Origin: Candidatus Multivoradales bacterium
Lineage (GTDB): Bacteria > Acidobacteriota > Thermoanaerobaculia > Multivoradales > JAHEKO01
Assembly: GCA_965224065.1 (NCBI GenBank)
Contig: CBDCYF010000005.1
Span: 2,006,695 to 2,070,694 of the forward strand
DNA length: 64,000 nt
Direction of reading: 5' to 3'
Shown here: piece after piece, positions 1-64,000 of the stretch
Layout of the letters: each line of letters starts with the position of its first letter
How positions within the stretch are numbered: position 1 is the first letter of the stretch
The notes under the pieces: model-generated
Told to the model about the DNA's origin: nothing
Database searches by the model: none
Seen by the model: only the letters and a program-made list of their open reading frames with translations
Position numbers and translations under genes: made by a program

Positions 1-480
1 AAGCCGCCGCCACCCAAGCAGCAGCAAGAGATCCCCAAGCCGAAGTCGAAGAAGGTGCCGATCCCCGACCCGACGCCGGACGAGCCCGAGCCCATCCGCC
101 TCGAAGAAGACATCGAGCCGGAGCTCGACCTGCCCGACACCGACATCATCTTTGGCATTCCCGAGGGTCCACCGCCGGTCGAGCCAACCGGCCCGGTCCG
201 CGTCGGAGGCGACGTAGCGGCCCCCAAGAAGATCTCCGCGCCGCAGCCTCAATACACCGAGATCGCCCGCAAGGCGCGGATCACCGGTGTCGTGATCGTA
301 GAGGCGATCATCGACAAACAAGGCAACGTCACCAACGTCAAGATCCTCAAGGGTCTACCCATGGGTCTGGATCAGGCGGCCGCCGACGCCATCAAAAAAT
401 GGAAGTTCGAGCCCGCCACGCTCAACGGCAAGCCCGTTGCGGTGATCTACAACCTGACGGTCAACTTCCAACTGCAGTAG
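1..480 (+). CDS. tonB: Energy transducer TonB, C-terminal part; 5' end lies outside the window
   Basis: Frame 1 is open from base 1. The N-terminal half is Pro/Glu-rich (PEPEPIRLEE...). The TonB C-terminal domain signature follows: YPxxARxxxIxGxVxVxxxIxxxGxVxxVxI and KWKFEP. Confidence 0.7.
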   Translation, partial: KPPPPKQQQEIPKPKSKKVPIPDPTPDEPEPIRLEEDIEPELDLPDTDIIFGIPEGPPPVEPTGPVRVGGDVAAPKKISAPQPQYTEIARKARITGVVIVEAIIDKQGNVTNVKILKGLPMGLDQAAADAIKKWKFEPATLNGKPVAVIYNLTVNFQLQ

Positions 481-664
481 CCACGATGTCCTATCGGGAG
501 GTCGCTCCAGGAGCCACCTCGCCGGGTCGCGAGCGAGGGGGGAGGCGTTTTGCCTCAGCCACCCCTGACGCAATGCGCCGCTTACGTCCGAGATTACTGG
601 CACGTTGATTGCTCTTCCAGAGAGTCTCGACGGGAGCGCGGGGCAACGGAAAAGGAGAACCACG

Positions 665-1837
665 ATGACAAAACGACTCAATTATTCTGTGGCGGCTGCG
701 GTTGCAGCGATCGCCTTTCTCGGCGCCGGCGCGGCGCAGGCGGGTTGGGACGAAGGCAAGGCGGCCTTCACCTCCGGCAATCTCTCCGCCGCGGCGCAGG
801 AGTTCCAGGCGGTGGTCAACGCCCAGCCGGAATGGCCGGGTGGCCACTTCATGCTCGGCTGGACCGAGCTCCGGCGCGACAACCCCACCAGGGCGATCGA
901 GCACCTGAGGAAGGCCTACGATCTCGACAAGGCAAACGAGCTGTACCGGCTGCGGCTGGGGCAGGCTTATGTCAACGCCCGGCGCTACGGGGACGCGGTG
1001 GCGTTTCTGAGCAAAATCAACTCCGGCGCGCTGCCCAAAGATCTCCAGGGTCTCCTCGCTCAACTCAAGGCCGTCGCCTACAGCAAGAGTGGCCAGAGTG
1101 GCGCGGCGCTGGCCGAAGTCGCCAAGGCGGCAAAGGCGAGCCCCAATGACGCCGATCTGCAGTACAAGTGGGGCGCCATGGCGGTCAAGGAAGGCGACAT
1201 GACCAGCGGCATCCGCGCGCTCGAAAACGCCGTGCGACTCGACTCGGGCGACATGGACAAGCAGCGAGCTCTGGCCAAGGCGTACCTCAAGATGGGGCGC
1301 ACGACGCGGGGCAGCGGCAAGACCGGCGCCTATCAAAAGGCCGCCAGCGCAGCCCAAAAAGTGGTGGCGAGGAGCGCTTCCTACGACAACCTGATGCTGC
1401 TCGGCGGAGCGCAGTTGGGCGCCAAACAGTACGACGGCGCGATCTCCACGTTCCAACAGGCGTCGGGCAAGTCGTCGGACTGGCTGCCGCAGTTCTACAT
1501 CGGCCAGGCCCACACGGCCAAAGGCTCCTATCGCTCGGCGGAAAGCTCGCTCAAGCAAGCGCTCAACAACACCTCGAGCCCCCAGGACCAGAGGCAGATC
1601 TGGAAACAGCTCGGGTTTGTCTACGAAAAACAGAAGAACTACAACGAGTCGATCGCCTTCTACAACAAGGCCGGCGACTCCGGTAGCGCGGCGCGGGTGC
1701 GGGAAAATCAGGAGACCGAGGAGTACAACCAGAAGGTCCAGGCCGAGAACGAGCAGATCCGCAAGCTCGAAGCGGAGAAGAAGGCCCTCGAGGACGAGCT
1801 CAAGAATCTTCCCGGAGCCTCCAACCCCGGACGCTAG
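665..1837 (+). CDS. Secreted tetratricopeptide-repeat protein with C-terminal coiled coil
   Basis: An AAGGAG RBS lies 6 nt upstream of the ATG at 665. The signal peptide is MTKRLNYSVAAAVAAIAFLGAGAAQA. TPR-like helices recur (AxxxYxKAxxxxP), and a charged EEYNQKVQAENEQIRKLEAEKKALEDELK coiled coil closes the protein. The longer ORF from 605 was rejected as the start. Confidence 0.7.
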   Translation: MTKRLNYSVAAAVAAIAFLGAGAAQAGWDEGKAAFTSGNLSAAAQEFQAVVNAQPEWPGGHFMLGWTELRRDNPTRAIEHLRKAYDLDKANELYRLRLGQAYVNARRYGDAVAFLSKINSGALPKDLQGLLAQLKAVAYSKSGQSGAALAEVAKAAKASPNDADLQYKWGAMAVKEGDMTSGIRALENAVRLDSGDMDKQRALAKAYLKMGRTTRGSGKTGAYQKAASAAQKVVARSASYDNLMLLGGAQLGAKQYDGAISTFQQASGKSSDWLPQFYIGQAHTAKGSYRSAESSLKQALNNTSSPQDQRQIWKQLGFVYEKQKNYNESIAFYNKAGDSGSAARVRENQETEEYNQKVQAENEQIRKLEAEKKALEDELKNLPGASNPGR

Positions 1838-1862
1838 GGACCACTCACCAACGACTCTTTGC

Positions 1863-1888
1863 GGGGACCTCTGGGTCCCCGTTTTTTA
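1863..1888 (+). terminator. Rho-independent terminator after the TPR gene (GGGGACC-tctg-GGTCCCC followed by TTTTTT)
   Basis: A perfect 7-bp GC stem with a T6 run lies 26 nt past the stop. A second small hairpin, GGGGACtgtCCCC, follows at 1890-1905 in the convergent gap before the ftsX 3' end. Confidence 0.55.
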
Positions 1889-1913
1889 TGGGGACTGTCC
1901 CCAGAAGATCAGG

Positions 1914-2800
1914 CTAGATCTCTCGTCGAAGCGAGAGCACCGCTCCGACAAAGCCGGTGCTTGCCCCCAAAACGACCACGCCAAGGAACACCCACGGTGA
2001 CACCGGTCCGAGGGCAAGCGGCCCCCCGGCCAGCAGCGCCGGCCCACGAGCCGCGAGCACGCTGAGCGACAGACCGAGCGCCAAGGCGGCCAGCAGGCCA
2101 CCGAGAAGTCCCTGCAAGACGCCCTCGACGACAAAGGGGCCGCGAATGTAGAACTCGGTGCCGCCGACCAGCCTCTGGACCGAGATCTCCCGCCGGTAAA
2201 CGTGGGCCGTCAAGCGGATGACCGTGGCGGTGGTAAAGATCGCCGCGCTCAGGAGAACGGCTCCGAGAACAAGCCCCAACAGTCGCAGGAGGGCCGCGAA
2301 AACGTCGACCTGCTCCAGCCATCGGCGGTCGTCGTCGACCATGGCAACACCGGACAGCGAGTCGAGCTCCTCGAGCCAGCTCCGGGCTTCGGCGGTCCCG
2401 ACATGCTCGGGCGCCACGGTGAGCTCCAACGACGGGGGCAGGGCTCCCTCGCCTTCCACCTGGACCAGATCCGAGATCTCGGGAAAAGACTCGGCAAATC
2501 GCTCGGCGGCGGCCAACGACGACACCGTTTCGACCTGCATCACCCACGGTGCCGCCTGAGCCAGGCTTCCGATCTCGTCAATTCTCGCCGCCGTGGTCCC
2601 GGGCTCGAGGTACACGACCACCTTGGCGTCTCCCCGCCAGTCCTCGACCGACGTAGAGACACCGCGGGCGAGAACGAGAAAGACACCTCCCACATAGAGG
2701 CTGGCGGCAATCGTCACCACGGCCAGCACGCTCACCCGCCATCCCCGCGCGAGATTGAGGCTCGCCTCTCGGAGAAAGTGGAAGAGAGCCTGGAAGAAGC

Positions 2801-2804
<4 letters not shown>
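1914..2804 (-). CDS. ftsX: Cell-division ABC transporter permease-like protein FtsX
   Basis: 296 aa with 4 TM segments and a large periplasmic loop, in typical FtsX architecture. It overlaps ftsE by 4 nt (ATGA), indicating translational coupling. Confidence 0.8.
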
Positions 2805-3526
<722 letters not shown>

Positions 3527-3596
3527 GGAAGATCAGTCTATCCGAGAGCCGTCTCTCCGGCTCGTTTCTCGAGCCACGGAAGAATAGAATTCCGGG

Positions 3597-4331
3597 ATGC
3601 CTTCTTCCCCATCGCCAACCCAACCGGCCGGCGAACCGGCGGTGTGGCCGGCGCGTCGCGGCACGATCGAGGCGCGATTTTGCGGACGTAGTGTCGGGGC
3701 CAGCCGCGAGTCCCCCCGTGAATCACCCCGCGAATCCCCCCGCGAATCCCCTTCCGAATCCCGTAGCCAGGTCCTGGATCGCGTCGCTCCGGAGTCCATG
3801 GATCTCGCGTGGTTGCGCCAGATTCACTCCAACCGTTGCATCGAGGCGCGCCCCGGGGCGGTGGAAGAGGGGGATGCCTTGTGGACGGACCGACGGGGGA
3901 TCGCCCTTTGTATCGCCACCGCCGATTGCGTCCCGGTGGTGATCGCCGGCAACGGCCGACTCGCGGTGGCCCACGCCGGTTGGCGAGGGATCGTCTCGGG
4001 CGTCGTCGCCTCGGCGCTCGAGGCGCTGGGCCAAAGCGCCGAACCGGTCGGCTGGATTGGGCCCTCGATCGGCGTGTGCTGCTACGAAGTCGGAGACGAC
4101 GTGGCCCGGCGGATCGCGGACTCGTCCAGCGCCGACGTCATTCGAGCGCAGGCCGGCCGGCGTCCCCGGGCCGATCTCGCCGCGGCCGTAGAGGCGCAGC
4201 TAACCGCCGGCGGTGTCCATGACGTGCGCCATCTGGGCGGGTGCACCTCGTGCCAGACCGATCTGCTGTGGAGCTACCGCCGCGAAGGTCCCGGCGGGGG
4301 ACGAAATCTGACCTTCGCCTGGATCGGATAA
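3597..4331 (+). CDS. pgeF: PgeF/YfiH-family purine-nucleoside phosphorylase / polyphenol oxidase (DUF152); start uncertain
   Basis: WLRQIHSNRC aligns with E. coli WLEQVHGKDV. The ATADCVPV...AHAGWRG and GPSIGVCCYEVG...SYRR motifs are present. The N-terminal ~65 aa are low-complexity (ESPR)n. An internal ATG at 3798 would give a truncated domain, so the long ORF is preferred. Confidence 0.6.
   Translation: MPSSPSPTQPAGEPAVWPARRGTIEARFCGRSVGASRESPRESPRESPRESPSESRSQVLDRVAPESMDLAWLRQIHSNRCIEARPGAVEEGDALWTDRRGIALCIATADCVPVVIAGNGRLAVAHAGWRGIVSGVVASALEALGQSAEPVGWIGPSIGVCCYEVGDDVARRIADSSSADVIRAQAGRRPRADLAAAVEAQLTAGGVHDVRHLGGCTSCQTDLLWSYRREGPGGGRNLTFAWIG
3708..3767. repeat. Imperfect 12-bp tandem repeat (GAATCCCCCCGC x ~5) in frame within pgeF
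   Basis: The units are gagtccccccgt / gaatcaccccgc / gaatccccccgc / gaatccccttcc / gaatcccgtagc. They encode ESPRESPRESPRESPSESRS, and the reverse strand reads GDSRGDSRGDSR. Confidence 0.8.
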
Positions 4332-4340
4332 CCGAGCAAC

Positions 4341-5426
4341 TCACCAACTGAGACGGCGACCCCCGCCGCGTGGCTCCCGTTCGCGCGAGCGCAGTTGGCC
4401 GCAGGCCGCGCTGACGTCGTCACCACGGCGACGGCGGACGGTCGTCGGCATCCCCCGGGACTTGAGGCGTCTCCGGAAATCCTCGACCACCGTAGGCGAC
4501 GGCTGCTGCATCCGTTCGCCCAGTACCGGATCGGGATTGATCGGGATCAAGTTCGCCTTGACCTTGAGCTCCGAAAAAACGGACACCAGGCGGTCCGCGT
4601 CCTCGACGCGGTCGTTGAAATCACGGATCATGACGTATTCGAGAGTGATTCGACGCCGGCCCTCGAGCGGGTACCGGCCGAGCGCGTCGACCAGCTCCGA
4701 GAGCGGATAGATACGGTTGATCGGCATGATCCGGCTCCGGCGCTCGTCATCGGGAGCGTGAAGCGAGACCGCCAGGTTGGGGCGACGGCGCCAGGCAGCC
4801 ATCCGTTCGAGCGCCGGCAGGATGCCCACCGTGGAGACCGTGATCCGGCGCCACGAGATCTGCTCGGTGAGGATCTCGAGCGCCACTTCGAGCGCATCCA
4901 GATTGAGCAACGGCTCGCCCATTCCCATAAAGACCAGGTTGAGCCCGGCGAGGCCCCGGCTACCGGGTCGGCGCAGGGCCAGGACCTGTCCGACCATCTC
5001 ACCGGCGGTCAGGTTGCGGCCTCCGCCCCAATAGCCGGTGACGCAAAACGCGCAACCCAGGGCGCAACCCGCCTGACTCGACAGACACAACGTGCGCCGC
5101 TCACCTTCGGGAATATCGACGGTCTCGATCTTGACCCCGTCGCCAAGCAGGAGAAGGGCCTTTTCGGTTCCGTCGCTCGAAACGTGCCGCTCGCTGACCA
5201 CCGGTAGGCCCACCCGGAACTCTTCGGAGAGGGCGCGGCGCAGGTCGAGACTCAGGTCGGTCATCTCGCCAAAGTCGACGATGCCGTGGCGGTAGATGTG
5301 ATCGAAGATTTGATCGGCCCGGTACCGCCGGTCGGAAATCGACGAGATCCGCTCGGCCAGTTGCCCGCGGGTCAGACCGAGCAGATCGAGACGCTGTTCG
5401 GGCTGCTGGTGGCTCGGTCGTTCCAA
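4341..5426 (-). CDS. rlmN: 23S rRNA m2A2503 / tRNA m2A37 methyltransferase RlmN (radical SAM)
   Basis: The radical-SAM cluster CALGCAFC and GMGEPLLN are present, and the length (361 aa) and conserved N-terminus (QIFDHIY) fit RlmN. Confidence 0.9.
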   Translation of the reverse strand: MERPSHQQPEQRLDLLGLTRGQLAERISSISDRRYRADQIFDHIYRHGIVDFGEMTDLSLDLRRALSEEFRVGLPVVSERHVSSDGTEKALLLLGDGVKIETVDIPEGERRTLCLSSQAGCALGCAFCVTGYWGGGRNLTAGEMVGQVLALRRPGSRGLAGLNLVFMGMGEPLLNLDALEVALEILTEQISWRRITVSTVGILPALERMAAWRRRPNLAVSLHAPDDERRSRIMPINRIYPLSELVDALGRYPLEGRRRITLEYVMIRDFNDRVEDADRLVSVFSELKVKANLIPINPDPVLGERMQQPSPTVVEDFRRRLKSRGMPTTVRRRRGDDVSAACGQLRSREREPRGGGRRLSW

Positions 5427-5454
5427 GGCGACGCTATGCTACCCTCCCGCCGCC

Positions 5455-6447
5455 ATGGAAGAGACCGGACGGCGAGAGTGGATCGAGACCCAGGGCTTCG
5501 ACGTCGCGCGTCTCGAGCCGCTCGCCGGTGACGTCTCGCAGCGCCAGTACTATCGCGCTTATCTGGGGGCTCATCTAGCGTCGCCGGCGACCGCCATTCT
5601 CGCCACCTATCCACCGGAGATTCGCGAGAGCTGCCGCCGTTTTGAGATCTCGACGCGCTTGCTCGAACTGAGAAACGTGCGGGTGCCCCGGATTCTCGCC
5701 CGCGACTGCGATCGCGGTTTGGCGCTGCTCGAAGACGTCGGACCGCTGACCCTCTACGATCTCGCCGACCGGGATTGGAGCGAGCTCGCCCCGCACCTTT
5801 TCGCCGCCGTCGAGATGATCGGCTCGATCCAAACCGTGCCCGCCGATGTCGTCGAAGAGCTCAACCCACCGCTGGACGGCGCCCTGCTGCGACGAGAGCT
5901 CGCTCAGACCCGCGAGTTGCTCCTGGACGAGCCACCGCTGCGCGCCCCAACGGCCGAACGGCGACGGCTACGCGAGACCCTGGACGCGCTGTGCGAGCGT
6001 CTTGCCGCCGGCCCCACGGCCGTGTGCCACCGCGACTTCATGGCCCGCAATCTGGTACCCCTCGACGGAGGAGGCCTCGCCGTCCTGGACCATCAAGACC
6101 TCCGCATCGGACCGGCGCACTACGACCTGGCGTCGCTCCTGAACGACAGCCTCTTTGTGCCACCGGAGCTCGAGCGGGAGCTGCTCGACGCCTACGGGGT
6201 GTTAGGAAAAGACAGGGACGAAAACGGGGACGCCGACCTGGATCTTTACCGGGCCTGCGCCGCCCAGCGCACGCTCAAGGCCGCCGGCACCTTCGCGGCC
6301 TTTGCGCGGCGTGGCTTTTCCCGCCACCTTCCCCTGATCCCACCGACCCTGGCGCGAGCCGCGGCGCACCTGCGGCAGCTCCCCGAAGGGGCCGAGCTTC
6401 CGGAAGAGCTGTTCGAGTCGTGGGAACGCTACGGGCAAACTGAGTGA
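5455..6447 (+). CDS. APH/ChoK-family phosphotransferase, AmgK-like (MurNAc/GlcNAc anomeric kinase family)
   Basis: The Brenner catalytic motif HRDFMARNLV and the DHQDLRIGPAHYDLASLL activation segment are present. The N-terminal GDVSQRQYYR phosphate-binding loop is typical of the AmgK subfamily. Confidence 0.6.
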   Translation: MEETGRREWIETQGFDVARLEPLAGDVSQRQYYRAYLGAHLASPATAILATYPPEIRESCRRFEISTRLLELRNVRVPRILARDCDRGLALLEDVGPLTLYDLADRDWSELAPHLFAAVEMIGSIQTVPADVVEELNPPLDGALLRRELAQTRELLLDEPPLRAPTAERRRLRETLDALCERLAAGPTAVCHRDFMARNLVPLDGGGLAVLDHQDLRIGPAHYDLASLLNDSLFVPPELERELLDAYGVLGKDRDENGDADLDLYRACAAQRTLKAAGTFAAFARRGFSRHLPLIPPTLARAAAHLRQLPEGAELPEELFESWERYGQTE

Positions 6448-6615
6448 CGGTCCTGCCATTGGCCTCGCCAGGGCCGTTTGACCGAGCGCACGAAAATGAC
6501 GTTGGAAGTTCGAGCTCGGTTCGGCGCGAGGGAAACCGAGGCGCGAGCTAGATCACCGAAGGCCGAGTTGCTCGCGCCGTGCCCCGGTGAGGCCAATGGC
6601 AGGACCGTCACTCAA
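6440..6615. repeat. Long inverted repeat: 26-bp perfect arms (TGAGTGACGGTCCTGCCATTGGCCTC, 29/30 with one mismatch) flanking a ~122-bp GC-rich spacer that holds nested palindromes
   Basis: The arms lie at 6441-6466 and 6589-6614 in reverse-complement orientation. The first arm starts on the kinase stop codon. The element sits in the convergent gap before the tatA 3' end. Confidence 0.85.
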
Positions 6616-6709
6616 CGAGATGCGGGCTAGGAGCCGGCTCTCGAGAGGGCCTCCGACCAAACCACAATGTGCGCAGCCGGAACGTTTCACCGGCTGCCGG
6701 CAGAACCAG

Positions 6710-6895
6710 CTACGACGAGTTCGCGGTCTCTTCGGCCTTGTCGGCGGAGTCTGCCGAGTCGTCCTTGAGGCCCTTGCGGAAGTTCTTGATGCCTTCCCCG
6801 AACCCGCGGCCCAGTTGTGGGAGCTTCGACGCACCAAAGATCACCACGATGATGAGCAGGATGAGCAACAACTCTGGAACGCCGAAGCCGGCCAT
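6710..6895 (-). CDS. tatA: Twin-arginine translocase subunit TatA
   Basis: 61 aa. An N-terminal TM helix is followed by the FGxxKLPxLGRxxGxxIKxFRKG amphipathic-helix signature and an acidic tail. Confidence 0.85.
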
Positions 6896-6999
6896 GGATC
6901 TCTCCTCGCGTAAGACGGTCTGTTCGGACCGGGAATCAGTCTAGCAGATCGACCTCGGTCGACCGTGCTCGCAAAGGCCGCCGTGTCTGGCGGCGGGGG

Positions 7000-7734
7000 C
7001 TAGTTCGCTACGTGCCAGTCGCGCCGCAAGTGGTCGCGCCACAGCGTCCGGTGGTGCGCGACATAACGGTCGAGGACTCGATCGACGTAGGCCTGGGTCT
7101 CCGGGAAGGGCGGCACCCCGCCAAACCGTAGAACGTTGCCCGGGCCGGCGTTGTACGCCGCCAGAGCGAGCTCGAGGTCCCCACCAAAACGGCTGAGAAG
7201 TTGGCGCAGGTATCGGGTACCGACGTCGACGTTGACGGCGGGGTCCAGAGGATCGTCGGCGCCCAGGAGATCAGCCGTAGACGGCATCACCTGCATCAAG
7301 CCGAGCGCCCCGTCCACCGACACGGCGTAGGGATCGAATCCGGACTCCGCTTCCACCACCGCCGCGATCAGGAGACCGTCCAGCTCGTATCGCTTGGCCG
7401 ATTTCACGATCAGATGGCCGTGCGGCATTCGCCTCAGCAAGCGCCGGCGCTCTCGCTGCGGCAGGTAGTCTCGGAACAGCGTAAAGCTCTCCGGGCGCCG
7501 CCGGATCTCGTCGCCGATCTCGCTCGGGTCGAGAGGCCGCAACTCGACCCCACCCGTCACGCCGTCCACCCACTCGCGCAGCTCGTCGAGAATCACGACC
7601 TCCCTCACCGAGGGTGGCAGCGGACGATTCTCGGGAATCGAGGAAGTCGTCGGAGCGGTGTAGAGGCTGAGTGCCAAAAAGGCGCCAACCCCGACGAGGG
7701 CATTGAATTTCCAACCGGACATCCGGCTCATCAC
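7000..7734 (-). CDS. Lytic transglycosylase (SLT domain) with N-terminal signal/anchor
   Basis: The SLT catalytic region AVVEAESGFDPYAVSVDGALGLMQVMP and the AYNAGPGNV motif are present, with an N-terminal hydrophobic segment. Confidence 0.8.
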   Translation of the reverse strand: MMSRMSGWKFNALVGVGAFLALSLYTAPTTSSIPENRPLPPSVREVVILDELREWVDGVTGGVELRPLDPSEIGDEIRRRPESFTLFRDYLPQRERRRLLRRMPHGHLIVKSAKRYELDGLLIAAVVEAESGFDPYAVSVDGALGLMQVMPSTADLLGADDPLDPAVNVDVGTRYLRQLLSRFGGDLELALAAYNAGPGNVLRFGGVPPFPETQAYVDRVLDRYVAHHRTLWRDHLRRDWHVAN

Positions 7735-7913
7735 AACTCGAAAAAACTCAGATTCTATGGAGAATTACGACTTGTACGGTTTGGCTTTTTCGAGACGTCG
7801 TAACGGCGCGCCGATACGGGTCCGATCAATCCAATCAGTGCCAGCTAGAAAGACAGCAATTTGAATGCCACTCTATCCGGTCCGCCGGAACGGTGGCGAA
7901 CCCGGGGCGGAGG

Positions 7914-8171
7914 TCAGCTTCGCGGGGCGCGCCGGCGCTTTTTTCCCGCGATGTCGGCCGGTCGAATCCTCAGATTACTGACCTTGTTCCGCAGCGTGTT
8001 GCGATGGATTCCCAGGGCTTCGGCGGACCGGGTCAGGTTGCCGTCGTTGCCGCGAAGCGTGGCGACGATGTATTGCTTCTCGAACTCGCGGACTCCCTGG
8101 TTGAGCGTCAAACCACACCCGGCCAGCTTCTCGGCAAGCCGGACCATCTGACCGTTCAGCGTGTCTTTCAT
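7914..8171 (-). CDS. fis: Fis-family DNA-binding protein
   Basis: About 86 aa. The C-terminal HTH GNxxxAAxxLGIxRxTLRxKL is a Fis/NtrC-type HTH. I chose the internal ATG at 8171 (MKDTLNG) over the GTG at 8225. Confidence 0.6.
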   Translation of the reverse strand: MKDTLNGQMVRLAEKLAGCGLTLNQGVREFEKQYIVATLRGNDGNLTRSAEALGIHRNTLRNKVSNLRIRPADIAGKKRRRAPRS

Positions 8172-8263
8172 CCCGACAAGAAACAGAGATCGAAGAGTCG
8201 AAACCATAGCACGGCGCGGGCGCACCGACCAAGCAAAATGTGCCGCGACCCAGCCGGCGGCTG

Positions 8264-9433
8264 CTAGTGCTTGAGCGCCAGCCGGTCGCCCACGTACACC
8301 GCGTAACGCGATTCCAGAACCTTGGCGACCGAGGAGCGTTCGTGCGTCGTCAAGACGCCGACCTCTCCGATCACGACCGGAGGAAGATCGTCGTTGTGCA
8401 ACCGGTATACGGTGAGGATGTCGCCCGGAGTCAGATCGGCGGAGCCGCGATCGAGATACACGACATGATCCTGTCCGACGGTGAAGATACCCGCCTCGGA
8501 GCGCACGATGACCGGCGCGTCTTGCAACTGCTCGCTACCGACGGGATCATTCACCCCGACCATGCCTCCGCGTCTTGCCAGCGGCACCGGGATCGCCTCA
8601 AACGGCCGCAGCCCGTCACCGACGTTGATCGGCATACAACTGTGGGTGATCTCGGCGATCGCGGTGTCGTCTTGCACGCTCAACACCCGCACACGGCCCG
8701 AGAACCGGTAGAACCGGCCAAGCTCGGCTCCGCTGACCGGGTGCGCTACCCGCTCCCGCGGCGTGATCGCCATAAAGGTCATGCCCGGAGTCAACCCGGC
8801 CGCGGCCCCACCGTCCAGATAGACGATATCGCCGGTGGTCAAGTCCACCTTGACCGTCTCACGCGCTCCGAAGGTCGACACACCCGCCAAACCTTCGATG
8901 ACCCGAATCCTCGGCATCAGCGCCTGGAATTCGGAGCCGATGAGCCGCCGCTCGAAAGTCTCATCGACATCGCCGATAAAGCCTGAGCAGTAAACATCGG
9001 ACTCAAACCCGAGGGGCTCCGGGGCAGTGCGCGATCGATCGAGCCTCAGACCGCCGTCTTCCCCGCCACCATCGGTCCCGTCGGCCTTGTCGGTCACCGC
9101 GGCGATGTCTCCGATGGGGGTCACCTGAATGCTGACCAGCAGCGGGTCGCCGGGATAGATCCAGTGGGCGTCCTGCACATACCGGTTGCGCTCCCAGAGC
9201 TGAGGCCACAGATACGGGTCGCCGTAGAAACGCTGGGCGAGATCCCACAGGGTGTCTCCGCGCTGGACGGTGTAGACGTCCGCGCCTTCGGGAAAAGAGG
9301 TCGGTGGATACCACGCGGTCCAATGGTCGCCGACGAGATGCAGGTCGGCCGGTGGCTGATGCGCCGCTATCGACCCCGCGAGCAGAAATATCGCGAGAAA
9401 CGCGGGTACAGTACGGTGGTATCTCATAGGCAC
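8264..9433 (-). CDS. LysM peptidoglycan-binding domain protein, exported
   Basis: An N-terminal signal peptide is followed by a LysM motif, YTVQRGDTLWDLAQRFYGDPYLWPQLWERN. Confidence 0.75.
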   Translation of the reverse strand: MPMRYHRTVPAFLAIFLLAGSIAAHQPPADLHLVGDHWTAWYPPTSFPEGADVYTVQRGDTLWDLAQRFYGDPYLWPQLWERNRYVQDAHWIYPGDPLLVSIQVTPIGDIAAVTDKADGTDGGGEDGGLRLDRSRTAPEPLGFESDVYCSGFIGDVDETFERRLIGSEFQALMPRIRVIEGLAGVSTFGARETVKVDLTTGDIVYLDGGAAAGLTPGMTFMAITPRERVAHPVSGAELGRFYRFSGRVRVLSVQDDTAIAEITHSCMPINVGDGLRPFEAIPVPLARRGGMVGVNDPVGSEQLQDAPVIVRSEAGIFTVGQDHVVYLDRGSADLTPGDILTVYRLHNDDLPPVVIGEVGVLTTHERSSVAKVLESRYAVYVGDRLALKH

Positions 9434-9646
9434 ATCCCGAACCGGATGTTCAAGACAAAAATGCGCTAAGTCGTGAGCTTAGAGTCCTTTCCTTGGACTG
9501 TCAACCTTTAGCACCACATGCTTCATGTGCTACTTGAGGTCTTGCAACCCGTCACCCACCATAGACGCTTGGACCCGAGTTCTCTGTGAAGAACTCCACG
9601 AGACCCCGCGCGCGCCGCGCCGGGAGAATCCACCGCGCGCCACCCG

Positions 9647-10459
9647 CTAGGGGAGCTTCTCGAGCCGCTCGCGGGCCAGTGCGGCCGCCGCCGTGTTCGG
9701 AAATCTGGCGATGATCTCTCGATAGGTCCTGCGGGCGGCCTCGGAGTCCCCGAGCTGCTCGAGGCAGTGACCGGATTTGAGCATCGCGTCCGGGACCTTG
9801 TTTCCCTCCGGGAACCGCTCGATCGTCTCGCGGAAGGCGGCCAGCGCTCCGCGGGTATCGCCGCGCTGAAGACGGGCCGCGCCGATCCAGAATTGGGCGT
9901 TGTCGGCCAAGTCGCTTCCCGAGTGACTTTGCAGAAACTGCTGGAACGCGCTTTCGGAATCCACCAAACGACCCTGGTGGTAGAGCGTGTAGCCCTGGTC
10001 ATAGAGAGCCTGCGCGTTTGGCGACTCCACCGGCGGTCCCGACGCGGCCGATGGCGCTGATGGCGCTGATGGCGCTGATAGCGCCGGTGACACCGGTTCG
10101 CCGGTGTGCTGCTGCGCTATTACCCCGTTCGCCGGTGCCGGCGCTAGCTCCTCCGACTCCACCGACGGCTCGACCATCGGCGGGGCAAGCGGCTTGTTTT
10201 CGGCGGGCGGAACCGGATCCTCGTCGGGCACAGTCACCGGTTGGGTGCCGGTAGAGCCCCGAAGCTCGGCGATCTGGCGCCGGAGCCTCTCGATCTCCAC
10301 CTCGGACATCCGCGCCTGCTGCTGGAGCTCGAGCACCCGCTCTTTGAGCCGCCGGATCTCTTCGGCCCGCCGCGAGCCGGGGGTCTTGGGGAGCCACGAC
10401 GAGGAGCAGGCCGCCGAGAGCGACAGCGCCAGCAGAAGTACGATGAGACGATGGCTCAT
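9647..10459 (-). CDS. cpoB: Tol-Pal system lipoprotein YbgF/CpoB
   Basis: The lipobox is LSAAC. An N-terminal coiled coil (RLKERVLELQQQ...IERLRRQIAELR) is followed by C-terminal TPR repeats (QALYDQGYTLYHQGR...), the classic CpoB architecture. It contains an in-frame 9-bp tandem repeat. Confidence 0.7.
   Translation of the reverse strand: MSHRLIVLLLALSLSAACSSSWLPKTPGSRRAEEIRRLKERVLELQQQARMSEVEIERLRRQIAELRGSTGTQPVTVPDEDPVPPAENKPLAPPMVEPSVESEELAPAPANGVIAQQHTGEPVSPALSAPSAPSAPSAASGPPVESPNAQALYDQGYTLYHQGRLVDSESAFQQFLQSHSGSDLADNAQFWIGAARLQRGDTRGALAAFRETIERFPEGNKVPDAMLKSGHCLEQLGDSEAARRTYREIIARFPNTAAAALARERLEKLP
10050..10085. repeat. 9-bp tandem repeat (GATGGCGCT x3 plus GATAGCGCC) inside cpoB, encoding SAPSAPSAPSA
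   Basis: Read directly from the sequence. The repeat is in frame, within the linker between the coiled-coil and TPR regions. Confidence 0.85.
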
Positions 10460-11274
10460 TGTTTCTTGGCGGCCCTTTTCACCTGTTTCCGGTCCCGCTT
10501 CGCCCGCCGCTTGGCGACGCCGCGGCGCTCGCCCTCGAGTCTCCTGAGGTATTTACTGCCGGTGTACTCGGCCTGGAGTAGGCCCAGCACCTCTTCCGCC
10601 TTCTCGTTCTCGCCGATTTCGAGGTGGGCGATACCGAGAAAATAGTAGATCTTGTCCTTCTCGGGGTAGGCGGGGTACTCATCCAGCACCCGTTGCAAAC
10701 GGATGGTTGCCGCCTTGAAGCAGATGTTGCCGCATTTGGCATAGCGTGCCCGTCTGAAGTTGTAGTGCCCGACCAGAAACTCGGCCTCCGCCAGGCTCGC
10801 GTTGACCTTGTCGATCTGGCGCTGCGTCTCCTCGGTGTATCCGCTGTCGGGAAACAAGTGCAACAGATCCTGATACGCGATGAGCGCCTCCCGGCTGATC
10901 GACTGGTCGCGGTCCGGCCGGCGCATTCTTCCCGCCAGGCTGGATGCGATCTGATACTGCACATAGGCGGCGCGTTCGCTGGTCGGGAACCGATTCTGAA
11001 AGTCGCGGTACTTCGCCTCGGCCTTGATGAAATTCTGCGTCCCTCCCTGCTGAAAATGCGCATCCGCAACCAGCAGCAAGGCCTCGCGCCCGCTGGCGGA
11101 ATTCGGCTCGACCTCGAAGGCGTGGGTCAGGTACTGCCGCGCGCGATAGAACTTCTTGGCGGCCATCAGGGCCTTGCCCTCCGCCAGCGACTCCTGCGCC
11201 GAAAGCCGCAGGATCGGGTCCTCCTTGGGCGCCCCGCAGCCGACCGCGAGCAACGCCAGCGAGAGCAGCCACAT
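10456..11274 (-). CDS. bamD: Outer-membrane protein assembly factor BamD (lipoprotein)
   Basis: I chose the ATG at 11274 (MWLLSLALLAVGCG lipobox) over the 479-aa ORF, whose N-terminal 207 aa are Gly/Arg-rich nonsense. TPR-like repeats are present, and a basic C-terminal tail KRRAKRDRKQVKRAAKKQ ends the protein. It overlaps the cpoB start by 4 nt. Confidence 0.8.
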   Translation of the reverse strand: MWLLSLALLAVGCGAPKEDPILRLSAQESLAEGKALMAAKKFYRARQYLTHAFEVEPNSASGREALLLVADAHFQQGGTQNFIKAEAKYRDFQNRFPTSERAAYVQYQIASSLAGRMRRPDRDQSISREALIAYQDLLHLFPDSGYTEETQRQIDKVNASLAEAEFLVGHYNFRRARYAKCGNICFKAATIRLQRVLDEYPAYPEKDKIYYFLGIAHLEIGENEKAEEVLGLLQAEYTGSKYLRRLEGERRGVAKRRAKRDRKQVKRAAKKQ

Positions 11275-11294
11275 GGCCGATCGACTCCGAAGCC

Positions 11295-11957
11295 TCACGA
11301 CGCCACCCCCACCGCTTGCTGGCGCAGGTCGGCCATCGCCGCCGCCGGATCCGTTCGGCCAAAAACCGCGGAGCCCGCGACACAGAATCCAACACCGGAC
11401 GAGGCCACTTCGGCGATATTGCGCTCGTCGATCCCGCCGTCCATCGCCACGACCAAATCGGGCTTGTGCTCGGCTCGCATCCGGTCGAGGCGCCGCGCCT
11501 TCTCGAGGCTGCGAGGCAAAAAGCTCTGCCCCGCAAAACCGGGATTCACCGACATGATCAACACAAAGTCCAGGCTCGGCAACACGTCGACCAGTACCTC
11601 CACCGGGGTCGCCGGGTTGAGCGCCACTCCCGCCTTCGCCCCGGCCCGCCGAATCCTCTCCACCAGACGGTCGAGATGAGTCGCGGCCTCCCAGTGGACC
11701 GAGACCCAGTCGGCTCCTGCCTCCAGATAATCGTCCAGCAGACGCCCTGGATTCGACACCATCAGATGGACGTCGAGGGGGAGCTGGGTGCGCTGCTTGA
11801 GCGCGCGCACCACCGGGATCCCAAACGTGAGATTGGGCACAAAATGACCATCCATCACGTCCACGTGCAATAAGTCCGCGCCGCCGCGCTCGCAAAGATC
11901 GCAGACACCGCCCAGGTCGGCCAGATCTCCCGCGAGGATGGAAGGTGCGAGCAACAC
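11295..11957 (-). CDS. rpe: Ribulose-phosphate 3-epimerase
   Basis: HVDVMDGHFVPNLTFG, DVHLMV and MSVNPGFAGQSF are present, and the protein is full length at 220 aa. Confidence 0.9.
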   Translation of the reverse strand: MLLAPSILAGDLADLGGVCDLCERGGADLLHVDVMDGHFVPNLTFGIPVVRALKQRTQLPLDVHLMVSNPGRLLDDYLEAGADWVSVHWEAATHLDRLVERIRRAGAKAGVALNPATPVEVLVDVLPSLDFVLIMSVNPGFAGQSFLPRSLEKARRLDRMRAEHKPDLVVAMDGGIDERNIAEVASSGVGFCVAGSAVFGRTDPAAAMADLRQQAVGVAS

Positions 11958-11962
11958 TTGGG

Positions 11963-12706
11963 CTACGCCTCGGCCTCGGACGTCGTTACCACCAGCGAGA
12001 TGACGTCGTTTTTGCGGAGCTGATGACCGGGGAGCGGGTACTGGCGCAGCACCACACCGGCGGCGATTCCCTCATAGGTCTCGAACTTGACACTCCCCAG
12101 GCGAAAATCCAAGGCCTTGAAATAGCCCTCGACCTCGGTGAGCCGCCGGTACACCAGATCGGGCATCATGTAGGTCTCCGACGGATTCTCCGCGCACAGG
12201 TAGACCTCGACCGCGGTGTTCTTGCCCACTTTGGTATGCGCGGTCGGTTTTTGTTGCGCCACGGTTCCCGGGGACGCGCCGGCGGCGTAGATCGCCGCGG
12301 TCCGGCCGAGCGTGAGGCCCGAGGCCGCCAGCGTCACCTGGACGGCTTGCAGGGCCTTGCCCCGCAGATCCGGGACCGACACCAGCTCCTCGCCCAACGA
12401 CCGGACGACGTCGATGGCGCTCCCTCGCTTGACCAGGCTTCCGGACGCGGGCTTTTGGAGCAGTATGTGCCCCGCCGGCACGTCCTCGTCGTAGCGCTCT
12501 TCGCCCTCGCGCCAGCGAAGTCTGAGACCCTGGTCTGTAGCCGCAGCCTCGGCCTGTCCGGCCTCCAGTCCCTCGAGCGCCGGGACCGCCGTCACCCCAC
12601 TGCGCACAAAGAGATTGAACGCAAAGTAGCCCGAGACCGTAAAAGCCACAAGGACCACCGCGGCGTAGACCAGCCAACCCAGAGACCTGATGACGCGCGA
12701 GCCCAT
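11963..12706 (-). CDS. Membrane-anchored stand-alone PASTA-domain protein (two PASTA repeats, no kinase or PBP domain)
   Basis: An N-terminal TM helix is followed by two ~65-aa PASTA-like repeats (VPxLxGxxxxxAxxxLxxxGL...). Confidence 0.6.
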   Translation of the reverse strand: MGSRVIRSLGWLVYAAVVLVAFTVSGYFAFNLFVRSGVTAVPALEGLEAGQAEAAATDQGLRLRWREGEERYDEDVPAGHILLQKPASGSLVKRGSAIDVVRSLGEELVSVPDLRGKALQAVQVTLAASGLTLGRTAAIYAAGASPGTVAQQKPTAHTKVGKNTAVEVYLCAENPSETYMMPDLVYRRLTEVEGYFKALDFRLGSVKFETYEGIAAGVVLRQYPLPGHQLRKNDVISLVVTTSEAEA

Positions 12707-12718
12707 TCGGCTCAGCCC

Positions 12719-13234
12719 TCAGTTGACCCAGAGATCGACCAGGCGATTGATCACCGACCGCGGGTAGTTGGCCGTCGAGGAGGGCAGACTCTTGAGTCGA
12801 CCCCTGATCTCTTCCAGGGCCGTTTCCATCGACTCGAGCGGCTTGGCTTGCCACAGGACCTTCTGGTCGCGGTTGACCAGCACCAGGACCGGAGCCGATT
12901 CACCTTCTTCGGCGTTTTCAAAGCCAAAAAGCCCCGAGAAGCCTCGATCGTCGCTCAACAGGGGAAACGGCAGCTCCAGCTCCCGCTGGAGAGACTTCAG
13001 CTCGTCGAGCTTTGCCGGCGAGACGCCGAGTGCCTTGGCGCCCACGAGCGAGCCCGCGTGGCTTGCGAGAAGGGACAGGTCCCGGCGAGCCCGCTGGTCG
13101 GCGGGAGCCCCAAAGAAGTAAAGCAAAACCGCGGACCGTGGCACTTCGTCGCGGAGCATCAACACCGCGTCCTCGGTCGAAGCCAGGTCGAAATTGGGCG
13201 CCGTGTCGCCTTCCGCCAGTCGTGCCATCAACAC
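12719..13234 (-). CDS. Redoxin/AhpC-TSA fold protein lacking the CxxC/peroxidatic Cys
   Basis: The thioredoxin-fold pattern is GDTAPNFDL...VLLYFFG...ELPFPLLSDD. The position of the catalytic Cys reads FFGAPAD. Confidence 0.5.
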   Translation of the reverse strand: MLMARLAEGDTAPNFDLASTEDAVLMLRDEVPRSAVLLYFFGAPADQRARRDLSLLASHAGSLVGAKALGVSPAKLDELKSLQRELELPFPLLSDDRGFSGLFGFENAEEGESAPVLVLVNRDQKVLWQAKPLESMETALEEIRGRLKSLPSSTANYPRSVINRLVDLWVN

Positions 13235-13268
13235 CGGTCCTTTCGCGAGAGCTCTTCCAACGGTCCCG

Positions 13269-14591
13269 TCAGGAGCCCGAGAGAAGACTCTCGGGGACGT
13301 TCTTGATGACGTCGAAATATAGCACCATGACCATCAGCATCACGATGAGCACAAACCCGACTTGATTGATCCGCTCCTTGAATTTGAGGGACAGATCCCG
13401 CCGAAAAACGGACTCGATGAGAAGCAACGCGATCTGGCCTCCGTCGAGCACCGGGATCGGCAGCAGATTGAGAATGGCGATGGAGATCGAGATCAGACCC
13501 ATCAGATGGAGCAGGTTGCGAAAACCGCTTCGGGCCGCCGCCCCCGACAGCGCGGCGATCTCGATCGGTCCGGACAGCGCGCTCTTAGCGGCCAGCTTGC
13601 CAGTGAAGATCTTCCCGAGAACGCGAAACGTCTGCTGTGTCACGTCCCAGTTGAACCGCACGCTCTGGACCAGGGACTCGACCGGGCCATAGCGCTGAAA
13701 CGCGGTGGCGGCCAGGCTGACGCCGATCCGGCCGCGGCCGTCCTCGAGCGCCGGCACCACGCGCAAATGGACCGGCTGACCGTCGCGCACAACCTCGACG
13801 GCGATCTCGCGCTCGGGATTCTCCGACAGATAGGCCACAAAATCCTGCTGCCCCGCCAACGGCCGGCCATCCACCGCGCGCACCTCGTCTCCGGACCGGA
13901 ACCCGGCCCGCTCCGCCGGGTCGCCCTCGAACACCTCGACGATCCGTGGCAGCACATTGGGGTAGACCCCCGCGTCGCCAAATTCGTAGCGCGGGACCTT
14001 GATCGGAGTGAGAACCGTCTCGAGCGTCTGGTCGCCACGCCGGAACCGCACGGTGAGCTCCTGCTCGGGGGCCGTCATGATCGCGAACCGCGCTTCGTCC
14101 CACCGGGTGATCGCTTGACCGTCGATCTCCAGAACTTCGTCCCCGGGCTCGAAACCGGCAGCGGCGGCCGGACCGTCGGGCCGCACGCTGCCCACCACCG
14201 CCGGGATGTCGGGCGGCGCCGCCACTTCGATTCCAACCATGAAGACCACCGCGATCAACACGATCGCCAGCGCCACGTTCATGACCGGCCCGGCCAGATA
14301 GATCAGGATCCGCTGCCACCGTGGCCGGTTGAGAAACTCCCTTGGATCGTCCGAGGCCTCCGACGGATCCTCTCCGGTCAGTTGGACGTATCCGCCCAGG
14401 GGAACCAGCGCGACGCGGTAATCGGTCCCTCCCCGCTCGAACCCCCACAGCCGCTTGCCGAATCCCAGAGAAAAGACCCTCGCCGGGACGCGAAAAAACT
14501 TCGCCATGAGCAAGTGCCCCAGCTCGTGGATAAAGATGATCACGCCGAGCGCGAACACAAAGGCGGCGGCATTGGTCAACAGATCGATCAT
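13269..14591 (-). CDS. rseP: RIP zinc metalloprotease RseP (site-2 protease)
   Basis: HELGH zinc motif, two PDZ domains and the C-terminal LDGG motif are present; length 440 aa. Confidence 0.9.
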   Translation of the reverse strand: MIDLLTNAAAFVFALGVIIFIHELGHLLMAKFFRVPARVFSLGFGKRLWGFERGGTDYRVALVPLGGYVQLTGEDPSEASDDPREFLNRPRWQRILIYLAGPVMNVALAIVLIAVVFMVGIEVAAPPDIPAVVGSVRPDGPAAAAGFEPGDEVLEIDGQAITRWDEARFAIMTAPEQELTVRFRRGDQTLETVLTPIKVPRYEFGDAGVYPNVLPRIVEVFEGDPAERAGFRSGDEVRAVDGRPLAGQQDFVAYLSENPEREIAVEVVRDGQPVHLRVVPALEDGRGRIGVSLAATAFQRYGPVESLVQSVRFNWDVTQQTFRVLGKIFTGKLAAKSALSGPIEIAALSGAAARSGFRNLLHLMGLISISIAILNLLPIPVLDGGQIALLLIESVFRRDLSLKFKERINQVGFVLIVMLMVMVLYFDVIKNVPESLLSGS

Positions 14592-14691
14592 CGTTCTATG
14601 CGGCTCCCAACCTGGGGGAACGGCCCCCGATCATACTTCACCCTCGCAGAGGCATTGCAGAAAACATGCCGCTGCCCAAGACCCACGGTTC

Positions 14692-15507
14692 TCAGCCCAG
14701 CCCCAGAATCCAGGTCAAAAAAACAAACACCGGTGCGGCCAGGAGGAGGGCGTCGAGGCGGTCGAACATGCCCCCGTGGCCGGGGAGAAGGACGCCCGAG
14801 TCCTTGACTCCGGCCGACCTCTTGATCATCGACTCGATCAGGTCGCCGGCTTGCGCCGCCACCCCCGTCAGCGCCGCCAGCAGCAAAAGCCCTGAGCCGA
14901 TGCCGCCGTGGCGCCACCACCCCCACACGGCGGCGGCGGCCAGGCCGGCCGCCAGACCGGCACCGGCGCCCAGCCACGTCTTGTTGGGGCTGATCTCCGG
15001 CGCCAGCTTGCGCTTTCCCCAGCGGCAGCCGGCATAGTACGCGGCGGAATCGCCGGCCCAGACGATGGCCAAGAGCAGCACGAGCAACCAGGGCCCGGCG
15101 GCGTGGATCCGGTGGAGGCTCGCCACCGCGACCGAAAAGTAGGCGGCGCCAAAGCTCAGCGAGCCGACGGTCAGAAAGGCTTTGTCGACGCCGCCCCGAC
15201 CGGCGAGCGTCGCGATCCCGGCGACACCCGAGAGCAGAAAAGCACAGAGGAGGATGAGCCTCTCGGCCGTCCCGCCCTCCGGCGTCCGCCACAGATCGGC
15301 GCTCATCAGGAGCGCGGCCAGCGCCACGATCGCCGGCAACGTCCAGACGGCTCGGCCGGCCCCGGCCGAGCGCGCGAGCCGGACGTACTCGAACACCGCG
15401 ATCTCGACCGCGGCGAGAAAAAAGAAAAAAGACCACGGGCCCTGCAGCCAGAAGACCGCTGTGGCGACCAAGGGAAGCGCGACCGCGGCGGTCAGAATAC
15501 GCTGCAA
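14692..15507 (-). CDS. cdsA: Phosphatidate cytidylyltransferase
   Basis: A multi-TM protein with the C-terminal CdsA signature SxxKRxxGVKDSGxLLPGHGGxxDRxD. Confidence 0.85.
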   Translation of the reverse strand: MQRILTAAVALPLVATAVFWLQGPWSFFFFLAAVEIAVFEYVRLARSAGAGRAVWTLPAIVALAALLMSADLWRTPEGGTAERLILLCAFLLSGVAGIATLAGRGGVDKAFLTVGSLSFGAAYFSVAVASLHRIHAAGPWLLVLLLAIVWAGDSAAYYAGCRWGKRKLAPEISPNKTWLGAGAGLAAGLAAAAVWGWWRHGGIGSGLLLLAALTGVAAQAGDLIESMIKRSAGVKDSGVLLPGHGGMFDRLDALLLAAPVFVFLTWILGLG

Positions 15508-15517
15508 CGACCGCTCG

Positions 15518-16324
15518 CTATCCGAGACGGCTGCGACCGGCCCGGACGCCGTCCCCGGTGTCGCCGATCCGGCCGAAACGACGGTCGCGCGCCTGAAAGT
15601 CGATCAGCGCCTCCAGCAGATGGCGGCGCCGAAAATCGGGCCACAACACGTCGACAAAGGAGATCTCCGTGTACGCCATCTGCCACAGAAGGAAATTGGA
15701 GACTCTCTGCTCACCGGACGTGCGAATCAGCAGGTCCGGGTCGTGCTGACCGGCGCTGTAGAGATAGCGACCCAGGGTCTCCTCATCGATGTCGGTCCCC
15801 TTGCCCTGCGCCCAGTCGGTGACGATCCGGCGACAGGCGTCGACGATCTCGCAGCGGCCCGAGTAGTTGAGCGCGATGTTGAGCCGCAAGCCGGCGCAAT
15901 CTCGCGTCGCATCGAGCGCCTGTTCGAGAACCCGCACCACCGATGGGTCCAGCTCACGCCAGCGGCCCAGGATCTCGAGGCGGATGTCGTTGTCGACCAG
16001 CGACTCGAGCTCCTTGCGAACATACTCCTTGAGCAGGTTCATCAGGGTCCAGATCTCGTATCGTGGACGGTTCCAGTTCTCCACCGAAAACGCGTAAAGA
16101 GTCAGCGCCTCGAGCCCCAGGGCCGCCGAGGCCTCGATCACGTCGCGCACCGAGTCGACCCCGGCGCGATGGCCTTCGACCCGCGGCCGGCCCTGGGCCT
16201 GAGCCCAGCGTCCGTTGCCGTCCATGATGATGGCGACATGCTTGGGCAGCCGCTCTTCGTCCAGGCGCCGCACCTGCAGCTCCTCAACCGAGCCCGGCTC
16301 GGCCAGCTTTTGGCGATCGATCAT
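15518..16324 (-). CDS. uppS: Isoprenyl transferase (undecaprenyl diphosphate synthase)
   Basis: HVAIIMDGNGRWA and the RTSGEQRVSNFLLWQ motif are present. uppS-cdsA-rseP is the canonical gene order. Confidence 0.9.
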   Translation of the reverse strand: MIDRQKLAEPGSVEELQVRRLDEERLPKHVAIIMDGNGRWAQAQGRPRVEGHRAGVDSVRDVIEASAALGLEALTLYAFSVENWNRPRYEIWTLMNLLKEYVRKELESLVDNDIRLEILGRWRELDPSVVRVLEQALDATRDCAGLRLNIALNYSGRCEIVDACRRIVTDWAQGKGTDIDEETLGRYLYSAGQHDPDLLIRTSGEQRVSNFLLWQMAYTEISFVDVLWPDFRRRHLLEALIDFQARDRRFGRIGDTGDGVRAGRSRLG

Positions 16325-16381
16325 CGAGGAGACCCTCCTGGTCGCCGCTAACCTACCATAGCCAGGCCGTTAAACCCGGTG

Positions 16382-17164
16382 TCAGCGGGGCCTGAGACGG
16401 GTGTCGTACTCGTCCAGCGGTTGCCATCGCTCGGGGTAATCGACGCGCTCGAGAGTGAGCCCATGGGCCGGCGCGGTCGGACCGGCGTCGCTTCGGGGCG
16501 CTCCCTCCAGGAGCGTCAGAAAGGACCGAACCGAACGTCGACCGCCCCCTACTTCGAGAAGGGTCCCGACGAGCGAGCGCACCATCCCGCGCAAGAACCC
16601 CTCACCCTCGAAACTCAGCTCGAGACGCTCTCCGGCCTCGGCGATCTCGGCGCGAAAAATCCGCCGGTACGGGTCGCGATGGGAACCACCGGCGAGCGCG
16701 AACGCGGTGAAGTCGTGACGGCCCACCAGACCGGCCAGCGCGCGCCGCATCGCCTCGACGTCGAGCTCGCGGCTCACCCGCACCGAAAAGGGCGCATCGA
16801 GCGGCGACTGGACCCGCGAGCGCACCAGCCGGTAACAATAGAGCTTGCCGGAGGCGTGTTTTCTGGCGTGGAACCCCTCAGACATCCGGCCGGCGGCGAT
16901 CGCTCGTATGTCCTCCGATAGCACGTGGTTTGTCCCATGAACGAGAGCGCGAAGCGGAAGATCCTTTGACAGCTCCAGATGAGCGGCCTGGGCGCGGGCG
17001 TGCACCCCGGCGTCGGTGCGACCCGCGCCCACGATCCGGACCGGCCGGCGGACCAGTGCGCCGACCGCTTCCTCGACCGCCTGCTGAACGCTCCGCGCGT
17101 CGGGCTGCCGCTGCCACCCGCAGTAGGCGCCGCCCCGATACCCGAGAATCAGCCTGTAGACCAT
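16382..17164 (-). CDS. truA: tRNA pseudouridine(38-40) synthase TruA
   Basis: RTDAGVHA holds the catalytic Asp, and the GxxFLxxMVR and KxYxYR motifs are present. I chose the ATG at 17164 (MVYRL). The 616-aa ORF from 18232 is an artefactual extension across the neighbouring gene. Confidence 0.85.
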   Translation of the reverse strand: MVYRLILGYRGGAYCGWQRQPDARSVQQAVEEAVGALVRRPVRIVGAGRTDAGVHARAQAAHLELSKDLPLRALVHGTNHVLSEDIRAIAAGRMSEGFHARKHASGKLYCYRLVRSRVQSPLDAPFSVRVSRELDVEAMRRALAGLVGRHDFTAFALAGGSHRDPYRRIFRAEIAEAGERLELSFEGEGFLRGMVRSLVGTLLEVGGGRRSVRSFLTLLEGAPRSDAGPTAPAHGLTLERVDYPERWQPLDEYDTRLRPR

Positions 17165-18501
17165 CGCCGGGAACGAAGAAACATCAAGCCAAAGGGCGCC
17201 CAGATGGCCAGATAGACCCACGGCATGAGCGGCGCGCCGGTGAATTGCGGAAGGTAGGAGAGCGGGACCAAGGCCGACAGCAGCAGCCACGCCGGTTGCC
17301 GGGAGATCGCGGCCCAGGGCAGCACCCACAACAGATACCATGGGTACACGGTTGCGGAGCACAGAATGATCGTGCCGAAAACCGCCCCGGTGAGGGGAGC
17401 CACGCGGCCCGGCCGGCTCCGCCAGGTCAGCAACGCGATGCTCCCGGCGGCCAGCACTCCCAGGACGATCTTGGCGAGCAACTGCGGATAGTTGAACGGA
17501 TAGAGACGATTCCACCTGTCGTGCCCGCCCTGGCGCTCTTTGAGGGCGTCGAGCACTCCCTCGATCCAGGCGGTGATCTCCAACCGATCGATCAGCCGCC
17601 ACAGCGGCTCGAACAACGGCCCGTTGAACTCCCACGAAACACCATAGGTGAGATATCCCGGCGGTATCCCGCCCACCGAGTGGACCACCGGCGCAAACGA
17701 GATCGCCGCGACCGCCAGGGCGACGGCCAGAAAGACCAACGGCCGGCCGCTCGAGCGCGCCCAGACCGGCAGCGCGAGCAGCGGAACGACCTTGGCCAGG
17801 ATCGCGGCGCCGGCCGCCACCGCCGCGCCCGTCACCCGCTTCGGCCGGCCGGAGAGCCACAGCACCACCACGGCGACCGCCAAGACCCCGAGGGCGTCGA
17901 CGTGGCCCATCCCGGCGATCTCGAGCACCGGCAGCGGGCTCCACGCATACCAGACCACCCGGCCTACCGGCACGGACAACTTCCGCGCAACCAGCACCAG
18001 CAGATAGCAGACCGCGAGATCGGCCGCCGTCAGGATCGTCTTGAGCACCAGAACCGGCGCCGGGAACCGAGCTGCGAGAGCAAAGACCGAGACCGCCAGC
18101 GGCGGGTAGACCGTCTCGACCTCGCGGTGCGCCAGGCGGTCGTACAGACCGTCCCGCAACGGCTCGAGCTCGGGGTCTTCCGGCGCCACCAGATAGGGGT
18201 TGAGCCCGGCGCCGGCGACGCGACCGTCCCACACATAGCGGTAGACGTCATCCGAGAGGGTCGGCGGCAACGGCAGCGCCAGCAGCCGCAAAGCCGCGGC
18301 CACCAGCAGGATGCCGGCCATCGAGGACTGAGGATCTTTTGCTATCCTCGCCGCCGCCCAGACGAGACCGCAGAAACCGGCCGCCAGCCAGGCCACTGTC
18401 ACCCACGGATGGGCCGCAAGATCGAACGTCACCAGCAACCCCGCCTGAGCCACGAAGAGCGGCGCCGCCGCCACGGCAGCGCGACGAACTGAACGCCTCA
18501 C
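17149..18501 (-). CDS. Polytopic membrane glycosyltransferase, GT87/DUF2029-like (GT-C fold); start uncertain (GTG at 18501, ATG at 18321)
   Basis: About 10 TM helices with periplasmic-loop acidic motifs (SDDVYRYVWDGR), typical of GT-C mannosyl/arabinosyltransferase-like proteins. It overlaps truA by 16 nt. Confidence 0.5.
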   Translation of the reverse strand: MRRSVRRAAVAAAPLFVAQAGLLVTFDLAAHPWVTVAWLAAGFCGLVWAAARIAKDPQSSMAGILLVAAALRLLALPLPPTLSDDVYRYVWDGRVAGAGLNPYLVAPEDPELEPLRDGLYDRLAHREVETVYPPLAVSVFALAARFPAPVLVLKTILTAADLAVCYLLVLVARKLSVPVGRVVWYAWSPLPVLEIAGMGHVDALGVLAVAVVVLWLSGRPKRVTGAAVAAGAAILAKVVPLLALPVWARSSGRPLVFLAVALAVAAISFAPVVHSVGGIPPGYLTYGVSWEFNGPLFEPLWRLIDRLEITAWIEGVLDALKERQGGHDRWNRLYPFNYPQLLAKIVLGVLAAGSIALLTWRSRPGRVAPLTGAVFGTIILCSATVYPWYLLWVLPWAAISRQPAWLLLSALVPLSYLPQFTGAPLMPWVYLAIWAPFGLMFLRSRRWSTG

Positions 18502-18509
18502 CAATCGCA

Positions 18510-20012
18510 ATGGAAGAACTCTTCGCCCAGGCGACGCTCGTGACGTACTACCTGATTCTCGGGATGCTGGCTCTTTTTGGTGGCCACCGGCTCCAGCTAC
18601 TGCGTCTCTACTATCGCACACGGCACGTCGAACCACCCGAGCCCCGGACACCCGAGGAGTGGCCCGACGTCACGGTCCAGCTCCCGCTGTTCAACGAGAT
18701 GTACGTAGCCGACCGGTTGATCCGTTCGGTCTGTGCGCTCGACTACCCGCGCGAGCGTCTGCACGTCCAGGTTCTGGACGATTCCACCGACGAGACCCGC
18801 AAAATCGTCGCGGCGACGGTCGAGGAGTATCGCAACCGCGGGTTCTCGATCGAGCATCTGCACCGCACCGACCGCACCGGTTTCAAGGCCGGGGCGCTGG
18901 AGGCCGGGCTGGCGACTGCCCGTGGCGATCTGATCACCATCTTTGACGCCGATTTTGTGCCGATCCCCGAGTACCTCAAGCGCATCGTTCCCTATTTCAC
19001 CGACCTCGCCACCGGCGAGGAGCTCGGCATGGTGCAGGCGTGCTGGGACCACATCAACCGCGACTACTCTCTGTTGACACGCATCCAGGCGGTCTTTCTC
19101 GACGGCCATTTTCTGATCGAGCACGCGGCGCGCAATCGCTCCGGCCGTTTTTTCAACTTCAACGGCACCGCTGGGATGTGGCGCCGGCAGGCGATCGAGG
19201 ACGCCGGCGGCTGGCAGCACGACACGCTGACCGAGGATCTCGACCTCTCCTACCGGGCCCAGCTCGCCGGCTGGAAGTTCCTGTTCCTCCCCCACCTCAA
19301 AGTGCCCGCAGAGCTGCCGGTCGAGGTCAATGCGTTCAAGCGGCAGCAATTCCGCTGGGCCAAGGGATCGATCCAGACCGGGCGCAAACTGCTGTCCCGG
19401 ATCTTGCGCGCCCGCCTGCCGTGGAAGGTCAAGCTCGAGGCGCTGATTCACCTGACCAACAACGCCAGCTACTTGCTGATGGTGGGGCTGTCGCTTCTGA
19501 TCTTCCCGGCGATGACCGTCCGCCGCGGCAGCGAGGCGTGGAGCCTGTTGACTATCGACTTGCCTCTCTTTTTGTGCGCCACCGTGTCGGTCCTGCTTTT
19601 CTATCTCGCCAGCCAGCTCGCGGCCGGGCGTGGGCTCGGGCGCGGGCTCAAACACTTGGCCCCGCTCATGGGCCTGGGCATCGGCCTGGCGATCAACAAC
19701 TCCCGTGCGGTGATCCAGGGACTGGGCAGAGACGTGGGCGTTTTCGAGCGCACGCCAAAGTACAAGATCGAGCACAGCGGCGACGGCTGGTTTGGCAAGA
19801 AGTACCGCGTGGGCGCCGACCTGTCGACGGTGCTCGAAGGCATCCTCGCCGCCTGGTTTGTGTGCGCGTTTGTGCTGGCGTTCAAGATGGGGATGTGGAT
19901 GTCGCTGCCGTTTCTCTATCTGTTCCTGCAAGGCTTCTGCTACATGTACTTGCTGTCGATGTTCTCCACCGGCCGCGGCCGCTGGCGTCCCACCGAGCCG
20001 GCACCGGGCTAG
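18510..20012 (+). CDS. Family-2 glycosyltransferase, processive beta-glycan synthase type (cellulose-synthase-like)
   Basis: It shows two N-terminal TM segments, a GT2 catalytic domain and C-terminal TM segments. The catalytic-domain motifs are DDSTDET, DAD (FDADF), TED (LTEDLD) and the QxxRW motif FKRQQFRWAKG. Confidence 0.8.
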   Translation: MEELFAQATLVTYYLILGMLALFGGHRLQLLRLYYRTRHVEPPEPRTPEEWPDVTVQLPLFNEMYVADRLIRSVCALDYPRERLHVQVLDDSTDETRKIVAATVEEYRNRGFSIEHLHRTDRTGFKAGALEAGLATARGDLITIFDADFVPIPEYLKRIVPYFTDLATGEELGMVQACWDHINRDYSLLTRIQAVFLDGHFLIEHAARNRSGRFFNFNGTAGMWRRQAIEDAGGWQHDTLTEDLDLSYRAQLAGWKFLFLPHLKVPAELPVEVNAFKRQQFRWAKGSIQTGRKLLSRILRARLPWKVKLEALIHLTNNASYLLMVGLSLLIFPAMTVRRGSEAWSLLTIDLPLFLCATVSVLLFYLASQLAAGRGLGRGLKHLAPLMGLGIGLAINNSRAVIQGLGRDVGVFERTPKYKIEHSGDGWFGKKYRVGADLSTVLEGILAAWFVCAFVLAFKMGMWMSLPFLYLFLQGFCYMYLLSMFSTGRGRWRPTEPAPG

Positions 20013-20116
20013 AAAACCACAACAACGATACGGGCGCCTCGGGGTCGCCCTTCGCTCCAGCTCAAGCAGCATCCGCTCCGGGCGACCCACTCGGCGCCGT
20101 ATGTCGCGACACCCGT

Positions 20117-20196
20117 CTGAAGCGGCCGCCGTCTCTGGCGGCCGATCATCGGTGTTGGAGCGACCAACGGCTGGCAGAGACGCCAGCCGCTTCAGG
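20117..20196. repeat. Pair of REP-like palindromic elements in inverted orientation (TGAAGCGGCCGCCGTCTCTGGCGGCCG and GGCTGGCAGAGACGCCAGCCGCTTCAGG)
   Basis: Each forms a 7-8-bp GC stem around a GTCTCT/AGAGAC loop. The two differ by compensatory stem changes (CCGCC/GGCGG versus CTGGC/GCCAG). The 28-mer recurs identically at 53827-53854. Confidence 0.8.
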
Positions 20197-20553
20197 CCTC
20201 GATTGATGCGGGCGATTCGCCGCCCTCGGCTCGGACAGAGTCCACCGACCCATACCAGCAGAGTCGCGAGCTGCATGATCGCCAAGTCGGGAGCGCCCAG
20301 CCCCAAGCGTAGTGAATAACCTATGTCGGTTGGCGATCAGCGCCGCCTGGTAAACGCCGCGGCTGGAACGCTGGGAGCCCGTGCGCAAGCAAAAATCGTC
20401 GAAGGACTCACACGGTCCGCACGGGCGGACAACGAGGCGCGAGCCCACGTTCGGAGTTTGCAAAGCGAGCGCCGTTTCCAGCCGGGCGTTTCACCGGGCG
20501 GCCGCTACCCAACCGAGTGGGGCGTTCATTACCCCTGGTAGAGTCCTCGACCG

Positions 20554-21111
20554 ATGCAACCCCAAGTCAAGCCCGCCGCGCGCACGGTCTCGGTGCGGCC
20601 GGTCCACCCCGGTGACTCGGTCCTGCTCGACCGCTGGCGCCGCGAGCCCGAGGTGCGCCGACACCAGCCACTCAACGACTCCACCGTCGCGCAGCTCTAC
20701 TCCGAGCTGTCCCACCAGCACGTTAATGACCTCTACCAGGGCCGGGGCGAGAAGTTCCAGTGGGTTGTCCTTGCCGACGGCCACCCCGCCGGGTGGATCA
20801 CCCTGGTGGTGACCAATTGGACCCACGGCCTGGCCGAGATCGGCTACGCGCTCTCGACGGCCTTCCAACGACAGGGCCTGATGCCCCAAGCGCTCCGCAT
20901 CATTCTGCGGGATCTGTTCACCCGGACCGGGCTGCGGCGCATCGAGGCCCGCTGCGCGATCCAGAACGAGGGCTCGTACAAGGTGCTCGAACGGCTCGGC
21001 TTTCACCGCGAGGGCCGGCTGCGCGACTACTTTGTTCTCGACGGTCAAACCGTCGACAACTACCTCTACGCGATCCTGCGGCGCGAATTCCTGCGGATCC
21101 AAAAACGGTGA
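20554..21111 (+). CDS. GNAT-family N-acetyltransferase (RimJ/RimL-like)
   Basis: The acetyl-CoA binding motif RQGLMPQALRIIL fits the Q/RxxGxG/A pattern, and the C-terminal LGFHREGRLRDYF is typical of RimL/RimJ-type GNATs. Confidence 0.75.
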   Translation: MQPQVKPAARTVSVRPVHPGDSVLLDRWRREPEVRRHQPLNDSTVAQLYSELSHQHVNDLYQGRGEKFQWVVLADGHPAGWITLVVTNWTHGLAEIGYALSTAFQRQGLMPQALRIILRDLFTRTGLRRIEARCAIQNEGSYKVLERLGFHREGRLRDYFVLDGQTVDNYLYAILRREFLRIQKR

Positions 21112-21184
21112 CGGGCTTAATTTTGGAGGGATTTCTGGCGCGAGTTGACCCGCGCCAGCGTTTTCAAAATTAAGTACCTGTCAC

Positions 21185-23368
21185 CTAGAGATATTCCAGG
21201 CCCGCGTATTTGGCGATCAGTTTGCGCTTGCCGACGCGGTCGAAGTAGACCGTCAGCTTGGAGTTCTCGCCTTCTCCTTCGGTCGCCACGACGACGCCAT
21301 CGCCCAGCACCGGATGGCGCACCCGCCGGCCTCGCCCGGCTCCGGTTTTCGAGTCGCCGGCCCCGTCGGCAAAGGGAGCCGCGGAGCGAGAACGGCCAAA
21401 AAAAGAGCGTACGCCGGCGCTTCGTGAGTCGGCAAAGAGCTCCGGGCTGTTGGTGATCTCCAGACCGTCGGCCGGAATCTCGTCGAGAAACTGCGACGGC
21501 TCCTGATCCTGGTACCGACCGGCGATCCGGCGCCGGCGGCAGGTGGTCAGAAAGAGCTTTTTTTCGGCCCGGGTCATCCCGACGTAGAGCAGGCGGCGCT
21601 CTTCCTCGAGTCCGTCCGGAGCGCCCTGAGAGTTGAAGTGCGGCAACAGACCGTCTTCGAGCCCGGCGACGGCCACCACCGGGAACTCGAGCCCCTTGGC
21701 GGTGTGGAGCGTCATTAACGATACCCCGCGCTCCTGCTGCCACTGGTCGATGTCGGCCACCAGGGAAGCGTGGTCGAGAAATGCAGTCAGGACGTCCTCT
21801 TCACTCCGTCCCGAGCGCTCCTCGGTGAACTCCTGGGCGGCGGTCAGGAACTCGCGAATGTTCTCCAGCTTGGCCTGCGACTCGGCGTCGTCCTTCTGAT
21901 ACTGCTCGGCATAGTTGGTGCGCTCGAGCAGGCGATCGAGCAGCGCCGGCAGCGGCAGATCGGCCATCGCCTCTTGCAGCTCCAGGATCAGGTCGCGGAA
22001 ACGCACCAGGGCCTGGCCGCCGCGGCGCGGGTAGGCGCTGGGCTCGATATGGAGAAGCCCATCCCACAACGGCTGTTTCTGGGACTCGACCTTCTCCGCC
22101 AGCAATCCGCGAGTCGCCTTGCCGATCCCCCGCGGCGGGCGGTTGAGGATCCGGCCGAGCGAGTAGTCGTCGCGAGGATTCCGCAGGACCCTCAGATAGG
22201 CGACCAGGTCCTTGATCTCGGCGCGCTCGTAAAACCTCATCCCCCCGACCAGCACATAGGGGACCTTCTCTTGCAGCAGGCGCTCTTCCAGAGCGCGGGT
22301 CTGCGCGTTGGTGCGCACCAGCACGGCCATGTCGCTCCAGGAGAACTCGGTGTGGAGCTGCTTCATCGTGTTGACGATCCAGCGCGCCTCGTCGAGCTCG
22401 TCGCGGGCGCGAAATAGCTCGACCGGCTCGCCGGCGCCGGCGTCGGTCCAAAGCCGTTTGCCCCGCCGTCTCTGGTTGTGGGCCACCAGCCCGTCGGCGG
22501 CCGTCAAGATGTTCTGGCTCGAGCGGTAGTTGCGCTCGAGCTTGCGGATCTCGGCACCCGGGAAGAAGGACTCGAACTCGAGCACGTTGTCGAGATCTGC
22601 GCCGCGCCAGCGGTAGATCCCCTGATCTTCGTCCCCCACCGCGGTCAGATTGCCGCCCGCTCCGGCAAGCGTCTGGATGAGCTTCATCTGCGCGTGGTTG
22701 GTGTCCTGAAACTCGTCCACCAGCAGGTAATGGATGCGCGCCCGCAAACGCTCGCGCAGGCTCTCCTCGTCGAGCAGCAACCGAACGGCGAGACGCAGCA
22801 TGTCGTCGAAATCGATGCCCATGCCGGCTTTGAGAAGCCCCTGGTAGCGACGGTAGACCAGCGCGATCTTCTGCTCGTAGAAGTTCGCCGCCTGGCGCTC
22901 GTAGGCCGCCGGCGCCAGCAGCAGGTTCTTGGCGGTCCCGATCGCCGCCAGCACCGCCCGCGGCGGGTACGAGGTCTCAGCCAGTCCTTCGGCGGTCAAC
23001 GCCTTTTTGACCAGCGAGATCTGATCTTCGCGATCGAAGATGACGAAATCCCGCGGCACCCCCACGCGATCGCCGTAGCGCCGCAACAGGTCGAGCGAGA
23101 ATCGATGAAAGGTCCCGACAAAGGTCGGCAGCGGATAGATTCCCACCAGCCGCTCGATGCGCTCGCGCATCTCGCCCGCCGCCTTGTTGGTGAACGTCAC
23201 TGCCACGATCGAGCCCGGGTCGATTCCCAGCTCGCGCACCAGGTAGGCGACCCGGTAGGTGATGACCCGGGTCTTACCCGACCCTGCGCCGGCCAGAACC
23301 AGTTGCGGCCCCTCGCCGTGGGTGACGGCGGCGAGCTGCTGCTCGTTGAGCTCCTGCTCGAGATTCAA
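21185..23368 (-). CDS. uvrD: ATP-dependent DNA helicase, UvrD/PcrA family
   Basis: Motif I is AGAGSGKT. Motif II DEFQDTN, motif III GDEDQGIYRWRGA, motif IV RNYRS and motif VI VGMTRA are all present; length 727 aa. Confidence 0.9.
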   Translation of the reverse strand: MNLEQELNEQQLAAVTHGEGPQLVLAGAGSGKTRVITYRVAYLVRELGIDPGSIVAVTFTNKAAGEMRERIERLVGIYPLPTFVGTFHRFSLDLLRRYGDRVGVPRDFVIFDREDQISLVKKALTAEGLAETSYPPRAVLAAIGTAKNLLLAPAAYERQAANFYEQKIALVYRRYQGLLKAGMGIDFDDMLRLAVRLLLDEESLRERLRARIHYLLVDEFQDTNHAQMKLIQTLAGAGGNLTAVGDEDQGIYRWRGADLDNVLEFESFFPGAEIRKLERNYRSSQNILTAADGLVAHNQRRRGKRLWTDAGAGEPVELFRARDELDEARWIVNTMKQLHTEFSWSDMAVLVRTNAQTRALEERLLQEKVPYVLVGGMRFYERAEIKDLVAYLRVLRNPRDDYSLGRILNRPPRGIGKATRGLLAEKVESQKQPLWDGLLHIEPSAYPRRGGQALVRFRDLILELQEAMADLPLPALLDRLLERTNYAEQYQKDDAESQAKLENIREFLTAAQEFTEERSGRSEEDVLTAFLDHASLVADIDQWQQERGVSLMTLHTAKGLEFPVVAVAGLEDGLLPHFNSQGAPDGLEEERRLLYVGMTRAEKKLFLTTCRRRRIAGRYQDQEPSQFLDEIPADGLEITNSPELFADSRSAGVRSFFGRSRSAAPFADGAGDSKTGAGRGRRVRHPVLGDGVVVATEGEGENSKLTVYFDRVGKRKLIAKYAGLEYL

Positions 23369-23369
23369 G

Positions 23370-25193
23370 CTACTCGACGGTCACGCTCTTGGCGAGATTG
23401 CGCGGTTGGTCGACATCGGCGCCTCGGCGCACGGCGACAAAATAGGCGAAAAGCTGAAGCGGCACGACGTTGACGACCGGCTGGAGAAGCTCCGAGACGC
23501 TCGGCACGGAGATGACATGGTCCGCGGCACCGCCGAGGGCCTCGGGATCGCGGTCGGTCACCGCCAGCACGACGCCGTCTCGGGCGCGCACCTCCTGCAT
23601 GTTGCTCACCACCTTGTCGAAGACCCTCTCCCCGGTGGCGATCGCGACCACCGGCATGGACTGGTCGATCAAGGCGATGGGGCCGTGCTTCATCTCACCG
23701 GCGGGATAGCCCTCGGCGTGGATGTAGGAGATCTCCTTGAGCTTGAGCGCTCCTTCTAAGGCGATGGGGTAATTGGCACCGCGCCCGATGTAGAGAAAAT
23801 CGCTCGCTTCGGCAAACCGGCCCGCCAGCGCCTCGAACTCGGCCTCCCGCATGACGACCTCGTCGATCGACTGGGGCAGGTGGGCCAGATCCGCGAGCAG
23901 CGACTCCTCCACCGGCCGGCCGAGCTGCTGTCTCAGATAGAGGGCCAACAGGTAGAGCGCGATCAACTGCGTCGTAAAGGCCTTGGTCGAGGCCACACCG
24001 ATCTCCGGGCCGGCGTGAGTGTAAATCACCCCTTCGGCCAGCCGGGTCGCCTGGCTTCCGACGACGTTGCAGATCGCCGCCAGCCGGGCTCCGCGCTCAC
24101 CGGCCGCCTCCATGGCCGAGATCGTGTCGGCAGTCTCTCCCGACTGCGAGATCCCCACCGCCAGATCGCCCCGCCGGACCAGCGGGTCCCGGTAGCGGTA
24201 CTCCGATCCGTAGTCCACCGCCACCGGAATCCTCGCCAGCTCCTCGAGCATGAACTTTCCGATCAGGGCCGCATGCCAGGAGGTTCCGCAGGCGAGCAAA
24301 TGGATCCGGCCGATGGCCGCGACATCCTCCTGGGAAAGCTCCAGACCGTCAAAACCGATCTCACCGCTCTCGAAGTCCACCCGGCCGCCAAAGGTGTCCT
24401 GCACCGCCTGCGCCTGGTCGTGAATCTCCTTGAGCATGAAGTGCTTGAAGCCGCCTTTTTCGGTCTGGATGGGGTCCCAGTCGAGTCGCACCGTGGGGCG
24501 CTCGACCGGCTTGCCGGAGCCGTTCCAGACCTCGAGGCCGTCGGCCGTCAGCCGGGCCACGTCCCCGTTCTCGAGAAAAATCACTTCGCGTGTGTGGGCG
24601 AGAACCGCGGTCGGGTCCGACGCCAGAAACTGCTCGTCAGTGCCCCGGCCGAGGACCAACGGTGGCCCACTGCGGGCCGCTACGATCTCCGGCTCCGACG
24701 ACTCGAGCGACAGCACCGCAAATGCGTACATACCCTCGAGATCGGCGACCGTCTTTTGCACCGCGTCCCGGAGATCGCCCTCGAAATGCGAGCTCACCAG
24801 GTTGGCGATGACCTCGGTGTCGGTGTCGGAGACAAACTCCCAGCCATCCTCGACCAGACGCTGTTTGAGGGGCAGAAAGTTCTCGATGATGCCGTTGTGG
24901 ATAAGCGCCAGCCGCTTCCGAGCGTCCAGGAGCGGGTGGGCGTTGCGCTGGGACGGGATGCCGTGGGTGGCCCAGCGGGTGTGGCCGAGTCCGTAGACGC
25001 CGGCCAGCTCGCGGCCTCCGAGCTCCTCGACCAGCCGATCCAGCTTGCCCTCGGCCTTGACGACTTCGAGGCTGCCGTTGACCGGCACCACGATCCCGGC
25101 CGAGTCATAGCCCCGGTACTCGAGCCGCCGGAGCCCGTCCAGAAGCAGCGGCACGGGCGACTTCTCCCCCAGATATCCCACGATGCCGCACAT
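23370..25193 (-). CDS. glmS: Glutamine--fructose-6-phosphate aminotransferase
   Basis: MCGIVGY carries the N-terminal nucleophile Cys, and two SIS domains are present. The C-terminus ends ...AKSVTVE, over 607 aa. Confidence 0.95.
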   Translation of the reverse strand: MCGIVGYLGEKSPVPLLLDGLRRLEYRGYDSAGIVVPVNGSLEVVKAEGKLDRLVEELGGRELAGVYGLGHTRWATHGIPSQRNAHPLLDARKRLALIHNGIIENFLPLKQRLVEDGWEFVSDTDTEVIANLVSSHFEGDLRDAVQKTVADLEGMYAFAVLSLESSEPEIVAARSGPPLVLGRGTDEQFLASDPTAVLAHTREVIFLENGDVARLTADGLEVWNGSGKPVERPTVRLDWDPIQTEKGGFKHFMLKEIHDQAQAVQDTFGGRVDFESGEIGFDGLELSQEDVAAIGRIHLLACGTSWHAALIGKFMLEELARIPVAVDYGSEYRYRDPLVRRGDLAVGISQSGETADTISAMEAAGERGARLAAICNVVGSQATRLAEGVIYTHAGPEIGVASTKAFTTQLIALYLLALYLRQQLGRPVEESLLADLAHLPQSIDEVVMREAEFEALAGRFAEASDFLYIGRGANYPIALEGALKLKEISYIHAEGYPAGEMKHGPIALIDQSMPVVAIATGERVFDKVVSNMQEVRARDGVVLAVTDRDPEALGGAADHVISVPSVSELLQPVVNVVPLQLFAYFVAVRRGADVDQPRNLAKSVTVE

Positions 25194-25196
25194 TGC

Positions 25197-26606
25197 CTAG
25201 CCCTTTTTCGCCTTTCTTTTCTTGCGCTCGGCCCACCCGTCGATCGTGCGCTGCCGCGCCCGCCCCACTCCCAGGCCGCCGTCGGGGACATCGGCCGTGA
25301 TCACCGAGCCCGCCGCGGTCACGGCCTCGTCGCCGAGGCGAACCGGCGCCACCAACATCGTATCGCTGCCGACAAACGCCCCGGAACCGATCTCGGTGCG
25401 GTGCTTGTTCTCACCGTCGTAGTTGCAGGTCACGGTGCCGGCGCCGATGTTGGCTCCGGGGCCGATCTGGGCGTCTCCCAGATAAGCCAGGTGCCCGGCC
25501 TTGACCCCGGCCTCGAGCCGTGAGTTTTTGACCTCGACGAAGTTTCCGATCTTGGACGCCGGTCCGATCACCGTTCCGGGTCGCAGCCGGGCAAACGGGC
25601 CCACCCGCGCCTCGGTCTCCACCTCGGCTCCGTCCAGGACCGAATGGGGCTCGAGGACGACCCCGTCCTCGATGACGCTGTCGCGCACCCACACCCCCGG
25701 GTGGAGCACGCAGCCCTCGCCGATGCGGGTCCGTCCGCAAAGCGTCACCCCCGCGTGAATCTCGGTGTCGGCTCCGACCTCGACCGAGGGCTCGATCCAG
25801 AGCCGGTCGGGATCCCAGACCGTCACCCCGGCGTCCTGAAGCTCCTGGGCCCGCCGGCGGGAGAAGGCTTCGCGGGCCCGCGTCAGGTCGGCCCTTCGAT
25901 TGACCCCGAGGGCCTCGGCGGTGTCCGCGAGCCGCTGGAGACGGATGCCGGCGCCGCCACGGGCCGCCGCGGTCAACGCGTCGGTCAGATACAGCTCGCC
26001 CTGGGCGTTGTCGGGACGCAGCCGCTCGAGCTCGGAGAAGATCTCCGGTACGGGCAGCACATAGGTCCCGGCGTTGACCGTCCGGATGGCGAGCTCCTCG
26101 GCGTCGGCGTCGGCGGCCTCGACGATCCGCTTCAAGGTCCCGTCGGGCCGTTCGATGACCCGGCCAAAGGAGCCCGGGTCTTCGAGATCGGCTACGGCCA
26201 TGGACCCCCAGCCCTCTGTGCCGGCGTCGATCAGCGACTCGAGGGTGGCCGGCGTGACCAGGGGCACGTCGCCGGACAGCACCAGCACACGGGACGGCCC
26301 CAGCCGCTCGACCGCCGGTCGAGCCTGCGCCAGCGCGTGACCGGTCCCGCGTTGTTCCTCCTGCACCACCCAGTCGACGCCGTCACCCGGCGTCGACTCC
26401 CGGACGCGATCGGCCTGGTGACCGATCACGCAGACGATGCGCCGGCATCCGCTCGCGCGGGCGGCCTCGAAGACCCACTCGAGGAGGGTGCGGCCTAAAA
26501 CGCGGTGCAGAACCTTGGGCGTCGAAGAGCGCATCCGGGTCCCCTGCCCGGCGGCCAGGACCACGGCGACCGGGCCGTTCCCGGCCTTTTCACCGCCCGG
26601 GCTCAC
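25197..26606 (-). CDS. glmU: Bifunctional UDP-GlcNAc pyrophosphorylase / GlcN-1-P acetyltransferase
   Basis: LAAGQGTRM is the uridylyltransferase motif, and the C-terminal left-handed beta-helix carries hexapeptide repeats. Confidence 0.95.
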   Translation of the reverse strand: MSPGGEKAGNGPVAVVLAAGQGTRMRSSTPKVLHRVLGRTLLEWVFEAARASGCRRIVCVIGHQADRVRESTPGDGVDWVVQEEQRGTGHALAQARPAVERLGPSRVLVLSGDVPLVTPATLESLIDAGTEGWGSMAVADLEDPGSFGRVIERPDGTLKRIVEAADADAEELAIRTVNAGTYVLPVPEIFSELERLRPDNAQGELYLTDALTAAARGGAGIRLQRLADTAEALGVNRRADLTRAREAFSRRRAQELQDAGVTVWDPDRLWIEPSVEVGADTEIHAGVTLCGRTRIGEGCVLHPGVWVRDSVIEDGVVLEPHSVLDGAEVETEARVGPFARLRPGTVIGPASKIGNFVEVKNSRLEAGVKAGHLAYLGDAQIGPGANIGAGTVTCNYDGENKHRTEIGSGAFVGSDTMLVAPVRLGDEAVTAAGSVITADVPDGGLGVGRARQRTIDGWAERKKRKAKKG

Positions 26607-27655
26607 GGATCACCGCCCCCGTGGTCATCTTCGTCGTCGTCGTCTTCTTTCTGGGCCTCGGCTCGCCCGTCCGTTTGGGCCCCGGTCCGGAGCGTCGCCG
26701 TGGCCATCGCGAGCACCGCGCGCCGCAGCTTGGCCGGGTCGTGCCGGATCAGCTCCCCCGACGCCAGCAGATCGGCCGAGGTCACCTCGACTCCCAGACG
26801 GCCCAGGGCCTCGGGATCGACGTGTACCGGCACCGAGCCGACGTCGGCATAGTGGGCCAGCAGACGATCCGGATACGCACCATGGTGCACCAGCACGGTG
26901 TCCACCAGATCGTCTCCGGTGTGCCGGCTCAGAGCTTCCAAATGGTCCACCGCGGTCATGTCTTCGGTCTCGCCGGGCTGGGTCATCAGGTTGAGTGGCA
27001 GGAGGACCCGCGCCTTGCTCGATCGGATCGCTTCGAGGATACCTGGGATCAGCAGATTGGGGAGAATCGAGGTATAGAGAGAGCCCGGCCCCAGGATCAC
27101 CAGATCGGCGTCCCGAACGGCCGAGGCCGCCCGCGGAAAGGCCGCGACCCGCGCCGGCTCGAGCTCCAACCGCTCGATCGGCTCCCCCGAGCCACCGACC
27201 TCCGATTCTCCGTCGTAGAACCGGCCGGATCGTCCCCACGCCTTGAGACGCACGTCGCTCAGAGTTGCGGGCAGGATCCGGCCCCGGACCGAGAGCAGCT
27301 CCTCGGCGGTCAGAATGGCCTGGTAGAAGTCGCCGGTGATGCCGGTGAGTGCCGTCAGAAAGAGATTGCCGAAGGAATGACCGGCCAGCCCCTCGCCGTC
27401 GGCAAACCGGTACTGAAAGAGCTTGGCGACGAGATCCTCGTCGCGGGCCAGAGCCACCAGACAGTTTCGAATGTCTCCAGGTGGCAGCACGCCGAAGTCT
27501 CGCCGCAGGCGGCCCGACGAGCCGCCGTCGTCACTCACGGTGACGATCGCCGTCAGCCCACCGAGCTGGCGTCCGAGAGTGGGTTTGAGCGTCCGCAGGA
27601 GCACGGACAGGCCGCTACCCCCGCCGACAGCGACGACGCGGGGCTTGCTGATCAA
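26603..27655 (-). CDS. yvcK: Gluconeogenesis factor / GlmR (YvcK, UPF0052/CofD-like)
   Basis: VVAVGGGSGLSVLLR and TAIVTVSDDGGSSGRLR are the YvcK/CofD family signatures. It overlaps glmU by 4 nt. Confidence 0.85.
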   Translation of the reverse strand: MISKPRVVAVGGGSGLSVLLRTLKPTLGRQLGGLTAIVTVSDDGGSSGRLRRDFGVLPPGDIRNCLVALARDEDLVAKLFQYRFADGEGLAGHSFGNLFLTALTGITGDFYQAILTAEELLSVRGRILPATLSDVRLKAWGRSGRFYDGESEVGGSGEPIERLELEPARVAAFPRAASAVRDADLVILGPGSLYTSILPNLLIPGILEAIRSSKARVLLPLNLMTQPGETEDMTAVDHLEALSRHTGDDLVDTVLVHHGAYPDRLLAHYADVGSVPVHVDPEALGRLGVEVTSADLLASGELIRHDPAKLRRAVLAMATATLRTGAQTDGRAEAQKEDDDDEDDHGGGDP

Positions 27656-27663
27656 GGCGGGGC

Positions 27664-28296
27664 TCAGGGCTGTTCGAACAAGCCAGCGTACTCTTCGCTG
27701 CCCCGCAGCTCGCCGAAATCGGAGTCGTGGAAGGCGTAGACCCGGTTTTTCGGGTTCATCTCGATCGCGGCCCGTAGCGAGTGTGCAGCGGCCTCGTGAT
27801 CGCCCTGGAGCGCGTGGAGCGAAGCCGCCAGATAGGCGAACCGCTCGTCCTTGCCCTCACGCCCGCCGCGGCGACAGATCTCCAGAGCCTCTTCGAGATT
27901 GCCCCGGTTGCGCTCATAGACGGCGTGCAGAAACGGATCCTCCGGCCCCGACGGGCCCTTCGACGCTTTTTGCTCGGCGAGCAGCAGAAACCCCCGCGCG
28001 CGCTGCGCCAACTGCGGAAAGTCGGTCTCGTCGACGACCCTCTGCAACTGTTTCGCCGCTTGCCGGTAGTCGCCTTTTTGAATCGCCTTGAGACCGCTCT
28101 CGAACACCTTCACCAGCGGGTCGTTCTCGATCCGCATCGGCGTGATGGTGTCCTTGGCCTCGAGCGCCATCTGCTCGAGCTTCTCGGCAACGGTCTCCGA
28201 GTCGGTCTTGAAGCGCTCGGCCAGCTCCTCCAGGCGCTTGATCTTGGCGTATCTTTTGAGATACGTCTCTTCTTCTTTCTTCCAGCGTTTTGCCAT
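27664..28296 (-). CDS. Soluble TPR-like helical-repeat protein of unknown function, encoded directly downstream of mglA
   Basis: 210 aa, all-helical with TPR-like repeats (AAHSLRAAIEMNPKN...). It lies 23 nt after the mglA stop on the same strand. Confidence 0.5.
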   Translation of the reverse strand: MAKRWKKEEETYLKRYAKIKRLEELAERFKTDSETVAEKLEQMALEAKDTITPMRIENDPLVKVFESGLKAIQKGDYRQAAKQLQRVVDETDFPQLAQRARGFLLLAEQKASKGPSGPEDPFLHAVYERNRGNLEEALEICRRGGREGKDERFAYLAASLHALQGDHEAAAHSLRAAIEMNPKNRVYAFHDSDFGELRGSEEYAGLFEQP

Positions 28297-28319
28297 TGAT
28301 TTAAACCTCTATTGCAGGA

Positions 28320-28904
28320 CTAGCGCTTGCGGAGCTCGATGAGAATCTGCTTCGCCACCGATTTCAAGGTGTCGAACACTCCGACCCCCTCCGGAGCGAC
28401 CGCTTCGAAGGTTGGTTCGCGCTTGTAATTCAGCATCCGGTACATCTCGTCGACCGGCATCGCATTGGGCAGGTCCCGTTTGTTGAACTGCAGAGCGAAT
28501 GGGACCGTCAGCAGCTCGAACCCGTGCTCCCTGAGGTTGGCCTCCAGGTTGCGGATCGACTCGACGTTCGCCTCCATCCGCTCCCTCTGACTGTCGGCGA
28601 CAAAGACCACGCCGTCGACCCCCTTGAGTATCAGCTTGCGGCTGGCGTCGTAAAAGACCTGGCCGGGCACCGTATAGAGGTGAAAGCGCGTGGTGAAACC
28701 GCGGATCGATCCCAGGTCGAGGGGCAGAAAGTCAAAAAAAAGCGTCCGGTCCGCCTCGGTCGCCAGCGAGATCATCTTCCCCTTCGCAGCGGGAGGGGTC
28801 TTGTTGTAGATGTACTGCAGATTGGTCGTCTTGCCCCCGAGCCCGGGGCCGTAGTAGACGATCTTGCAGTTGATCTCTTTGGCGGCGTAGTTGATGAAGG
28901 TCAT
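28320..28904 (-). CDS. mglA: Ras-like polarity GTPase MglA
   Basis: The sequence is near-identical in motif content to Myxococcus MglA. The P-loop is [20 protein letters not shown], and the switch/[11 protein letters not shown] and NKRDL G4 motifs are present. Confidence 0.85.
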
Positions 28905-29380
28905 TCGCTAAAAAGAGCGTCGATGTCTTCGTCCGTGATCTCCGAGAACGGGCTCGCTTCGGCTCGGGCGTCCGGGCCGCGCTCGGTCTTGTCCGCCATC
29001 TGATCGAAGACTTTTTCGAGCTCCGCGCTCGCCCTCTTGACCCTCAGTCGTACCAGACCCAAAGACGAGCGCTCATCGAAGATCACCAGCAGGATCGCCC
29101 GCCGAGCGACGATCGAGATGTGGATGTGATCTCTCTGGCCCTCGTGGAAAAGCACCGAGAACTCGCGCTCGCCGATGAGCTTCGCCAGCCCGTCGGTGGC
29201 CGCGACATTGCCGGCGGTTAGCGAAGCCAGCGAGGTCGAATCGAACTCGTCAACATCGCCGGCGGCGGCGATGTGCTGGCCGTTCTTGTCGATCAAGAAG
29301 ACGGCTTTTGCGTTCGAGTCGTGGCGCAGCCGCCGGAGCGCCTCCTCCAGGCGGTCGAACTCTTGTTGGAAGACTTCCAT
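28901..29380 (-). CDS. mglB: MglB, roadblock/LC7-family GAP for MglA
   Basis: Roadblock/LC7 fold length and composition. It lies immediately upstream of mglA with a 4-nt overlap. I chose the internal ATG at 29380 (MEVFQQEF). Confidence 0.75.
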
Positions 29381-29573
29381 CAGCGTCCCGAGATGCGCTC
29401 CACCTGGCCCGCGCAAGATATCACAGAGACAGCAGCGCTCCTGTTGCGGACGCTACAGCGGCAGGGCTTCACGCGACCGCGACACCAGTGGTGCACAGGC
29501 CGTTGATAGTATGCCAATTGCGCCGAAAAACCAGCCGATGTGACGCCCTCCGGCCCCTGAGAATCACGCTCCG

Positions 29574-31229
29574 ATGCGCGCCCTCGTTCCGCCCCGCTCG
29601 ACGGCCGCGCGGCGGGAGGCGCTCTCCCGGCTGGGCGACCGGGAGTGGGACCTTCTGGTCGTCGGGGGCGGAATCAGCGGCATGGCGGTGGCGCGAGACG
29701 CGGCGCTGCGGGGGCTCTCGACCGCCCTCATCGAGCGAGAGGACTTCGCTTTCGGGACCTCCAGCCGCTCGTCGCGACTCGTGCACGGCGGGCTGCGGTA
29801 CCTCAAGAACTTCGACTTCAGCCTGGTGCGCGAGGGTCTCGTCGAACGGCGCCGGCTGCTGGATGGCGCGCCCGGGCTGGTCCGGCCGGCCCGCTTTGTC
29901 TACCCGGTCTACCGGCAGGACCCCGACTCGCTGTGGAAAGTGGCCCTCGGCGTGCGTGTCTACGAGACCCTTTCCTTCGGCTACCGGTTGGGTCGCGGTC
30001 GCCGCTATCGCAAACGGGGCCTGATGGGCGTGATGCCGGGTCTGCGGCGGGACTCGCTGGTGGGGGGTGTTGCCTATACCGACGCGGCGACTCACGACAC
30101 CCGTCTGACCCTGGCCGTCGGGCTGGGAGCCGCCGGCGCCGGTGCCCACCTGGTGTCGCGCTGCGGCGCGGTGCGGCTCGAGCAAACCGACGGCGTGGTC
30201 ACCGGTGTGCTGGCCGAGGACCGCATCTCGGAGCGTGAGTTTCCGATCTCGGCGCGCGCGGTCGTGCTGTGCTGCGGTCCATGGCAGAAGCTCTACGCCC
30301 AGACCCCCGTCAAGCTGCGCACCGCGCGCGGCACCCATCTGAGCGTGCGCTGTCGCCGTCTGCCGCTCGACTGTTTTGTGGCGCTCCGCTCACCCCGCGA
30401 CGGCCGGCTGGCCTTTGCCATGCCGGTTGGCCGGTATGTGGTCCTGGGAACCACCGATGACGACGACGCCACCGAGCCGGGCCGGGTCAGGCCCACCCGT
30501 GACGACAGCGACTATCTTCTCGAGCTGGCCAACCACGCCTTCCCGGCCGTAGACGTCACCCGGTCGGACATCGCCGGCGCCTGGGCCGGGCTGCGGCCGT
30601 TGGTCGCCGACGGATCGGGCGATGATGCCGACAAGCTTTCGCGTAGCCACACCGTCGCCGCGGGCCCCCCGGGGTTGTGGATCCTGACCGGCGGCAAGCT
30701 CACCACCCACCGCCGGATGGCCGAAGATTGCCTGGACGAGGTGGCACCGTACCTGGAGGCTATGGGTGTGGCCTCGCTGCCGTGCTCCACTCACCAGCGA
30801 ACCCTCCTCGATGGCGACCTCGGCCGCGGCCGCGCCCTCCTCACCGAGGGTGGTCTATCGCCCGAGCGGATCGCGGCCTTTGAAGCGCTCTACGGCAGCC
30901 GGCTGGAGCGGCTTGCCGTCAAGGCCAGCGAGCACGCCGGCCGAAACACCATCACCGGCGACGCGTTGCTCGAAGCTCAGATCGAGCTGGCCGTCGAGGA
31001 GGAATGGGCCCTGTCGCTCGACGACCTGTTGCTACGCCGGATCGGGTCGGGGCAGCTCGACTTGAGAGCGGTCTGGAGCCTGGCTCCGGCCAGCGCGGCC
31101 AAGCTGGGCGATCTGCTGGGCTGGAGCGCCGAGGAAACCGCCGAGGAGGTCCGCGAGCTTCGCGCCGGTGTGGCGCGAGACCTGGTGGCCGCGGGCGCCG
31201 AGGGGCTGGATTTCCCGGCCGGCGCCTAG
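29574..31229 (+). CDS. glpD: FAD-dependent glycerol-3-phosphate dehydrogenase
   Basis: The FAD-binding motif is DLLVVGGGISGMAVARDAALRG, with SSRSSRLVHGGLRYL after it. The C-terminal alpha-helical GlpD domain is present; length 551 aa. Confidence 0.85.
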   Translation: MRALVPPRSTAARREALSRLGDREWDLLVVGGGISGMAVARDAALRGLSTALIEREDFAFGTSSRSSRLVHGGLRYLKNFDFSLVREGLVERRRLLDGAPGLVRPARFVYPVYRQDPDSLWKVALGVRVYETLSFGYRLGRGRRYRKRGLMGVMPGLRRDSLVGGVAYTDAATHDTRLTLAVGLGAAGAGAHLVSRCGAVRLEQTDGVVTGVLAEDRISEREFPISARAVVLCCGPWQKLYAQTPVKLRTARGTHLSVRCRRLPLDCFVALRSPRDGRLAFAMPVGRYVVLGTTDDDDATEPGRVRPTRDDSDYLLELANHAFPAVDVTRSDIAGAWAGLRPLVADGSGDDADKLSRSHTVAAGPPGLWILTGGKLTTHRRMAEDCLDEVAPYLEAMGVASLPCSTHQRTLLDGDLGRGRALLTEGGLSPERIAAFEALYGSRLERLAVKASEHAGRNTITGDALLEAQIELAVEEEWALSLDDLLLRRIGSGQLDLRAVWSLAPASAAKLGDLLGWSAEETAEEVRELRAGVARDLVAAGAEGLDFPAGA

Positions 31230-31248
31230 CAGCCTTCTCACCTGCCGG

Positions 31249-32079
31249 CTACTGCGCCGCGGCCTTTGCGACGGCCTTCTTGGCCGTCTTTTTGCGCCCA
31301 CGCCCGCCACCGCGGCGGCGGCGTGAGACCAGCGCCACGGTGTAGGTGCCCGAGCGCTCGTCCTTCTCCAGCTTGATGATCTTCTGTTGCTCGGCGTCTT
31401 CGAGAAGGTCGGTAAAGGTCGAATAACCGTAGTAGCCCTCATTGAACGACGGCCGCTTGCGCTGCATCGTCTGCTTGACCATCGAGCCCCAGAGGATGTC
31501 CTTGTTTTCGCGCTTGAGCGCGTGGATGGCATCGACCATCAGCTCGAACGCCTCGGCGTTCTTGCTTTTGCCGACGCCGGTGAGCTTGGGGGCTTTCTTG
31601 GCCTGGGCCTTATCGCGCCAGACATCCTCGTAGAAGATGAACTCGTCGCAGTTGTCGATCAACAGCGCCGACGAAGAATTCTTGACCCCGACGCCGATGA
31701 CGCTCTTGTTGTTCTCCTTGAGCTTCGAGACCAGCGGCGAGAAATCGCTGTCCCCCGACAACACCACAAAGGTATCCAGGTGCTCCTTTGAGTAACAAAG
31801 CTCCATGGCGTCGACCGCCATCTTCAAGTCCGCCGAGTTTTTTCCCGAATAGCGCCGTTGGGGGATGTCGATCATCTCGATCCCGGACTCGTGGAACGGG
31901 CGCTTGAACTCACTGTAGCGTTCCCAGTCGCAGTAGGCCTTCTTGACGATGATCTTGCCCTTCTCGAGCAGACGCTCGAGCACCAGCTTGATGTCGAATT
32001 TTTTGATCTCGGAATCGCGTACACCGAGCGCCACGTTCTCGAGATCACAGAACAGCGCGATTTTTCGTTCGTCGTTCAA
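31249..32079 (-). CDS. NYN (LabA-like PIN-related) domain protein with C-terminal OST-HTH/LOTUS-like domain and basic tail
   Basis: IALFCDLENV...VVLSGDSDFSPLV carries the NYN acidic residues. The C-terminal ~80 aa match the LOTUS pattern (MVKQTMQRKRPSFNEGYYGYSTFTDLLE). Confidence 0.75.
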   Translation of the reverse strand: MNDERKIALFCDLENVALGVRDSEIKKFDIKLVLERLLEKGKIIVKKAYCDWERYSEFKRPFHESGIEMIDIPQRRYSGKNSADLKMAVDAMELCYSKEHLDTFVVLSGDSDFSPLVSKLKENNKSVIGVGVKNSSSALLIDNCDEFIFYEDVWRDKAQAKKAPKLTGVGKSKNAEAFELMVDAIHALKRENKDILWGSMVKQTMQRKRPSFNEGYYGYSTFTDLLEDAEQQKIIKLEKDERSGTYTVALVSRRRRGGGRGRKKTAKKAVAKAAAQ

Positions 32080-32306
32080 AGGACGGATTTCCTTTCAGCA
32101 AGTGCGACAACGCCGGGCCAAACGCCGGCGCAAGAGTCTGTTTTCCTGGAAATGCCAGGCAGGTAAGGGGTTGGAGGATGGATCAGAAGCTCTTGGGGCG
32201 CGGGTAGTGAAGGCCCCAACCTCGTTTTGCGGGTGGAATTGTAGCATCCAAGCCGGCTGTGCCGAGATAAAATCCACCGCCGCCGTCCGGCCAACCCACT
32301 TTCCGC

Positions 32307-32936
32307 ATGGCACACCGCGTCGCACTGCTCGTCACCGGGGCTTCCGGAATGGCCCTGCCGCGGCACCTCTTGGCGACGCTGACACGGGTCGAGGAGGTCG
32401 AGCGGGTTCACCTGGTGGTGTCCCGCGGCGCCAGCCAGGTTTTGCGGCACGAGCTGGGAGCCGAACAAACCGGCGCCGCCGATCTGGTCGAAGCGGCCGG
32501 TCTGGCGGCTCCACAACGCGACAAGATCGTCACGCACCGCGACGGCGAGCTCGACGCTCCAATCGCGTCCGGGTCTTACCGGCTCACCGGCACGGCGATC
32601 GTGCCGTGCAGCGCGGGCACACTCGGCGCCTTGGCCACCGGCGGCGCCCGCACCCTCGTCCATCGGGCCGGCGCGGTGGCACTCAAGGACGGCTGGCCGC
32701 TGGTGCTCGGGTTTCGCGAGACCCCGTACTCGGTCGTGCACCTCGAGAATTTGAGACGGCTCGCCCACCTCGGCGCGGTGATCCTGCCGCCGGTCCCCGC
32801 TTTTTACATCGGCGGCGAATCGATGGAGCGCTTTCTGGATCACTACGCCATGCGGGTGCTCGACCGGCTGGGGATCGCCATCCCTCAAAGCACCGGGCTG
32901 CGCTGGCCCCCGAGATCGGGTCAAAAAAGCAGTTAA
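32307..32936 (+). CDS. ubiX: UbiX-family flavin prenyltransferase
   Basis: The flavoprotein fold opens VALLVTGASGMALP, with SYRLTGTAIVPCSAGTLGALATG downstream. Confidence 0.85.
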   Translation: MAHRVALLVTGASGMALPRHLLATLTRVEEVERVHLVVSRGASQVLRHELGAEQTGAADLVEAAGLAAPQRDKIVTHRDGELDAPIASGSYRLTGTAIVPCSAGTLGALATGGARTLVHRAGAVALKDGWPLVLGFRETPYSVVHLENLRRLAHLGAVILPPVPAFYIGGESMERFLDHYAMRVLDRLGIAIPQSTGLRWPPRSGQKSS

Positions 32937-32954
32937 GGGAGCCGGCCGCCGGCC

Positions 32955-33551
32955 TCAAACTCGGCCGAAGGCCCGATCGGTCAGAGCCCGAGCCGCCTCC
33001 AGCATGGCTTCTTCCTCGGCGCCACCCGCCAGCGTCAAACCGATCACCGCATCGTCGTCGCAGGTCCAAAGCTGCCCCGTGTTGAGGGCCGAAGCCGAAC
33101 TGAAGGCCCACCACGCCTCGCTGCCGAGGTCGGCGATGTTCTTGGGGGCCGCACCGGTTCCATCCCGGGCCGCGCGCATGTCTCGGCAGATCTCGGACAT
33201 CTTCCGCGCTCCCTCCTGCTTGACAAAAGCTGTCAGGCTGAGGCTCGTCTGGTCCAGCTCGTCGGTGTCCCACAGGCAGTACATCGAGCCCATGGCGCGA
33301 CCAGCCTGAACCGGGTTTCCCACCAGCTCCGACACCTCGGTGTCCTCGATCAGGCCGCAGACGTCGACTCCGAGCTTGCGCCCCGCCCGCTTTGTCTCGG
33401 CGGTGGCGACGATCTCTGAGAGAGCCGGTGAGAGACCCGGCTCACCCTCCGTTGCGGCGTCCTTGTCGGATCCCCCGCATGCGGCCAGCAAGAGGACCAC
33501 GCCCACCGTCGACGCAGCGACCCGCCAGCGTTGTTGCATTCCTAGTCTCAT
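32955..33551 (-). CDS. Cys-containing lipoprotein of unknown function (last gene of the surface-module operon)
   Basis: The lipobox is LLLAACGG, with four Cys in the mature part. It lies 50 nt downstream of the giant ORF on the same strand. Confidence 0.5.
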   Translation of the reverse strand: MRLGMQQRWRVAASTVGVVLLLAACGGSDKDAATEGEPGLSPALSEIVATAETKRAGRKLGVDVCGLIEDTEVSELVGNPVQAGRAMGSMYCLWDTDELDQTSLSLTAFVKQEGARKMSEICRDMRAARDGTGAAPKNIADLGSEAWWAFSSASALNTGQLWTCDDDAVIGLTLAGGAEEEAMLEAARALTDRAFGRV

Positions 33552-33600
33552 CTTCTCTACCTCCCGAGCTCTCTTTTGCGTCCGCCGCGCCGGGACCCCC

Positions 33601-36600
33601 TCACGGCCTCGACCCCAGTGTGAGGGTCTTTCGCTTCTCGCCGACGACCCGCACCTGTTCGAAGATCTCGGCCGGGGCCCCCTTCACTCGCACCGTGTAA
33701 ACACCCGCCGGAACCGCCACCGGATCCCCACCGACCGCGCCGGTCGCCAGCACCGCCCCGTCGTGGTCCACGACGTCAAACGAGCGGCTGACGGCTGCCA
33801 CCATCGATTCCTCGAGCGAGCGAGCATCGCCGGCATCGTAATACCGCCCGCCGCCCAGTTCGGCCCATCGCCGAAATCGCGCCCGGGCGGCTTCCCGGTC
33901 GCTAGCGTCGACATCGAAGCCGACGATGTTGAGCTCCACGTCGTATCCGCGCCGGCGGAGCGCCTCGATCGCCGCCTCCACGTCGCCGCCGCACGACTCC
34001 TCGCCGTCGGTGACCAAGACCACCCTCTTGGGCCCGGGCCCCTCTCCGAGGTCGCTTCCGACCAGCTCCAGCGAGGCGGCAATCGGTGTCCCCGAGAACG
34101 GCTTGGGCTCGACCGCCGCCAGCACGCGGGCGGTCTCCGCGGCATCGAGCGGCCCGAGCGGCATCTCGAGATCGGTCCGGCAGGCTTTGGCTTTCCGATT
34201 GCCGAACACTCGCAGCGCGAACGGCGTTCCGGGGGAGAGCACATCGCTGACGAGCTGACGAAGCACCCGTTTGGCGACGTCGATGCGAAGCACGCCCCCG
34301 ACCTTTCGATACATGCTCCCGGAGGCATCGAAGATTACCTCGACCGATTCTCCGGCCGTGCCCGGCGCGGCACCATCGGTGGCAGCGGCGACGACCTCGA
34401 TGCTCCCCGGCCCCGCCGGCTCCTCAAACCCGGTCTCTACGAGAACGCGGTAGCTCTTGGGCCGGCGCAAGTAGCACGACGCTCGGGCAAAGCCGACATC
34501 AAAATGGCCGATGGTCCGGGCCGAATCATAGAAACCGCCCCCGACACCCGCCCAGCTCTGCATCAGATCCTGGCTGGCGGCCGACCTCGGCGAATCGTGC
34601 TCGATCGAGGGTGTGTGCATGGTGAAGATCTGCGGCGAGGTCTGTGCGAACGTCTTCCAGAGATCCGTCGTAAGCGCGTAGCCGTTGCTGAAAGCATCGG
34701 TAATGAGCACGATCGCCCTGGCGCCCGGCCTCTTCTCCAGTGCGACCCCGGCGGTCAACAGGGCCAGCTCCGAGTTGCTGGAGAAGGCCTTGGCCGTGTC
34801 GTGCCGGTTAAGCGCCGACATCACCTCTGCTGGATCGCCCGACCATTCCTCGAGCAGAAATCGCGGCGGCTTGTCGAACGGCAGCAAGTTGACGACCTCC
34901 CGGCCGGGCTTGACGGCGCGCGCGAACTGAGTCGCCGCGGCACGGATAAAGTCAGTGTACGGGCCGATGCTGGCGCTGGTGTCCCAGGCAAGCACAACCG
35001 AGCGCGGTGGCTCCTCCAGCCGCAGGTAGTAGCTGCCCGGGGCGACATCAGCGGTCAGCTCGACCCGCTGGTAGGACCGTTCGGACTCGCTCTCCACCGG
35101 GCGTCCGCGCGGGTCTTGCAGACTCCACGAGAACGCGACCGCCGGATCGCCTTGCAGGGTGATGCGAATGGCGTTGTGGCCTTCAGGAACCTCCACCCGG
35201 TACCAGTCCACGTCCTCCTCCACAAGCACCCGCCCCGACAACGCCCGGCCTGGCGACAGCGGCTGAGCCCGCTCCCGGCTGTCGTTGTGATCGGCCTCGG
35301 CGAGAACGGACGTTCCCGAAGCCGGCCGGCCGGCCTCGAAGATCGCGCGGCGGCTCATGAATCCCCACTCGCCGAGGATGGACCTGTAGTCGGCGTCCGC
35401 CCCCTGCTCGAAGATCCTCAGGGTCTCCGGGTACCGGTAAGGTGTCTGCGGCCGCAGATCCCCGGCGGTGAATCGAACAAAGCGCGCCCATGCCGGCTCG
35501 CCGAGCGTCAGGCGCTCGACACCGTCGCCTCCGAGCCGCCAGGTAGCCAGCGTCTCCCAGGGCCCCAACGGGCTCTCCGTCGAAGCGGCCACCTCGATCT
35601 CCTCAAAGCCCAGAGCCCTCGAGCTCCGGCTCTCCGACGGGACCCACTCGAAGCCGGTGATCCTGGCCGCCCGATCGTGGTGAAAGCCCACCACCCAGCT
35701 CGCGGTGTCCTGGTCGTCGGCCGTAGTCGCAAACGTCCGCTCCGCTGCGACCGAGAGGATCGGGTGCTCGGCCGATCCGACACCGATGACGGTCCCGAAC
35801 TCCTCGGTCCCAATCAGCGGATCGGACCAAGCGACATGGCCGCCGAGCGACGGCTGGGCAATGTCCCAGGGTTCGGAGCGCAGCCTGGTCCCGGCAGCGG
35901 CGACGAGCTTCCACTCCCCGAGCGCCACCCCGCGCCCTCCGCCGTGGCTGCTGCCGAGCACAAGTCTCGCGAACCGGGCCTCGACCGGCTCTTCGAACGC
36001 AAAAACCTGCTCGCCAGGAAGCGGCTCGAGACGGCCGGTGAGGACCTCCTCGAAACGCTTGCCGTCGAGCGATGTCGAGACGGAGAATTCGGCAAGCTGC
36101 TCAGTCGCGCCTTCGATCGAGCGCCCCAGCGGATGGAGCAGCGCTCCCCACAGCTCCACCGGTTCTTCCCCGGCCAGATCGACCGTGATCGCCTGCTCCG
36201 TCTCGAACCGAGTCCGGTCTCGCAGCGGGATCGCGAGCCCATCGAAAAGCTCCCCCACAAAACGATCCTCGCCTTCCGCCGCCGCCCCCAGCGCCGGCCA
36301 AGCGACGTTGAGCCCTCCCAGCAGGCGGTCGGGCAGGGGCCACGCCTCGCCGGCCGCGCGGGGCTCCGCCCCGCACTCCGGCTGCAGCTCCACCGAAGCG
36401 GTCGCGACCGCGCCGCTTGCGGTCCGGGCGGCAACCGTCAGCAGAACCGGCTGGTCGTCCCGGGCGTCCGGCAGGATCTCCACCTGCAGCGGAATCGCCG
36501 CCGACTGGGCGGGCCCGACCTCGACCACCTCGCGTAGCAACCGACCCTTCCATGCAGCATCGCTGGTGGCGACTTCAAAACGCAGCGTCTGTATCGTCCC

Positions 36601-38343
36601 GGTCAGATTCTGGACCCAGAGACCGAGGTCGAGGACCTGGGACTGTTGCCAGTAGGCGGCGGCTGAATCGATTCGCCCTTTGATCCCCATCACCACCGCC
36701 GGGGCAACGTCGCCGGCTTCCGCTTTCGACACCCGGTCGACATCCGCCATTTTCTCGGCCGGGGTCAGAAAGGGATCGAGCTGCTCGAGCCCTACTTGAT
36801 AGAAACCTTCGAAGGGTTCTCGTGGCCGGACCGAGATCCAGTGATCGCCGGGAAGCAGCCATCCTTCAAAAATCGCCGGTTCGCCGGGCGCGGAGCTCTC
36901 CGACCGGGTTCCGCCAGTCACGTCGAAGACCACGCGGCCGTCTTCCGGCGGTTCCACCCGGACCCGCACCGGTTGCTCGGCGGCCAGGTGAAAACGGTAC
37001 TGATCGACATCCCTCGGATCCGTCAGCAGCCCGATGCGTGGAGCGCCAACGCGCAAGGTGCCGGCCTGAGCGGGCAGGTGATTGGGCTCGAACTCGCTCA
37101 AACCGGGCGGACGCACGCCGGGGATCTCCACATCGCCCGCAAGGTGCCGCGACGCTTCGAGTCCGGCTTTGGAATCCGCCGGCCCGATGGCCACGATCTT
37201 GAGCAGATACTCCGAGTCCTCTCCCTCGACGGCGATGAAGTGCTCGCCGGGAAGAAGCAGAAGGTTGTCCAGCCGCACCCGGCGCTCACCCGAGGCGCCG
37301 GCGCTCGAACCGGCATTGCCCCCCGCATCGTAGTGGCGCATCGCCCGGACCGGCTGGTCTCTCGCCAGCACCTGCGCACGCCAGAGCATCGGCTCACCCT
37401 CGACCTCGAAACGGTAGACGTCGGTTTCAGCACCCACCAGTCGCCCACGGACCGTCCGTTTCTCATCGAGCGGAAACGCCCCCGCGATGGTGTCGTTCGG
37501 TTCGAGCTCGCGGCCGTCTTCTCCCTCGCCCGCCGCCTCGACTCGCAGGAGGTACGGCGCGGGGGTTCGGTCGGCACGGGCCAGCTCGATCACCAGCTCC
37601 CCGGCCGGCGAGGACAAGTCGTCGAGAACCATCCGGCCGGCCGCATCGGGCTTGCGCTCGGCCAACAGGCTCCCCTCAGCGTCCAGGACCTTGAGGCTGG
37701 TTCGCAAACCCAGAATGGTTTGCGCGGACAGGCGCCACGTGTGGGGTGCCTCCCCGGGCGGCACCGACCACCGGATGGCGTCGGAGGAGCCGGTCAGGTC
37801 CCCGGACAAGACGAACGCGCCGATCCGCGCGACCGCCTCTTGCGCCGGATCGCCGGGCTCTCCGCCGACCGCCTCCGGCAGCGCCCCGGCCAGCCTCAGG
37901 TCGAAACGGTAGGGACCTTCGCCGCTCCCGCCGACGCCGAGCAGGTAGCGGCCGGGCGCGAACAGCAGCGGCCCCGACTCCATCGACCGGACTCCCTGGA
38001 CATCCAGAGTAAAGACCTTGCTCACCGCCCCGCCGGGTTCGCCGGCCAAAAGGACATCCAGCTTTGTTCGCTGGCCCGGAACGCCCTCGAGCTCGAGCGT
38101 CCACAGCGCGGGGCTCTCGCCGGCGACAGTCCACCAGAAAAGATCTTGATCGCCGCTGCCGAGCTCTCCGGTGACGCACATGGCGACTTCGAGGCGCTGC
38201 CCCTCGTCGGGCGTGTTGTTGGGCTCGGTGTCGGCCGCGCAATCGGCGACTTGCCCCGCCGCCAAGCCCGGCGCGAGCACAAGCGCCAAAAGGCAGACCG
38301 ACATTCGGAGACCGCCCGGGAACCTCGCTGCGGGCCGAAACAC
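33601..38343 (-). CDS. 1580-aa secreted multidomain protein: N-terminal PPC-type repeats, two galactose-binding-like (F5/8 type C) domains, a further PPC repeat, and tandem C-terminal vWA domains
   Basis: The signal peptide is MSVCLLALVLAPGLAAGQ. Repeated E(P/F)N(N/D/H)T...D(V/Q)YRF modules are present. WxRFVRF/GEWKL patterns indicate the galactose-binding fold. The two vWA cores are VLAWDTSASIGPY... and VIFDASGSMYRKVGG...VVLVTDGEE. Confidence 0.7.
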   Translation of the reverse strand: MFRPAARFPGGLRMSVCLLALVLAPGLAAGQVADCAADTEPNNTPDEGQRLEVAMCVTGELGSGDQDLFWWTVAGESPALWTLELEGVPGQRTKLDVLLAGEPGGAVSKVFTLDVQGVRSMESGPLLFAPGRYLLGVGGSGEGPYRFDLRLAGALPEAVGGEPGDPAQEAVARIGAFVLSGDLTGSSDAIRWSVPPGEAPHTWRLSAQTILGLRTSLKVLDAEGSLLAERKPDAAGRMVLDDLSSPAGELVIELARADRTPAPYLLRVEAAGEGEDGRELEPNDTIAGAFPLDEKRTVRGRLVGAETDVYRFEVEGEPMLWRAQVLARDQPVRAMRHYDAGGNAGSSAGASGERRVRLDNLLLLPGEHFIAVEGEDSEYLLKIVAIGPADSKAGLEASRHLAGDVEIPGVRPPGLSEFEPNHLPAQAGTLRVGAPRIGLLTDPRDVDQYRFHLAAEQPVRVRVEPPEDGRVVFDVTGGTRSESSAPGEPAIFEGWLLPGDHWISVRPREPFEGFYQVGLEQLDPFLTPAEKMADVDRVSKAEAGDVAPAVVMGIKGRIDSAAAYWQQSQVLDLGLWVQNLTGTIQTLRFEVATSDAAWKGRLLREVVEVGPAQSAAIPLQVEILPDARDDQPVLLTVAARTASGAVATASVELQPECGAEPRAAGEAWPLPDRLLGGLNVAWPALGAAAEGEDRFVGELFDGLAIPLRDRTRFETEQAITVDLAGEEPVELWGALLHPLGRSIEGATEQLAEFSVSTSLDGKRFEEVLTGRLEPLPGEQVFAFEEPVEARFARLVLGSSHGGGRGVALGEWKLVAAAGTRLRSEPWDIAQPSLGGHVAWSDPLIGTEEFGTVIGVGSAEHPILSVAAERTFATTADDQDTASWVVGFHHDRAARITGFEWVPSESRSSRALGFEEIEVAASTESPLGPWETLATWRLGGDGVERLTLGEPAWARFVRFTAGDLRPQTPYRYPETLRIFEQGADADYRSILGEWGFMSRRAIFEAGRPASGTSVLAEADHNDSRERAQPLSPGRALSGRVLVEEDVDWYRVEVPEGHNAIRITLQGDPAVAFSWSLQDPRGRPVESESERSYQRVELTADVAPGSYYLRLEEPPRSVVLAWDTSASIGPYTDFIRAAATQFARAVKPGREVVNLLPFDKPPRFLLEEWSGDPAEVMSALNRHDTAKAFSSNSELALLTAGVALEKRPGARAIVLITDAFSNGYALTTDLWKTFAQTSPQIFTMHTPSIEHDSPRSAASQDLMQSWAGVGGGFYDSARTIGHFDVGFARASCYLRRPKSYRVLVETGFEEPAGPGSIEVVAAATDGAAPGTAGESVEVIFDASGSMYRKVGGVLRIDVAKRVLRQLVSDVLSPGTPFALRVFGNRKAKACRTDLEMPLGPLDAAETARVLAAVEPKPFSGTPIAASLELVGSDLGEGPGPKRVVLVTDGEESCGGDVEAAIEALRRRGYDVELNIVGFDVDASDREAARARFRRWAELGGGRYYDAGDARSLEESMVAAVSRSFDVVDHDGAVLATGAVGGDPVAVPAGVYTVRVKGAPAEIFEQVRVVGEKRKTLTLGSRP

Positions 38344-38352
38344 GACCGCTCC

Positions 38353-40758
38353 TCAGTGGCTGGCCGCCAAAGAGGCGCCCAGGACCCGGAGGAGGATCCC
38401 GACGATCCCCCGGATAATCCTCGAAAGCAGCATCATGGAGCCGCCGTAGGCGCCGACGCCGGTCACGGTCCCGGCAACACACAAACCCGCAGCGATCATG
38501 TCGAGAGACCGTGCGCTCGAGTAGACGCACAAGGCCCCGCTGATCAGATTCGCGACGATCAAATACTCGGTGATGCTCGCGCCCCAGCCGTTTTCGCCGA
38601 TGGCCAGGATCTCGCCGGTTGCGGGATCGAATCGCCACCACCCCCGGTCGCCGGTTCCTCCTCCAGCGTCCGTCTGGGGTGCGACGAGCCAGAATCCCCT
38701 CGCCGTTTCCCCCTCCGCGCGCGCCAACGTGTCCGGCGGAAACCGGGAGCCCTGGCTCCGAACGTCGTCCTCGTCGCGAAGCAGGACCCACGCATCAGCG
38801 CCGAGAGACGTCGAGAGCCGATCCGCCAGGTTGTCGTAGGTCCGGCATGGCAGCATCCCGCTGGTCGGATCGCAGGCCTCGTCGCCCAACAGCGCTTCCA
38901 GGTTCGAGTCGGCGACTCCCTGAAAGAGGGCCTGCCGGCCGTCGGCCGGCAGGGACGCCACGCGATTGGCCACGATGTCAAAAGCCTCCAGGCGCACCGG
39001 ATTGCCAGACGCATCCGTCCTTAGTTGCTGATGGAACGAGAAGACATTCGGCGAGCCCAGAAAAACGGACTCCCCCTCGCCGGACACCCCGTGCCGCAAA
39101 GCCTCGAGAGACAGAAGATCCTGGCGCGGCATTTCAGGCTCCCGACCGGCGTTCGGGTCGCGCGGCGCGCCTGCCGGACCCCTGACCGCGTCCAGGATCG
39201 CCTGCCGCTGTTCGAGCACCCTGCGGGTCACGAGATCGGATACATAGGCTTCGGACAGCCGCGAACCGACGATCAGGATCTCGGTCGTCCCCAGGACCGC
39301 CAGCCGCCATAACGCCCGATCCGTTTCGGTCTCGGCGGACCCGGGTCGGCCGCCGCTCCGGCGCGTGGCGGCTCCGATGAGATCGAAGATCTGCCGGCGG
39401 GTCACCTCCGGTTTCTCCCCAGGCACACGGATCTCATACTCGATCCACTCGGCCGTCAGCCGGCCCGGTTCCTTCACCACACCGGCCCCCTCCCCAGCTA
39501 CCCCACCCAGCCCGGCAATGGCGCCCGCCAGACCACCCGCCTTGCGCTCCAACGCCTTCCCGACCTGGGCCGTGGCGTTGAGCGCCTCTCTCGCCGGACT
39601 CAGCTCGCAGGTGTCCCTGTATGCCTGACTCATCACAGCCTGGGAGCCGATGTCCAGTACGGGGACCCAGAGGTCCTGCTCGCCCACGGTCTCCACGAGA
39701 CGCCGGCCCGGGTCCGCGGCGCTCGACAGATTCAGATCGGACGGCCAGCTCGCCGGAACGTGTCTCAGGGTCACGGGGCGGCCGACGAGCTCGGCGGGGG
39801 TCAGGGGCGCGCTCTGCAGCAAGGTGTGCTCCACCAGCGCCTCGCCGTTCCAACACTCGAGAATCAGCCGAATCCGGACTGTGTGCAGCACGTCCCCTCC
39901 GAGTTGGGAGAGCCTCTCGATTTCGACCGTTCGGTGAGCCGCGGTGGCCGCCCAGCCGACCGGTGCGTTGGGATAGCTCGGATCCAGATCGATCCATCGC
40001 CTGCCGTCCTGCACCCGTACCCACCAGTGGTCCTCGAGGGCGCCGATCTGGCGGCGGCGAAGACCTTCGGCGGCGCCTTCGGGCAGCGGACCGATGACCT
40101 CCGCCAGGAACTTCGCCTGTTCTCGCGTACGTTTCCGCGCCTCGGTCCGCAAACGTTCCACCGCCTCGGCGGTTTGCCGGCCGGCGTCGAGCAATCGAGG
40201 TTCGTCCAGACCGAACTCGGCGGAGTAGCGGTGCAGCTCGGCGAGGGCTGGCCCATCCGAACCATCCGCCTGGTTCCCGGCTCCGCCGGCCGGAACGGGC
40301 CGCGCGAAGGCCATCAGGTCGCTGGCCGCCTCGGGCAGCAGCCGACCGTTGGCGAGCCTCGTTTCATAGCCCACCTGCCGGAGCAGGGTGCTGAGCAGCA
40401 GGGCCCGATCGAGACTGTTGCCTCTGCGGTCCATCAACACACCCACCGGCCCGCGTAGAGCGCCACGGTAGGGCACGAGATGGGTGTTGTCGCGCACCCA
40501 TTCGAACAGCGGCTCGACCTCCGGATCGACCAGGTCCAGAATCGCCTCCGGATCGAAAGTGTCCCGCGGGATCTCCGCGGCTGCTTTTTCCAAAGCGTCA
40601 AAAACACGCTCGGTTTGCGTGACCCGAGCTTCGGTGGCCGCTGCGGCCTGCGCCTGCGCGACCCGAGCCGCCACCGGCCCCGGGACCAGAGCAACGTTCA
40701 AAGTCAGGAGACACAGCACCACGTGGCTGGTGAATCTGGACGCGATCGAGTGGTTCAT
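38353..40758 (-). CDS. 801-aa membrane-anchored transglutaminase-like-fold protein with Ser replacing the catalytic Cys; C-terminal TM helices
   Basis: An N-terminal signal/anchor is followed by GNSLDRALLLSTLLRQVGYETRLANG. This matches the transglutaminase-like core G-C-x-x-x-A-x-L-x-x-x-L-R-x-x-G-I-P-A-R-x-V-x-G, but with Ser at the nucleophile position. A large helical extracellular region follows, then 2-3 TM helices at the C-terminus. Confidence 0.55.
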   Translation of the reverse strand: MNHSIASRFTSHVVLCLLTLNVALVPGPVAARVAQAQAAAATEARVTQTERVFDALEKAAAEIPRDTFDPEAILDLVDPEVEPLFEWVRDNTHLVPYRGALRGPVGVLMDRRGNSLDRALLLSTLLRQVGYETRLANGRLLPEAASDLMAFARPVPAGGAGNQADGSDGPALAELHRYSAEFGLDEPRLLDAGRQTAEAVERLRTEARKRTREQAKFLAEVIGPLPEGAAEGLRRRQIGALEDHWWVRVQDGRRWIDLDPSYPNAPVGWAATAAHRTVEIERLSQLGGDVLHTVRIRLILECWNGEALVEHTLLQSAPLTPAELVGRPVTLRHVPASWPSDLNLSSAADPGRRLVETVGEQDLWVPVLDIGSQAVMSQAYRDTCELSPAREALNATAQVGKALERKAGGLAGAIAGLGGVAGEGAGVVKEPGRLTAEWIEYEIRVPGEKPEVTRRQIFDLIGAATRRSGGRPGSAETETDRALWRLAVLGTTEILIVGSRLSEAYVSDLVTRRVLEQRQAILDAVRGPAGAPRDPNAGREPEMPRQDLLSLEALRHGVSGEGESVFLGSPNVFSFHQQLRTDASGNPVRLEAFDIVANRVASLPADGRQALFQGVADSNLEALLGDEACDPTSGMLPCRTYDNLADRLSTSLGADAWVLLRDEDDVRSQGSRFPPDTLARAEGETARGFWLVAPQTDAGGGTGDRGWWRFDPATGEILAIGENGWGASITEYLIVANLISGALCVYSSARSLDMIAAGLCVAGTVTGVGAYGGSMMLLSRIIRGIVGILLRVLGASLAASH

Positions 40759-40935
40759 GATCGTCTCCCCATAGCTTCCGAGTCCACGCCGCGCGCTCGC
40801 CGACCCCTACTATGTCAACGCAAAGAACAGCCAAACCGGGTCACGCGCGACCGCGTGGGTCGGCGAGAGACTCGGGTGATCGCAAGCTCGAACGGTATAT
40901 TCTGACACGAACCGTCCCCCCGAGAGGCCACCCCG

Positions 40936-41580
40936 ATGACGCTTGTGCTCTCGATCGCAACTCTCGTTGCCGCCGTGCTGGGTATCTGGGGTCACTACAC
41001 AACCGAGTCCCGGCGCTGGCTGGCCTACGTCTTCCGGCCGCTGGCCGGGATCTTGATTCTCTGGCTGGCCCTGCTCGGCAACGAGGCCGCCGATCCACGC
41101 TATTACTGGGCAATCGCCGCCGGTCTCTTGTTCGCGCTCGTCGCCGACATCCTGCTGATGGTGCCGCGCGATCTCTTCGTCTACGGCCTGCTCGGGTTTG
41201 CGGCCACCCACGTCTGCTTTCTCTATGCCTTCACATCGGGAGTCGACTTCGCCGCCCACAAGTCGCCGTTTGCGCTCTTCGCCCTGGTCGCGGTGGGGCT
41301 CGTCGCCTTCATCTGGTCGGGCGTGGGCGTTTTGCTCCGGCTGCCGGTCGTCCTCTATGTCGCGCTGCTGGTGTCGATGGCCTCCCAGGCCTGGAGCCGC
41401 CACGCCGACTTGGCGACCGGCGCGACCCTTCTCGCGGCGATTGGGGGAGCGCTCTTCCTGAGCTCGGACGCGGTGCTGTCGGTCGACCACTTCAAGAAGC
41501 CGTTCCAGGCCGCGCGGCTCGCGGTGCTGTCGACGTTCTACGCCGCCGACTGGCTGATCGCGCTCTCGGTCAGCGGGTGA
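40936..41580 (+). CDS. YhhN-family membrane protein (lysoplasmalogenase/TMEM86-like)
   Basis: About 8 TM helices over 214 aa. YhhN-family patterns recur (LLGFAATHVCFLYAF...LFLSSDAVLS). Confidence 0.7.
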   Translation: MTLVLSIATLVAAVLGIWGHYTTESRRWLAYVFRPLAGILILWLALLGNEAADPRYYWAIAAGLLFALVADILLMVPRDLFVYGLLGFAATHVCFLYAFTSGVDFAAHKSPFALFALVAVGLVAFIWSGVGVLLRLPVVLYVALLVSMASQAWSRHADLATGATLLAAIGGALFLSSDAVLSVDHFKKPFQAARLAVLSTFYAADWLIALSVSG

Positions 41581-41660
41581 AGCGCTCGCCGCCGTACAAT
41601 CGGCCGGTGTCCACGTTCGGCCGTACATCCGAAGACGCACCACCGAGGCTCGGGCTGCCG

Positions 41661-41978
41661 ATGGCGGGCGCCGTCGCGCTGCTCGCCATGGCGTGCGGCG
41701 GAGCCAGCTCCGGCGAGACCGTCTACCGCCAAGTCTGCGCCTCCTGCCACGGCATGGACGGCGCCGGCGTCGCCGGCTCGGGCCGAGCCTTGCAAAACAA
41801 CGCCTGGATCCAGAGCCACACGGACACCGAGGCCGTAGAGTTGATCCTCGACGGCCGGCCCGCGGATCACCCCGAGAACGAGCTGGGAGTCGACATGCCG
41901 CCCCGGGGCGGTGACCCGTCGCTCAGCCACGCCGAAGCCCGCGCCATCGTGGCCTACCTCCGCACGCTGCAACCATGA
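41661..41978 (+). CDS. Small mono-haem c-type cytochrome, lipoprotein-anchored
   Basis: The lipobox LLAMACGG and the haem-binding CASCHG are present, and the distal Met lies in GVDMPP. I chose the ATG at 41661 inside the longer ORF. It overlaps the sulfatase start by 4 nt. Confidence 0.7.
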   Translation: MAGAVALLAMACGGASSGETVYRQVCASCHGMDGAGVAGSGRALQNNAWIQSHTDTEAVELILDGRPADHPENELGVDMPPRGGDPSLSHAEARAIVAYLRTLQP

Positions 41979-43408
41979 CGAGAAATCGAGTCCCGATCTG
42001 GACGATCCTGACGATCGTGGGGCTGCTCGGCGGCTGCTCGGCGCCACCGCCCGAGGCCCCCAACATCATTCTGATCCTGGTCGACGACCAGGGCTGGGGG
42101 GGCACCTCGGTGCCCATGCACCCGGAGATCGAGGGGTCCTATAGCGATTTCTACGAAATGCCCAACCTCGAAAAACTCGCCGAGGAAGGGATGCGCTTCT
42201 CCAACGCCTACGCCGCCCACCCCATGTGCTCTCCGACCCGGGCGGCCATCCAGACCGGGAAAGAACCCTCCCGGCTCGGCATGACCGACATCATCAACCG
42301 TCACGGCGCGTTCCGCGAGGGCAACCCGCTGATCCCGCCGCAAAGCCTCAAGGAGCTGCCCGCAGACGAGCTCACCATCGCCGAGCTGATCCAGCGCGAG
42401 CGTCCCGAGTACGCGACCGCCCACTTTGGCAAATGGCATCTCCGTGGCGGGGGTCCCGGCGCCAACGGCTACGACGAGCACGACGGCGACACCGGCAACA
42501 ACAGCTCGCCGCGCGGCCGCTCGCAGACCACACCCAACCCCAAGGACCTCTTCGGCATCACCGAACGCGCCAACGACTTCATGGCCCGTCAGGTCGAGGC
42601 GGGGCGGCCCTTCTATCTCCAGGTGTCCCACTACGCGCTCCACTTGCGGGTCCGGTCGCTCGCCTCGACGCGCGCCAAATACGAGAGCAAGCCCCGGGGC
42701 CGCTATCACTGGGACCCCGGTTACGCCGCCATGACCGAAAACCTCGACACGGCGGTGGGCCAGTTACTGGCCAAGCTCGACGAGCTCGGCATCGCCGAGC
42801 AGACCTATGTCGTCTACACCTCGGACAACGGCGCGATCCTGTCGTCCCCCGCGGGCCGGCAAATCAACGACAACTGGCCGCTGTCGGGCGAAAAGACCCA
42901 GGTGCGCGAGGGTGGGATCCGTGTTCCGCTGATCGTCCGCGGACCCGGAGTCGAGCCGAGCTCTTTCCACCACGGACCGGTGGTGAGCTACGACTTCTAT
43001 CCGACGGTGTGCGACTGGTTGGACCTCGATCCCGAGACCTGCGGCGACGTCGACGGTGGCTCGCTCGAAAGCGTTCTGACTGCGGGTGGACGGGGCACGG
43101 TTCGGCGTCCCCGCGAAGAGCTGGTCTGGCACTATCCCCACTACCAGCCGGAGCGGGGCACGACCCCCCAGACCGCCATCCGGCTCGGCGATCTCAAGCT
43201 CATCCGATACTATTTTCCGCCGGTCGAGATGCTGTTCGATCTGGCCAGCGACCCGGGGGAATCGTACGATCTGACCGCCCAAGATCCCCAGATGGGAAAC
43301 GAGCTCGGCCGACGCCTGGACAGCTATCTCGAGGACGTCGGCGCGCCCATGGTCCGGACGAACCCACAGTACACACCCCCCGCCGGCGAAGAGCCCGAGG
43401 CCGGCTGA
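41975..43408 (+). CDS. Type I (formylglycine-dependent) sulfatase, lipoprotein
   Basis: The lipobox is LLGGCS. The sulfatase signature CSPTRAAIQTG follows a metal-binding DDQGWGG, and the GKWHL motif is present. Confidence 0.85.
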   Translation: MTRNRVPIWTILTIVGLLGGCSAPPPEAPNIILILVDDQGWGGTSVPMHPEIEGSYSDFYEMPNLEKLAEEGMRFSNAYAAHPMCSPTRAAIQTGKEPSRLGMTDIINRHGAFREGNPLIPPQSLKELPADELTIAELIQRERPEYATAHFGKWHLRGGGPGANGYDEHDGDTGNNSSPRGRSQTTPNPKDLFGITERANDFMARQVEAGRPFYLQVSHYALHLRVRSLASTRAKYESKPRGRYHWDPGYAAMTENLDTAVGQLLAKLDELGIAEQTYVVYTSDNGAILSSPAGRQINDNWPLSGEKTQVREGGIRVPLIVRGPGVEPSSFHHGPVVSYDFYPTVCDWLDLDPETCGDVDGGSLESVLTAGGRGTVRRPREELVWHYPHYQPERGTTPQTAIRLGDLKLIRYYFPPVEMLFDLASDPGESYDLTAQDPQMGNELGRRLDSYLEDVGAPMVRTNPQYTPPAGEEPEAG

Positions 43409-43415
43409 GAACGCG

Positions 43416-44855
43416 ATGACGATCACCCGCCGCGGCTTTCTCGCCGGCGCCGGGGCCCTGGCCGCGTCCGCCTTGGGCTGCCGGAGCCCCGAGCGGCGCT
43501 GGGATGTGTGCATCATCGGGTCGGGGTTTGCCGGCACATTCCTGGGGCTCAGGACCGCGGCCGGCGGTCTCGATACCGTCATCCTCGAGGCCGGGACCAA
43601 GGGTGCGAGACCCCGCAGAGGGGCGGCCGGTGAGTTCTTCAAGTACCGGACCAGCGGCGAGATCGATTATTCGGTCAACGCCACCCGCGCCATCGTGGTC
43701 GGCGGGACGAGCACGCTCTGGGGCGGAGTGACCACCCGGCTCTGGCCGAGCGATTTTCGGCTCCAAACCGAGCACGGCCTGTGGGTCGACTGGCCGATCG
43801 GCTATCGGGATCTCGAGCCCTACTGGTGTGAGGCCGAAGAGCTCCTGAAAACAAGAGGCGGCGCCGTGGCGCCGGAGGCCGAGCCGCCGAGAGACTGCGA
43901 CTACCCCACGGGCTTCGAGCAGAGCCTGGAGAGTCCCGCGGTCGAGATCGAGGGCGCGGTGCGGCCGTTCTTTCGTATCGCCCGGTCGAAACGAAACGGC
44001 CGGGCCTTGAGGCTCGACGAGGGAGAGACCGAGGCCTTTGAGACCCACCGCTTGGGGACACTGCTTTCCGACCTTCAGGTCACCCGCATCGTGACCCTCG
44101 ACGGCACCTCGATCGACCACGTCGAAGCCCTGCCGATGAAGGGCGGCGAGCCGCAGATAATTCGCGCCCGCTACTTTGTCGTGGCCGCGGGTGTCATCGA
44201 GAGCGCCAGGCTTCTGCTGATGTCGCGCTCCCAGTGGTTCGAGAACGGCCTCGGCAACCAGCACGGCGAAGCCGGTCGCTACTTCACCGTCCACCCGAGC
44301 TATCAAACGCGCTTCCGCACCACCCGACCGATCAACGTCGGGGGCGGCCAGTTCAGGACCTGCGCGCTCAACGACGACTACAGACGCCGCGGCCTCAATG
44401 CCACCCAATTCCAGCTAGACGTCCAGCGGGCCGACGACCTGCGGTGGCGGGTCCAGCCCGAGATTGAGCCGCAGAGCGACAATCGGGTCACGTTGAGCGG
44501 CGCCACGGATTCCAGAGGAGTGCCCTTCCCCGATATTCGACTCACCTATTCCGATCGCGATCGGGAGACCTTCCGGCGCTGCCGAGCCTTTCTCGACGAG
44601 ACGCGGGCGGATCTGGGCGCGGTCGAGAGCACGGTTCGCGACCACGACCGCTGGCGCGCTCACCCCTCAGGGACCTGCCGCATGGGGTTCGACCCGACCA
44701 ACGGCGTCGTCGATGCCGACAACCGGGTCTTTGGTCTGAGCAATCTCTTTGTCTCGGGCGCATCGACCTTCCCCACCGCCGGCACCGCCAACCCGACCAA
44801 CACCGTCGTCGCCATGACCCTGCGTCTCGGCGACCACCTGTTGCGCCTCGCCTAG
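43416..44855 (+). CDS. GMC-family flavin oxidoreductase with Tat signal
   Basis: The Tat motif is TRRGFLAGAGALAASALGC, and the FAD-binding motif is VCIIGSGFAG. The C-terminal GMC signature is AHPSGTCRMG...VFGLSNLFVSGASTFP. Confidence 0.8.
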   Translation: MTITRRGFLAGAGALAASALGCRSPERRWDVCIIGSGFAGTFLGLRTAAGGLDTVILEAGTKGARPRRGAAGEFFKYRTSGEIDYSVNATRAIVVGGTSTLWGGVTTRLWPSDFRLQTEHGLWVDWPIGYRDLEPYWCEAEELLKTRGGAVAPEAEPPRDCDYPTGFEQSLESPAVEIEGAVRPFFRIARSKRNGRALRLDEGETEAFETHRLGTLLSDLQVTRIVTLDGTSIDHVEALPMKGGEPQIIRARYFVVAAGVIESARLLLMSRSQWFENGLGNQHGEAGRYFTVHPSYQTRFRTTRPINVGGGQFRTCALNDDYRRRGLNATQFQLDVQRADDLRWRVQPEIEPQSDNRVTLSGATDSRGVPFPDIRLTYSDRDRETFRRCRAFLDETRADLGAVESTVRDHDRWRAHPSGTCRMGFDPTNGVVDADNRVFGLSNLFVSGASTFPTAGTANPTNTVVAMTLRLGDHLLRLA

Positions 44856-45724
44856 GATCTCAACGACACGGCCCACGCCGAAGGAAGCCACCTCGGATCG
44901 AAGACAAACAGGTGAGCCAGGATCATTCCCAACGTGAGGTCCGCGAAGTCCACCACGAGGGCAATCCCGAGATGCATCACCAGCATCCACACCCACGCAA
45001 TCCGTCGGCCGGCCCGAAAAAGAGCAAGCGGCAAGGCCGCCAGCTCGCCCACCAGCGCGAACCAGGTCATCCCGGCGAGTATTGGGGCGGGCAAGCCCAC
45101 TAGCAGGTCGCGCACAAACCAGTCGCGAGCCAGCGGATTGGTAACCAGCATCGCCATTGCCTCACCGTTGAGCCAGGATGGCGCGGTCAACTTCATCACG
45201 CCGCTGTACGTATAGCCTGCCATCAGCGCGACAAACCCGGCGCGCCAGAGCCAGCGCGGCATCTGCCAAGATTCTCTGGGTCGACAGTGGCCCGGTGAAA
45301 GACCTTCGCCGGGTGGAACCAGCGCCACGAGCACCAAGAGAAGGCCCACATAGGGCAGTGCGGGGTTGGCAATCAGCAGGTTGCGGTTAAAAAGACACGT
45401 CCAGCCGTACCACAGCACAAGCGCGGTCACCGGACGCCAGTAACCCGCTGCGAACACCAGGGCGAGGAGACAAAGCAGCACCAAGGCCGCCTGGATCACT
45501 CCCGGCCCGTCCAGCACGGCAAGAAGGTTCGGGAACAGTCCGTGGATCGGGCTGACCGAGGGATCGGGGTAGACACCACGGTCGCTGAAAAGCTCGCTCC
45601 CCCACGGCACGAGGTGGGCGAAATGAACCGCCAGATAGAGACCCAGCAGCCAGCGAAACAACGCGAATTGATAGGCCGATTGTGGGACGGGAGCGCTCAC
45701 GAACATTCCGGCCGGAGTACCCAT
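44852..45724 (-). CDS. HTTM-domain membrane protein (vitamin-K-dependent gamma-carboxylase-like)
   Basis: A multi-TM protein whose N-terminal FRWLLGLYLAVHF region matches HTTM-domain proteins. I chose the start at the internal ATG (MGTPAGMF), which has a GGAG RBS. Confidence 0.6.
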   Translation of the reverse strand: MGTPAGMFVSAPVPQSAYQFALFRWLLGLYLAVHFAHLVPWGSELFSDRGVYPDPSVSPIHGLFPNLLAVLDGPGVIQAALVLLCLLALVFAAGYWRPVTALVLWYGWTCLFNRNLLIANPALPYVGLLLVLVALVPPGEGLSPGHCRPRESWQMPRWLWRAGFVALMAGYTYSGVMKLTAPSWLNGEAMAMLVTNPLARDWFVRDLLVGLPAPILAGMTWFALVGELAALPLALFRAGRRIAWVWMLVMHLGIALVVDFADLTLGMILAHLFVFDPRWLPSAWAVSLRS

Positions 45725-46176
45725 CGGTCGCTCCGTCCGCGGGTACGCGTAACGATCTCGACGGCAAGGTCCTCGGTTCGAGCCGGCAGGCCCAGCTCGC
45801 GGCGAAGTGGCCCGTCCGACGTCAGGCCATAGCAGTACACCGGTTGCCAAAGCTCCTCGGAGAGGCGTGGCGCATAGGCCAGTGCCGCTCCATAGACGTT
45901 CCGCCGGTTGTACGGACCCTTCAGGCGCGAGTAGACCTCCGGCGTGATCTCCAACCGTTTCTCATCGTTCTCGTCGCGCCAGACAAACGCGAAGCTCGAC
46001 GAGAAGGTCTCCAGACCCTCGACGTCGCTGAACACTTTTGGCCTCGGAGAGACACCCCAGGCCGCCGCGACACCCACCAACGGCCGCCATCCCGCGACGT
46101 CTCCGATCATCTGGGCCAACGCTACGACCAGCAGCGCTATGCCAGCCAGGTCACGCCAGCTCGTTTCAGACTTCAC
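45697..46176 (-). CDS. Membrane-anchored protein of unknown function (GTG start)
   Basis: The ORF has high GC3 bias and a single N-terminal TM helix (LAGIALLVVALAQMIG). It is bracketed by the HTTM and hydroxylase genes on the same strand. Boundaries are uncertain. Confidence 0.35.
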   Translation of the reverse strand: MKSETSWRDLAGIALLVVALAQMIGDVAGWRPLVGVAAAWGVSPRPKVFSDVEGLETFSSSFAFVWRDENDEKRLEITPEVYSRLKGPYNRRNVYGAALAYAPRLSEELWQPVYCYGLTSDGPLRRELGLPARTEDLAVEIVTRTRGRSDRWVLRPECS

Positions 46177-46993
46177 GGCGCGCTTCTCTTTCCCGAGATT
46201 CCTGACATGCCCAGCGTTTGGAACAACCGATGCAGGTCGGCAGAAAATGCAGTGGTGGGCGGCCGTCGGCACGCTTGCCGTTGACGTTGCGAAACACCAG
46301 CATGTCCTCGAACCGGTCCTCACGCCACGAGTCAAAGCCACAAAGCCGAGGGGATCGCCGGGCGTTCGCAAACGTCCCGAACATCATGTCGAAGACCGGC
46401 AGGTCGGCGAAGTTGTTGGTGTGGAAGCGGTACTTGTGATGGATACGGTGCGACTCCGGCCGCTGGATCAAATAACCGACCCAGTACGGCGTACGGATGT
46501 TCCAGTGGTAGAAAAACTCAGCCAGGGCGGTCATCAACGTGTACCAGGCCCCCGCTTGGATACCGCACCCGAGCAGGGTGTAGACAATCGCCGAGCTGAG
46601 AATCGAATTCGCCCAGATCTCCACCGGGTGTTTATAAAAAGACGTTAAGAGCTCGATGCGCCTGGGCGAGTGGTGCAGTTGATGAAAGACGTTCCAGACC
46701 CATCGCGATTCGTGACGCAGCCGGTGCCACCAGTAGTAGACAAACGTCGAGACGAGATAGGCGACAAGTGCCTGCGGGATGACACCGAGCCGCTCTTCCA
46801 GATGGAACAACGACGCTCGATCGAGCCACCGATCCCACGTCAGACCCGCCAGTAGAACGATCCCAAGCTGGACGAGATTGACGACGATGACTCGTGGGTA
46901 CCAAGCTCGAATCTTGGGAAGATCGTTGGCGGGCCAAAGCCGTTCGGTCACCCAGCAGCCGGCCGCGACGAGGATGACGAGCACGAGCGTCAT
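46166..46993 (-). CDS. Fatty-acid hydroxylase superfamily di-iron membrane enzyme (sterol desaturase/C-5 sterol desaturase family)
   Basis: Three histidine boxes, HRLRH, HQLHH and HRIHH, are present, in a 4-TM topology. Confidence 0.75.
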   Translation of the reverse strand: MTLVLVILVAAGCWVTERLWPANDLPKIRAWYPRVIVVNLVQLGIVLLAGLTWDRWLDRASLFHLEERLGVIPQALVAYLVSTFVYYWWHRLRHESRWVWNVFHQLHHSPRRIELLTSFYKHPVEIWANSILSSAIVYTLLGCGIQAGAWYTLMTALAEFFYHWNIRTPYWVGYLIQRPESHRIHHKYRFHTNNFADLPVFDMMFGTFANARRSPRLCGFDSWREDRFEDMLVFRNVNGKRADGRPPLHFLPTCIGCSKRWACQESREREARREV

Positions 46994-47093
46994 CTCGGCC
47001 GCTCTCTACAAAGAGACGCTCGTATACTGCGAGCCGGGACGATACGAGACACCGCACCCACAATATCGCGACCCCCAAACAAACGCGCTGTCG

Positions 47094-47966
47094 ATGAAGA
47101 AGGAACCGAGCATAGGCGAGCTCCGCACGGTGCTCGAAATGATCAAGTTCGAGCACACGCTCTTTGCGCTGCCGTTTGCGTTTCTGGGGATGCTCTTGGC
47201 AGCCGGCGGATGGCCCTCCTGGCGCGTGGTCGGTTGGATCGTGGTGGCGATGGTGGGGGCCCGGAGCGCGGCCATGGGGTTCAACCGGCTGGCCGATCGC
47301 CGGATCGACGCCACCAATCCCCGCACCGCCGACCGTGCCCTGCCCACCGGCCGCGTCAGCGCTCCCTTTGTTGCGGTGTTTGTCGCCGCCAGCGCCGGGC
47401 TTTTGATCCTGGCGGCGTGGCAACTCAACCCGCTGGCGCTCAAACTCTCGCCGCTCGCCCTGGCGATCGTGTTTTTCTATTCCTACACCAAGCGCTTTAC
47501 CCCGCTGTCGCATCTGGTCCTCGGTCTGGCCATCGCCGGCGCGCCGCTGGGCGCGTGGATCGCGGTCCGTGGCGACGTCACGCCCACTCCTCTGGTGCTC
47601 GCCGGAGCGGTCCTGCTCTGGGTCGCGGGGTTCGACGTCCTGTACGCGCTCCAGGACCGCGAGCACGATGTGCGCTCGGGGCTTCATTCGATCCCGGCAC
47701 GCCTGGGCGAGCGAGGGGCGCTGTGGGTCTCGGCGCTCTTCCACGCCGGGATGCTGGCGCTGCTCTGCCTCATACCGTGCATCTATCCGGCCCTCGGCGC
47801 CTGGTACTGGGTCGGAGTGGCGGGCTGCGCGGCGCTGCTCGTCTACCAGCACTGGATCGTCCGCCCGGGAGACCTGTCGAGACTCGACGCGGCGTTTTTC
47901 CGCGCCAACGGGATCCTCGCGCTGTGGCTTTTTGCCGCGACCGCGATCGATCTGTGGCGGGCATGA
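47094..47966 (+). CDS. UbiA-superfamily aromatic prenyltransferase (UbiA/MenA/MqnP-like)
   Basis: NRLADRRIDA is the first Asp-rich motif. The second, DVLYALQDREHD, is present, with ~8 TM helices. I chose the ATG at 47094 inside the longer ORF. Confidence 0.8.
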   Translation: MKKEPSIGELRTVLEMIKFEHTLFALPFAFLGMLLAAGGWPSWRVVGWIVVAMVGARSAAMGFNRLADRRIDATNPRTADRALPTGRVSAPFVAVFVAASAGLLILAAWQLNPLALKLSPLALAIVFFYSYTKRFTPLSHLVLGLAIAGAPLGAWIAVRGDVTPTPLVLAGAVLLWVAGFDVLYALQDREHDVRSGLHSIPARLGERGALWVSALFHAGMLALLCLIPCIYPALGAWYWVGVAGCAALLVYQHWIVRPGDLSRLDAAFFRANGILALWLFAATAIDLWRA

Positions 47967-49552
47967 GCCGCACCCCGCCCCACGCCGCTACCGAGCAGGG
48001 CCGCTACGAAGGGTCCTGGACCGACGGTGTAGCGGTCTTCCGCGGCATCCGTTTCGCCACGGCGCCGACAGGACCGCTTCGCTGGGCGCCGCCGGTCGCA
48101 CCGGAACCGTTCGCCGGAACCAAGGGGGCCGTCGAGTTCGGCCCCGCTTGCCCGCAGACTCCGGATTGGGACGCGCCCAACCGAGCGGCCGCCCGGGCCG
48201 CGGGCGTCGACCCCGCCCGCGTCGCCATGGAGGCGGGCTCGACCGGCGAGGACTGTCTGTCTCTCAACATCTGGACGCAGGCGCCCGATGACGGCCGCCG
48301 CCCGGTGATGGTGTGGATCCACGGCGGGGCTTCGAGCTGGGGCTCGGGGTCGGCGGCGCTCTTCGACGGCTCCCGGCTGGCCGCCGAACATGACGTCGTG
48401 GTAGCGACCATCAACTACCGTCTCGGCGCGCTCGGTTTCCTCGCCCACCCCGAACTCGCCCAGGAGAGCCCTCTGTCGACCGCCGGCAACTACGGCTTTC
48501 TCGACCAGGTGCAAGCCCTTCGTTGGGTGCGGGCCAACATCGCCGGGTTCGGCGGCGACCCGGCCGCGGTCACCGTCTTTGGCGAGTCGGCCGGCGGCCG
48601 GAGCGTGTTCGAGCTGCTCGCCCACCCGCCCGCCCGCGGACTCTTCCACCGCGCCATTGCCCAAAGCCCGTGGGAGGAGATCCACCACAGTCGCCGGCTC
48701 GGCGAGCCGTACGCGGGCGTCGAGTCCGCCTTCGACCTGGGCGAACGGCTGGTGGGCGAACTGGGTCTCGGCCGAGACCGGGTGGTCGAGCGGCTGCGCT
48801 CGGTCCCGGCCAACGAGCTCGTCGAGGCGTCGCTGCCGCTGGGCAATCCCGGCACGACGTGGGGACCGGTGGTCGACGGCACGGTCTTCCAAGACAACCC
48901 GCTCGCCACCCTCTTGCGCGGCGAGGGTCACCGGGTACCCTTGATGCTCGGGTTCAACCGAGACGAGGGTACGATCTTTTTTCTCGACCCGGATTTCCCC
49001 CTTCTGGACCCCGGACGCTATGGCGACTATGTCCGGGGCCTTTGTGGCGACGCGGCGGCCGAGGTCCTCGGCCGCTACCCCGGCTCGGACGATCGGGTGG
49101 CAGCCCACCGGTCGTTCTCGGAGCTCTACGGCGACCGGGTGTTTTCGCTGCCCTCGGTCGCCGCCGCCAACCGGATGGGCGCCTCGCACCCGGTCTATCT
49201 GTATCGCTTCTGCCACGCTCACCCGCCCCTGTCGGCCGCCCAGGACGGCCGCCGGATCGGTTGTTTCCACGGCTCCGAGATCCCCCTCCTTTTTGGCACG
49301 ACGGCCGAGGCCTTCGACCCGGCCGACGAGCCGTTGGGCGCGACGATGCGGGCACAGTGGGCCCGCTTTGCGCGCTCCGGCTCGCCCAACGGCGAGGACC
49401 TTCCGGTGTGGCCGCGGTACGAAGCGGACGGGGGCACGTATCTAGAGCTGGACGAGGAGATCCGCACGGCGAGAGACCCTCTGGACGGTCGGTATTCCCT
49501 TTTGGCCGCCGAACTCGAGGGGAGGCTCGGCCTTCGGACCGGAGCTCTCTAG
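47963..49552 (+). CDS. Type-B carboxylesterase (para-nitrobenzyl esterase-like)
   Basis: EDCLSLNIW carries the oxyanion-region Cys, the catalytic-Ser motif is GESAGG, and the C-terminal FxxSEIPLLFG motif is present. Its start overlaps the UbiA stop (ATGA). Confidence 0.85.
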   Translation: MSRTPPHAATEQGRYEGSWTDGVAVFRGIRFATAPTGPLRWAPPVAPEPFAGTKGAVEFGPACPQTPDWDAPNRAAARAAGVDPARVAMEAGSTGEDCLSLNIWTQAPDDGRRPVMVWIHGGASSWGSGSAALFDGSRLAAEHDVVVATINYRLGALGFLAHPELAQESPLSTAGNYGFLDQVQALRWVRANIAGFGGDPAAVTVFGESAGGRSVFELLAHPPARGLFHRAIAQSPWEEIHHSRRLGEPYAGVESAFDLGERLVGELGLGRDRVVERLRSVPANELVEASLPLGNPGTTWGPVVDGTVFQDNPLATLLRGEGHRVPLMLGFNRDEGTIFFLDPDFPLLDPGRYGDYVRGLCGDAAAEVLGRYPGSDDRVAAHRSFSELYGDRVFSLPSVAAANRMGASHPVYLYRFCHAHPPLSAAQDGRRIGCFHGSEIPLLFGTTAEAFDPADEPLGATMRAQWARFARSGSPNGEDLPVWPRYEADGGTYLELDEEIRTARDPLDGRYSLLAAELEGRLGLRTGAL

Positions 49553-49634
49553 GGGCTCCAAAAGCGCAAAAAATTGCGGTCGGCTGTCAGAAACACGGCG
49601 CGAGCGGCATATTTAGGGCGAGGAGGCCCTACAC

Positions 49635-49862
49635 GTGCTACTCGACAACGTCGTTTCCTGGTTGTTGATCAGTCTGGTGACCGTAGCGACCCTGACCTTG
49701 GGCGCCGCCGTCGCCCGCCTGGTCTTTCCCGAGCTGCGCCCTCTTCGACTGGACCGGTCGGAAAGCAGCGCGCTGGTTCAGGCCCTCGTCATTGTTGGCG
49801 CGGCCCTGCTGGCGCTGACGTTTGTCGTGTTCGCGCTCCGCTCCTTCGCGGCGGGCCTCTGA
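49635..49862 (+). CDS. Small two-TM membrane protein (75 aa), GTG start with AGGAGG RBS
   Basis: A perfect AGGAGG sits 8 nt upstream of the GTG. Two hydrophobic helices flank a charged loop, which reads [13 protein letters not shown]. Confidence 0.4.
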
Positions 49863-49975
49863 GCCCAGGGGCTCGCTGAAGGACTCCAGCCAAGCGCGTA
49901 CTCTTCCCCATCCACGCCGAAAACTCCGGGGGTATGATCCGCTCGCCCGACGGGCTGACGCGCCCGGAGTCACCC

Positions 49976-51838
49976 ATGGCCACTCCACCCCCCGAAGAGC
50001 TCAGAGAAGATCTGAGGACCGATCTCCGAGGCGATCTCAGAAACTTGGCGATCATCGCCCACGTCGACCACGGCAAGACGACCCTGGTCGACGCGATGCT
50101 GTGGCAGAGCGGGATCTTCCGTTCCAACGAAGAGGTGCAGACGCGGGTGATGGACTCCAACGACCTGGAGCGCGAAAAGGGCATCACGATCCTCGCCAAG
50201 AACACCGCGGTCGAATACCAAGGCGTCCACATCAACATCGTGGACACCCCCGGCCACGCCGATTTCGGCGCCGAGGTCGAACGAACGCTCAAGCTGGTCG
50301 ACGGTGTCCTGTTGCTGGTCGACGCCAGCGAAGGCCCGCTGCCGCAGACGCGATTCGTGCTGCGCAAGGCGCTCGACGATGCTCTCGAGCCCATCGTGGT
50401 GATCAACAAGATCGATCGCCCGGACGCCCGCGCCGACGAGGTGCTCAACGAGATCTACGATCTCTTTATCGATCTCGACGCCGAGCCCGAGCAACTCGAG
50501 TTTCCGGTGCTCTATGCCAACGCTAAGGCCGGCACCTGCCGCACCGAGCCCGACGGTGAGGACCACGACCTCCGGCCGCTCTTCGACCAGATCCTCGAGA
50601 CGGTTCCCGCTCCACGCCACCATCCCGGCGCGCCGCTCCAGATGCTGGTCACGACCCTCGACTACGACGACTATGTCGGCCGCCTGGCGATCGGGCGGGT
50701 GTGCGAAGGGACTCTGCGCAAGGGCGAGACCGTCGCCCGGTGCCGCCTCGACGGCGCGACCGAGACCGCGACGGTTACCAAGCTCTACGGCTTCCGGGAC
50801 CTCAAAAGACACGAGATCGAACGGGCGGGCGCCGGTGAGATCGTCGCCGTCGCGGGTCTCGATGAGATCGCGATCGGCGAGACCCTGTCCGATCCCGACG
50901 ACCCGCAGCCGCTCCCGCCGATCCACGTCGACGAGCCGACGCTCGCGATGAGTTTTTCGATCAACGATTCGCCGCTCGCCGGCACCGCGGGCACCGGCGG
51001 CAAGTTCCTGACCATGCGTCATCTGCGGGACCGGCTCCACCGCGAGACGCTGACCAACGTGGCCCTTCGGGTCGAAGAGGCCCAGAAATCCCAAACAGCG
51101 GCAAACGAGATTCAGGTGGTCGGCCGGGGCGAGCTGCAGCTCGCGATCCTGATCGAGACCATGCGCCGTGAGGGCTACGAGTTCTCGGTCGGCCGCCCGC
51201 GGGTGCTCACCCGGACCGACAACGGCGCCGTGCTCGAGCCGATGGAGCTTCTGAGCGTCGATTGCCCCGAAGAGTTCATCGGCGCGGTCACCCAGAAGCT
51301 CGGCCCGCGCAAGGGGCGGATGAACAAGATGGTCAATCACGGCGGCGGCCGCGTCAGGATGGAGTTCTCGATCCCGGCACGCGGGCTGGTCGGCTTTCGT
51401 TCCGAGTTTCTGACCGAGACCCGCGGCACCGGCCTCTTGAACCATCTCTTCGATGGTTACGGCCCGTGGCAAGGCGACATCCCAAAACGCGCCAACGGCG
51501 CCCTGCTCGCCGACCGCGCCGGCAAGGTGACGTCCTTTGCGGTGGACCACCTCCAGGCGCGAGGCGTCTTTTTTGTCGCGCCCGGTGACGAGGTCTACGA
51601 GGGCATGATCGTCGGCGAGCACTGCCGGCCCCAGGATCTCGACGTCAACATCACCAAGGAGAAAAAGCTCACCAACATGCGCGCCGCCTCGGCCGACGAC
51701 TTTGTGCGCCTAGTGCCGCCGCGCGTCCTCAGCCTCGAGCAGGCGATCGAGTTCCTGGACGACGACGAGCTGCTCGAGGTGACGCCAAAGATCTTCCGCC
51801 TGCGGCACCGAACGCTGGCGGCCAACCGCAGAAAATAG
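49976..51838 (+). CDS. typA: Translational GTPase TypA/BipA
   Basis: G1 [10 protein letters not shown]3 DTPGH and G4 NKID are present, with the BipA-specific C-terminal domain. I chose the start at the ATG with a GGAG RBS (an alternative lies at 49934). Confidence 0.9.
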
Positions 51839-51921
51839 TCGCCCGCGGAGCCCACGGCCCCGGATTTCGCCGGTTCGCGGCGGGATATACTCACGGCCCC
51901 GGAAGCGCTCGAAGAGCGAGA

Positions 51922-53058
51922 ATGACGACGCGGAAGCCCATGATCCAGCCCGAGCGATTCCCCGAGGAGCTCCGCGGCCTGGCCCGCAAGGTCCGCGACG
52001 GCGCGCGTCTCTCGGGCGACGACGCGCTGCTCTGTTTCACCACGCCCCACCTGCTCCACCTGGGGCGGCTGGCGGATTCGGTGCGCCGGGGTCGGCACGG
52101 CAACACGGCCTACTTCAACATCAACCGCCACATCAATCCGACCAACATCTGTGTCTACACCTACGACTGCAAGTTCTGCAGCTTTGCGGCGCTGCCGGGA
52201 GAAGACCACGCCTGGAAGATGACCCACGAGGAGGTCTACGAGCACGCCGCCAAACAGGGGGGCGACCGGGTCACCGAGTTCCACATCGTCGGCGGGCTCC
52301 ACCCCGAGCTGTCGCTCGACTGGTATCTCGAGATGATGCGGGGCCTGAAGGAGCGGTTCCCCAGCGTCCACCTCAAGGCGTTTACCGCGATCGAGATCGG
52401 CTGGTTCGCCCAGCACGAGAAGATCTCGATCCGGGAGGTGCTCGAGCGGCTGCGCGAGGCGGGTCTCGGCTCGCTACCCGGCGGTGGCGCCGAGATCTTC
52501 CACTCCGAGGTGCGCGAGATCATCTGCAACGGCAAACTCGATGCCGCGGAATGGATCGAGGTCCACCGCACCGCGCACCAGATGGGGATCCCCTCCAACG
52601 CCACAATGCTCTACGGGCACGTCGAGAAACCCGAGCACAAGGTCGACCACCTGCTGCGTCTGCGCGAGCTCCAGGACGACACCGGCGGCTTCAACACCTT
52701 TATCCCGCTGGCCTACCACCCCGAGAACAACTACATGGGGCTCGAGTACCACACCACCGGCACCGAGGACCTGCGGCACCTGGCCACCTCGCGTCTGGTG
52801 CTCGACAATTTCCCGCACATCAAGGCCTACTGGATCATGATCAGCCCCAAGCTGGCGCAGGTGGCGATGAGCTTTGGCGCCGACGATTTCGACGGCACCG
52901 TGGTCGAGGAGACGATCTACCACATGGCCGGTGCAGAGACCGAGCAGCATCTGACCCGCGCCGAGCTCGAGCGCATTCTGCGCGAGGCCGGATGCGTGCC
53001 GGTCGAGCGCGACACTCTCTACAACCCCCTCGAACGACCCGCGGCGGCGACCGCATAA
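51922..53058 (+). CDS. Radical-SAM enzyme of the futalosine menaquinone pathway (MqnE aminofutalosine synthase / MqnC cyclic DHFL synthase family)
   Basis: CVYTYDCKFCSFA matches the Cx5CxxC cluster typical of MqnC/MqnE. The length and the conserved YGH and IPLAYHPEN regions also fit. Confidence 0.75.
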   Translation: MTTRKPMIQPERFPEELRGLARKVRDGARLSGDDALLCFTTPHLLHLGRLADSVRRGRHGNTAYFNINRHINPTNICVYTYDCKFCSFAALPGEDHAWKMTHEEVYEHAAKQGGDRVTEFHIVGGLHPELSLDWYLEMMRGLKERFPSVHLKAFTAIEIGWFAQHEKISIREVLERLREAGLGSLPGGGAEIFHSEVREIICNGKLDAAEWIEVHRTAHQMGIPSNATMLYGHVEKPEHKVDHLLRLRELQDDTGGFNTFIPLAYHPENNYMGLEYHTTGTEDLRHLATSRLVLDNFPHIKAYWIMISPKLAQVAMSFGADDFDGTVVEETIYHMAGAETEQHLTRAELERILREAGCVPVERDTLYNPLERPAAATA

Positions 53059-53065
53059 ACAGCCC

Positions 53066-53713
53066 GTGGCCGACCCTCTTCCCGTCAACTACATCGCGGT
53101 GGACGGCCCGATCGGGGTCGGCAAGACCACGCTGGTCGAGTTGCTGGCCGAGCGCTTCGACGGGGTCAAGATCTTAGAAGACGTCTCCAACCCGTTTCTG
53201 CCCTCGTTCTACGAAGACCGGCCCGGCTCCGCCTTCCAAACCGAACTCTATTTCCTGCTGTCGCGCTACAAACAGCAACAGGACATCGCCCAGCGCGAGC
53301 TCTTCGACCGTCTGCTGGTCGCCGACTACACCTTCCCGAAGAATCGAATCTTTGCGTACCTCAACTTGTCGGACGACGAGTTGATGCTTTTCGACAAGCT
53401 CTACACGCTGCTCGAGCCCAACCTGGCGGTGCCCGATCTGGTCATCTACCTGGTCGCCAATCTCGAGACCTGTATGCAGCGCATCGGGCGGCGCGATCGC
53501 ACGTTCGAGCGCGAGATGTCCGAGGACTACATGCGCGAGCTGATCGACGCCTACAACCACTACTACCACTACTACAACCGCTCTCCACTGATGGTCGTCG
53601 ACACCCGGGAGCTCAACTTCGCCGACCGGCCCGACGACTTCGACGACCTGGTGCAGCGGATCTCCAAGCCCATCAAGGGAACCCAGTACTACGTGCCGCT
53701 GGGCTCGCGCTGA
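53066..53713 (+). CDS. Deoxynucleoside kinase (dCK/dGK/dAK family)
   Basis: The P-loop DGPIGVGKTT is followed by ERF/xxSxxYxDRLF-type motifs and a LID region. Confidence 0.8.
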   Translation: MADPLPVNYIAVDGPIGVGKTTLVELLAERFDGVKILEDVSNPFLPSFYEDRPGSAFQTELYFLLSRYKQQQDIAQRELFDRLLVADYTFPKNRIFAYLNLSDDELMLFDKLYTLLEPNLAVPDLVIYLVANLETCMQRIGRRDRTFEREMSEDYMRELIDAYNHYYHYYNRSPLMVVDTRELNFADRPDDFDDLVQRISKPIKGTQYYVPLGSR

Positions 53714-53854
53714 AGCGGCCCGCTCAGAACTTGAAGCGGCCGTCGTCCCTGGCGGCCGGGTGGTGGTGTCGCGACTACGGCTGGCAGAGGCGCCAGCCGC
53801 TTCAAATTGGGTCACCCGCCCGGCGTTTGAAGCGGCCGCCGTCTCTGGCGGCCG
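53708..53854. repeat. Cluster of four REP-like palindromic elements (same family as 20117-20196), forming a BIME-like array between dNK and thiG
   Basis: A partial copy overlaps the dNK stop at 53708-53727. A variant, TTGAAGCGGCCGTCGTCCCTGGCGGCCG, lies at 53731-53758. An inverted copy, CGGCTGGCAGAGGCGCCAGCCGCTTCAA, lies at 53778-53805. An exact 28-mer copy lies at 53827-53854. Confidence 0.8.
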
Positions 53855-53942
53855 GGCCTCTTAGAGTAGAGGTAGGGGCGGGGCTTGCCCCCGCCCGAAC
53901 AACCGCAAAAATCACACGGTTCCCGGATACAATCCCCTTCCC

Positions 53943-54749
53943 ATGACCACCACCGCCCCAACCGACACGTCGCTCGCCGTCGAACCCCTGACGATCGCCG
54001 ACCGCACGTTTACGTCGCGGCTGATCCTCGGCACGGGCAAGTACGACGACTCAGAGACCATGCTCCGGGCCTTCGAGGCCTCGGGCACCGAGATGATCAC
54101 CGTGGCGCTCCGACGGGTGCCGCTCGACGAAATCGGCAAGGGCTCGCTGATCGATCAAATCGACCAGAAAAAGTTCCTGCTGCTGCCCAACACCGCCGGC
54201 TGCTATACCGCCGAAGACGCCGTGCGCACCGCCCGGCTGGCGCGTGAGCTGGGCGGCTGGAGCTGGGTCAAGCTCGAAGTCATCGGGGACGAAAAAACCC
54301 TGTTCCCCGACAACGTCGCGACCTTAGAAGCCGCCGAGACCCTCATTGCCGAGGGATTCACCGTCCTGCCTTACACCAGCGACGACCCGATCGTGTGCAA
54401 AAAACTCGAGGAGCTGGGTTGCGCCGCGGTCATGCCGCTGGCGGCACCGATCGGCTCCGGGATGGGGGTCCGCAACCCCGCCAACATCCGGATCATCGTC
54501 GAGCAGTCGGAGGTGCCGGTGATCGTCGACGCCGGGGTCGGCACGGCCTCCGACGCCGCCGTCGCCATGGAGCTCGGTGTCGACGGCGTGCTGATGAACA
54601 CCGGCGTCGCGGGCGCAAAAGACCCGGTGCGGATGGCACGCGCGATGAAGCTGGCGGTCGAAGGCGGGTGGCTCGCCGCCCACGCCGGCCGGATCCCGAA
54701 AAAACTCTACGCCACCGCTTCCTCGCCGCTCGAAGGCCTGATCGAGTAG
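53943..54749 (+). CDS. thiG: Thiazole synthase
   Basis: The ThiG TIM-barrel opens [12 protein letters not shown], the Schiff-base Lys lies in VKLEVIGD, and [13 protein letters not shown] is present. Confidence 0.9.
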
Positions 54750-54772
54750 CGGCCCGTCGCCCGCAGTCGAGC

Positions 54773-54796
54773 GAAAAACGGGGAGGGGCGCCCCGC
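54773..54796 (-). terminator. Rho-independent terminator for the small minus-strand membrane-protein gene
   Basis: The palindrome CGGGGAGGGGCGCCCCG is followed, on the minus strand, by TTTTT (AAAAA on the plus strand at 54774-54778). Confidence 0.5.
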
Positions 54797-54799
54797 TTC

Positions 54800-55117
54800 C
54801 TAGTCCTTGGCTGTTTCGAAAAGGGCTTTCAACGCCACGACGAGCACCGCGGCACTGATGAAAGCCACAACGTTTCCGAGGATGGCGGACGCGCTCTCCC
54901 CGATATAGGGGATACCTCGCGCCGCCGACGCCGACACAATCAAACCGATTGCCGCGAGCAGGAACCCGTGCGTTTCGCCGCCGGTCACATTCAAGAAGCC
55001 GACGACCAGCCCGAGCAGAATCAGCACCCAGCTAAACCAGCTCTGATCAACCCCCAGCCCACCCAGGACGGCAATCACCAGGCCCACGATAAAGGCCCAC
55101 TTACCGACTTGTCCCAT
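54800..55117 (-). CDS. Small (105 aa) 3-4-TM membrane protein of unknown function
   Basis: A GGGAGG RBS lies 6 nt upstream of the ATG at 55117. The sequence is hydrophobic throughout. The longer 179-aa ORF was rejected because its 5' part is antisense noise across the tRNA promoter. Confidence 0.5.
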   Translation of the reverse strand: MGQVGKWAFIVGLVIAVLGGLGVDQSWFSWVLILLGLVVGFLNVTGGETHGFLLAAIGLIVSASAARGIPYIGESASAILGNVVAFISAAVLVVALKALFETAKD

Positions 55118-55187
55118 AGTCCTCCCTTCTCGGATTCGACTTGTGGAGATCTGGGGCGCCCCGAGCCTCGAGCTTATCAGGCCGCGC

Positions 55188-55216
55188 TTGCGACGGGATC
55201 GCGCCTGTCCTAGAAT
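55188..55216 (+). promoter_or_regulatory. Sigma70-like promoter for tRNA-Arg (TTGCGA - 17 nt - TAGAAT)
   Basis: The hexamers are near-consensus with optimal 17-nt spacing. They lie about 33 nt upstream of the tRNA 5' end. Confidence 0.45.
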
Positions 55217-55248
55217 CCCCCTCCCATACGCGCTCCTGCGCGGCACGT

Positions 55249-55325
55249 GCACCGATAGCTCAATTGGATAGAGCACCTGACTACGGATCAGGAGGTTGGG
55301 GATTCGAGTTCTCCTCGGTGCACCA
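55249..55325 (+). tRNA. tRNA-Arg (anticodon ACG), with encoded CCA
   Basis: The 7-bp acceptor stem is GCACCGA/TCGGTGC. The D-arm is AGCTCAATTGGATAGAGC. The anticodon stem CCTGA/TCAGG encloses loop CTACGGA. The T-arm is GGGGATTCGAGTTCTCC, and the 3' end is ACCA. It closely resembles E. coli tRNA-Arg(ACG). Confidence 0.85.
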
Positions 55326-55439
55326 TTTGTTTCAATCACTTACGGCTTCGTTGAACGTCGGCGTCAGCACTCGCCGGTGGAGCCCGAGGGTGCCAAAAAG
55401 TCAGCCGACTAGCTTAGCCTCCCTTTATACGGGCCGCGC

Positions 55440-55740
55440 GACATCGATTTCGCCTTCTGGATCACATCCGGTGTGGGCTCGTAGGCTTTGGCGATCTCGC
55501 ACTCTCTCTTGTTTCTCGTCTTCACAAGTCGCCGGATAAGCTGAACCATCAGCAGCAGGATCTGATCGACTACCTGCGAGAAAAGAATCGGATCCTGCGG
55601 AAGCATCTTGGCTCCAGCGTCTTCGGCTCACGGATGAGCAGTGCCGTCGCCTTGCCGTTCGAGGCAAGGTGCTCGGACGCAAGCGCCTTGACGAGACCGC
55701 CGGACCCCAATCTAGACCCCCAGTGTCCCAAGCGTGTCGG
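55440..55740 (+). pseudogene. Frameshifted N-terminal remnant of a DDE (integrase-core) transposase
   Basis: One frame reads DLIDYLREKNRILRKHLG. A +1 frame continues KRLRLTDEQCRRLAVRGKVLGRKRLDETAG. Together these match the conserved N-terminal HTH/leucine-zipper region (…LRHQL.VL.RQ…RPRLRPADRALLAAL…) of a widespread transposase family. No catalytic domain follows. Confidence 0.45.
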
Positions 55741-55913
55741 CGGATTGCTCAGCTACTACCGGCGCGAGGCCGCGCCACCTGAGCTGTGGGCCGATTTATT
55801 TGCGCCCTGCGGACGGCGACGCTGTTGAGCGCAGTTGGGAAGGAAGATGCTAGACTCCCTCTGACTCCTATACAGATAAGGTCTTCCTAACCGCCCGAGG
55901 AGGTGCAACAGGA

Positions 55914-56699
55914 ATGAGATCCGCGACATTTACGCTGGCGCGACCTTCAGAAGAGTGTGTGTACCGAACCGCCGCTCTGTTTGTGCTTGCAGCACTCATC
56001 TTGCCCGTTCAGGTCTCCGCGAGACCCAAGAGGAATCTGCCAGACAATTCTCCTTTATTGTGGACCTTGACAGACGAAATAAGCCCAACGGAACTTCGCC
56101 GTGCTAGAAACGACCCTCAAGCAGTGCGATTGAGAGCCAAGGCTTCTCGGATGGCCCCGGAAGCAAGATCTCGACTAACCGACTTTGTAGATGGCAGAGC
56201 GACACCCGCTCTGGTCACAATGGCTGAAGCCTTAACAGGTTTTGCGGGTTACTTTGATAGCGATGTGGCGGGCGAGGCCAGCATAGGCAAGCTTGTTGCG
56301 TGGTATCAACACTTCCATATTTCTACGGATGGCGCGGACAGGCTTACAGAGTTTATGGTCAGAATGGACAAAACCTACAAAAGGCACCAATCGCTGGTGG
56401 GTACCGATCACGTCGATATCGCCAAGTCAATTGCCAGACTAGAAGAGCAGACTAAGAAGAGTCATCCGAAGCTGTGGATCGCTTTCGAGACGAACGATCT
56501 CAAGACGCTTTCTAAAGGCTTGGATATGCCGATCAGAAAACTGCGCAAGAAGCTCCGCTATAACTACGATCCATGGGACCGGTATCTAAGCAACAACCTA
56601 CCTCAATTGCGCAGCGACCTTTCACCATACGATTGGAAAGGACTTAGAACTATGTTGTACGAAGTCGTGGTTCCGGGTTTTTCCTCGATATCCCAATAG
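55914..56699 (+). CDS. Exported protein of unknown function (island gene 1)
   Basis: GC is about 50% against about 68% in the flanks. An N-terminal hydrophobic signal/anchor (AALFVLAALILPVQVSA) is present. I recognise no domain. Confidence 0.5.
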   Translation: MRSATFTLARPSEECVYRTAALFVLAALILPVQVSARPKRNLPDNSPLLWTLTDEISPTELRRARNDPQAVRLRAKASRMAPEARSRLTDFVDGRATPALVTMAEALTGFAGYFDSDVAGEASIGKLVAWYQHFHISTDGADRLTEFMVRMDKTYKRHQSLVGTDHVDIAKSIARLEEQTKKSHPKLWIAFETNDLKTLSKGLDMPIRKLRKKLRYNYDPWDRYLSNNLPQLRSDLSPYDWKGLRTMLYEVVVPGFSSISQ

Positions 56700-56714
56700 A
56701 GTAAGGCAACGGTT

Positions 56715-57764
56715 ATGACAACAAGGGTCCGTTACCTCGTCAGTGCCGCAGCACTAGCAACAACCTTCACCACGGTGGTCGCACCGCTGAATGCGGGAAC
56801 AATTTCTATCTGGGCTTACATGGATATCAACTTGGCTACCCACCCGGAGAAAGATTGGGTAATCGCGGGGCACCGAGCTACCTACAATAATTTCGCTGGT
56901 AAGGACTATTACCAGTATAACTTTTCTGCAGACGAGAATAATTATTGTTTCGACGCTACGGACGGCTGGGACTCCGGGTTCATCAACCATAACGCATCCC
57001 AATTCGGGGCCATTACATCCAATAGTTTTGTAAAGAGGGCTGACAAATCTAACGGGAGCGATGCCTCTGCGTTGTGTTGGAGCTGCCTGGGCGACAGAGA
57101 TCCAAATGAGTATGTGGCAACGGGCTTTGCACACGTCTTCAGGGGCACCAAGCTAATTGCCTCGCTTTCAAAGTCGTACGCAAGAGACAGCGGCAGTCTT
57201 TGTTTGTGGAGTATCGAGCCGCCGCAAAGTCCGATTATTCTCGACATGGGTGGAGACAACATCAGACTTTCCGGTCCGAGCGTAGAGTTTGATATTGACG
57301 CAGATGGTGATTTAGAGCTTGTTTCCTGGGTCAAGAAAGCCGATGATGTTTTCTTAGCCTTTGATAGGAATGGCAACGGAACTGTGGACAACGGGGCAGA
57401 ACTGCTCGGTGACTCTACTCCGCTGCTTAACGGAGCGACAGCAGAACATGGCTTTCAGGTGCTAGCTGAATTGGACTTGCCTGAGAACGGGGGAAACGGT
57501 GATGGGTATTTTACTGAAGAAGATTCTACTTTCGGGGAACTTCTTCTTTGGTCAGACAGCAATCGAGATGGATTTGGGGGCAGCGGTGAACTTCAACCGG
57601 CAAGCAGCGCGGGATTGGTGTCGATCGATCTCGACTATGTTGAAAGCCGGCGGCGGGACCGCCACGGCAATGAGTTCCGCTATAACACCAAGGCTGCGAT
57701 CATAATAGACGGTAAAACCGGGATCCGCCATGCAAGCGATGTGTTTCTGGTAACCATCGAGTAA
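56715..57764 (+). CDS. Exported protein with EF-hand-like Ca-binding loops (island gene 2)
   Basis: The signal peptide is LVSAAALATTFTTVVAPLNAG. Three D-x-[DN]-x-[DN]-G loops are present (DIDADGDLE, DRNGNGTVDNGAE, DSNRDGFGGSGE). The region is low in GC. Confidence 0.5.
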   Translation: MTTRVRYLVSAAALATTFTTVVAPLNAGTISIWAYMDINLATHPEKDWVIAGHRATYNNFAGKDYYQYNFSADENNYCFDATDGWDSGFINHNASQFGAITSNSFVKRADKSNGSDASALCWSCLGDRDPNEYVATGFAHVFRGTKLIASLSKSYARDSGSLCLWSIEPPQSPIILDMGGDNIRLSGPSVEFDIDADGDLELVSWVKKADDVFLAFDRNGNGTVDNGAELLGDSTPLLNGATAEHGFQVLAELDLPENGGNGDGYFTEEDSTFGELLLWSDSNRDGFGGSGELQPASSAGLVSIDLDYVESRRRDRHGNEFRYNTKAAIIIDGKTGIRHASDVFLVTIE

Positions 57765-57803
57765 TGGCCTCGAATTACCTTGCCGCAGTTTTTTGATGGA
57801 GAA

Positions 57804-58400
57804 TTATTCCAGGCCACGGGGAACTCTAGCGAGAGTTCCCATAAAGTTTTCGTCTACTTTCCAGCCATTGTTGGTCGGGTGAACTCGTAGCTGACCCTCG
57901 AGTCGGCGTGCGACGAGGTTCTCGTGTCTGGAGGCAGTTTTTTGCAACGCTGGGTGCTCGATCCAGTTCTTTGTGACCTCTGCCCAGTATTCGAACTTCA
58001 CGTCTGAGTAAACCTTCCCAGGACGGACCGGCTCGGTGAAGTCCTTAATCTGTATGCGGGACTCTCCAAAGATCAGGCAGTCGCCAAGGAAGTTTTTCTT
58101 GTTGAATGACTCCCCCTTTTCTGTGAGTACATAAGTGACCTTGGTTTTTTTATTGGGTTTCTGATCCGCTGTTGGATCCCAGGGCATTTCCGGAGCGTTA
58201 ACGACTTCGATCTTCTTCTCCATCATGCCTGCCTGTACCAAGGAATCTTCATTCCCAAGTGTTCCAAGACAGGCGGTGTGGTTATCCGCTAAGAACGCTT
58301 CTATGGCATCGGTAAGCTCCGCCTCCGAGACCCCTACAGCGCAGCCGAATGAGAATCCACAGGCAAACAGCAGTACAACAGCCCAACACTGGTTTCTCAT
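57804..58400 (-). CDS. Probable lipoprotein of unknown function (island gene 3)
   Basis: I chose the ATG at 58400 (MRNQCWAVVLLFACGFSFGCAVG, hydrophobic with Cys). It is low in GC and convergent with island gene 2. Confidence 0.45.
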   Translation of the reverse strand: MRNQCWAVVLLFACGFSFGCAVGVSEAELTDAIEAFLADNHTACLGTLGNEDSLVQAGMMEKKIEVVNAPEMPWDPTADQKPNKKTKVTYVLTEKGESFNKKNFLGDCLIFGESRIQIKDFTEPVRPGKVYSDVKFEYWAEVTKNWIEHPALQKTASRHENLVARRLEGQLRVHPTNNGWKVDENFMGTLARVPRGLE

Positions 58401-58827
58401 CGGCTCTTCTTTAGTAGGTTCGGCGTCGCCAATAACTACCGCGTCCACGTGCTTCATGACACGCAAAAAGGCCCTGTGTCAAGAGATCTGCGCTGTGCGT
58501 GCTCCCGTCCTATCCGAAAATTGGATCATGCATAACTTGTTCTCTCGCCCGCGACCCGAAAACTCCGGCGCCCCGCCTCTTCAGGCCGGTTGAGTCTTAC
58601 GTTTATTGACGGCTCTCCGCGTCGAGGCTAATCTGTCGTCAGATATCCGACCCTTCTAGAGGAGACGGAGATGAGGCTCTGTGGCGGAGTCTCCGCTGTA
58701 GAGCCTGCTGGTTTTTGGGATCGCGTCCGCGCCGGGACACTGTAAACGACCGTCGCTGTTCGACGCTTGCCCGACAGAACCCCGCCGGCTGGTCCGTCTA
58801 ACCCCAGAGAGGAGGCAAAGCAAAATC

Positions 58828-60615
58828 ATGAAAGCCAAGCGCACGGTTTTAGACGCAGAGCTCCTGTCAATGGCCGACCGCATGGCGCCCGACGCGCCCG
58901 ACAGAGCCGAGCTTCTTTCCGAAGCTGTGGTTCGGAGGGGTCTGGTGGCCACCGACGCGGCTCCGGCGCCCCCCGAGGGAATCACGATCAAGTTGGTCTG
59001 TCGCGCTGGCGAGAGCGAGGCCGGAGCGGCCTGGGTCCGTGAGGCTGGCGGCGACGTGGTCTCGACCGCCGGCGAGGTCCTGGTGGCCAACGTTCCCTCA
59101 GCCCAGCTTGGGGCGCTCGAGAGCATGTCGTGGATCCGGCGCGCCGAGGCGCCCCGCTATCTGATGCCCAAGCTCGACGAGGCTCGTGCGGTCTCGGGTC
59201 TCGACGCCGCTCTCAACGAGCACACTCTCACCGGCAACGGGGTTCTTCTGGGTGTGGTCGACACCGGGGTCGACTGGGGCCATCAGGACTTTCAGAACGA
59301 CGACGACACCACCCGGTTCGAGCTCTTTGTCCACGCCTTTGTGCCACCTGGCCAGGAGGTCTCGCAGATCGACGAGTTCGATGCCGCGGCGATCAACGCC
59401 ACGCTCCAAGGCAACGGCAACGCGCCGCAAGGTGACCCGAACGGGCACGGTACCCACTGCGCCTCGATTGCCGCCGGTAACGGCCGCTCGATCAACGGCA
59501 ATCCGTTCCGAGGGGTGGCCCCCGGTGCGGCCCTGGTGGGTGTCCGCAGCGAGCCCTTGCTCGACACCCACACAATCTTCGGAATCCGTCGCACTTTCGA
59601 GCTGGCCGGCAACCGCCCCGCAGTGGTGAGCCTGAGCCTGGGCGGGCATCTCGGTGCCCACGACGGCACCACCGCCCTCGAGAACGCCATCGCACGCGAA
59701 TCGGGACCGGGCCGGATCGTAGTCATCGCGGCCGGCAATGAGGGCGGCGACGGGATCCACTTCGCCGGCGAGATGGAAGAAGGCGTAGATCTCGAGATCC
59801 CGGTCCGGAACAGCGACCCCAACCTGCAGTTCATAGACGTGTGGATCGAGCGTGGCGACGAGGTCGACGTGGTGATCGAGTCACCCGACGGCGTCCAGCA
59901 CCCCGCGGATGGCACCGTCCAGGAAACCGATTTCGGTTTCTTCCGTGCCGATTTCCGAGAGGATTCGATCAACCGCGACCAGAACTTGACGCTGGCTATG
60001 GCCGGAGGCCAGGCCAATGACATTTGGACGATCCGTATTCAGCCACAAGTGGTTCGGCATGGGATGGTCCACGCCTGGGGCGCTACTCGTGACGCCTCCA
60101 CCTCGCGCCAGTTCTTCCCTGGATCGACCGACCCGTCATTTTCGATCGGGATGCCGGCCACCGAGGAGCGCGCGATCTCGGTGGGCTCGCTGGTCAGCCG
60201 CACAAGCTTTCAGACCGTCAACGGCACGGTCAATACGACATTGAGCAACGGCCAGCTCTCGAGCTTCTCGAGCCACGGACCGACTCGCTATGGGGCCCTC
60301 AAGCCCGATCTCGCCGCACCCGGGCAATTCGTGACCGCGGCCCTATCGGCGAACTCGGATCTGGACAACAACGTGGCGCAGCGCCACCACCCCAACGGGC
60401 CATACGTGACCATTCAGGGGACCAGCATGGCGACCCCGTTCGTCGCCGGTGTCGTGGCACTGTTGCTGGAGCGCGAGCCGAACCTGACCCCGGAGGAGGT
60501 TCAACAACGCCTGCGCATCACCTGTCGGCGCGACGGCAACACAGGGCGCGTGTGGGGCGGAGGCTTTGGTTTCGGGAAGCTCGACGTGGAAGCCCTACTC
60601 AATTATCAGGGCTGA
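58828..60615 (+). CDS. Subtilisin-like serine peptidase (S8 family) with N-terminal I9-like propeptide and no signal peptide
   Basis: The catalytic triad motifs are VVDTGVDWGH (Asp), HGTHCASIAAG (His) and GTSMATPFVAG (Ser), with an oxyanion Asn in AAGNEG. The N-terminal 100 aa show a β-α-β propeptide-like pattern. Confidence 0.85.
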   Translation: MKAKRTVLDAELLSMADRMAPDAPDRAELLSEAVVRRGLVATDAAPAPPEGITIKLVCRAGESEAGAAWVREAGGDVVSTAGEVLVANVPSAQLGALESMSWIRRAEAPRYLMPKLDEARAVSGLDAALNEHTLTGNGVLLGVVDTGVDWGHQDFQNDDDTTRFELFVHAFVPPGQEVSQIDEFDAAAINATLQGNGNAPQGDPNGHGTHCASIAAGNGRSINGNPFRGVAPGAALVGVRSEPLLDTHTIFGIRRTFELAGNRPAVVSLSLGGHLGAHDGTTALENAIARESGPGRIVVIAAGNEGGDGIHFAGEMEEGVDLEIPVRNSDPNLQFIDVWIERGDEVDVVIESPDGVQHPADGTVQETDFGFFRADFREDSINRDQNLTLAMAGGQANDIWTIRIQPQVVRHGMVHAWGATRDASTSRQFFPGSTDPSFSIGMPATEERAISVGSLVSRTSFQTVNGTVNTTLSNGQLSSFSSHGPTRYGALKPDLAAPGQFVTAALSANSDLDNNVAQRHHPNGPYVTIQGTSMATPFVAGVVALLLEREPNLTPEEVQQRLRITCRRDGNTGRVWGGGFGFGKLDVEALLNYQG

Positions 60616-61099
60616 GGCTCGGCAGTTTAAGTTCCATTCGCCGCGGCTCCTCGAGGGCGACGAGCCATTCCAGCTCGGCGACGAGTTCGAGGGCCGCCGC
60701 GTCGGCCTGTATGGTGATCGCGCCCGCCCCGGCGCTCTCTACCACGGCGCCGCATTCCTCTAGCTCGTGCACCGCCTGATCGATATCGGCCGAATACGCT
60801 GGTCGCGCAATAGCCGTGCGCGGCCGGTCGGTGTCGCTGTTTTCCACGACCCAGGTCCTTAGACCGGGCGCCATCTTGTCGGCCGTCTTCTCAGTGTCGG
60901 TTGGCACGTTCGTCTCCTCGGAGGATGCTAGCACCGTGTCCGTGGGCTTCTCGTCGCCGTCCATGCTGGGCACGCTGGGCGACGAACCGTGTTGCTCGGC
61001 TGGCGGGGCCGAGGTGGGCTCGGGCGGCGGAACGCAGCCGAGTGCCGCGATGAGCAGCACCGCTACGAGGATGCCAGCCTGAGACGAACGTGTGTGCAC
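60599..61099 (-). CDS. Lipoprotein of unknown function
   Basis: The lipobox is LLIAALGC. A Pro/Ser/Thr-rich linker precedes a small C-terminal domain. It overlaps the S8 peptidase 3' end convergently by 17 nt. Confidence 0.45.
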   Translation of the reverse strand: MHTRSSQAGILVAVLLIAALGCVPPPEPTSAPPAEQHGSSPSVPSMDGDEKPTDTVLASSEETNVPTDTEKTADKMAPGLRTWVVENSDTDRPRTAIARPAYSADIDQAVHELEECGAVVESAGAGAITIQADAAALELVAELEWLVALEEPRRMELKLPSLSPDN

Positions 61100-61234
61100 T
61101 TGTTTGGAACGGCCGTAGGCCAGTTTATCACGACGAAATTTCCCGCTCGTCGAGCGCTTTCAGCGCCAGAGGCTCGGCCCGTCAAGCTGCCGCAGGCCGC
61201 CTGGACGAGCCCTACACCACGCGCCGACCACGGA

Positions 61235-62194
61235 TCAGGAGGTTGGGGGCAGCGCCGCCAGGGCGTCGGCAAACACCTTGGTGACCGCATCGAACCCTTT
61301 TCGGGTCGGATGGAGCTCGTTCGCCCACCAGTCCTCCCAGGTCTCGTCATTGGGGAGAACGGGGCGGAGGTTGACGTGGCCGACATGTTCGAAGTCGTCG
61401 AGCTTGGTGGTCGCGATCAACATCTTGTTGAAACGATCGATCAGCTTTTTCACCATGGCGGTCCGTTTCGAAAGCGGCTCGTCGGGGAATCCTTTTCTGC
61501 GGAAGCCGGGCCGCAGCCACGGACCCGGCAGCGGCCCCCACCCGCCCCAGTAGCCTCGACCGTCGGGGACGGCGTGAGCGTAGCCATGCAGGAGGATGGG
61601 GATCTTGCGCCCGAATCGTCGCTTGCACAGCATCGTGATCGCGGTCAGCAGGGTGACGTAGGCGTGATGCAGCCGGCGATCGATAATGCCTGACACGACT
61701 TCCTCGTTGAGGCCGGGCCGCGGCGACAGGGCGTGATCGAGCAGGAGTGCAAACTCGTCTCCGGCGATGTCGTTGCCACCGCCCGAGAGAAGCACGGCCC
61801 GGGGCACGATGCCTCTTCTCGCCAGCTTTTCGACCACGCGGGCCAAGCGGTCGAACTGCTTCCGGCTGTAGGCCATGTCTTCCAAGCGATCGCCCCGATG
61901 CGCCACCGACTCCACGTCGTAGCCGTGGTCGTCCTCGAGGGCGTCGAGGATGTCCTTGCCCGGATAGTGGAACCATGAGTCGCCCTCGGCGACAAGCGTT
62001 CCGGCCCGGACGTCGCCACCCGCGGCCCTGACGAGCCGAGCGGGCATGAGCTGGGGCAGGGCGAGCCCGGCCTCGACCTCCTGGGCCATCGCCCGGCGCC
62101 GCTTCAGCGCCTCTTCGCGCGCCTTCAATCCCTCCCTGGCGAGCCGCCTTCCGGCCGCTACCGCCTTCCGCATCTGGGCTTCCGAGCTACTCAT
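61235..62194 (-). CDS. SGNH/GDSL-family hydrolase
   Basis: Block I is EGDSWF (GDS(W)). Block II is LLSGGGNDI, and block V is NELHPT with the DxxH catalytic His. Confidence 0.75.
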   Translation of the reverse strand: MSSSEAQMRKAVAAGRRLAREGLKAREEALKRRRAMAQEVEAGLALPQLMPARLVRAAGGDVRAGTLVAEGDSWFHYPGKDILDALEDDHGYDVESVAHRGDRLEDMAYSRKQFDRLARVVEKLARRGIVPRAVLLSGGGNDIAGDEFALLLDHALSPRPGLNEEVVSGIIDRRLHHAYVTLLTAITMLCKRRFGRKIPILLHGYAHAVPDGRGYWGGWGPLPGPWLRPGFRRKGFPDEPLSKRTAMVKKLIDRFNKMLIATTKLDDFEHVGHVNLRPVLPNDETWEDWWANELHPTRKGFDAVTKVFADALAALPPTS

Positions 62195-62270
62195 ACGGTA
62201 GATGGGACGGACACGGCGCGTGGGTTACCGGCAAGGAGGCGGACCGCCTCCTCGCCGGCAGTCGGTGTCT

Positions 62271-63122
62271 TTACTCGACCAGCGTGTAGACGGTCTCGGC
62301 ACGCTCGGGCCACTGGATCGCGAACTGCTTTCCCGGTTCGATCCAGCGCACCTGGACCCGCGAACGCACCCAGAACGGGTTGGTATAGCCCTCTTCGGCA
62401 TTCTGCAAGCCGGCGTCGCAGGTACGGGGGTGAACGTAGAAGTTGATCTTCCCCGCCGGCACCTGGCGGCTGCCCCGGGTCTTGGTGGCGGTGACGAAGT
62501 AGCCATTGGCGGCGACGTCGAGCACCTCCGGGCTGGAGCCGATCTGCCACTTGCCGGGCGGCACGTAGCAAGCACCCTGCGGGTAGGCGGGCGATCCGCT
62601 CACCGGCTGGGTGGCCGCCTGCCGCTGAGCGCGATACTCGGCCAGCCAGCTCTCGGTCATCTTGGCGGTGCGCTTGAGCTTGCGGTGGAGGGCGGCCGTC
62701 GCCTCCTGATGCTCCGCGCCATGGGCCTCGGCCCACTCACGGACGAGCCGCTTTGCCGGCCGGTCGGGGCTGCCCTTGGCCGCCTCCACCAACTCGGCGG
62801 GTAGCGTGAGCCCGGCGATGCGACCGGTCCGGTCCTTGCCGTCCGGCCGTGTGGCGGCGAGCTGCACAAAGGCCACCTCGTCGATCAACTGGCTCGTGGG
62901 GGCCGAAGCCCACCCGTTGGCGGTCGGCCAGACGACGACCTCGGGTGAGGCCATCCCCTGCTCGATCGCCGCCAGCTCCCCCGCTACCCGCTTGTGGGTG
63001 GCTTCGAGGACGGCGATTCCGCTGTCGAGCCGGCCCAGCTCGTCCGGATCGACCTGGGCGGCCAGGGGTACTACGACGCACGCCAGCGTCATCAGCATCA
63101 ATGTGTTTCTTACGGCTTTCAT
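62271..63122 (-). CDS. Secreted protein of unknown function
   Basis: The signal peptide is MKAVRNTLMLMTLACVVVPLAAQ. I recognise no motifs, and codon bias is consistent with the genome. Confidence 0.45.
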   Translation of the reverse strand: MKAVRNTLMLMTLACVVVPLAAQVDPDELGRLDSGIAVLEATHKRVAGELAAIEQGMASPEVVVWPTANGWASAPTSQLIDEVAFVQLAATRPDGKDRTGRIAGLTLPAELVEAAKGSPDRPAKRLVREWAEAHGAEHQEATAALHRKLKRTAKMTESWLAEYRAQRQAATQPVSGSPAYPQGACYVPPGKWQIGSSPEVLDVAANGYFVTATKTRGSRQVPAGKINFYVHPRTCDAGLQNAEEGYTNPFWVRSRVQVRWIEPGKQFAIQWPERAETVYTLVE

Positions 63123-63235
63123 ATCGAAATCTCCCTTGAAATAGTTGACTATTCCGCCCCCCCATCGTATCCCGGAAAGCGACGGGCGGTGGAGATTTGT
63201 CGGCCTCAGATATCCCGACTAACGATCGGCTGGCG

Positions 63236-64000
63236 TCAGCGGCGCCAGCTCCGGCGTCCGGGCCGCCTTCCCCAACGACGGTCGATGACCCGCACCCGAT
63301 CGGCACCCTCGAAGTACCGGCCGTCGGTCGTGCGGCCACTCACGACGACCCGCTCGACGCCGGGTTGCAGCTCGGTGTCTCGGGTCCTGAACCGCAGCAC
63401 CAGGTCCCGGCGGCCGTCCCGGTTGACGTCGAACCGCAGTGAGCCCCGCCACCGGCGGCCGGGCGCGCTACCGGGATCGAGACGCACGGTCCCGGCGTCG
63501 ACGTCCCGCGCTGCGAGACTCCCAAATTCGCCGGCCGTGCTCAGGATGGCGACCGAGAACCCTCGGCTCCTCGTGTTGACCACGTTTCTCCAGGAGAACG
63601 GCCGCAGGTCGATCTCGATCGGCAGCGCCTCGACAGTGAGGTTAAACGACCCTCCGCCGACTCCCCCGTCGTCGTCCAGGACGTTTACGGCCACGGTGTA
63701 GGTCCCTGGCTCGTAGTACACGCGGCTCGCACTGGCCGTTCCGACGCCCCCTGTTTCCTCGACCAGGCCGTCGGCGCTCTCCCCGTCTCCCCAGTCGAAG
63801 GTCGCTCCGTGGGTGTCGACCACTCCGGGGTCGGTGAACGACGCGGTGACGCTGAGCGTGTCGCCCGAATAGATGGTCCGGTCGGCCAGCGGCATCACCA
63901 CTGGAGCGGCGTTCGAGATGACGGCCTCCACCGTCGCGGTGGCCGCGTTGCTCTCGCCGTCGGTCAGGGCGAGGGCCACCGAGTAGACCCCGTCATCGTC
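63236..64000 (-). CDS. PKD-domain surface protein, C-terminal part; gene continues beyond the window end
   Basis: The PKD-domain motif is FDWGDGESADG...YYEPGTYTVAVNVLDDDGG. The ORF is open to the window edge. Confidence 0.6.
   Translation of the reverse strand, partial: DDDGVYSVALALTDGESNAATATVEAVISNAAPVVMPLADRTIYSGDTLSVTASFTDPGVVDTHGATFDWGDGESADGLVEETGGVGTASASRVYYEPGTYTVAVNVLDDDGGVGGGSFNLTVEALPIEIDLRPFSWRNVVNTRSRGFSVAILSTAGEFGSLAARDVDAGTVRLDPGSAPGRRWRGSLRFDVNRDGRRDLVLRFRTRDTELQPGVERVVVSGRTTDGRYFEGADRVRVIDRRWGRRPGRRSWRR

Follow-up and report, generated by a model that had tools for sequence, protein, structure and literature searches.

The TGL gene, its VWA neighbour and the family

The window (the whole 64,000-nucleotide stretch of Candidatus Multivoradales DNA analysed here) encodes on its minus strand an envelope protein with a transglutaminase-like (TGL) domain and, just downstream, a large secreted protein with VWA domains. 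The genes and the features that frame them are as follows.

38353-40758, minus strand: gene for the 801-aa Ser-type TGL envelope protein (open reading frame, PF01841 match, homologues, AlphaFold2 model)
40657-40758, minus strand: predicted signal peptide or signal anchor, a hydrophobic stretch at aa ~7-34 with AQA at its end (hydropathy scan and sequence; predicted topology)
38356-38580, minus strand: putative membrane anchor formed by hydrophobic helices at the C-terminus, aa 727-801 (hydropathy scan; low model confidence)
33601-38343, minus strand: partner gene, 9 nt downstream of the TGL gene; its secreted product of 1580 aa has PPC, F5/8-type-C and two VWA domains (Pfam)
34969-34983, minus strand: MIDAS-like D-T-S-A-S in the first VWA-like region, partner aa 1121-1125 (located in the sequence)
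34315-34329, minus strand: MIDAS motif D-A-S-G-S in the C-terminal VWA domain, partner aa 1339-1343 (located in the sequence)
32955-33551, minus strand: 198-aa lipoprotein with lipobox LLAAC, a possible lineage-specific third gene (sequence)

The TGL reading frame begins with ATG behind a GGGGAG ribosome-binding-like site, and its association with the VWA gene recurs across the family. A large secreted VWA homologue lies beside the TGL gene at 66 of 80 loci, is directly adjacent on the same strand at 49 of the 80 and is present beside it in all five annotated contigs; the stop and start codons of the two genes often overlap. Because a VWA neighbour was not detectable at the other 14 of the 80 loci, some of which have an OmpA-domain gene there, the partner may not be the substrate of the TGL protein. 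The partner carries an N-terminal Sec-type signal, and the MIDAS of its C-terminal VWA domain is intact, with DxSGS, GT and TDGE at least 90% conserved in 62 partner homologues; its first VWA-like region is poorly conserved among partners. The 198-aa lipoprotein has a weak DUF3558 match and a homologue only at the locus of the closest relative (L001). A 282-aa reading frame at 32076-32924, without homologues and with a composition that looks non-coding, was rejected as a third operon gene.

The TGL protein has one hydrophobic segment at its N-terminus and two or three at its C-terminus. A C-terminal segment is present in 88 of 120 relatives by hydropathy scan, and Cys744 and Cys760 within the C-terminal helices are each at least 90% conserved. 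Relatives that reach 1000-1100 aa carry some six hydrophobic helices at the N-terminus. Both the TGL protein and the VWA partner start with hydrophobic export signals, and from such sequence features we infer that the TGL protein is membrane-anchored and faces outside the cytoplasm. PF01841 is the only Pfam domain in the TGL protein, and the additional sequence at both ends of longer relatives, examined in a Rosetta-stone search, gave no Pfam matches; the tails are low-complexity Pro/Gly-rich or coiled-coil sequence.

A first homologue search recovered 403 sequences and a second 6134 cluster representatives, which defines a family of ~6,100 clusters at 50% identity that occurs in numerous phyla of bacteria, among them Acidobacteriota, Planctomycetota, Deinococcota, Methylomirabilota and Proteobacteria. 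These clusters are annotated only as hypothetical or, weakly, as Transglut_core; cluster look-ups yielded no name other than hypothetical protein, and the family has no solved structure. NCBIfam and PADLOC returned nothing for the TGL gene and its neighbours, save one sub-threshold VWA match to the partner; no sign of a defence system was found, and a plasmid collection gave no match. This is, then, a large family without a name, composed of envelope proteins of bacteria that share a transglutaminase/papain-type fold and have Ser in place of Cys, and recognizable by the signature GVLMDRxGNSLDRALLL ... DHWWV ... WxDLDP.

Register and conservation of the Ser-His-Asp centre

The motif from which the original prediction started, GNSLDRALLLSTLLRQVGYETRLANG, proved correct to the letter as residues 113-138 of the 801-aa reading frame, and its 26 residues are encoded by the minus strand at 40345-40422. 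The interval assigned to it, 40323-40404, starts 18 nt and ends 22 nt away from the true positions, and its minus-strand translation is ALLLSTLLRQVGYETRLANGRLLPEAA rather than the reported motif. The elements of the centre are distributed over the gene as follows.

40345-40422, minus strand: motif of the original prediction, aa 113-138, which forms the nucleophile helix in the TGL core (translation, DSSP helix 115-128, column conservation)
40414-40416, minus strand: Ser115 codon, AGT, at the catalytic-Cys position (in-silico Ser-to-Cys test, relatives, codon survey)
40030-40335, minus strand: family-specific insert of mostly helical structure, aa 142-243, that separates the nucleophile helix from the His strand (model secondary structure, behaviour of the Pfam match)
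40027-40029, minus strand: His244 codon in the HWW motif, second triad residue (translation, conservation, start of strand 243-251)
39982-39984, minus strand: Asp259 codon in DLDPS, third triad residue (translation, conservation, weak hhalign pairing)

That this is a transglutaminase-like core was confirmed by a match to PF01841 (clan Peptidase_CA) of 29.5 bits (cut-off 23, E=9.9e-7), in which the motif is not placed elsewhere and Ser115 falls in the Cys column, where the PF01841 superfamily has its nucleophile. The full-length match ends at profile position 83, and a helical insert of ~100 residues separates the motif from His244 and Asp259; when the insert was removed, the match rose to 40.4 bits and covered profile positions 19-108 of 108. 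The claim that the motif follows the family consensus residue for residue, with Cys to Ser as the sole change, was too strong: seven of the ten other fixed positions match, but I-P-A is Y-E-T and V is A. In an AlphaFold2 model of the protein (pLDDT 82.7, pTM 0.87), Ser lies at the N-terminus of helix 115-128, His starts strand 243-251 and Asp is just past strand 254-258, which is the papain-type core, with a nucleophile at a helix N-terminus and His and Asp on the following beta-hairpin. Sequence searches of the PDB gave chance-level matches only, within the helical insert, when the full profile was used, and only a weak N-acyltransferase match (E=0.085), in the correct register, when the insert was deleted. 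An hhalign comparison with a TGM2 fragment paired Asp259 with Asp358 in a weak match that covers the Asp segment only (probability 1.6%) and serves just as a check of consistency.

The downstream His and Asp, which the original prediction had left to be checked, are both retained and nearly invariant. His244 and Asp259 are each present in 120 of 120 relatives, and among 298 distinct relatives there is one Tyr at the former position and a single exception at the latter. The complete Ser-His-Asp set occurs in 283 of these 298, and Cys at the Ser position in none of them and in none of 67 species-representative genomes, which rules out a sequencing error and makes plain decay of the enzyme improbable. 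Neither of the findings named beforehand as fatal to the assignment, a motif aligned elsewhere or Cys in orthologues, was made. Ser115 is 95% conserved across relatives of only 30-50% identity and is encoded by AGY in 61 of 63 genomes; Asn114, Asp117, Arg118, Trp245 and Trp246 are at least 96% conserved, Asp110 as well as Asp117 is conserved close to Ser115, and the TGL core is the best-conserved part of the whole protein. No Cys-type paralogue was seen in any locus examined, and the family appears to be Ser-type in all sampled members, not a dead paralogue beside a Cys enzyme. The conservation of Ser, His and Asp in a wholly Ser-type family points to a selected functional site and not a broken one; it does not separate catalysis from binding. 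Helix capping was considered as a reason for Ser and rejected: DSSP assigns the N-cap to Asn114, with Asp117 completing the capping box and Ser115 at N1, so that capping, as judged from the model, does not seem to account for the conservation of Ser.

In ~4% of relatives Asn, Asp, Ala or Thr replaces Ser while His, Asp and the flanking motifs are kept, and some of these relatives still have the partner gene; one subclade has the swapped order G-S-N, and in one distant paralogue Pro stands in for Ser while the His/Asp hairpin is intact. Conservation of the hairpin is thus possible without the nucleophile.

Hydrolysis, docking and other readings

Tentatively, and by analogy with LapG, we favour a functional hydrolase centre of the serine type that either works together with the VWA partner or has it as its target. 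In such a mechanism Ser115-His244-Asp259 would replace Cys-His-Asp in an outward-facing, membrane-anchored protein and would be catalytically competent, with Asp orienting His and His activating Ser at the first turn of the helix, if the triad has the predicted geometry. An acyl-enzyme ester would then form and lead to hydrolysis of a peptide or isopeptide bond (amidase activity). The TGL protein and the adjacent secreted VWA protein would constitute a two-gene unit, in which the VWA partner is the likeliest substrate and may be processed or released in the way that periplasmic LapG trims the giant adhesin LapA; alternatively, the partner could recruit a substrate via its metal-binding MIDAS site. 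We know of no natural Ser-type member of the papain/transglutaminase fold that has been shown to be a protease, which counts against a hydrolase, while the measurable activity kept by Cys-to-Ser mutants of bleomycin hydrolase and congopain (PMC10318531) counts in its favour.

A docking pocket of the menin/SERA5 type is nearly as likely, and it is essentially what the original prediction proposed in likening the protein to inactive scaffolds of the superfamily. Here the cleft Ser, His and Asp would be kept by a pseudoenzyme as hydrogen-bonding residues that bind a peptide, most plausibly one of the VWA partner, or an acidic residue would be offered to the MIDAS, and the giant protein would be tethered or organized at the membrane uncut. 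Precedent makes this a strong rival: menin, in which a conserved Ser stands beside two other active-site residues, is regarded as a non-enzymatic scaffold (PMC10318531), and SERA5 of Plasmodium, with Ser at the Cys position and the best-tested Ser-type papain-like case, acts non-enzymatically (PMC4671257). Foldseek found nothing significant in the PDB for the whole chain, and its best match, DRC7, is a structural axoneme protein from a clade that includes Ser-type members (PMC3495828). The intact MIDAS of the partner is a protein-ligand binding device, and the retention of the His/Asp hairpin, and sometimes of the partner gene, where Ser is Asn, Asp, Ala, Thr or Pro also suits a docking role. 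Such a role does not readily explain a Ser so strongly conserved at helix N1 between distant relatives, nor the invariant polar Asn114; the canonical signature positions of active transglutaminase-like enzymes are all kept too, and no locus has a Cys-type paralogue to supply the chemistry. The scaffold precedents keep their force, but inactivity of this protein is not established by them, given its nearly invariant His and Asp and its conserved Ser.

Two further explanations carry much less weight. A Ser-based cross-linking transglutaminase or acyl-transferase, in which a Gln- or ester-derived acyl-enzyme would pass to Lys or another amine and fix the VWA protein covalently to an envelope component, is improbable: attack of a Ser hydroxyl on a Gln carboxamide is chemically unfavourable, no Ser transglutaminase is known to us, and the nearest structural neighbours are hydrolases, not cross-linkers. 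An artefact or decay, whether a Cys codon misread as Ser (AGT and TGT are one base apart) or a pseudogenized relic enzyme, can be set aside with near certainty. The reading frame is intact over its 801 aa, conservation peaks in the TGL core, and the explanation is refuted by the relatives and the genome survey: 283 of 298 independent relatives from many phyla and assemblies have Ser, and Cys occurs in none.

Were the favoured hydrolase reading correct in its widest form, which we think less likely than not, these proteins would form the first large family of natural enzymes with a Ser nucleophile on the transglutaminase/papain fold and a widespread envelope system, in which a membrane-anchored Ser-His-Asp hydrolase processes or releases a co-encoded giant VWA/MIDAS surface protein as a Ser-based counterpart of LapG-LapA without c-di-GMP. 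Natural replacement of the papain-fold Cys by Ser is rare and poorly explored, and it is acknowledged as an unsettled question whether natural proteins of the papain/transglutaminase fold can run on a Ser nucleophile (PMC10318531). The natural cases tested so far are non-enzymatic. For enzymology, the family provides a fixed Ser-His-Asp in thousands of sequences that have diverged, as well as cultured carriers such as Thiofilum flexile DSM 14609, Rhizobium wuzhouense W44 and Mesorhizobium prunaredense. For annotation, ~6,100 clusters could become a defined family with a clear signature and a predicted partner, and bacteria of soils and sediments may use the pair, in a way so far unrecognized, to handle giant VWA proteins of the surface or periplasm.

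Comparison with known systems

LapG is under the control of LapD and acts on a substrate exported by type 1 secretion, whereas the VWA partner carries a Sec-type signal. Neither a LapD-like gene (GGDEF, EAL, HAMP) nor a secretion gene of the ABC or membrane-fusion type lies next to the TGL/VWA pair in the five annotated loci or the window; the only ABC-type genes near it in the five loci are MacB/FtsX permeases, several kb off. LapG of the BTLCP family (PDB 4FGO, a chain of 181 residues) is a small, soluble periplasmic Cys-His-Asp protease with calcium near its active site, while the TGL protein has Ser, 801 aa and hydrophobic anchors, and shares only 15% identity with it. The pseudomurein endo-isopeptidases PeiW and PeiP (PDB 8JX4, 8Z4F), of viral or archaeal origin, use Cys as their nucleophile; they are 14-18% identical to the TGL protein and have no VWA partner; the OmpA-domain neighbour at some family loci only weakly suggests a cell-wall link.

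The MoxR-vWA (DUF58)-YebA/TgpA system also couples a membrane transglutaminase-like protein genetically to a vWA protein, for which recruitment of cleavage substrates is predicted (PMC3495828), and the six or so N-terminal hydrophobic helices of longer family members add to the likeness. YebA, however, is a predicted thiol-type peptidase with its domain in a predicted cytoplasmic loop and a strictly linked MoxR AAA+ ATPase (PMC3495828). The TGL protein has Ser, a predicted export signal, a giant secreted multidomain vWA partner and PF01841 alone in Pfam. No MoxR-type AAA+ gene (AAA_3/AAA_5) was present in the five Pfam-annotated loci or beside the pair in the window, the AAA-family matches in those loci being STAND NTPases only (AAA_16 and AAA_22, in L001 and L002).

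A natural conserved Ser, as in the TGL family, is also found in SERA5, DUF2145, DUF2272, DUF3750 and APC5867, which are papain-like but belong to other, non-transglutaminase branches of the clan, with other architectures and no reported VWA partner. Menin and part of the DRC7/CCDC135 clade do have Ser-type transglutaminase-like domains; these are eukaryotic nuclear or axonemal proteins with neither membrane anchor nor VWA partner, related to the TGL family in sequence at the superfamily level only. Finally, in the inactive scaffolds CC2D2A and most CEP76 the triad has been lost or has drifted, whereas the TGL family swaps only the Cys, and for one fixed residue.

The serine position of the transglutaminase-like core

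The original prediction placed a transglutaminase-like core, with Ser in place of the catalytic Cys, at 40323-40404, where the plus strand contains a stop codon and the minus-strand translation reads ALLLSTLLRQVGYETRLANGRLLPEAA. The motif is real, since GNSLDRALLLSTLLRQVGYETRLANG is found exactly at 40345-40422 on the minus strand, 18 nt away from that interval. It lies in the first of two paired genes.

Paired genes
38353-40758, minus strand: TGL gene (801-aa transglutaminase-like ORF; motif at residues 113-138; ATG start, GGGGAG site upstream)
33601-38343, minus strand: VWA partner (1580 aa; 9 nt downstream of the TGL gene; signal peptide, PPC, F5/8-type-C and two VWA domains)

Pfam Transglut_core (PF01841; cut-off, 23 bits) matched TGL residues 83-144 over profile positions 20-83 of 108 (E=9.9e-7, 29.5 bits), in agreement with the predicted core; the match ends early because approximately 100 residues stand between the helix and the next core strand. 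When residues 62-141 were spliced in silico to 238-280, positions 19-108 were matched at 40.4 bits. Changing Ser to Cys in this spliced sequence, with no other alteration, raised the score to 45.8 bits and added matches to Transglut_core3 and arylamine N-acetyltransferase. This outcome indicates that Ser115 occupies the column where Cys is expected, as had been proposed. In a comparison with a TGM2 fragment, Ser115 fell at PF01841 position ~52-54 and TGM2 Cys277 at ~54, and hhalign paired Asp259 with TGM2 Asp358 in a weak match. A weak PDB sequence match also aligned GNS of TGL with GNC of an N-acyltransferase.

In an AlphaFold2 model that drew on 100 homologues (pLDDT 82.7, pTM 0.87; core pLDDT 97-98), Ser115 opens helix 115-128, His244 opens strand 243-251, and Asp259 directly follows strand 254-258. 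No solved structure for the family was detectable by sequence search or by Foldseek with the whole chain.

Conservation of the Ser-His-Asp triad

Of the best 120 homologues, which are 31-50% identical, about 800-1100 aa long and all labelled hypothetical, all 120 have His244 and Asp259, and 119 have Ser115. Of 298 distinct sequences aligned to the family profile, 283 carried Ser-His-Asp and none had Cys at the Ser position, where Asn (6), Asp (2), Ala (2) and Thr (1) also occurred; the His position varied once (Tyr), as did the Asp position (Glu). The Ser codon was AGY, a single step from the Cys codon TGY, in 61 of 63 species-representative genomes and TCN in the other two. Cys in orthologues had been named as a sign of sequencing error, and the retention of Ser-His-Asp across relatives with no Cys form excludes this explanation. 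Judged from this conservation, the site is evidently under selection and not decayed, which leaves the implication that the protein is simply inactive unsupported as stated.

In four of the six Asn cases the order was swapped to G-S-N. These form their own subclade, spanning three phyla, with G-S-N-L-D-R for G-N-S-L-D-R and WxAxD for WxDxD; the helix cap is retained and the nucleophile position is Asn.

Members of the G-S-N subclade (loci of relatives)
L052:1198-3543, minus strand (a normal Ser-type copy is in the same locus)
L077:7905-10262
L086:7749-10148
P0021

More distant paralogues in loci L003 and L071 are Ser-type too. A distant paralogue adjoining a normal family member (L047:1592-5350, plus strand) bears Pro where the nucleophile would be (SANPLEKALFL) and retains HFWV...WVDLDPS, showing that the His/Asp hairpin is able to persist without any nucleophile.

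Protein architecture, gene neighborhood and distribution

The TGL N-terminus has a hydrophobic segment with AQA at its end, and two or three hydrophobic helices lie at the C-terminus, where 88 of 120 relatives likewise have a hydrophobic segment; we infer from these sequences that the core would face the periplasm or the outside. Cys744 and Cys760 (38356-38580, minus strand, aa 727-801), at or just past the first two C-terminal hydrophobic helices, each reach at least 90% conservation in the family and could serve in a disulfide, metal binding or acylation. Relatives of 1000-1100 aa have about six further N-terminal hydrophobic helices, and some relatives add long Pro/Gly-rich tails. In alphaproteobacterial, acidobacterial and gemmatimonadal members these tails follow the hydrophobic helices for ~300-850 residues, are coiled-coil-like, match no Pfam family and resemble spacers that span the envelope.

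Tailed TGL members (loci of relatives)
L079:7866-11537
L063:7653-12062
L049:7977-12818
L056:7638-11411
L083:7875-11228

In each of the five annotated contigs the TGL gene has a partner homologue beside it, and such a homologue is present at 66 of 80 non-redundant loci; in 49 of the 80 it immediately neighbours the TGL gene on the same strand, and stop and start codons often overlap there. Gene order differs between loci. The full MIDAS signature (DxSGS, GT, TDGE) of the partner's C-terminal VWA domain is retained by at least 90% of 62 partner homologues. In a few acidobacterial loci the place of the VWA gene is taken by one with an OmpA domain. Neither MoxR ATPase, LapD-like receptor nor T1SS genes accompany the pair in the five annotated loci or stand next to it in the window, and a downstream 198-aa lipoprotein is common only to the window and the closest relative. 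In a Methylomirabilales genome (L003:1-5321; L004 and L010 likewise), a divergent second pair lies 5 kb upstream of the main pair: a VWA/F5-8C/PA14 protein and, after it, a 721-aa Ser-type TGL protein without C-terminal hydrophobic helices.

Other features of the window
27664-29416, minus strand: MglA/MglB-like polarity module of three adjacent genes (Roadblock/LC7 MglB-like protein, small Arf/Ras-like GTPase, TPR protein)
31249-32079, minus strand: one protein with NYN ribonuclease (E=4e-37) and OST-HTH/LOTUS domains
32076-32924, minus strand: 282-aa ORF past the lipoprotein gene, probably no gene (Arg/Gly/Pro-rich, no Pfam match or homologue in related loci)
40936-45850: YhhN-family membrane protein, sulfatase and GMC oxidoreductase, divergent from TGL; HTTM-domain membrane protein on the opposite strand
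55249-58466: tRNA-Arg(ACG), then a ~51% GC stretch (genome ~66%) with three ORFs lacking Pfam matches, which may be an integrated island
58828-60615: subtilase (S8) gene, after the low-GC stretch

The genes of 40936-45850 are envelope or periplasm-related and show no evident link to the TGL/VWA pair.

A profile searched against 1.84 billion cluster representatives matched 6134 proteins at E<=1e-3, of which 2733 reached E<=1e-30. Scanning one genome per species gave 162 relatives, in Acidobacteriota, Planctomycetota, Deinococcota, Methylomirabilales, Aminicenantes and alpha- and gamma-proteobacteria; Thiofilum flexile, Rhizobium wuzhouense and Mesorhizobium prunaredense are among the cultured carriers. 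The closest relative, 50% identical, comes from a Candidatus Multivoradales genome (Acidobacteriota, Thermoanaerobaculia). NCBIfam and PADLOC gave no match to the TGL protein.

Catalysis or docking, and known systems

The conserved triad could be a working hydrolase centre or a non-catalytic docking pocket. Helix capping does not explain the conservation of Ser, because Asn114 and Asp117 make the capping box and Ser115 is at N1. In addition, the whole family, as sampled, is Ser-type, without a Cys paralogue; PeiW and LapG, both envelope hydrolases, are its best structural neighbours; and a protease-like gene coupled to that of a giant protein resembles LapG/LapA (PMC3032545, PMC4359373), a likeness that would also favour hydrolysis. 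Conversely, SERA5 (PMC4671257) and menin (PMC10318531), the Ser-type proteins of the papain fold that have so far been studied from nature, are non-enzymatic, the activity of Ser variants is treated as speculative in the literature (PMC10318531, PMC3495828), and TGL variants without Ser retain the His/Asp hairpin. On the balance of these four observations for hydrolysis and three against it, we tentatively favour a hydrolase centre, which falls short of an even chance, and place the docking pocket a close second, as nearly as probable. A Ser-based cross-linking enzyme seems quite improbable, and the probability of an artefact is negligible; what is left of the probability goes to none of these readings.

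Our search of the full-text literature brought up no account of this family, nor of any pairing between it and giant secreted VWA proteins. Ser-for-Cys families are known, and rare, in this fold (PMC10318531), and linkage of a transglutaminase-like protein with a vWA protein has a known precedent in the MoxR-vWA-YebA operon (PMC3495828).

Follow-up and report, generated by a model that had tools for sequence, protein, structure and literature searches.

Three genes on a common strand are closely packed in the 64-kb window (the whole stretch of DNA that was analysed) and encode a mono-haem cytochrome c, a formylglycine-type sulfatase and a GMC-family FAD oxidoreductase. The open reading frames lie exactly where a prior sequence-only reading had placed them, and all three products are already recorded in the protein collection as called genes of a 3.99-Mb contig. 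A gene for a YhhN-family membrane protein precedes them. The genes and the motifs within them are as follows.

40936..41580, + strand: YhhN-family membrane protein (lysoplasmalogenase family), 214 aa (PF07947, 2.6e-35)
41661..41978, + strand: mono-haem class I cytochrome c, probable lipoprotein, 105 aa as called (PF00034, PF13442)
41736..41750, + strand: haem c attachment motif CASCH, read from the sequence, the sole CXXCH of the cytochrome c protein
41975..43408, + strand: Cys-type formylglycine (S1) sulfatase with lipoprotein signal, 477 aa (PF00884, SGSH_C)
42227..42241, + strand: CSPTR formylglycine motif, Cys85–Arg89, read from the sequence and aligning with the CSPTR of 9fo1
43416..44855, + strand: GMC-family FAD oxidoreductase with Tat signal and lipobox Cys, 479 aa (GMC_oxred_C)
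43425..43442, + strand: twin-arginine motif TRRGFL (within TRRGFLAG), R5 and R6 conserved
43479–43481, + strand: GMC lipobox Cys22, kept in 21/23 and 22/28 relatives
43518..43535, + strand: GSGFAG dinucleotide (FAD) binding motif, with G35, S36, G37, F38 and G40 invariant
44661..44792, + strand: catalytic pair region, His416 (HPSGTCRMG) to Asn459 (TANPT), conserved

The sulfatase start overlaps the cytochrome c stop codon in an ATGA at 41975–41978, as had been claimed, and the sulfatase stop codon (43406–43408) is separated from the GMC ATG (43416) by 7 nt, not by the 8 nt previously given. The three-gene arrangement is real as observed, and we infer that it is co-transcribed. The YhhN gene is probably the first gene of the operon and its fourth member; it is on the same strand, 80 nt or less 5′ of the cytochrome c gene (80 nt to the annotated ATG), its stop codon overlaps an in-frame cytochrome c GTG at 41577, and the gene upstream of it is divergently oriented. 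None of the GMC loci from the genome scan contained a YhhN homolog. A search for transcription signals, which is uninformative in this 67% GC DNA, returned no sigma-70-like promoter and only weak terminator-like sites. Because all three of the cytochrome c, sulfatase and GMC proteins bear lipoprotein-type signals, they would co-localise. The family assignments (by Pfam domains and motifs), the export signals and the tight coupling described in the sequence-only reading are all correct. The three genes are the sole c-type cytochrome, sulfatase and GMC genes within the window, which contains no other cytochrome c homolog and no other CXXCH-containing ORF with coding-like GC3.

The cytochrome c matches PF00034 (1.9e-13) and PF13442 (1.8e-11), and has the CASCH motif of class I c-type cytochromes, together with a methionine in a conserved GVDMPPRGG motif that is presumably the distal haem ligand. 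Its start is in doubt because its homologs (45–53% identity) are 120–140 aa long and have a full lipoprotein signal, in which the lipobox reads AACGG, and they share a conserved GVDMPP[KR]GG motif. The true start may be one of two in-frame GTG codons 5′ of the called ATG, at 41607 or 41577, and the length is ~105–133 aa depending on the start, with one CXXCH. In three of the four homolog contexts checked the gene closes a nos (N2O reductase) cluster, after nosDFYL, and in the fourth it is placed after a multicopper oxidase; neither nos nor nirK genes turned up in the scanned ORFs of the window. The family is usually found in one of these two positions, and the protein looks like a general periplasmic carrier rather than a dedicated partner of the GMC protein.

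The sulfatase contains PF00884 (2.7e-42; residues 29–350) and SGSH_C (3.7e-10) domains and an LLGGC lipobox read from the sequence. By its place in the CSPTR motif, Cys85 is the predicted site of conversion to formylglycine, and the metal-site segments LVDDQGW and TSDNG align with D18–D19 and D263–N264 of AMOR_S1_16A (PMC11760155). The best match of solved structure is 9fo1, a kappa-carrageenan sulfatase of S1_16 (E = 2.8e-82; residues 24–472), and four of the top six PDB matches belong to this subfamily (9fo1, 6ust, 7oza, 7oz9) (PMC11760155). S1_16 is thus the closest SulfAtlas subfamily as judged from PDB sequence matches, and its members near this enzyme are exo-acting on Gal/GalNAc sulfate (PMC11760155). 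Among the signature residues (AMOR_S1_16A numbering), His125 is kept (GKWH); membership and specificity are not secure because Trp79, which closes the pocket of AMOR_S1_16A (PMC11760155), is replaced by Ile and His149 by Asn. No candidate FGE or anSME was recognised within the 64-kb window. The single Cx3Cx2C ORF of the window resembles RlmN only in its N-terminal part, and the radical-SAM gene included in the Pfam scan matches CofH/MqnC.

The GMC protein combines a GMC_oxred_C domain (PF05199, 1.3e-25) with an N-terminal FAD Rossmann motif. Its closest relatives come from Acidobacteriota/Thermoanaerobaculia-like metagenome genomes. The Tat residues R5 and R6 show no substitution in 23 close relatives and are kept in at least 90% of a 28-sequence alignment. 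Glu58 of the FAD site is kept in 28/28 relatives, and His416 and Asn459, which belong to a region aligning with the catalytic C-terminal part of 8hdd/6a2u, are present in 28/28 and 23/23 relatives. Judged from these motifs the FAD site, on which the earlier proposal depended, is intact. The best PDB sequence matches are to FAD glucose dehydrogenase alpha (2e-39) and the fructose dehydrogenase large subunit (~1e-30 to 1e-28). An AlphaFold model (pLDDT 84, pTM 0.86) matches 8jej and 8grj by Foldseek with E of ~1e-33 to 1e-32 and TM of 0.77, and the second-closest structural group contains bacterial pyranose oxidases and C-glycoside 3-oxidases (7qfd, 7dve, 8qve). The nearest relatives by sequence and structure are all sugar oxidisers, and the suggested kinship with cytochrome-c-linked dehydrogenases stands in that the nearest characterised ones are the flavoproteins of fructose and glucose dehydrogenase.

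Enzymes of this type (gluconate and fructose dehydrogenases) had also been cited as the precedent for electron transfer from a GMC dehydrogenase to a cytochrome c. Fructose dehydrogenase and FAD glucose dehydrogenase do hand electrons to cytochrome c, with a 3Fe-4S cluster of the Cys212/218/222 type carrying the flavin-to-haem transfer (PMC6719666), but the cysteines of this cluster are absent from the GMC protein described here. Its cysteines are at 22, 32, 138, 161, 316, 389 and 421 only, and segment 166–241, which is unaligned opposite the cluster-bearing loop of the dehydrogenases, contains none.

The surrounding genes are of membrane, lipid and quinone character, and include, besides YhhN, a transglutaminase-like protein, a VWA protein, HTTM, FA_hydroxylase, UbiA, a carboxylesterase and a GlpD-like gene. 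Within ~10 kb, the Pfam-scanned ORFs included no gene for a glycoside hydrolase, a TonB/SusCD protein or sugar transport, and no regulator, lactonase or aldehyde dehydrogenase was recognised nearby. Among the neighbours identified, the sulfatase is not accompanied by the glycoside hydrolases, SusCD/TonB proteins and regulator of a polysaccharide utilisation locus.

The sequence-only reading had made its proposal depend on the trio being conserved together, and no second genome in the sample was found to have the trio. At 42 ortholog-like GMC loci of other organisms there is neither a formylglycine sulfatase nor a credible cytochrome c within ~3 kb, and neither gene adjoins the nearest GMC relatives (64%, 52% and 51% identity; two of these contigs are short). 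Likewise, neither of the two sulfatase homolog loci checked has a GMC or cytochrome c neighbour, the adjacent genes being unrelated. The CXXCH ORFs near GMC orthologs were rejected, as wrong-frame or N-terminal-extension artefacts judged from coordinates (L082/83, L004/L089), as not cytochrome-like on reading (L102), or as a multihaem TPR protein 1.7 kb off on the opposite strand (L098). At a distant locus in Woeseiaceae (L023) the GMC gene is followed, after 119 nt and in the same orientation, by a formylglycine sulfatase gene, and such distant relatives have a small hitch-hiker-type subunit. Weak jackhmmer 'sulfatase' matches in Gemmatimonadota and related distant loci (L028–L079) were left out by the score cut-off. 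At several ortholog-like loci the GMC gene is instead adjoined by threonine-type PF00884 (alkaline-phosphatase-superfamily) proteins, and orthologs are also found beside PF01663 proteins (threonine-nucleophile, NPP-like) and an LtaS-like protein. The PF00884 neighbours carry the motif T-x-P-S-[HV]-x-S-x-x-T-G-x-x-P-x-x-H-G, which seems to correspond to the nucleophile motif of NPP-type phosphodiesterases, and the idea that they are oxidised 'clients' of the GMC orthologs was dropped on this ground. A full-text literature search returned no relevant paper covering a sulfatase, a GMC oxidoreductase and a cytochrome c together. The arrangement looks like a lineage-specific assembly and not a conserved system.

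The reading that we tentatively prefer, and consider possible but short of an even chance, is that the operon provides for desulfation of a sulfated sugar, oxidation by the GMC protein and transfer of electrons to the cytochrome c. Co-transcription of the three genes, probably four with YhhN, would yield three lipid-anchored proteins at the periplasmic face of the membrane. An S1_16-like exo-sulfatase would strip sulfate from a small sulfated carbohydrate, and the GMC flavoprotein would then oxidise a hydroxyl of the desulfated sugar or of a related sugar. The reduced flavin would pass its electrons directly, with no Fe-S relay, to the mono-haem lipoprotein cytochrome c, and thence they would reach a terminal oxidase or reductase. 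Of the dedicated periplasmic route first proposed, the families, export, FAD site and tight coupling hold up. Co-conservation does not, the Fe-S relay of the cited precedents and nearby glycan genes are missing, and the cytochrome c looks like a general carrier. The route, plausible from gene adjacency, is therefore one drawn from adjacency in a single genome, and because the trio was found in no other sampled genome a 'remove sulfate, then oxidise' route would be a one-off and not an established system. The association of GMC orthologs with alkaline-phosphatase-superfamily ester hydrolases elsewhere fits, by analogy, a logic of ester hydrolysis followed by alcohol oxidation, and the same-strand sulfatase at the distant Woeseiaceae locus also speaks for this reading. 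The bet operons (PMC6189696, PMC12442346) and the proposed slf operon (PMC3346939) are precedents for a sulfatase followed by a GMC alcohol oxidoreductase.

An alternative that we rate only slightly lower is that this is an operon of convenience, in which envelope proteins are made together under one condition, the substrates of the sulfatase and of the GMC/cytochrome c pair are unrelated, and the cytochrome c may be a general periplasmic carrier. The lack of any co-conserved pair across 42 GMC loci, two sulfatase and four cytochrome c homologs favours it, as do the many loci of GMC relatives that have no sulfatase or cytochrome c partner and the normal association of the cytochrome c family with N2O reductase or multicopper oxidase genes. 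However, functionally linked genes typically show such spacing (ATGA overlap, 7-nt gap), and since the GMC clade recurrently adjoins alkaline-phosphatase-superfamily esterases, chance alone is unlikely to account for its being paired with one here. The same recurrence can be turned towards a non-carbohydrate ester, such as an amino alcohol or lipid head-group (e.g. choline-O-sulfate), which would be hydrolysed and then oxidised by the GMC protein in the manner of betC/betA. Related head-group products would come from YhhN, and the GMC orthologs found with threonine-type phosphodiesterases would handle phosphate esters of the same alcohol. YhhN directly 5′ on the same strand, the lipid and membrane genes around the operon (HTTM, FA_hydroxylase, UbiA, carboxylesterase, GlpD-like), the NPP-like threonine-nucleophile PF00884/PF01663 and LtaS-like neighbours of the orthologs, and the bet (PMC6189696, PMC12442346) and alkyl sulfate slf (PMC3346939) precedents agree with this. 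It is nonetheless improbable: the sulfatase reaches 109.6 bits with the choline-sulfatase equivalog, whose cutoff is 433, and its best structural relatives are carbohydrate sulfatases, the GMC protein scores 47–52 bits against BetA models (cutoffs 605–732) and has a fold much more like that of sugar dehydrogenases or pyranose oxidases than that of choline oxidase, and the operon has no aldehyde dehydrogenase.

Two further alternatives keep the enzymes linked but alter their relationship. The order may be reversed or parallel, the GMC protein oxidising a still-sulfated glycoside, for example at C3 in the way of glycoside 3-oxidases, and so enabling elimination or cleavage, while the sulfatase works at a different position or on the product. 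The second-closest structural group, with its pyranose oxidases and C-glycoside 3-oxidases, lends this something, but the partners expected from keto-glycoside pathways (a lyase, isomerase or deglycosidase) were not seen nearby, and we regard it as very unlikely. The evidence also disfavours, to the point that we give it scarcely any credence, a periplasmic maturation in which the GMC protein and cytochrome c oxidise Cys85 of the Sec-exported sulfatase to formylglycine, which would make the operon one of enzyme and activator and add a third sulfatase maturation route to FGE and anSME. GMC chemistry does convert a CH–XH group to a carbonyl, the sulfatase gene is flanked by both redox genes, and the 64-kb window shows no recognisable FGE or anSME; against this, GMC orthologs lack a nearby PF00884 protein or are accompanied by NPP-type threonine PF00884 proteins that need no oxidation, and the structural relatives of the GMC protein all act on small sugars.

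If the three proteins do cooperate in the preferred desulfation–oxidation route, electrons would be drawn from sulfated sugars at the cell surface without import, extending the periplasmic 'incomplete oxidation' of acetic acid bacteria to sulfated substrates and to another lineage, and a first function would be provided for a widespread, uncharacterised clade of Tat-lipoprotein GMC proteins without an Fe-S relay. As a single-genome arrangement, the chief use of the locus is as a lead towards assaying this clade.

The closest GMC flavoproteins in sequence and fold are those of Gluconobacter japonicus fructose dehydrogenase and Burkholderia cepacia FAD glucose dehydrogenase (gluconate 2-dehydrogenase type). 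As in those complexes, the GMC protein is predicted to be exported to the periplasm by the Tat system, and its operon includes a gene for a c-type cytochrome. In addition to the missing 3Fe-4S cysteines, the GMC protein is ~60 residues shorter, and His105 of BcGDH, which bears the covalent 8-alpha-histidyl FAD, corresponds to Leu101 (position 101 is His in 17/28 and 18/23 relatives). The complexes have a hitch-hiker gamma subunit, for which there is no gene here, the GMC protein bearing its own TRRGFLAG Tat signal, and their tri-haem membrane cytochrome subunit contrasts with the 105-aa mono-haem lipoprotein.

The betICBA choline-O-sulfate operon similarly unites an alkaline-phosphatase-superfamily formylglycine sulfatase (BetC) with a GMC choline dehydrogenase (BetA), the product of BetC being the substrate of BetA (PMC6189696, PMC12442346). 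Unlike these, the two enzymes described here fall below the BetC/BetA equivalog cut-offs, have export signals and are accompanied by a cytochrome c gene, whereas betaine aldehyde dehydrogenase and BetI are absent, as is any adjacent aldehyde dehydrogenase gene. Psychrobacter plasmid pP62BP1 carries the proposed slf operon, in which adjacent genes provide for desulfation and then GMC oxidation of the freed alcohol (PMC3346939); its sulfatase is a class III metallo-beta-lactamase-type alkylsulfatase rather than a formylglycine enzyme, and the operon has an aldehyde dehydrogenase and acyl-CoA ligase further on and includes no cytochrome c. With the S1_16 sulfatases AMOR_S1_16A, BT3057, BT3796 and HhSulf, the sulfatase has the CSPTR motif, DD metal site and GKWH histidine in common, differing from AMOR_S1_16A at Trp79 and His149 (PMC11760155). 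The nos-cluster lipoprotein cytochromes c share with the cytochrome c, at the identities given above, the same lipobox and GVDMPP[KR]GG motif, but the gene is here followed by those of a sulfatase and a GMC oxidoreductase.

The cytochrome c, sulfatase and GMC flavoprotein genes are all called in the public protein collection, on a 3.99-Mb contig, and are found on one strand exactly where the sequence-only reading had placed them; each of its family assignments is borne out by Pfam matches.

Genes of the operon region and their Pfam matches
40936–41580, strand of the trio: YhhN (PF07947, 2.6e-35), at most 80 nt upstream of the cytochrome c gene
41661–41978, same strand: cytochrome c (PF00034, 1.9e-13; PF13442, 1.8e-11)
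41975–43408, same strand: sulfatase (PF00884, 2.7e-42)
43416–44855, same strand: GMC oxidoreductase (GMC_oxred_C, 1.3e-25; weak N-terminal FAD-fold matches)
44852–45850, convergent to the GMC gene and overlapping it by 4 nt: HTTM family gene

The cytochrome c stop and sulfatase start share the ATGA that had been noticed (41975–41978), and the spacing between sulfatase and GMC genes is indeed short, but is 7 nt rather than 8 (stop at 43406–43408, ATG at 43416). The gene preceding YhhN is divergent, and YhhN and the trio likely form one transcription unit. Consensus scans, which say little in DNA of 67% GC, gave no sigma-70-like promoter here and only weak terminator-like sites. No other cytochrome c, sulfatase or GMC gene is present in the 64-kb window.

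The sulfatase contains a lipobox (LLGGC), a metal-binding DD pair and a Cys-type formylglycine motif (C85-S-P-T-R89). Among solved structures the closest to it is 9fo1 (E = 2.8e-82; PMC11760155), that of AMOR_S1_16A, a kappa-carrageenan exo-sulfatase of subfamily S1_16, and the S1_16 structures 6ust, 7oza and 7oz9 are also among its top six structure matches. Placement in this subfamily is supported by these matches but only in part by the signature residues: in the 9fo1 alignment His125 is kept but Trp79 is replaced by Ile and His149 by Asn, and S1_16 is therefore a best-hit placement and not a firm one. The closest sulfatase homologs (P0124 and P0126; 56–57% identity) have an additional C-terminal domain of ~210 residues, with no Pfam match on record, that is absent from the window sulfatase.

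The N-terminus of the GMC protein reads MTITRRGFLAG...ALGC. Nearly all relatives retain its twin arginines, which do not vary among the 23 closest, and Cys22 is present in 21 of these and in 22 of the 28 aligned sequences; export by the Tat route as a lipoprotein is therefore most likely. The sequence-only reading hinged on a functional FAD site, and the site and catalytic pair are intact, since GSGFAG, Glu58, His416 and Asn459 are invariant among relatives. By sequence, its best PDB matches are the alpha subunit of FAD glucose dehydrogenase (2e-39) and the large subunit of fructose dehydrogenase (about 1e-30 to 1e-28). An AlphaFold model (pLDDT 84, pTM 0.86) also best matches fructose dehydrogenase and FAD glucose dehydrogenase structures (E about 1e-33, TM 0.77), followed by bacterial pyranose oxidases and C-glycoside oxidases; all of these relatives act on sugars. 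Leu101 (43716–43718) occupies the position of the covalent-FAD His105 of the Burkholderia cepacia FAD glucose dehydrogenase (BcGDH) and is shared with the relatives P0002, P0021 and P0022, while most others keep the histidine (17/28 and 18/23); the family seems divided into subclades with covalently and with non-covalently bound flavin.

The cytochrome c has a single haem motif (CASCH). Its examined homologs (45–53% identity) are all lipoproteins of 120–140 aa that share a conserved GVDMPP[KR]GG motif and whose signal, of the classical lipoprotein type, ends in AACGG; the lipobox-type cysteine is kept in the window protein (...AMACGG). The annotated ATG gives a signal peptide of only 11 residues lacking a charged n-region, and in-frame GTGs at 41607 and 41577, the latter overlapping the YhhN stop, would extend it.

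Cytochrome c homologs examined
L168: 5001–5396
L174: 4001–4432
L176: 4001–4399
L171: 5001–5378

Three of the four are the last gene of a nosDFYL cluster and the other follows a two-domain, 348-aa multicopper oxidase. Because of these contexts the family is seen as a general periplasmic carrier usually tied to copper reductases, to which it is suggested to donate electrons.

GMC relatives were drawn from species-representative genomes, metagenome contigs and exact-protein look-ups, and 42 loci were classed as ortholog-like (GMC identity of 38% or more across 300 residues or more). At none of the 42 does a formylglycine-type sulfatase lie within 3 kb or a credible c-type cytochrome within some 2.5 kb; a few CXXCH matches nearby were rejected as spurious or unrelated. 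The genes on either side of P0002, the nearest relative (64%), encode a kinase, an acetyltransferase and a toxin-antitoxin pair, and no partner genes are seen beside P0021 and P0022 on their short contigs. On the long contigs of two sulfatase homologs (54% and 50% identity), the neighbours include a rotamase, epimerases, a protease and a BNR-repeat protein, but no GMC or cytochrome. The three genes are thus not co-conserved at the GMC loci, the two sulfatase homologs or the four cytochrome c homologs, and by the standard that the sequence-only reading had set for itself a specific three-gene system is not supported.

GMC genes do adjoin PF00884 proteins without C/S-x-P-x-R, in a clade 54–55% identical to the window GMC (L001–L004, L082/83, L088) and at L005, L014 and L016. 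These carry threonine at the nucleophile position, within T-x-P-S-[VH]-x-S-x-x-T-G, which we take to resemble the nucleophile motif of NPP-type phosphodiesterases.

Coordinates at three of the loci pairing GMC with threonine-type PF00884 genes
L001: 6526–8007 (−)
L005: 9526–10926 (−)
L082: 4471–5856 (−), 7562–8881 (+), 10854–12185 (−)

At L082 the GMC gene is surrounded by four threonine-type paralogs, a PF01663 protein and an LtaS-like protein. The paired GMC orthologs are 41–55% identical to the window GMC, and the PF00884 gene is often divergent. Judged by their motif, these neighbours are probably phosphodiesterase-type enzymes; the pair is uncharacterised. Among 166 loci the only other adjacency of GMC and a true sulfatase is L023 (1626–5268; Woeseiaceae MAG), where a Tat-signal hitch-hiker subunit, a GMC alpha subunit that shares 31% identity with the window GMC and, 119 nt downstream, a Cys-type formylglycine sulfatase (CGPSR) lie on one strand. 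Members of the GMC clade thus show a tendency to lie beside alkaline-phosphatase-superfamily ester hydrolases, which fits a general logic of hydrolysing an ester and then oxidising the released alcohol.

Of the ORFs up to about 10 kb from the operon that were scanned against Pfam, none matched a regulator, a sugar transporter, a SusCD/TonB system or a glycoside hydrolase; they encode YhhN, transglutaminase-like, 1580-aa VWA, HTTM, fatty-acid hydroxylase, UbiA and carboxylesterase proteins, with GlpD-like and MqnC/CofH-type radical-SAM genes slightly beyond.

Other features of the window
33601–40758 (−), directly upstream, opposite strand: two very large secreted proteins (1580 aa with VWA, F5/8 type C and PPC domains; 801 aa, transglutaminase-like)
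46779–47966 (+): UbiA-family prenyltransferase
51922–53058 (+): CofH/MqnC-type radical-SAM enzyme
55249–55322: tRNA gene, followed by ~2.5 kb of much lower GC (0.51 vs about 0.66)
55914–56699, 56715–57764, 57804–58466: ORFs of the low-GC stretch, no Pfam match

From their Pfam families only, the UbiA and CofH/MqnC genes may serve futalosine-route menaquinone synthesis. The low-GC stretch (within 55249–58466) may be a small inserted island.

The trio itself is as described, and the pathway proposed for it, periplasmic desulfation followed by GMC oxidation with electrons passing via cytochrome c to the respiratory chain, is only partly supported, without co-conservation. We tentatively favour a lineage-specific periplasmic module, at rather less than even odds, in which the S1_16-like sulfatase would take sulfate off a small sulfated sugar, the GMC protein would oxidise the desulfated sugar, and the mono-haem lipoprotein cytochrome would receive electrons straight from FAD. 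That the proteins are co-transcribed but functionally separate components of the envelope is only slightly less likely. The surroundings do not resemble those of a glycan-utilisation locus and leave room for a non-carbohydrate substrate. We consider it improbable that the same logic acts on the ester of a non-sugar alcohol (bet-like or slf-like, possibly YhhN-linked). Oxidation preceding desulfation is very improbable, and least credible is a GMC/cytochrome c formylglycine-generating system, against which the ester-hydrolase neighbours of the GMC clade argue.

Fructose dehydrogenase and FAD glucose dehydrogenase are GMC dehydrogenases that feed cytochrome c (PMC6719666). BcGDH has a loop in which Cys212/218/222 hold a 3Fe-4S cluster (PMC6719666), whereas the window GMC has no counterpart, its seven cysteines being scattered and none lying in the corresponding segment. 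The covalent-FAD histidine of these complexes is a leucine here, their hitch-hiker small subunit is absent from the locus, and their cytochrome has three haems whereas the adjoining one has a single haem; the window GMC is outside the cytochrome-linked dehydrogenase complexes. betC/betA is a known case in which a GMC alcohol oxidoreductase follows a sulfatase (PMC6189696, PMC12442346), and the same has been proposed for an alkylsulfatase/GMC operon (PMC3346939); a full-text literature search returned no report of sulfatase, GMC and cytochrome c together. The window merges the bet-like and cytochrome-linked ideas with different parts, namely an S1 periplasmic sulfatase, an Fe-S-less Tat-lipoprotein GMC and a mono-haem lipoprotein cytochrome, and the trio is a variant combining known kinds in a single genome.

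Follow-up and report, generated by a model that had tools for sequence, protein, structure and literature searches.

[quoted passage not shown] The segment lies at 55.33-58.65 kb of the window, the 64,000-nucleotide stretch of DNA that was analysed. We consider it somewhat more probable than not that this is a horizontally acquired islet of 3.3 kb, lodged 3' of a tRNA-Arg(ACG) gene, with g1-g2 as its functional core and release of an SPM-linked passenger as the operon's role.

A compositionally distinct segment beside tRNA-Arg(ACG)

The islet and its boundaries consist of the following features.

55188-55216, + strand: sigma-70-like tRNA promoter, TTGCGA-17-TAGAAT (consensus scan)
55249-55325, + strand: tRNA-Arg(ACG), intact, the proximal islet boundary and the single tRNA in the window (ARAGORN)
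55418-55825, + strand: non-coding remnant, possibly a decayed IS transposase (136-codon open frame; motifs split over two frames)
55914-56699, + strand: g1, predicted exported all-alpha protein of 261 aa (ORF; GAGGAGG Shine-Dalgarno upstream; GC3 0.55)
56715-57764, + strand: g2, 349 aa (ORF; GC3 0.54)
57804-58466, - strand: g3, ORFan of 220 aa convergent with g2, probable lipoprotein or signal-anchored protein (ORF; GC3 0.59)
58674-58716, + strand: hairpin with a 15-bp stem followed by a T-run (terminator-like scan), at the distal compositional boundary, with GC again 0.63 or higher from 58.7 kb onward

In 300-nt windows, GC ranges from 0.61 to 0.71 upstream of the tRNA, from 0.48 to 0.53 across 56.0-58.4 kb and from 0.63 to 0.70 from 58.7 kb onward. 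The lowest-GC 3.3-kb segment of the whole window begins at position 55301 (GC 0.527 compared to a mean of 0.654, sd 0.030), and the low-GC segment at 55.3-58.6 kb is the sole region of its kind within the window. Codon usage follows the same pattern. GC3 is 0.54-0.59 in the three islet genes, 0.81-0.90 in six genes upstream and 0.77-0.87 in five genes downstream (an S8 peptidase gene, a lipoprotein gene and genes beyond a repeat at 61.2 kb). A sequence-only reading of this DNA had placed a fall in GC right after the tRNA, and both measures bear this out, with GC dropping from about 0.65 to about 0.50 as far as about 58.6 kb. The segment is thus compositionally foreign, and it adjoins the tRNA 3' end.

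The same reading described the tRNA gene as intact and equipped with a promoter. This agrees with the ARAGORN call and with the sigma-70-like site, whose hexamers are kept upstream of tRNA-Arg in six relatives (L002, L003, L019, L020, L030 and L036). The gene order dNK-ThiG-tRNA-Arg is kept in L002, L003, L019 and L030, and in 13 relatives among 80 ThiG loci, tRNA-Arg(ACG) still follows ThiG in the same orientation. Homologs of g1, g2 or g3 are found within 10 kb of ThiG at none of these 80 loci, the closest of which shares only 82% ThiG identity, and on this sample the three genes are not core genes. Look-ups of identical proteins returned no sister strain. Downstream of the tRNA, up to 64 kb and including the S8 gene, there is no synteny with any relative compared. 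Every relative examined has a variable flank on the 3' side of this tRNA, and the break in synteny says little by itself. One relative, L020, has a truncated duplicate of tRNA-Arg(ACG) about 960 bp downstream of the gene, which indicates that this tRNA is targeted for integration in the lineage.

The variable flank would also be expected if the segment were native DNA, its GC lowered by relaxed or special selection on secreted proteins that evolve fast, and no mobility gene is recognisable in the segment. Such an origin is very unlikely. GC3 is about 0.3 lower in three unrelated genes on both strands, the intergenic DNA is low in GC as well, and g1-g3 are missing from every relative's locus in the ThiG comparison. 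Furthermore, a homologous g1-g2 pair at another locus (L082, see below) likewise falls below the GC of its flanks, inside a repeat-flanked insert.

The islet shares several traits with tRNA-associated genomic islands: it starts right behind the 3' end of an intact tRNA, its composition shifts sharply, its accessory cargo encodes secreted proteins and it holds a possible IS remnant. It differs from them in being only about 3.3 kb long and in having no integrase: the segment comprises only the three ORFs and the remnant, none of which has an integrase domain. Nor is the 3' end of the tRNA repeated at its compositional boundary. A blastn search of 58.4-58.9 kb found no such duplicate, as the earlier reading had reported. 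The sole repeat here is an internal 25-nt copy of the tRNA located 5.9 kb downstream.

The remnant nearest the tRNA includes two pieces.

55508-55700, + strand: N-terminal-like piece, split by a frameshift (frame translations)
55733-55774, + strand: short C-terminal-like piece, 'RVGGLLSYYRREAA' (frame translations)

These pieces may resemble the termini of DDE (rve-type) IS transposases. Any catalytic core is missing, and no match supporting transposase homology was found in Pfam, NCBIfam, PHROGs, a plasmid tblastn search, a viral contig scan or the compared loci. The remnant is possibly a decayed IS transposase.

A partial tRNA copy at 61.2 kb

The repeat beyond the islet, and the two genes that precede it, are as follows.

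58828-60615: S8 peptidase
60599-61099: lipoprotein gene
61224-61248, + strand: direct copy of tRNA-Arg positions 29-53, matching at 23/25 nt, a candidate older outer att relic (blastn, 19-nt exact match, E=2e-5)

The copy is not a chance match, as a second match arose in 0 of 100 shuffles. It overlaps the last codons and stop of a GDSL-like gene (61235-62194, - strand). This repeat may mark an older, larger island. According to such a scheme, the real island would span 55.3-61.25 kb: an older element in tRNA-Arg left the copy and brought in the S8 peptidase and lipoprotein genes, and g1-g3 were added later. The same-strand orientation of the copy and its improbability by chance argue for this history, as do the missing synteny of the S8 gene and the rest of the DNA up to 64 kb and the att-type tRNA duplication in L020. 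In addition, the repeat is followed by a G, a base shared with the tRNAs of L002 and L020 but not with the tRNA at 55249-55325, where it is A. However, the copy stops short of the tRNA 3' end, which attR normally reaches, and the S8, lipoprotein and more distal genes have host-like GC3 values. There is also no integrase, and no further repeat lies between the proposed older element and the later g1-g3 addition. Overall, this larger island is possible but rather unlikely.

g3 is cargo unrelated to the operon

All three islet ORFs reported in the sequence-only reading are present, and each begins with a hydrophobic, signal-like segment, which is consistent with the exported character assigned to them. 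Their treatment as one set does not hold. The conserved operon comprises g1 and g2; g3 runs toward it from the opposite strand, is without homologs and does not accompany the pair at other loci. A word-index search of 5.8 billion proteins returned g3 alone, there is no match in Pfam, NCBIfam, PADLOC or PHROGs, and tblastn against all compared loci likewise yielded none. The likely start is M23 (MRNQCWAVVLLFAC...), and a lipobox-like L-F-A-C at residues 33-36 suggests that g3 is probably a lipoprotein or a signal-anchored protein. It is ORFan cargo.

g2 carries a complete FrpC-type SPM

The g2 protein is divided into the following parts.

56715-56798, + strand: signal peptide, residues 1-28, ending ...APLNAG before TISIW (read from sequence; AF2 helix 3-17; predicted cleavage site)
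56799-57227, + strand: N-terminal passenger domain, residues 29-171, Cys-containing (homology to N-domains of g1-linked proteins)
57228-57233, + strand: Ser172-Pro173, equivalent of the scissile FrpC Asp414-Pro415 (alignment to 6sjw)
57231-57764, + strand: C-terminal SPM (PF26745), residues 173-349 plus stop (PF26745, phmmer, AF2, Foldseek)

Sequence and fold both identify the C-terminal module. PF26745 is annotated (precomputed) on P0001, a protein identical to g2. The FrpC SPM (6sjw) is matched by phmmer at E=1.8e-23 over residues 173-321 and by a profile search at E=6e-48. Residues 170-349 are modelled by AF2 with pLDDT >93, and Foldseek aligns this model to 6sjw/6sjx over 178/179 columns (E=5.6e-15, target-normalised TM 0.80, 35% identity). 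Thus g2 carries a complete FrpC-type SPM, homologous over the full module, and the earlier statement that the islet proteins have no recognisable domains is wrong for g2. It is also wrong for g1, a member of a conserved partner family that numbers at least 68 clusters.

Conservation extends to the residues that define the module. Putative Ca2+ loops at residues 177, 193, 217, 254-270 and 281 line up with those of FrpC. Three of these, at 193, 217 and 281, are the D-x-[DN]-x-[DN]-G loops that the sequence-only reading called EF-hand-like; they are present as reported, but they correspond to the Ca2+ sites of the SPM and are not generic. The Trp pair W205/W279 is equivalent to FrpC W451/W519, and the 'narrow port' residues L230, G232 and G246 to FrpC L475, G477 and G491. 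Both sets are invariant in 54 sequences, and the Pro that opens the module is also kept. FrpC D478 is matched by D233 in g2, although Asn occupies this position in 38/54 sequences. The C-terminal motif D342-V-F-L345, whose D342-V343 is invariant among the 54, would correspond to FrpC D579-L582 by position, as the HMMER alignment ends before it.

The setting of the module differs from that in FrpC. Both proteins carry a passenger N-terminal of the SPM, but g2 has 349 aa compared to more than 1000, lacks RTX nonapeptide repeats and a C-terminal T1SS signal, and starts with an apparent Sec signal peptide. Its module closes the protein, where that of FrpC is internal, and the fourth Ca2+ loop of g2 has a 5-residue insertion, PENGG. 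FrpC belongs to proteobacterial pathogens, whereas g2 occurs in Acidobacteriota and its relatives in Bryobacteraceae and Myxococcota. The SPM has been reported as exclusive to RTX proteins (PMC7078468). Among the 54 SPM relatives studied here, which are 194-610 aa long, none has two or more GGxGxD motifs.

A Ser/Thr/Cys position replaces the catalytic Asp

In FrpC, the Asp preceding the invariant Pro forms an anhydride, and D414A abolishes cleavage and ligation (PMC7846742). The corresponding residue is Ser in g2, and across the clade it is Ser in 33 sequences, Thr in 20, Cys in one and Asp in none (n=54, in an alignment with a mean column identity of 18%). Since the catalytic Asp is missing and the D414A variant is inactive, self-processing is only a putative activity of g2, one that would call for another chemistry acting on another bond.

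One possibility is that the g2 module is a non-cleaving, SPM-like domain whose Ca2+-gated folding stabilises or anchors the protein at its C-terminus, so that g2 stays whole. C-terminal Ca2+-binding accessory domains are common on secreted proteases, and an HExxH protease motif is present in 15/57 SPM relatives. The frequent Asn at the D478 position points the same way as the absence of the anhydride-forming Asp in all 54 relatives and its effect in FrpC. A position without function would nevertheless be expected to drift, and here it is confined to Ser, Thr and Cys beside an invariant Pro. The residues enclosing the FrpC scissile bond are, moreover, all retained or invariant. We regard a non-cleaving module as a substantial possibility, although we do not favor it.

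Ser, Thr and Cys are the three nucleophiles of other protein autoprocessing systems, and a single junction position restricted to them is the hallmark of self-cleavage by N-to-O/S acyl shift. The replacement of Asp by these three residues alone suggests that cleavage, if it occurs, would use a hydroxyl or thiol. Inteins/Hint domains, Ntn hydrolases, SEA domains and GPS share with the g2 clade one such position at a domain junction. They are not homologous to g2, however, whose candidate nucleophile is part of an SPM scaffold and has an invariant Pro directly after it.

g1 accompanies the passenger domain

The g1 protein has a predicted signal peptide at about residues 1-36. In its signal region, ending ...LILPVQVSA before RP, the cleavage site lacks a Cys and there is no lipobox, and the signal regions of the family end in A-x-A before Q in the alignment. 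The mature protein begins with the conserved sequence SPxWWTLTDExSPxELR. The family is uncharacterised and includes at least 68 cluster representatives, nearly all of 250-300 aa. The AF2 model of g1 is entirely helical (pLDDT 89), and neither sequence nor structure has a match in the PDB, FrpD included.

A g1-family gene lies directly upstream of an SPM protein gene in six of eight informative independent loci (the window, L001, L082, L088, L095 and L089/L090). In the window, 15 nt separate the two genes, and in L001 and L082 they share 4 nt. At L082, the pair occupies a 4.35-kb insert with GC below that of its flanks, located between 205-nt direct repeats that represent a duplicated gene 3' end. 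At this locus, too, the g1-g2 pair is cargo, within an insert bounded by repeats.

The g2 passenger (about 143 aa) has AF2 pLDDT <50 and no match in the PDB. Homologous N-domains occur in the g1-linked proteins of L001 and L082, and the relationship to those in L088, L095 and L085 is weaker and transitive. Proteins linked to g1 keep this N-domain even where the SPM has been replaced (L084 and L085), which ties g1 to the passenger domain.

This arrangement recalls frpDC, for which both the operon and the SPM mechanism have been described (PMC7078468, PMC5233953, PMC7846742). The lipoprotein FrpD is encoded upstream of FrpC and binds its residues 1-414 with a Kd of about 0.2 nM; its crystal structure revealed a beta-rich novel fold (PMC5233953). 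In both systems, the gene just upstream of the SPM protein gene has the same orientation and encodes a protein of about 260-270 aa that is exported, by prediction in the case of g1, and this partner varies along with the passenger domain and not with the SPM. In contrast to FrpD, g1 is all-alpha, has no lipobox and shows no detectable similarity in sequence or structure. The analogy between g1 and FrpD as partners is positional only.

Tight coupling of g1 to g2 and specificity for the N-domain are also what a secreted toxin and its immunity protein or inhibitor would display. The N-domain would then be an antibacterial or lytic effector freed by the SPM, and g1 would neutralise this effector within the periplasm of the producing cell. 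The genes of the pair are carried on islands and have a patchy distribution, and unrelated small exported proteins are encoded directly upstream of two other SPM proteins (L096 and L097), one of them a zincin. This function is nonetheless improbable. Neither PADLOC nor any toxin or immunity family gives a match, no catalytic motif can be recognised in the N-domain, and the islet carries no secretion-system genes. Furthermore, g1 is located upstream, is bigger than the passenger and has its own signal peptide.

A model for the g1-g2 operon

In the model that we favor, passenger release, g2 would be exported through Sec. By homology, its SPM would be unfolded at low Ca2+ and, once outside the cytoplasm, would fold around four or five Ca2+ ions. 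Folding might then strain the Ser172-Pro173 junction and detach the passenger from the module, presumably by an N-to-O/S acyl shift through an ester intermediate and without an Asp anhydride. By analogy with the binding of FrpC by FrpD, g1 may be the cognate binding partner of the passenger, serving as a dock, chaperone or inhibitor. The islet itself is ordinary; it is the cargo that is unusual.

A low-GC islet downstream of tRNA-Arg(ACG)

The sequence-only reading described a drop in GC content immediately 3' of tRNA-Arg(ACG) and three open reading frames behind it (genes 1 to 3), and both are borne out. In 300-nt windows, GC is 0.61-0.71 upstream, 0.48-0.53 at 56.0-58.4 kb and 0.63-0.70 from 58.7 kb. 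The lowest-GC 3.3-kb segment of the window begins at 55301 (0.527, compared to a mean of 0.654, sd 0.030). GC3 values tell the same story: genes 1, 2 and 3 have 0.55, 0.54 and 0.59, versus 0.81-0.90 for six upstream and 0.77-0.87 for five downstream genes. The features of this region are as follows.

Features in and next to the islet
55188-55216, sigma-70-like site upstream of tRNA-Arg(ACG)
55249-55325, + strand, tRNA-Arg(ACG)
55418-55825, putative IS remnant, read from frame translations
55914-56699, + strand, gene 1, ORF
56715-57764, + strand, gene 2, ORF
57804-58466, - strand, gene 3, ORF

The tRNA gene is the only one that ARAGORN finds in the window, and six relatives share the hexamers of the sigma-70-like site 5' of the orthologous tRNA. 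In a contig scan with ThiG as query, the adjacent ThiG is matched best by Thermoanaerobaculia (Acidobacteriota) MAGs, at 82% identity or less. Four related loci (L002, L003, L019 and L030) keep the order dNK-ThiG-tRNA-Arg(ACG), and the 3' flank of the tRNA is different in every relative examined. Exact-protein look-ups for the gene 2 product, the identical protein P0001, ThiG and the product of a downstream GDSL-like gene found no other assembly.

Conserved core genes had been named as the reading that would compete with an island. Genes 1 to 3 do not behave in this way, because none of 80 loci, where the closest ThiG is 82% identical, has within 10 kb a counterpart of anything at 55.3-64 kb. 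The islet is real and was most likely acquired horizontally. The acquisition itself, small and tRNA-adjacent, is of an ordinary kind; what stands out is the cargo.

Several other features of the neighborhood were observed. A small ORF (54800-55120, - strand) fills the 500 bp that separate ThiG from the tRNA, a gap of only 132 bp in L002. It encodes a 106-aa hydrophobic protein with no homolog in any relative, and its GC3 of 0.75 is slightly under that of the core genes. Farther upstream (47954-51898), a carboxylesterase-like gene and TypA/BipA separate the UbiA-like gene from the Mqn radical-SAM gene, which are adjacent in L002, L003 and L020. Between gene 3 and an S8 peptidase gene lies a perfect-looking hairpin (58674-58716; 15-bp stem, 3-nt loop) followed by a T-run. 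It coincides with the return of GC to the host level, and no + strand gene ends there.

A decayed transposase was originally proposed as the first element of the islet. In translation, the segment at 55418-55825 resembles an rve-type transposase of which an internal deletion has left only the ends, with a frameshift in addition. This identity drew no support from any database search: there was no match in Pfam, NCBIfam, PHROGs, plasmid tblastn, the viral contig scan, tblastn of fetched loci or a motif regex.

Gene 3 is convergent with gene 2, and the N-terminus of its product resembles a signal peptide or lipobox. Neither a word-index search nor tblastn of the loci yields a homolog; gene 3 matches no family and does not accompany genes 1 and 2 elsewhere. 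A role for the islet in anti-phage defense was considered and is not supported, as PADLOC gave no match.

Possible traces of integration

No integrase gene was found in the islet. A search for a duplicate of the tRNA 3' end at 58.4-58.9 kb, suggested by the sequence-only reading, also came back empty, and there is no repeat at the GC boundary. L020, from a Thermoanaerobaculia relative, carries an intact tRNA-Arg(ACG) at 10855-10931 and, about 960 bp downstream, a 5'-truncated copy on the same strand (11819-11898). The copy has two 1-nt insertions and runs from the D-arm to CCA. It has the appearance of an att duplication that remained after an element integrated at this tRNA, which implies that tRNA-Arg(ACG) has been used as an integration site in this lineage.

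Within the window, 61224-61248 is a same-strand copy (23 of 25 nt) of tRNA-Arg positions 29-53, and it lies 5.9 kb 3' of the tRNA. In 100 shuffles, no second match appeared. The copy overlaps the last codons and stop of the GDSL-like hydrolase gene (61235-62194, - strand). It may be left over from an older att site, with the S8 peptidase gene and a lipoprotein gene inside the element; however, both genes are host-like in GC3, and the copy stops short of the tRNA 3' end. The S8 subtilase gene (58828-60615, + strand) and the lipoprotein gene (60599-61099, - strand) are convergent with a 17-nt overlap and are not syntenic with relatives. The possibility that the lipoprotein is a stand-alone S8 propeptide was rejected, since its C-terminal part matches the subtilase N-terminal pro-region only at a non-significant E=0.056 (BLASTP).

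Relatives of the cargo also show signs of mobility. In L082, homologs of genes 1 and 2 share a 4.35-kb insert with genes for an HTH protein and a TPR-like protein. The insert is lower in GC than its flanks, at 0.46-0.54 for the pair versus 0.60-0.64 for the flanks. It is bounded by 205-nt direct repeats (3542-3746 and 7894-8098, 79% identity) in which the 3' end of a Cob_adeno_trans gene is duplicated. L001 is likewise GC-poor. P0003, a 462-aa relative of gene 2, is encoded on the L083 contig (1394-3224 and 8001-9389), which also has small and large terminase genes, and some members of this group may be carried by phages.

Gene 2 encodes an FrpC-type self-processing module

The C-terminal part of the gene 2 protein is a self-processing module (SPM, PF26745). 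It was recognized through precomputed annotation and a PDB search rather than by hmmscan, which gave only a sub-threshold EF-hand match against Pfam-A; the copy of Pfam-A used does not contain PF26745, so this negative result is uninformative for the SPM. Homology searches yielded 54 proteins, all of which carry PF26745 in precomputed annotations. Against PDB sequences, gene 2 alone matches the SPM of Neisseria meningitidis FrpC (6sjw and 6sjx) with E=1.8e-23, and a profile search reaches the same module with E=6e-48. AF2 predicts residues 170-349 with pLDDT >93, and the model superimposes on 6sjw with a TM of 0.80 over 178 of 179 columns.

Individual residues correspond as well. FrpC W451 and W519 are W205 and W279 in gene 2, while L475, G477, D478 and G491 are L230, G232, D233 and G246. 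The C-terminal D342-V-F-L345 is invariant. The three D-x-N-x-D-G loops reported earlier are present (193, 217 and 281), but their description as generic EF-hand-like loops does not hold; they are the predicted Ca2+ sites of the SPM.

The SPM of FrpC folds on binding Ca2+ and twists the Asp414-Pro415 bond. The side chain of Asp414 then attacks its own carbonyl to form an anhydride, which joins the freed N-terminal fragment to a lysine in a 'clip-and-link' reaction (Kuban et al. 2020, PMC7078468). Both cleavage and ligation are lost in the D414A mutant (PMC7846742). According to the literature, the module occurs only in RTX proteins longer than 1000 aa that are exported by T1SS (PMC7078468). These hosts are described as giant proteins of Gram-negative pathogens, and the biological purpose of the module as unknown.

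Gene 2 and its relatives depart from this description. Unlike FrpC, the gene 2 protein is 349 aa long and begins with a signal peptide, as read from its sequence. Its relatives span 194-610 aa, none of the 54 has RTX repeats, and the SPM is C-terminal in 52. Their N-terminal parts are variable, with an HExxH zincin motif in 15 of 57. FrpC Pro415 corresponds to gene 2 Pro173, but the preceding residue is Ser172 rather than Asp. Across the 54-sequence SPM alignment, where mean column identity is 18%, the residue before the invariant Pro is Ser in 33, Thr in 20 and Cys in one, and never Asp. The cargo places the FrpC-type SPM outside RTX proteins, and at the scissile site Asp is systematically exchanged for Ser, Thr or Cys. 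No account of such a clade turned up in a literature search. That only these three nucleophilic residues occur at this position, beside an invariant Pro and within the conserved 'port', suggests that it still serves in catalysis, though by another chemistry.

Gene 1 and a putative partner arrangement

Genes 1 and 2 form a compact predicted operon for a putative partner protein and an SPM protein. In a word-index search, gene 1 matches only itself. An exhaustive HMMER search recovers a family of 68 cluster representatives, nearly all of 250-300 aa, that align end to end and have in common a signal peptide and the motif SPxWWTLTDExSPxELR. A member of this family directly precedes an SPM protein in the window, L001, L082, L088, L095 and L089/L090. 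The L001 proteins are 44% and 48% identical to those of genes 1 and 2, and their genes overlap by 4 nt.

In L084 and L085, the protein downstream of the gene 1 relative lacks an SPM, yet has an N-domain in common with gene 2 (residues 29-171, the passenger). Retention of this domain where the SPM is missing ties gene 1 to the passenger. A profile search with the N-domain against PDB yielded noise only, and its AF2 model is of low confidence because just two sequences cover the domain.

The order of genes 1 and 2 mirrors that of frpD and frpC, where FrpD is the lipoprotein encoded upstream of FrpC. Homology of gene 1 to FrpD was rejected, as there is no sequence or fold similarity. In L096 and L097, where the SPM protein has another N-domain, the gene immediately upstream encodes a small exported protein of a different kind, and to judge from these gene neighborhoods, pairing of a partner with an SPM protein may be a general arrangement. 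The loci concerned (L096, 3140-5233; L097, 3404-5110; L098, 812-2569) encode a zincin-SPM protein (410 aa) and a Cys-rich SPM protein (369 aa), and the small exported proteins encoded directly upstream of them (267 aa and 193-210 aa) are unrelated to gene 1.

A possible second clip-and-link chemistry

A tentative proposal, which we consider rather unlikely, is that the Ser/Thr/Cys-Pro proteins are a distinct functional SPM clade that uses N-to-O/S cleavage and an upstream partner, and so represents a second 'clip-and-link' chemistry. Members would be Sec-exported, RTX-free proteins with a C-terminal SPM from Acidobacteriota, Myxococcota and some phage-like contigs. Binding of Ca2+ would lead to cleavage by an N-to-O/S acyl shift, with an ester or thioester in place of the Asp anhydride, and the passenger could then be handed on to a nucleophile in a target. 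The protein encoded upstream (gene 1 here, unrelated small exported proteins elsewhere) would be the cognate docking partner or the target.

To our knowledge, the SPM is the only natural protein module that produces a reactive anhydride on command. It is used as a tool in self-excising purification tags and in NeissLock covalent targeting. The same scaffold is now found in small, predicted Sec-exported proteins of soil and sediment bacteria (the gene 2 locus and 54 relatives), and in the gene 2 subfamily a dedicated putative partner gene lies upstream. If these SPMs are active, they would offer new chemistry, an ester instead of an anhydride, and a far simpler two-protein system in which to ask what purpose clip-and-link serves. 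If they are inactive, they would be an example of the reuse of a fold as a Ca2+ switch.
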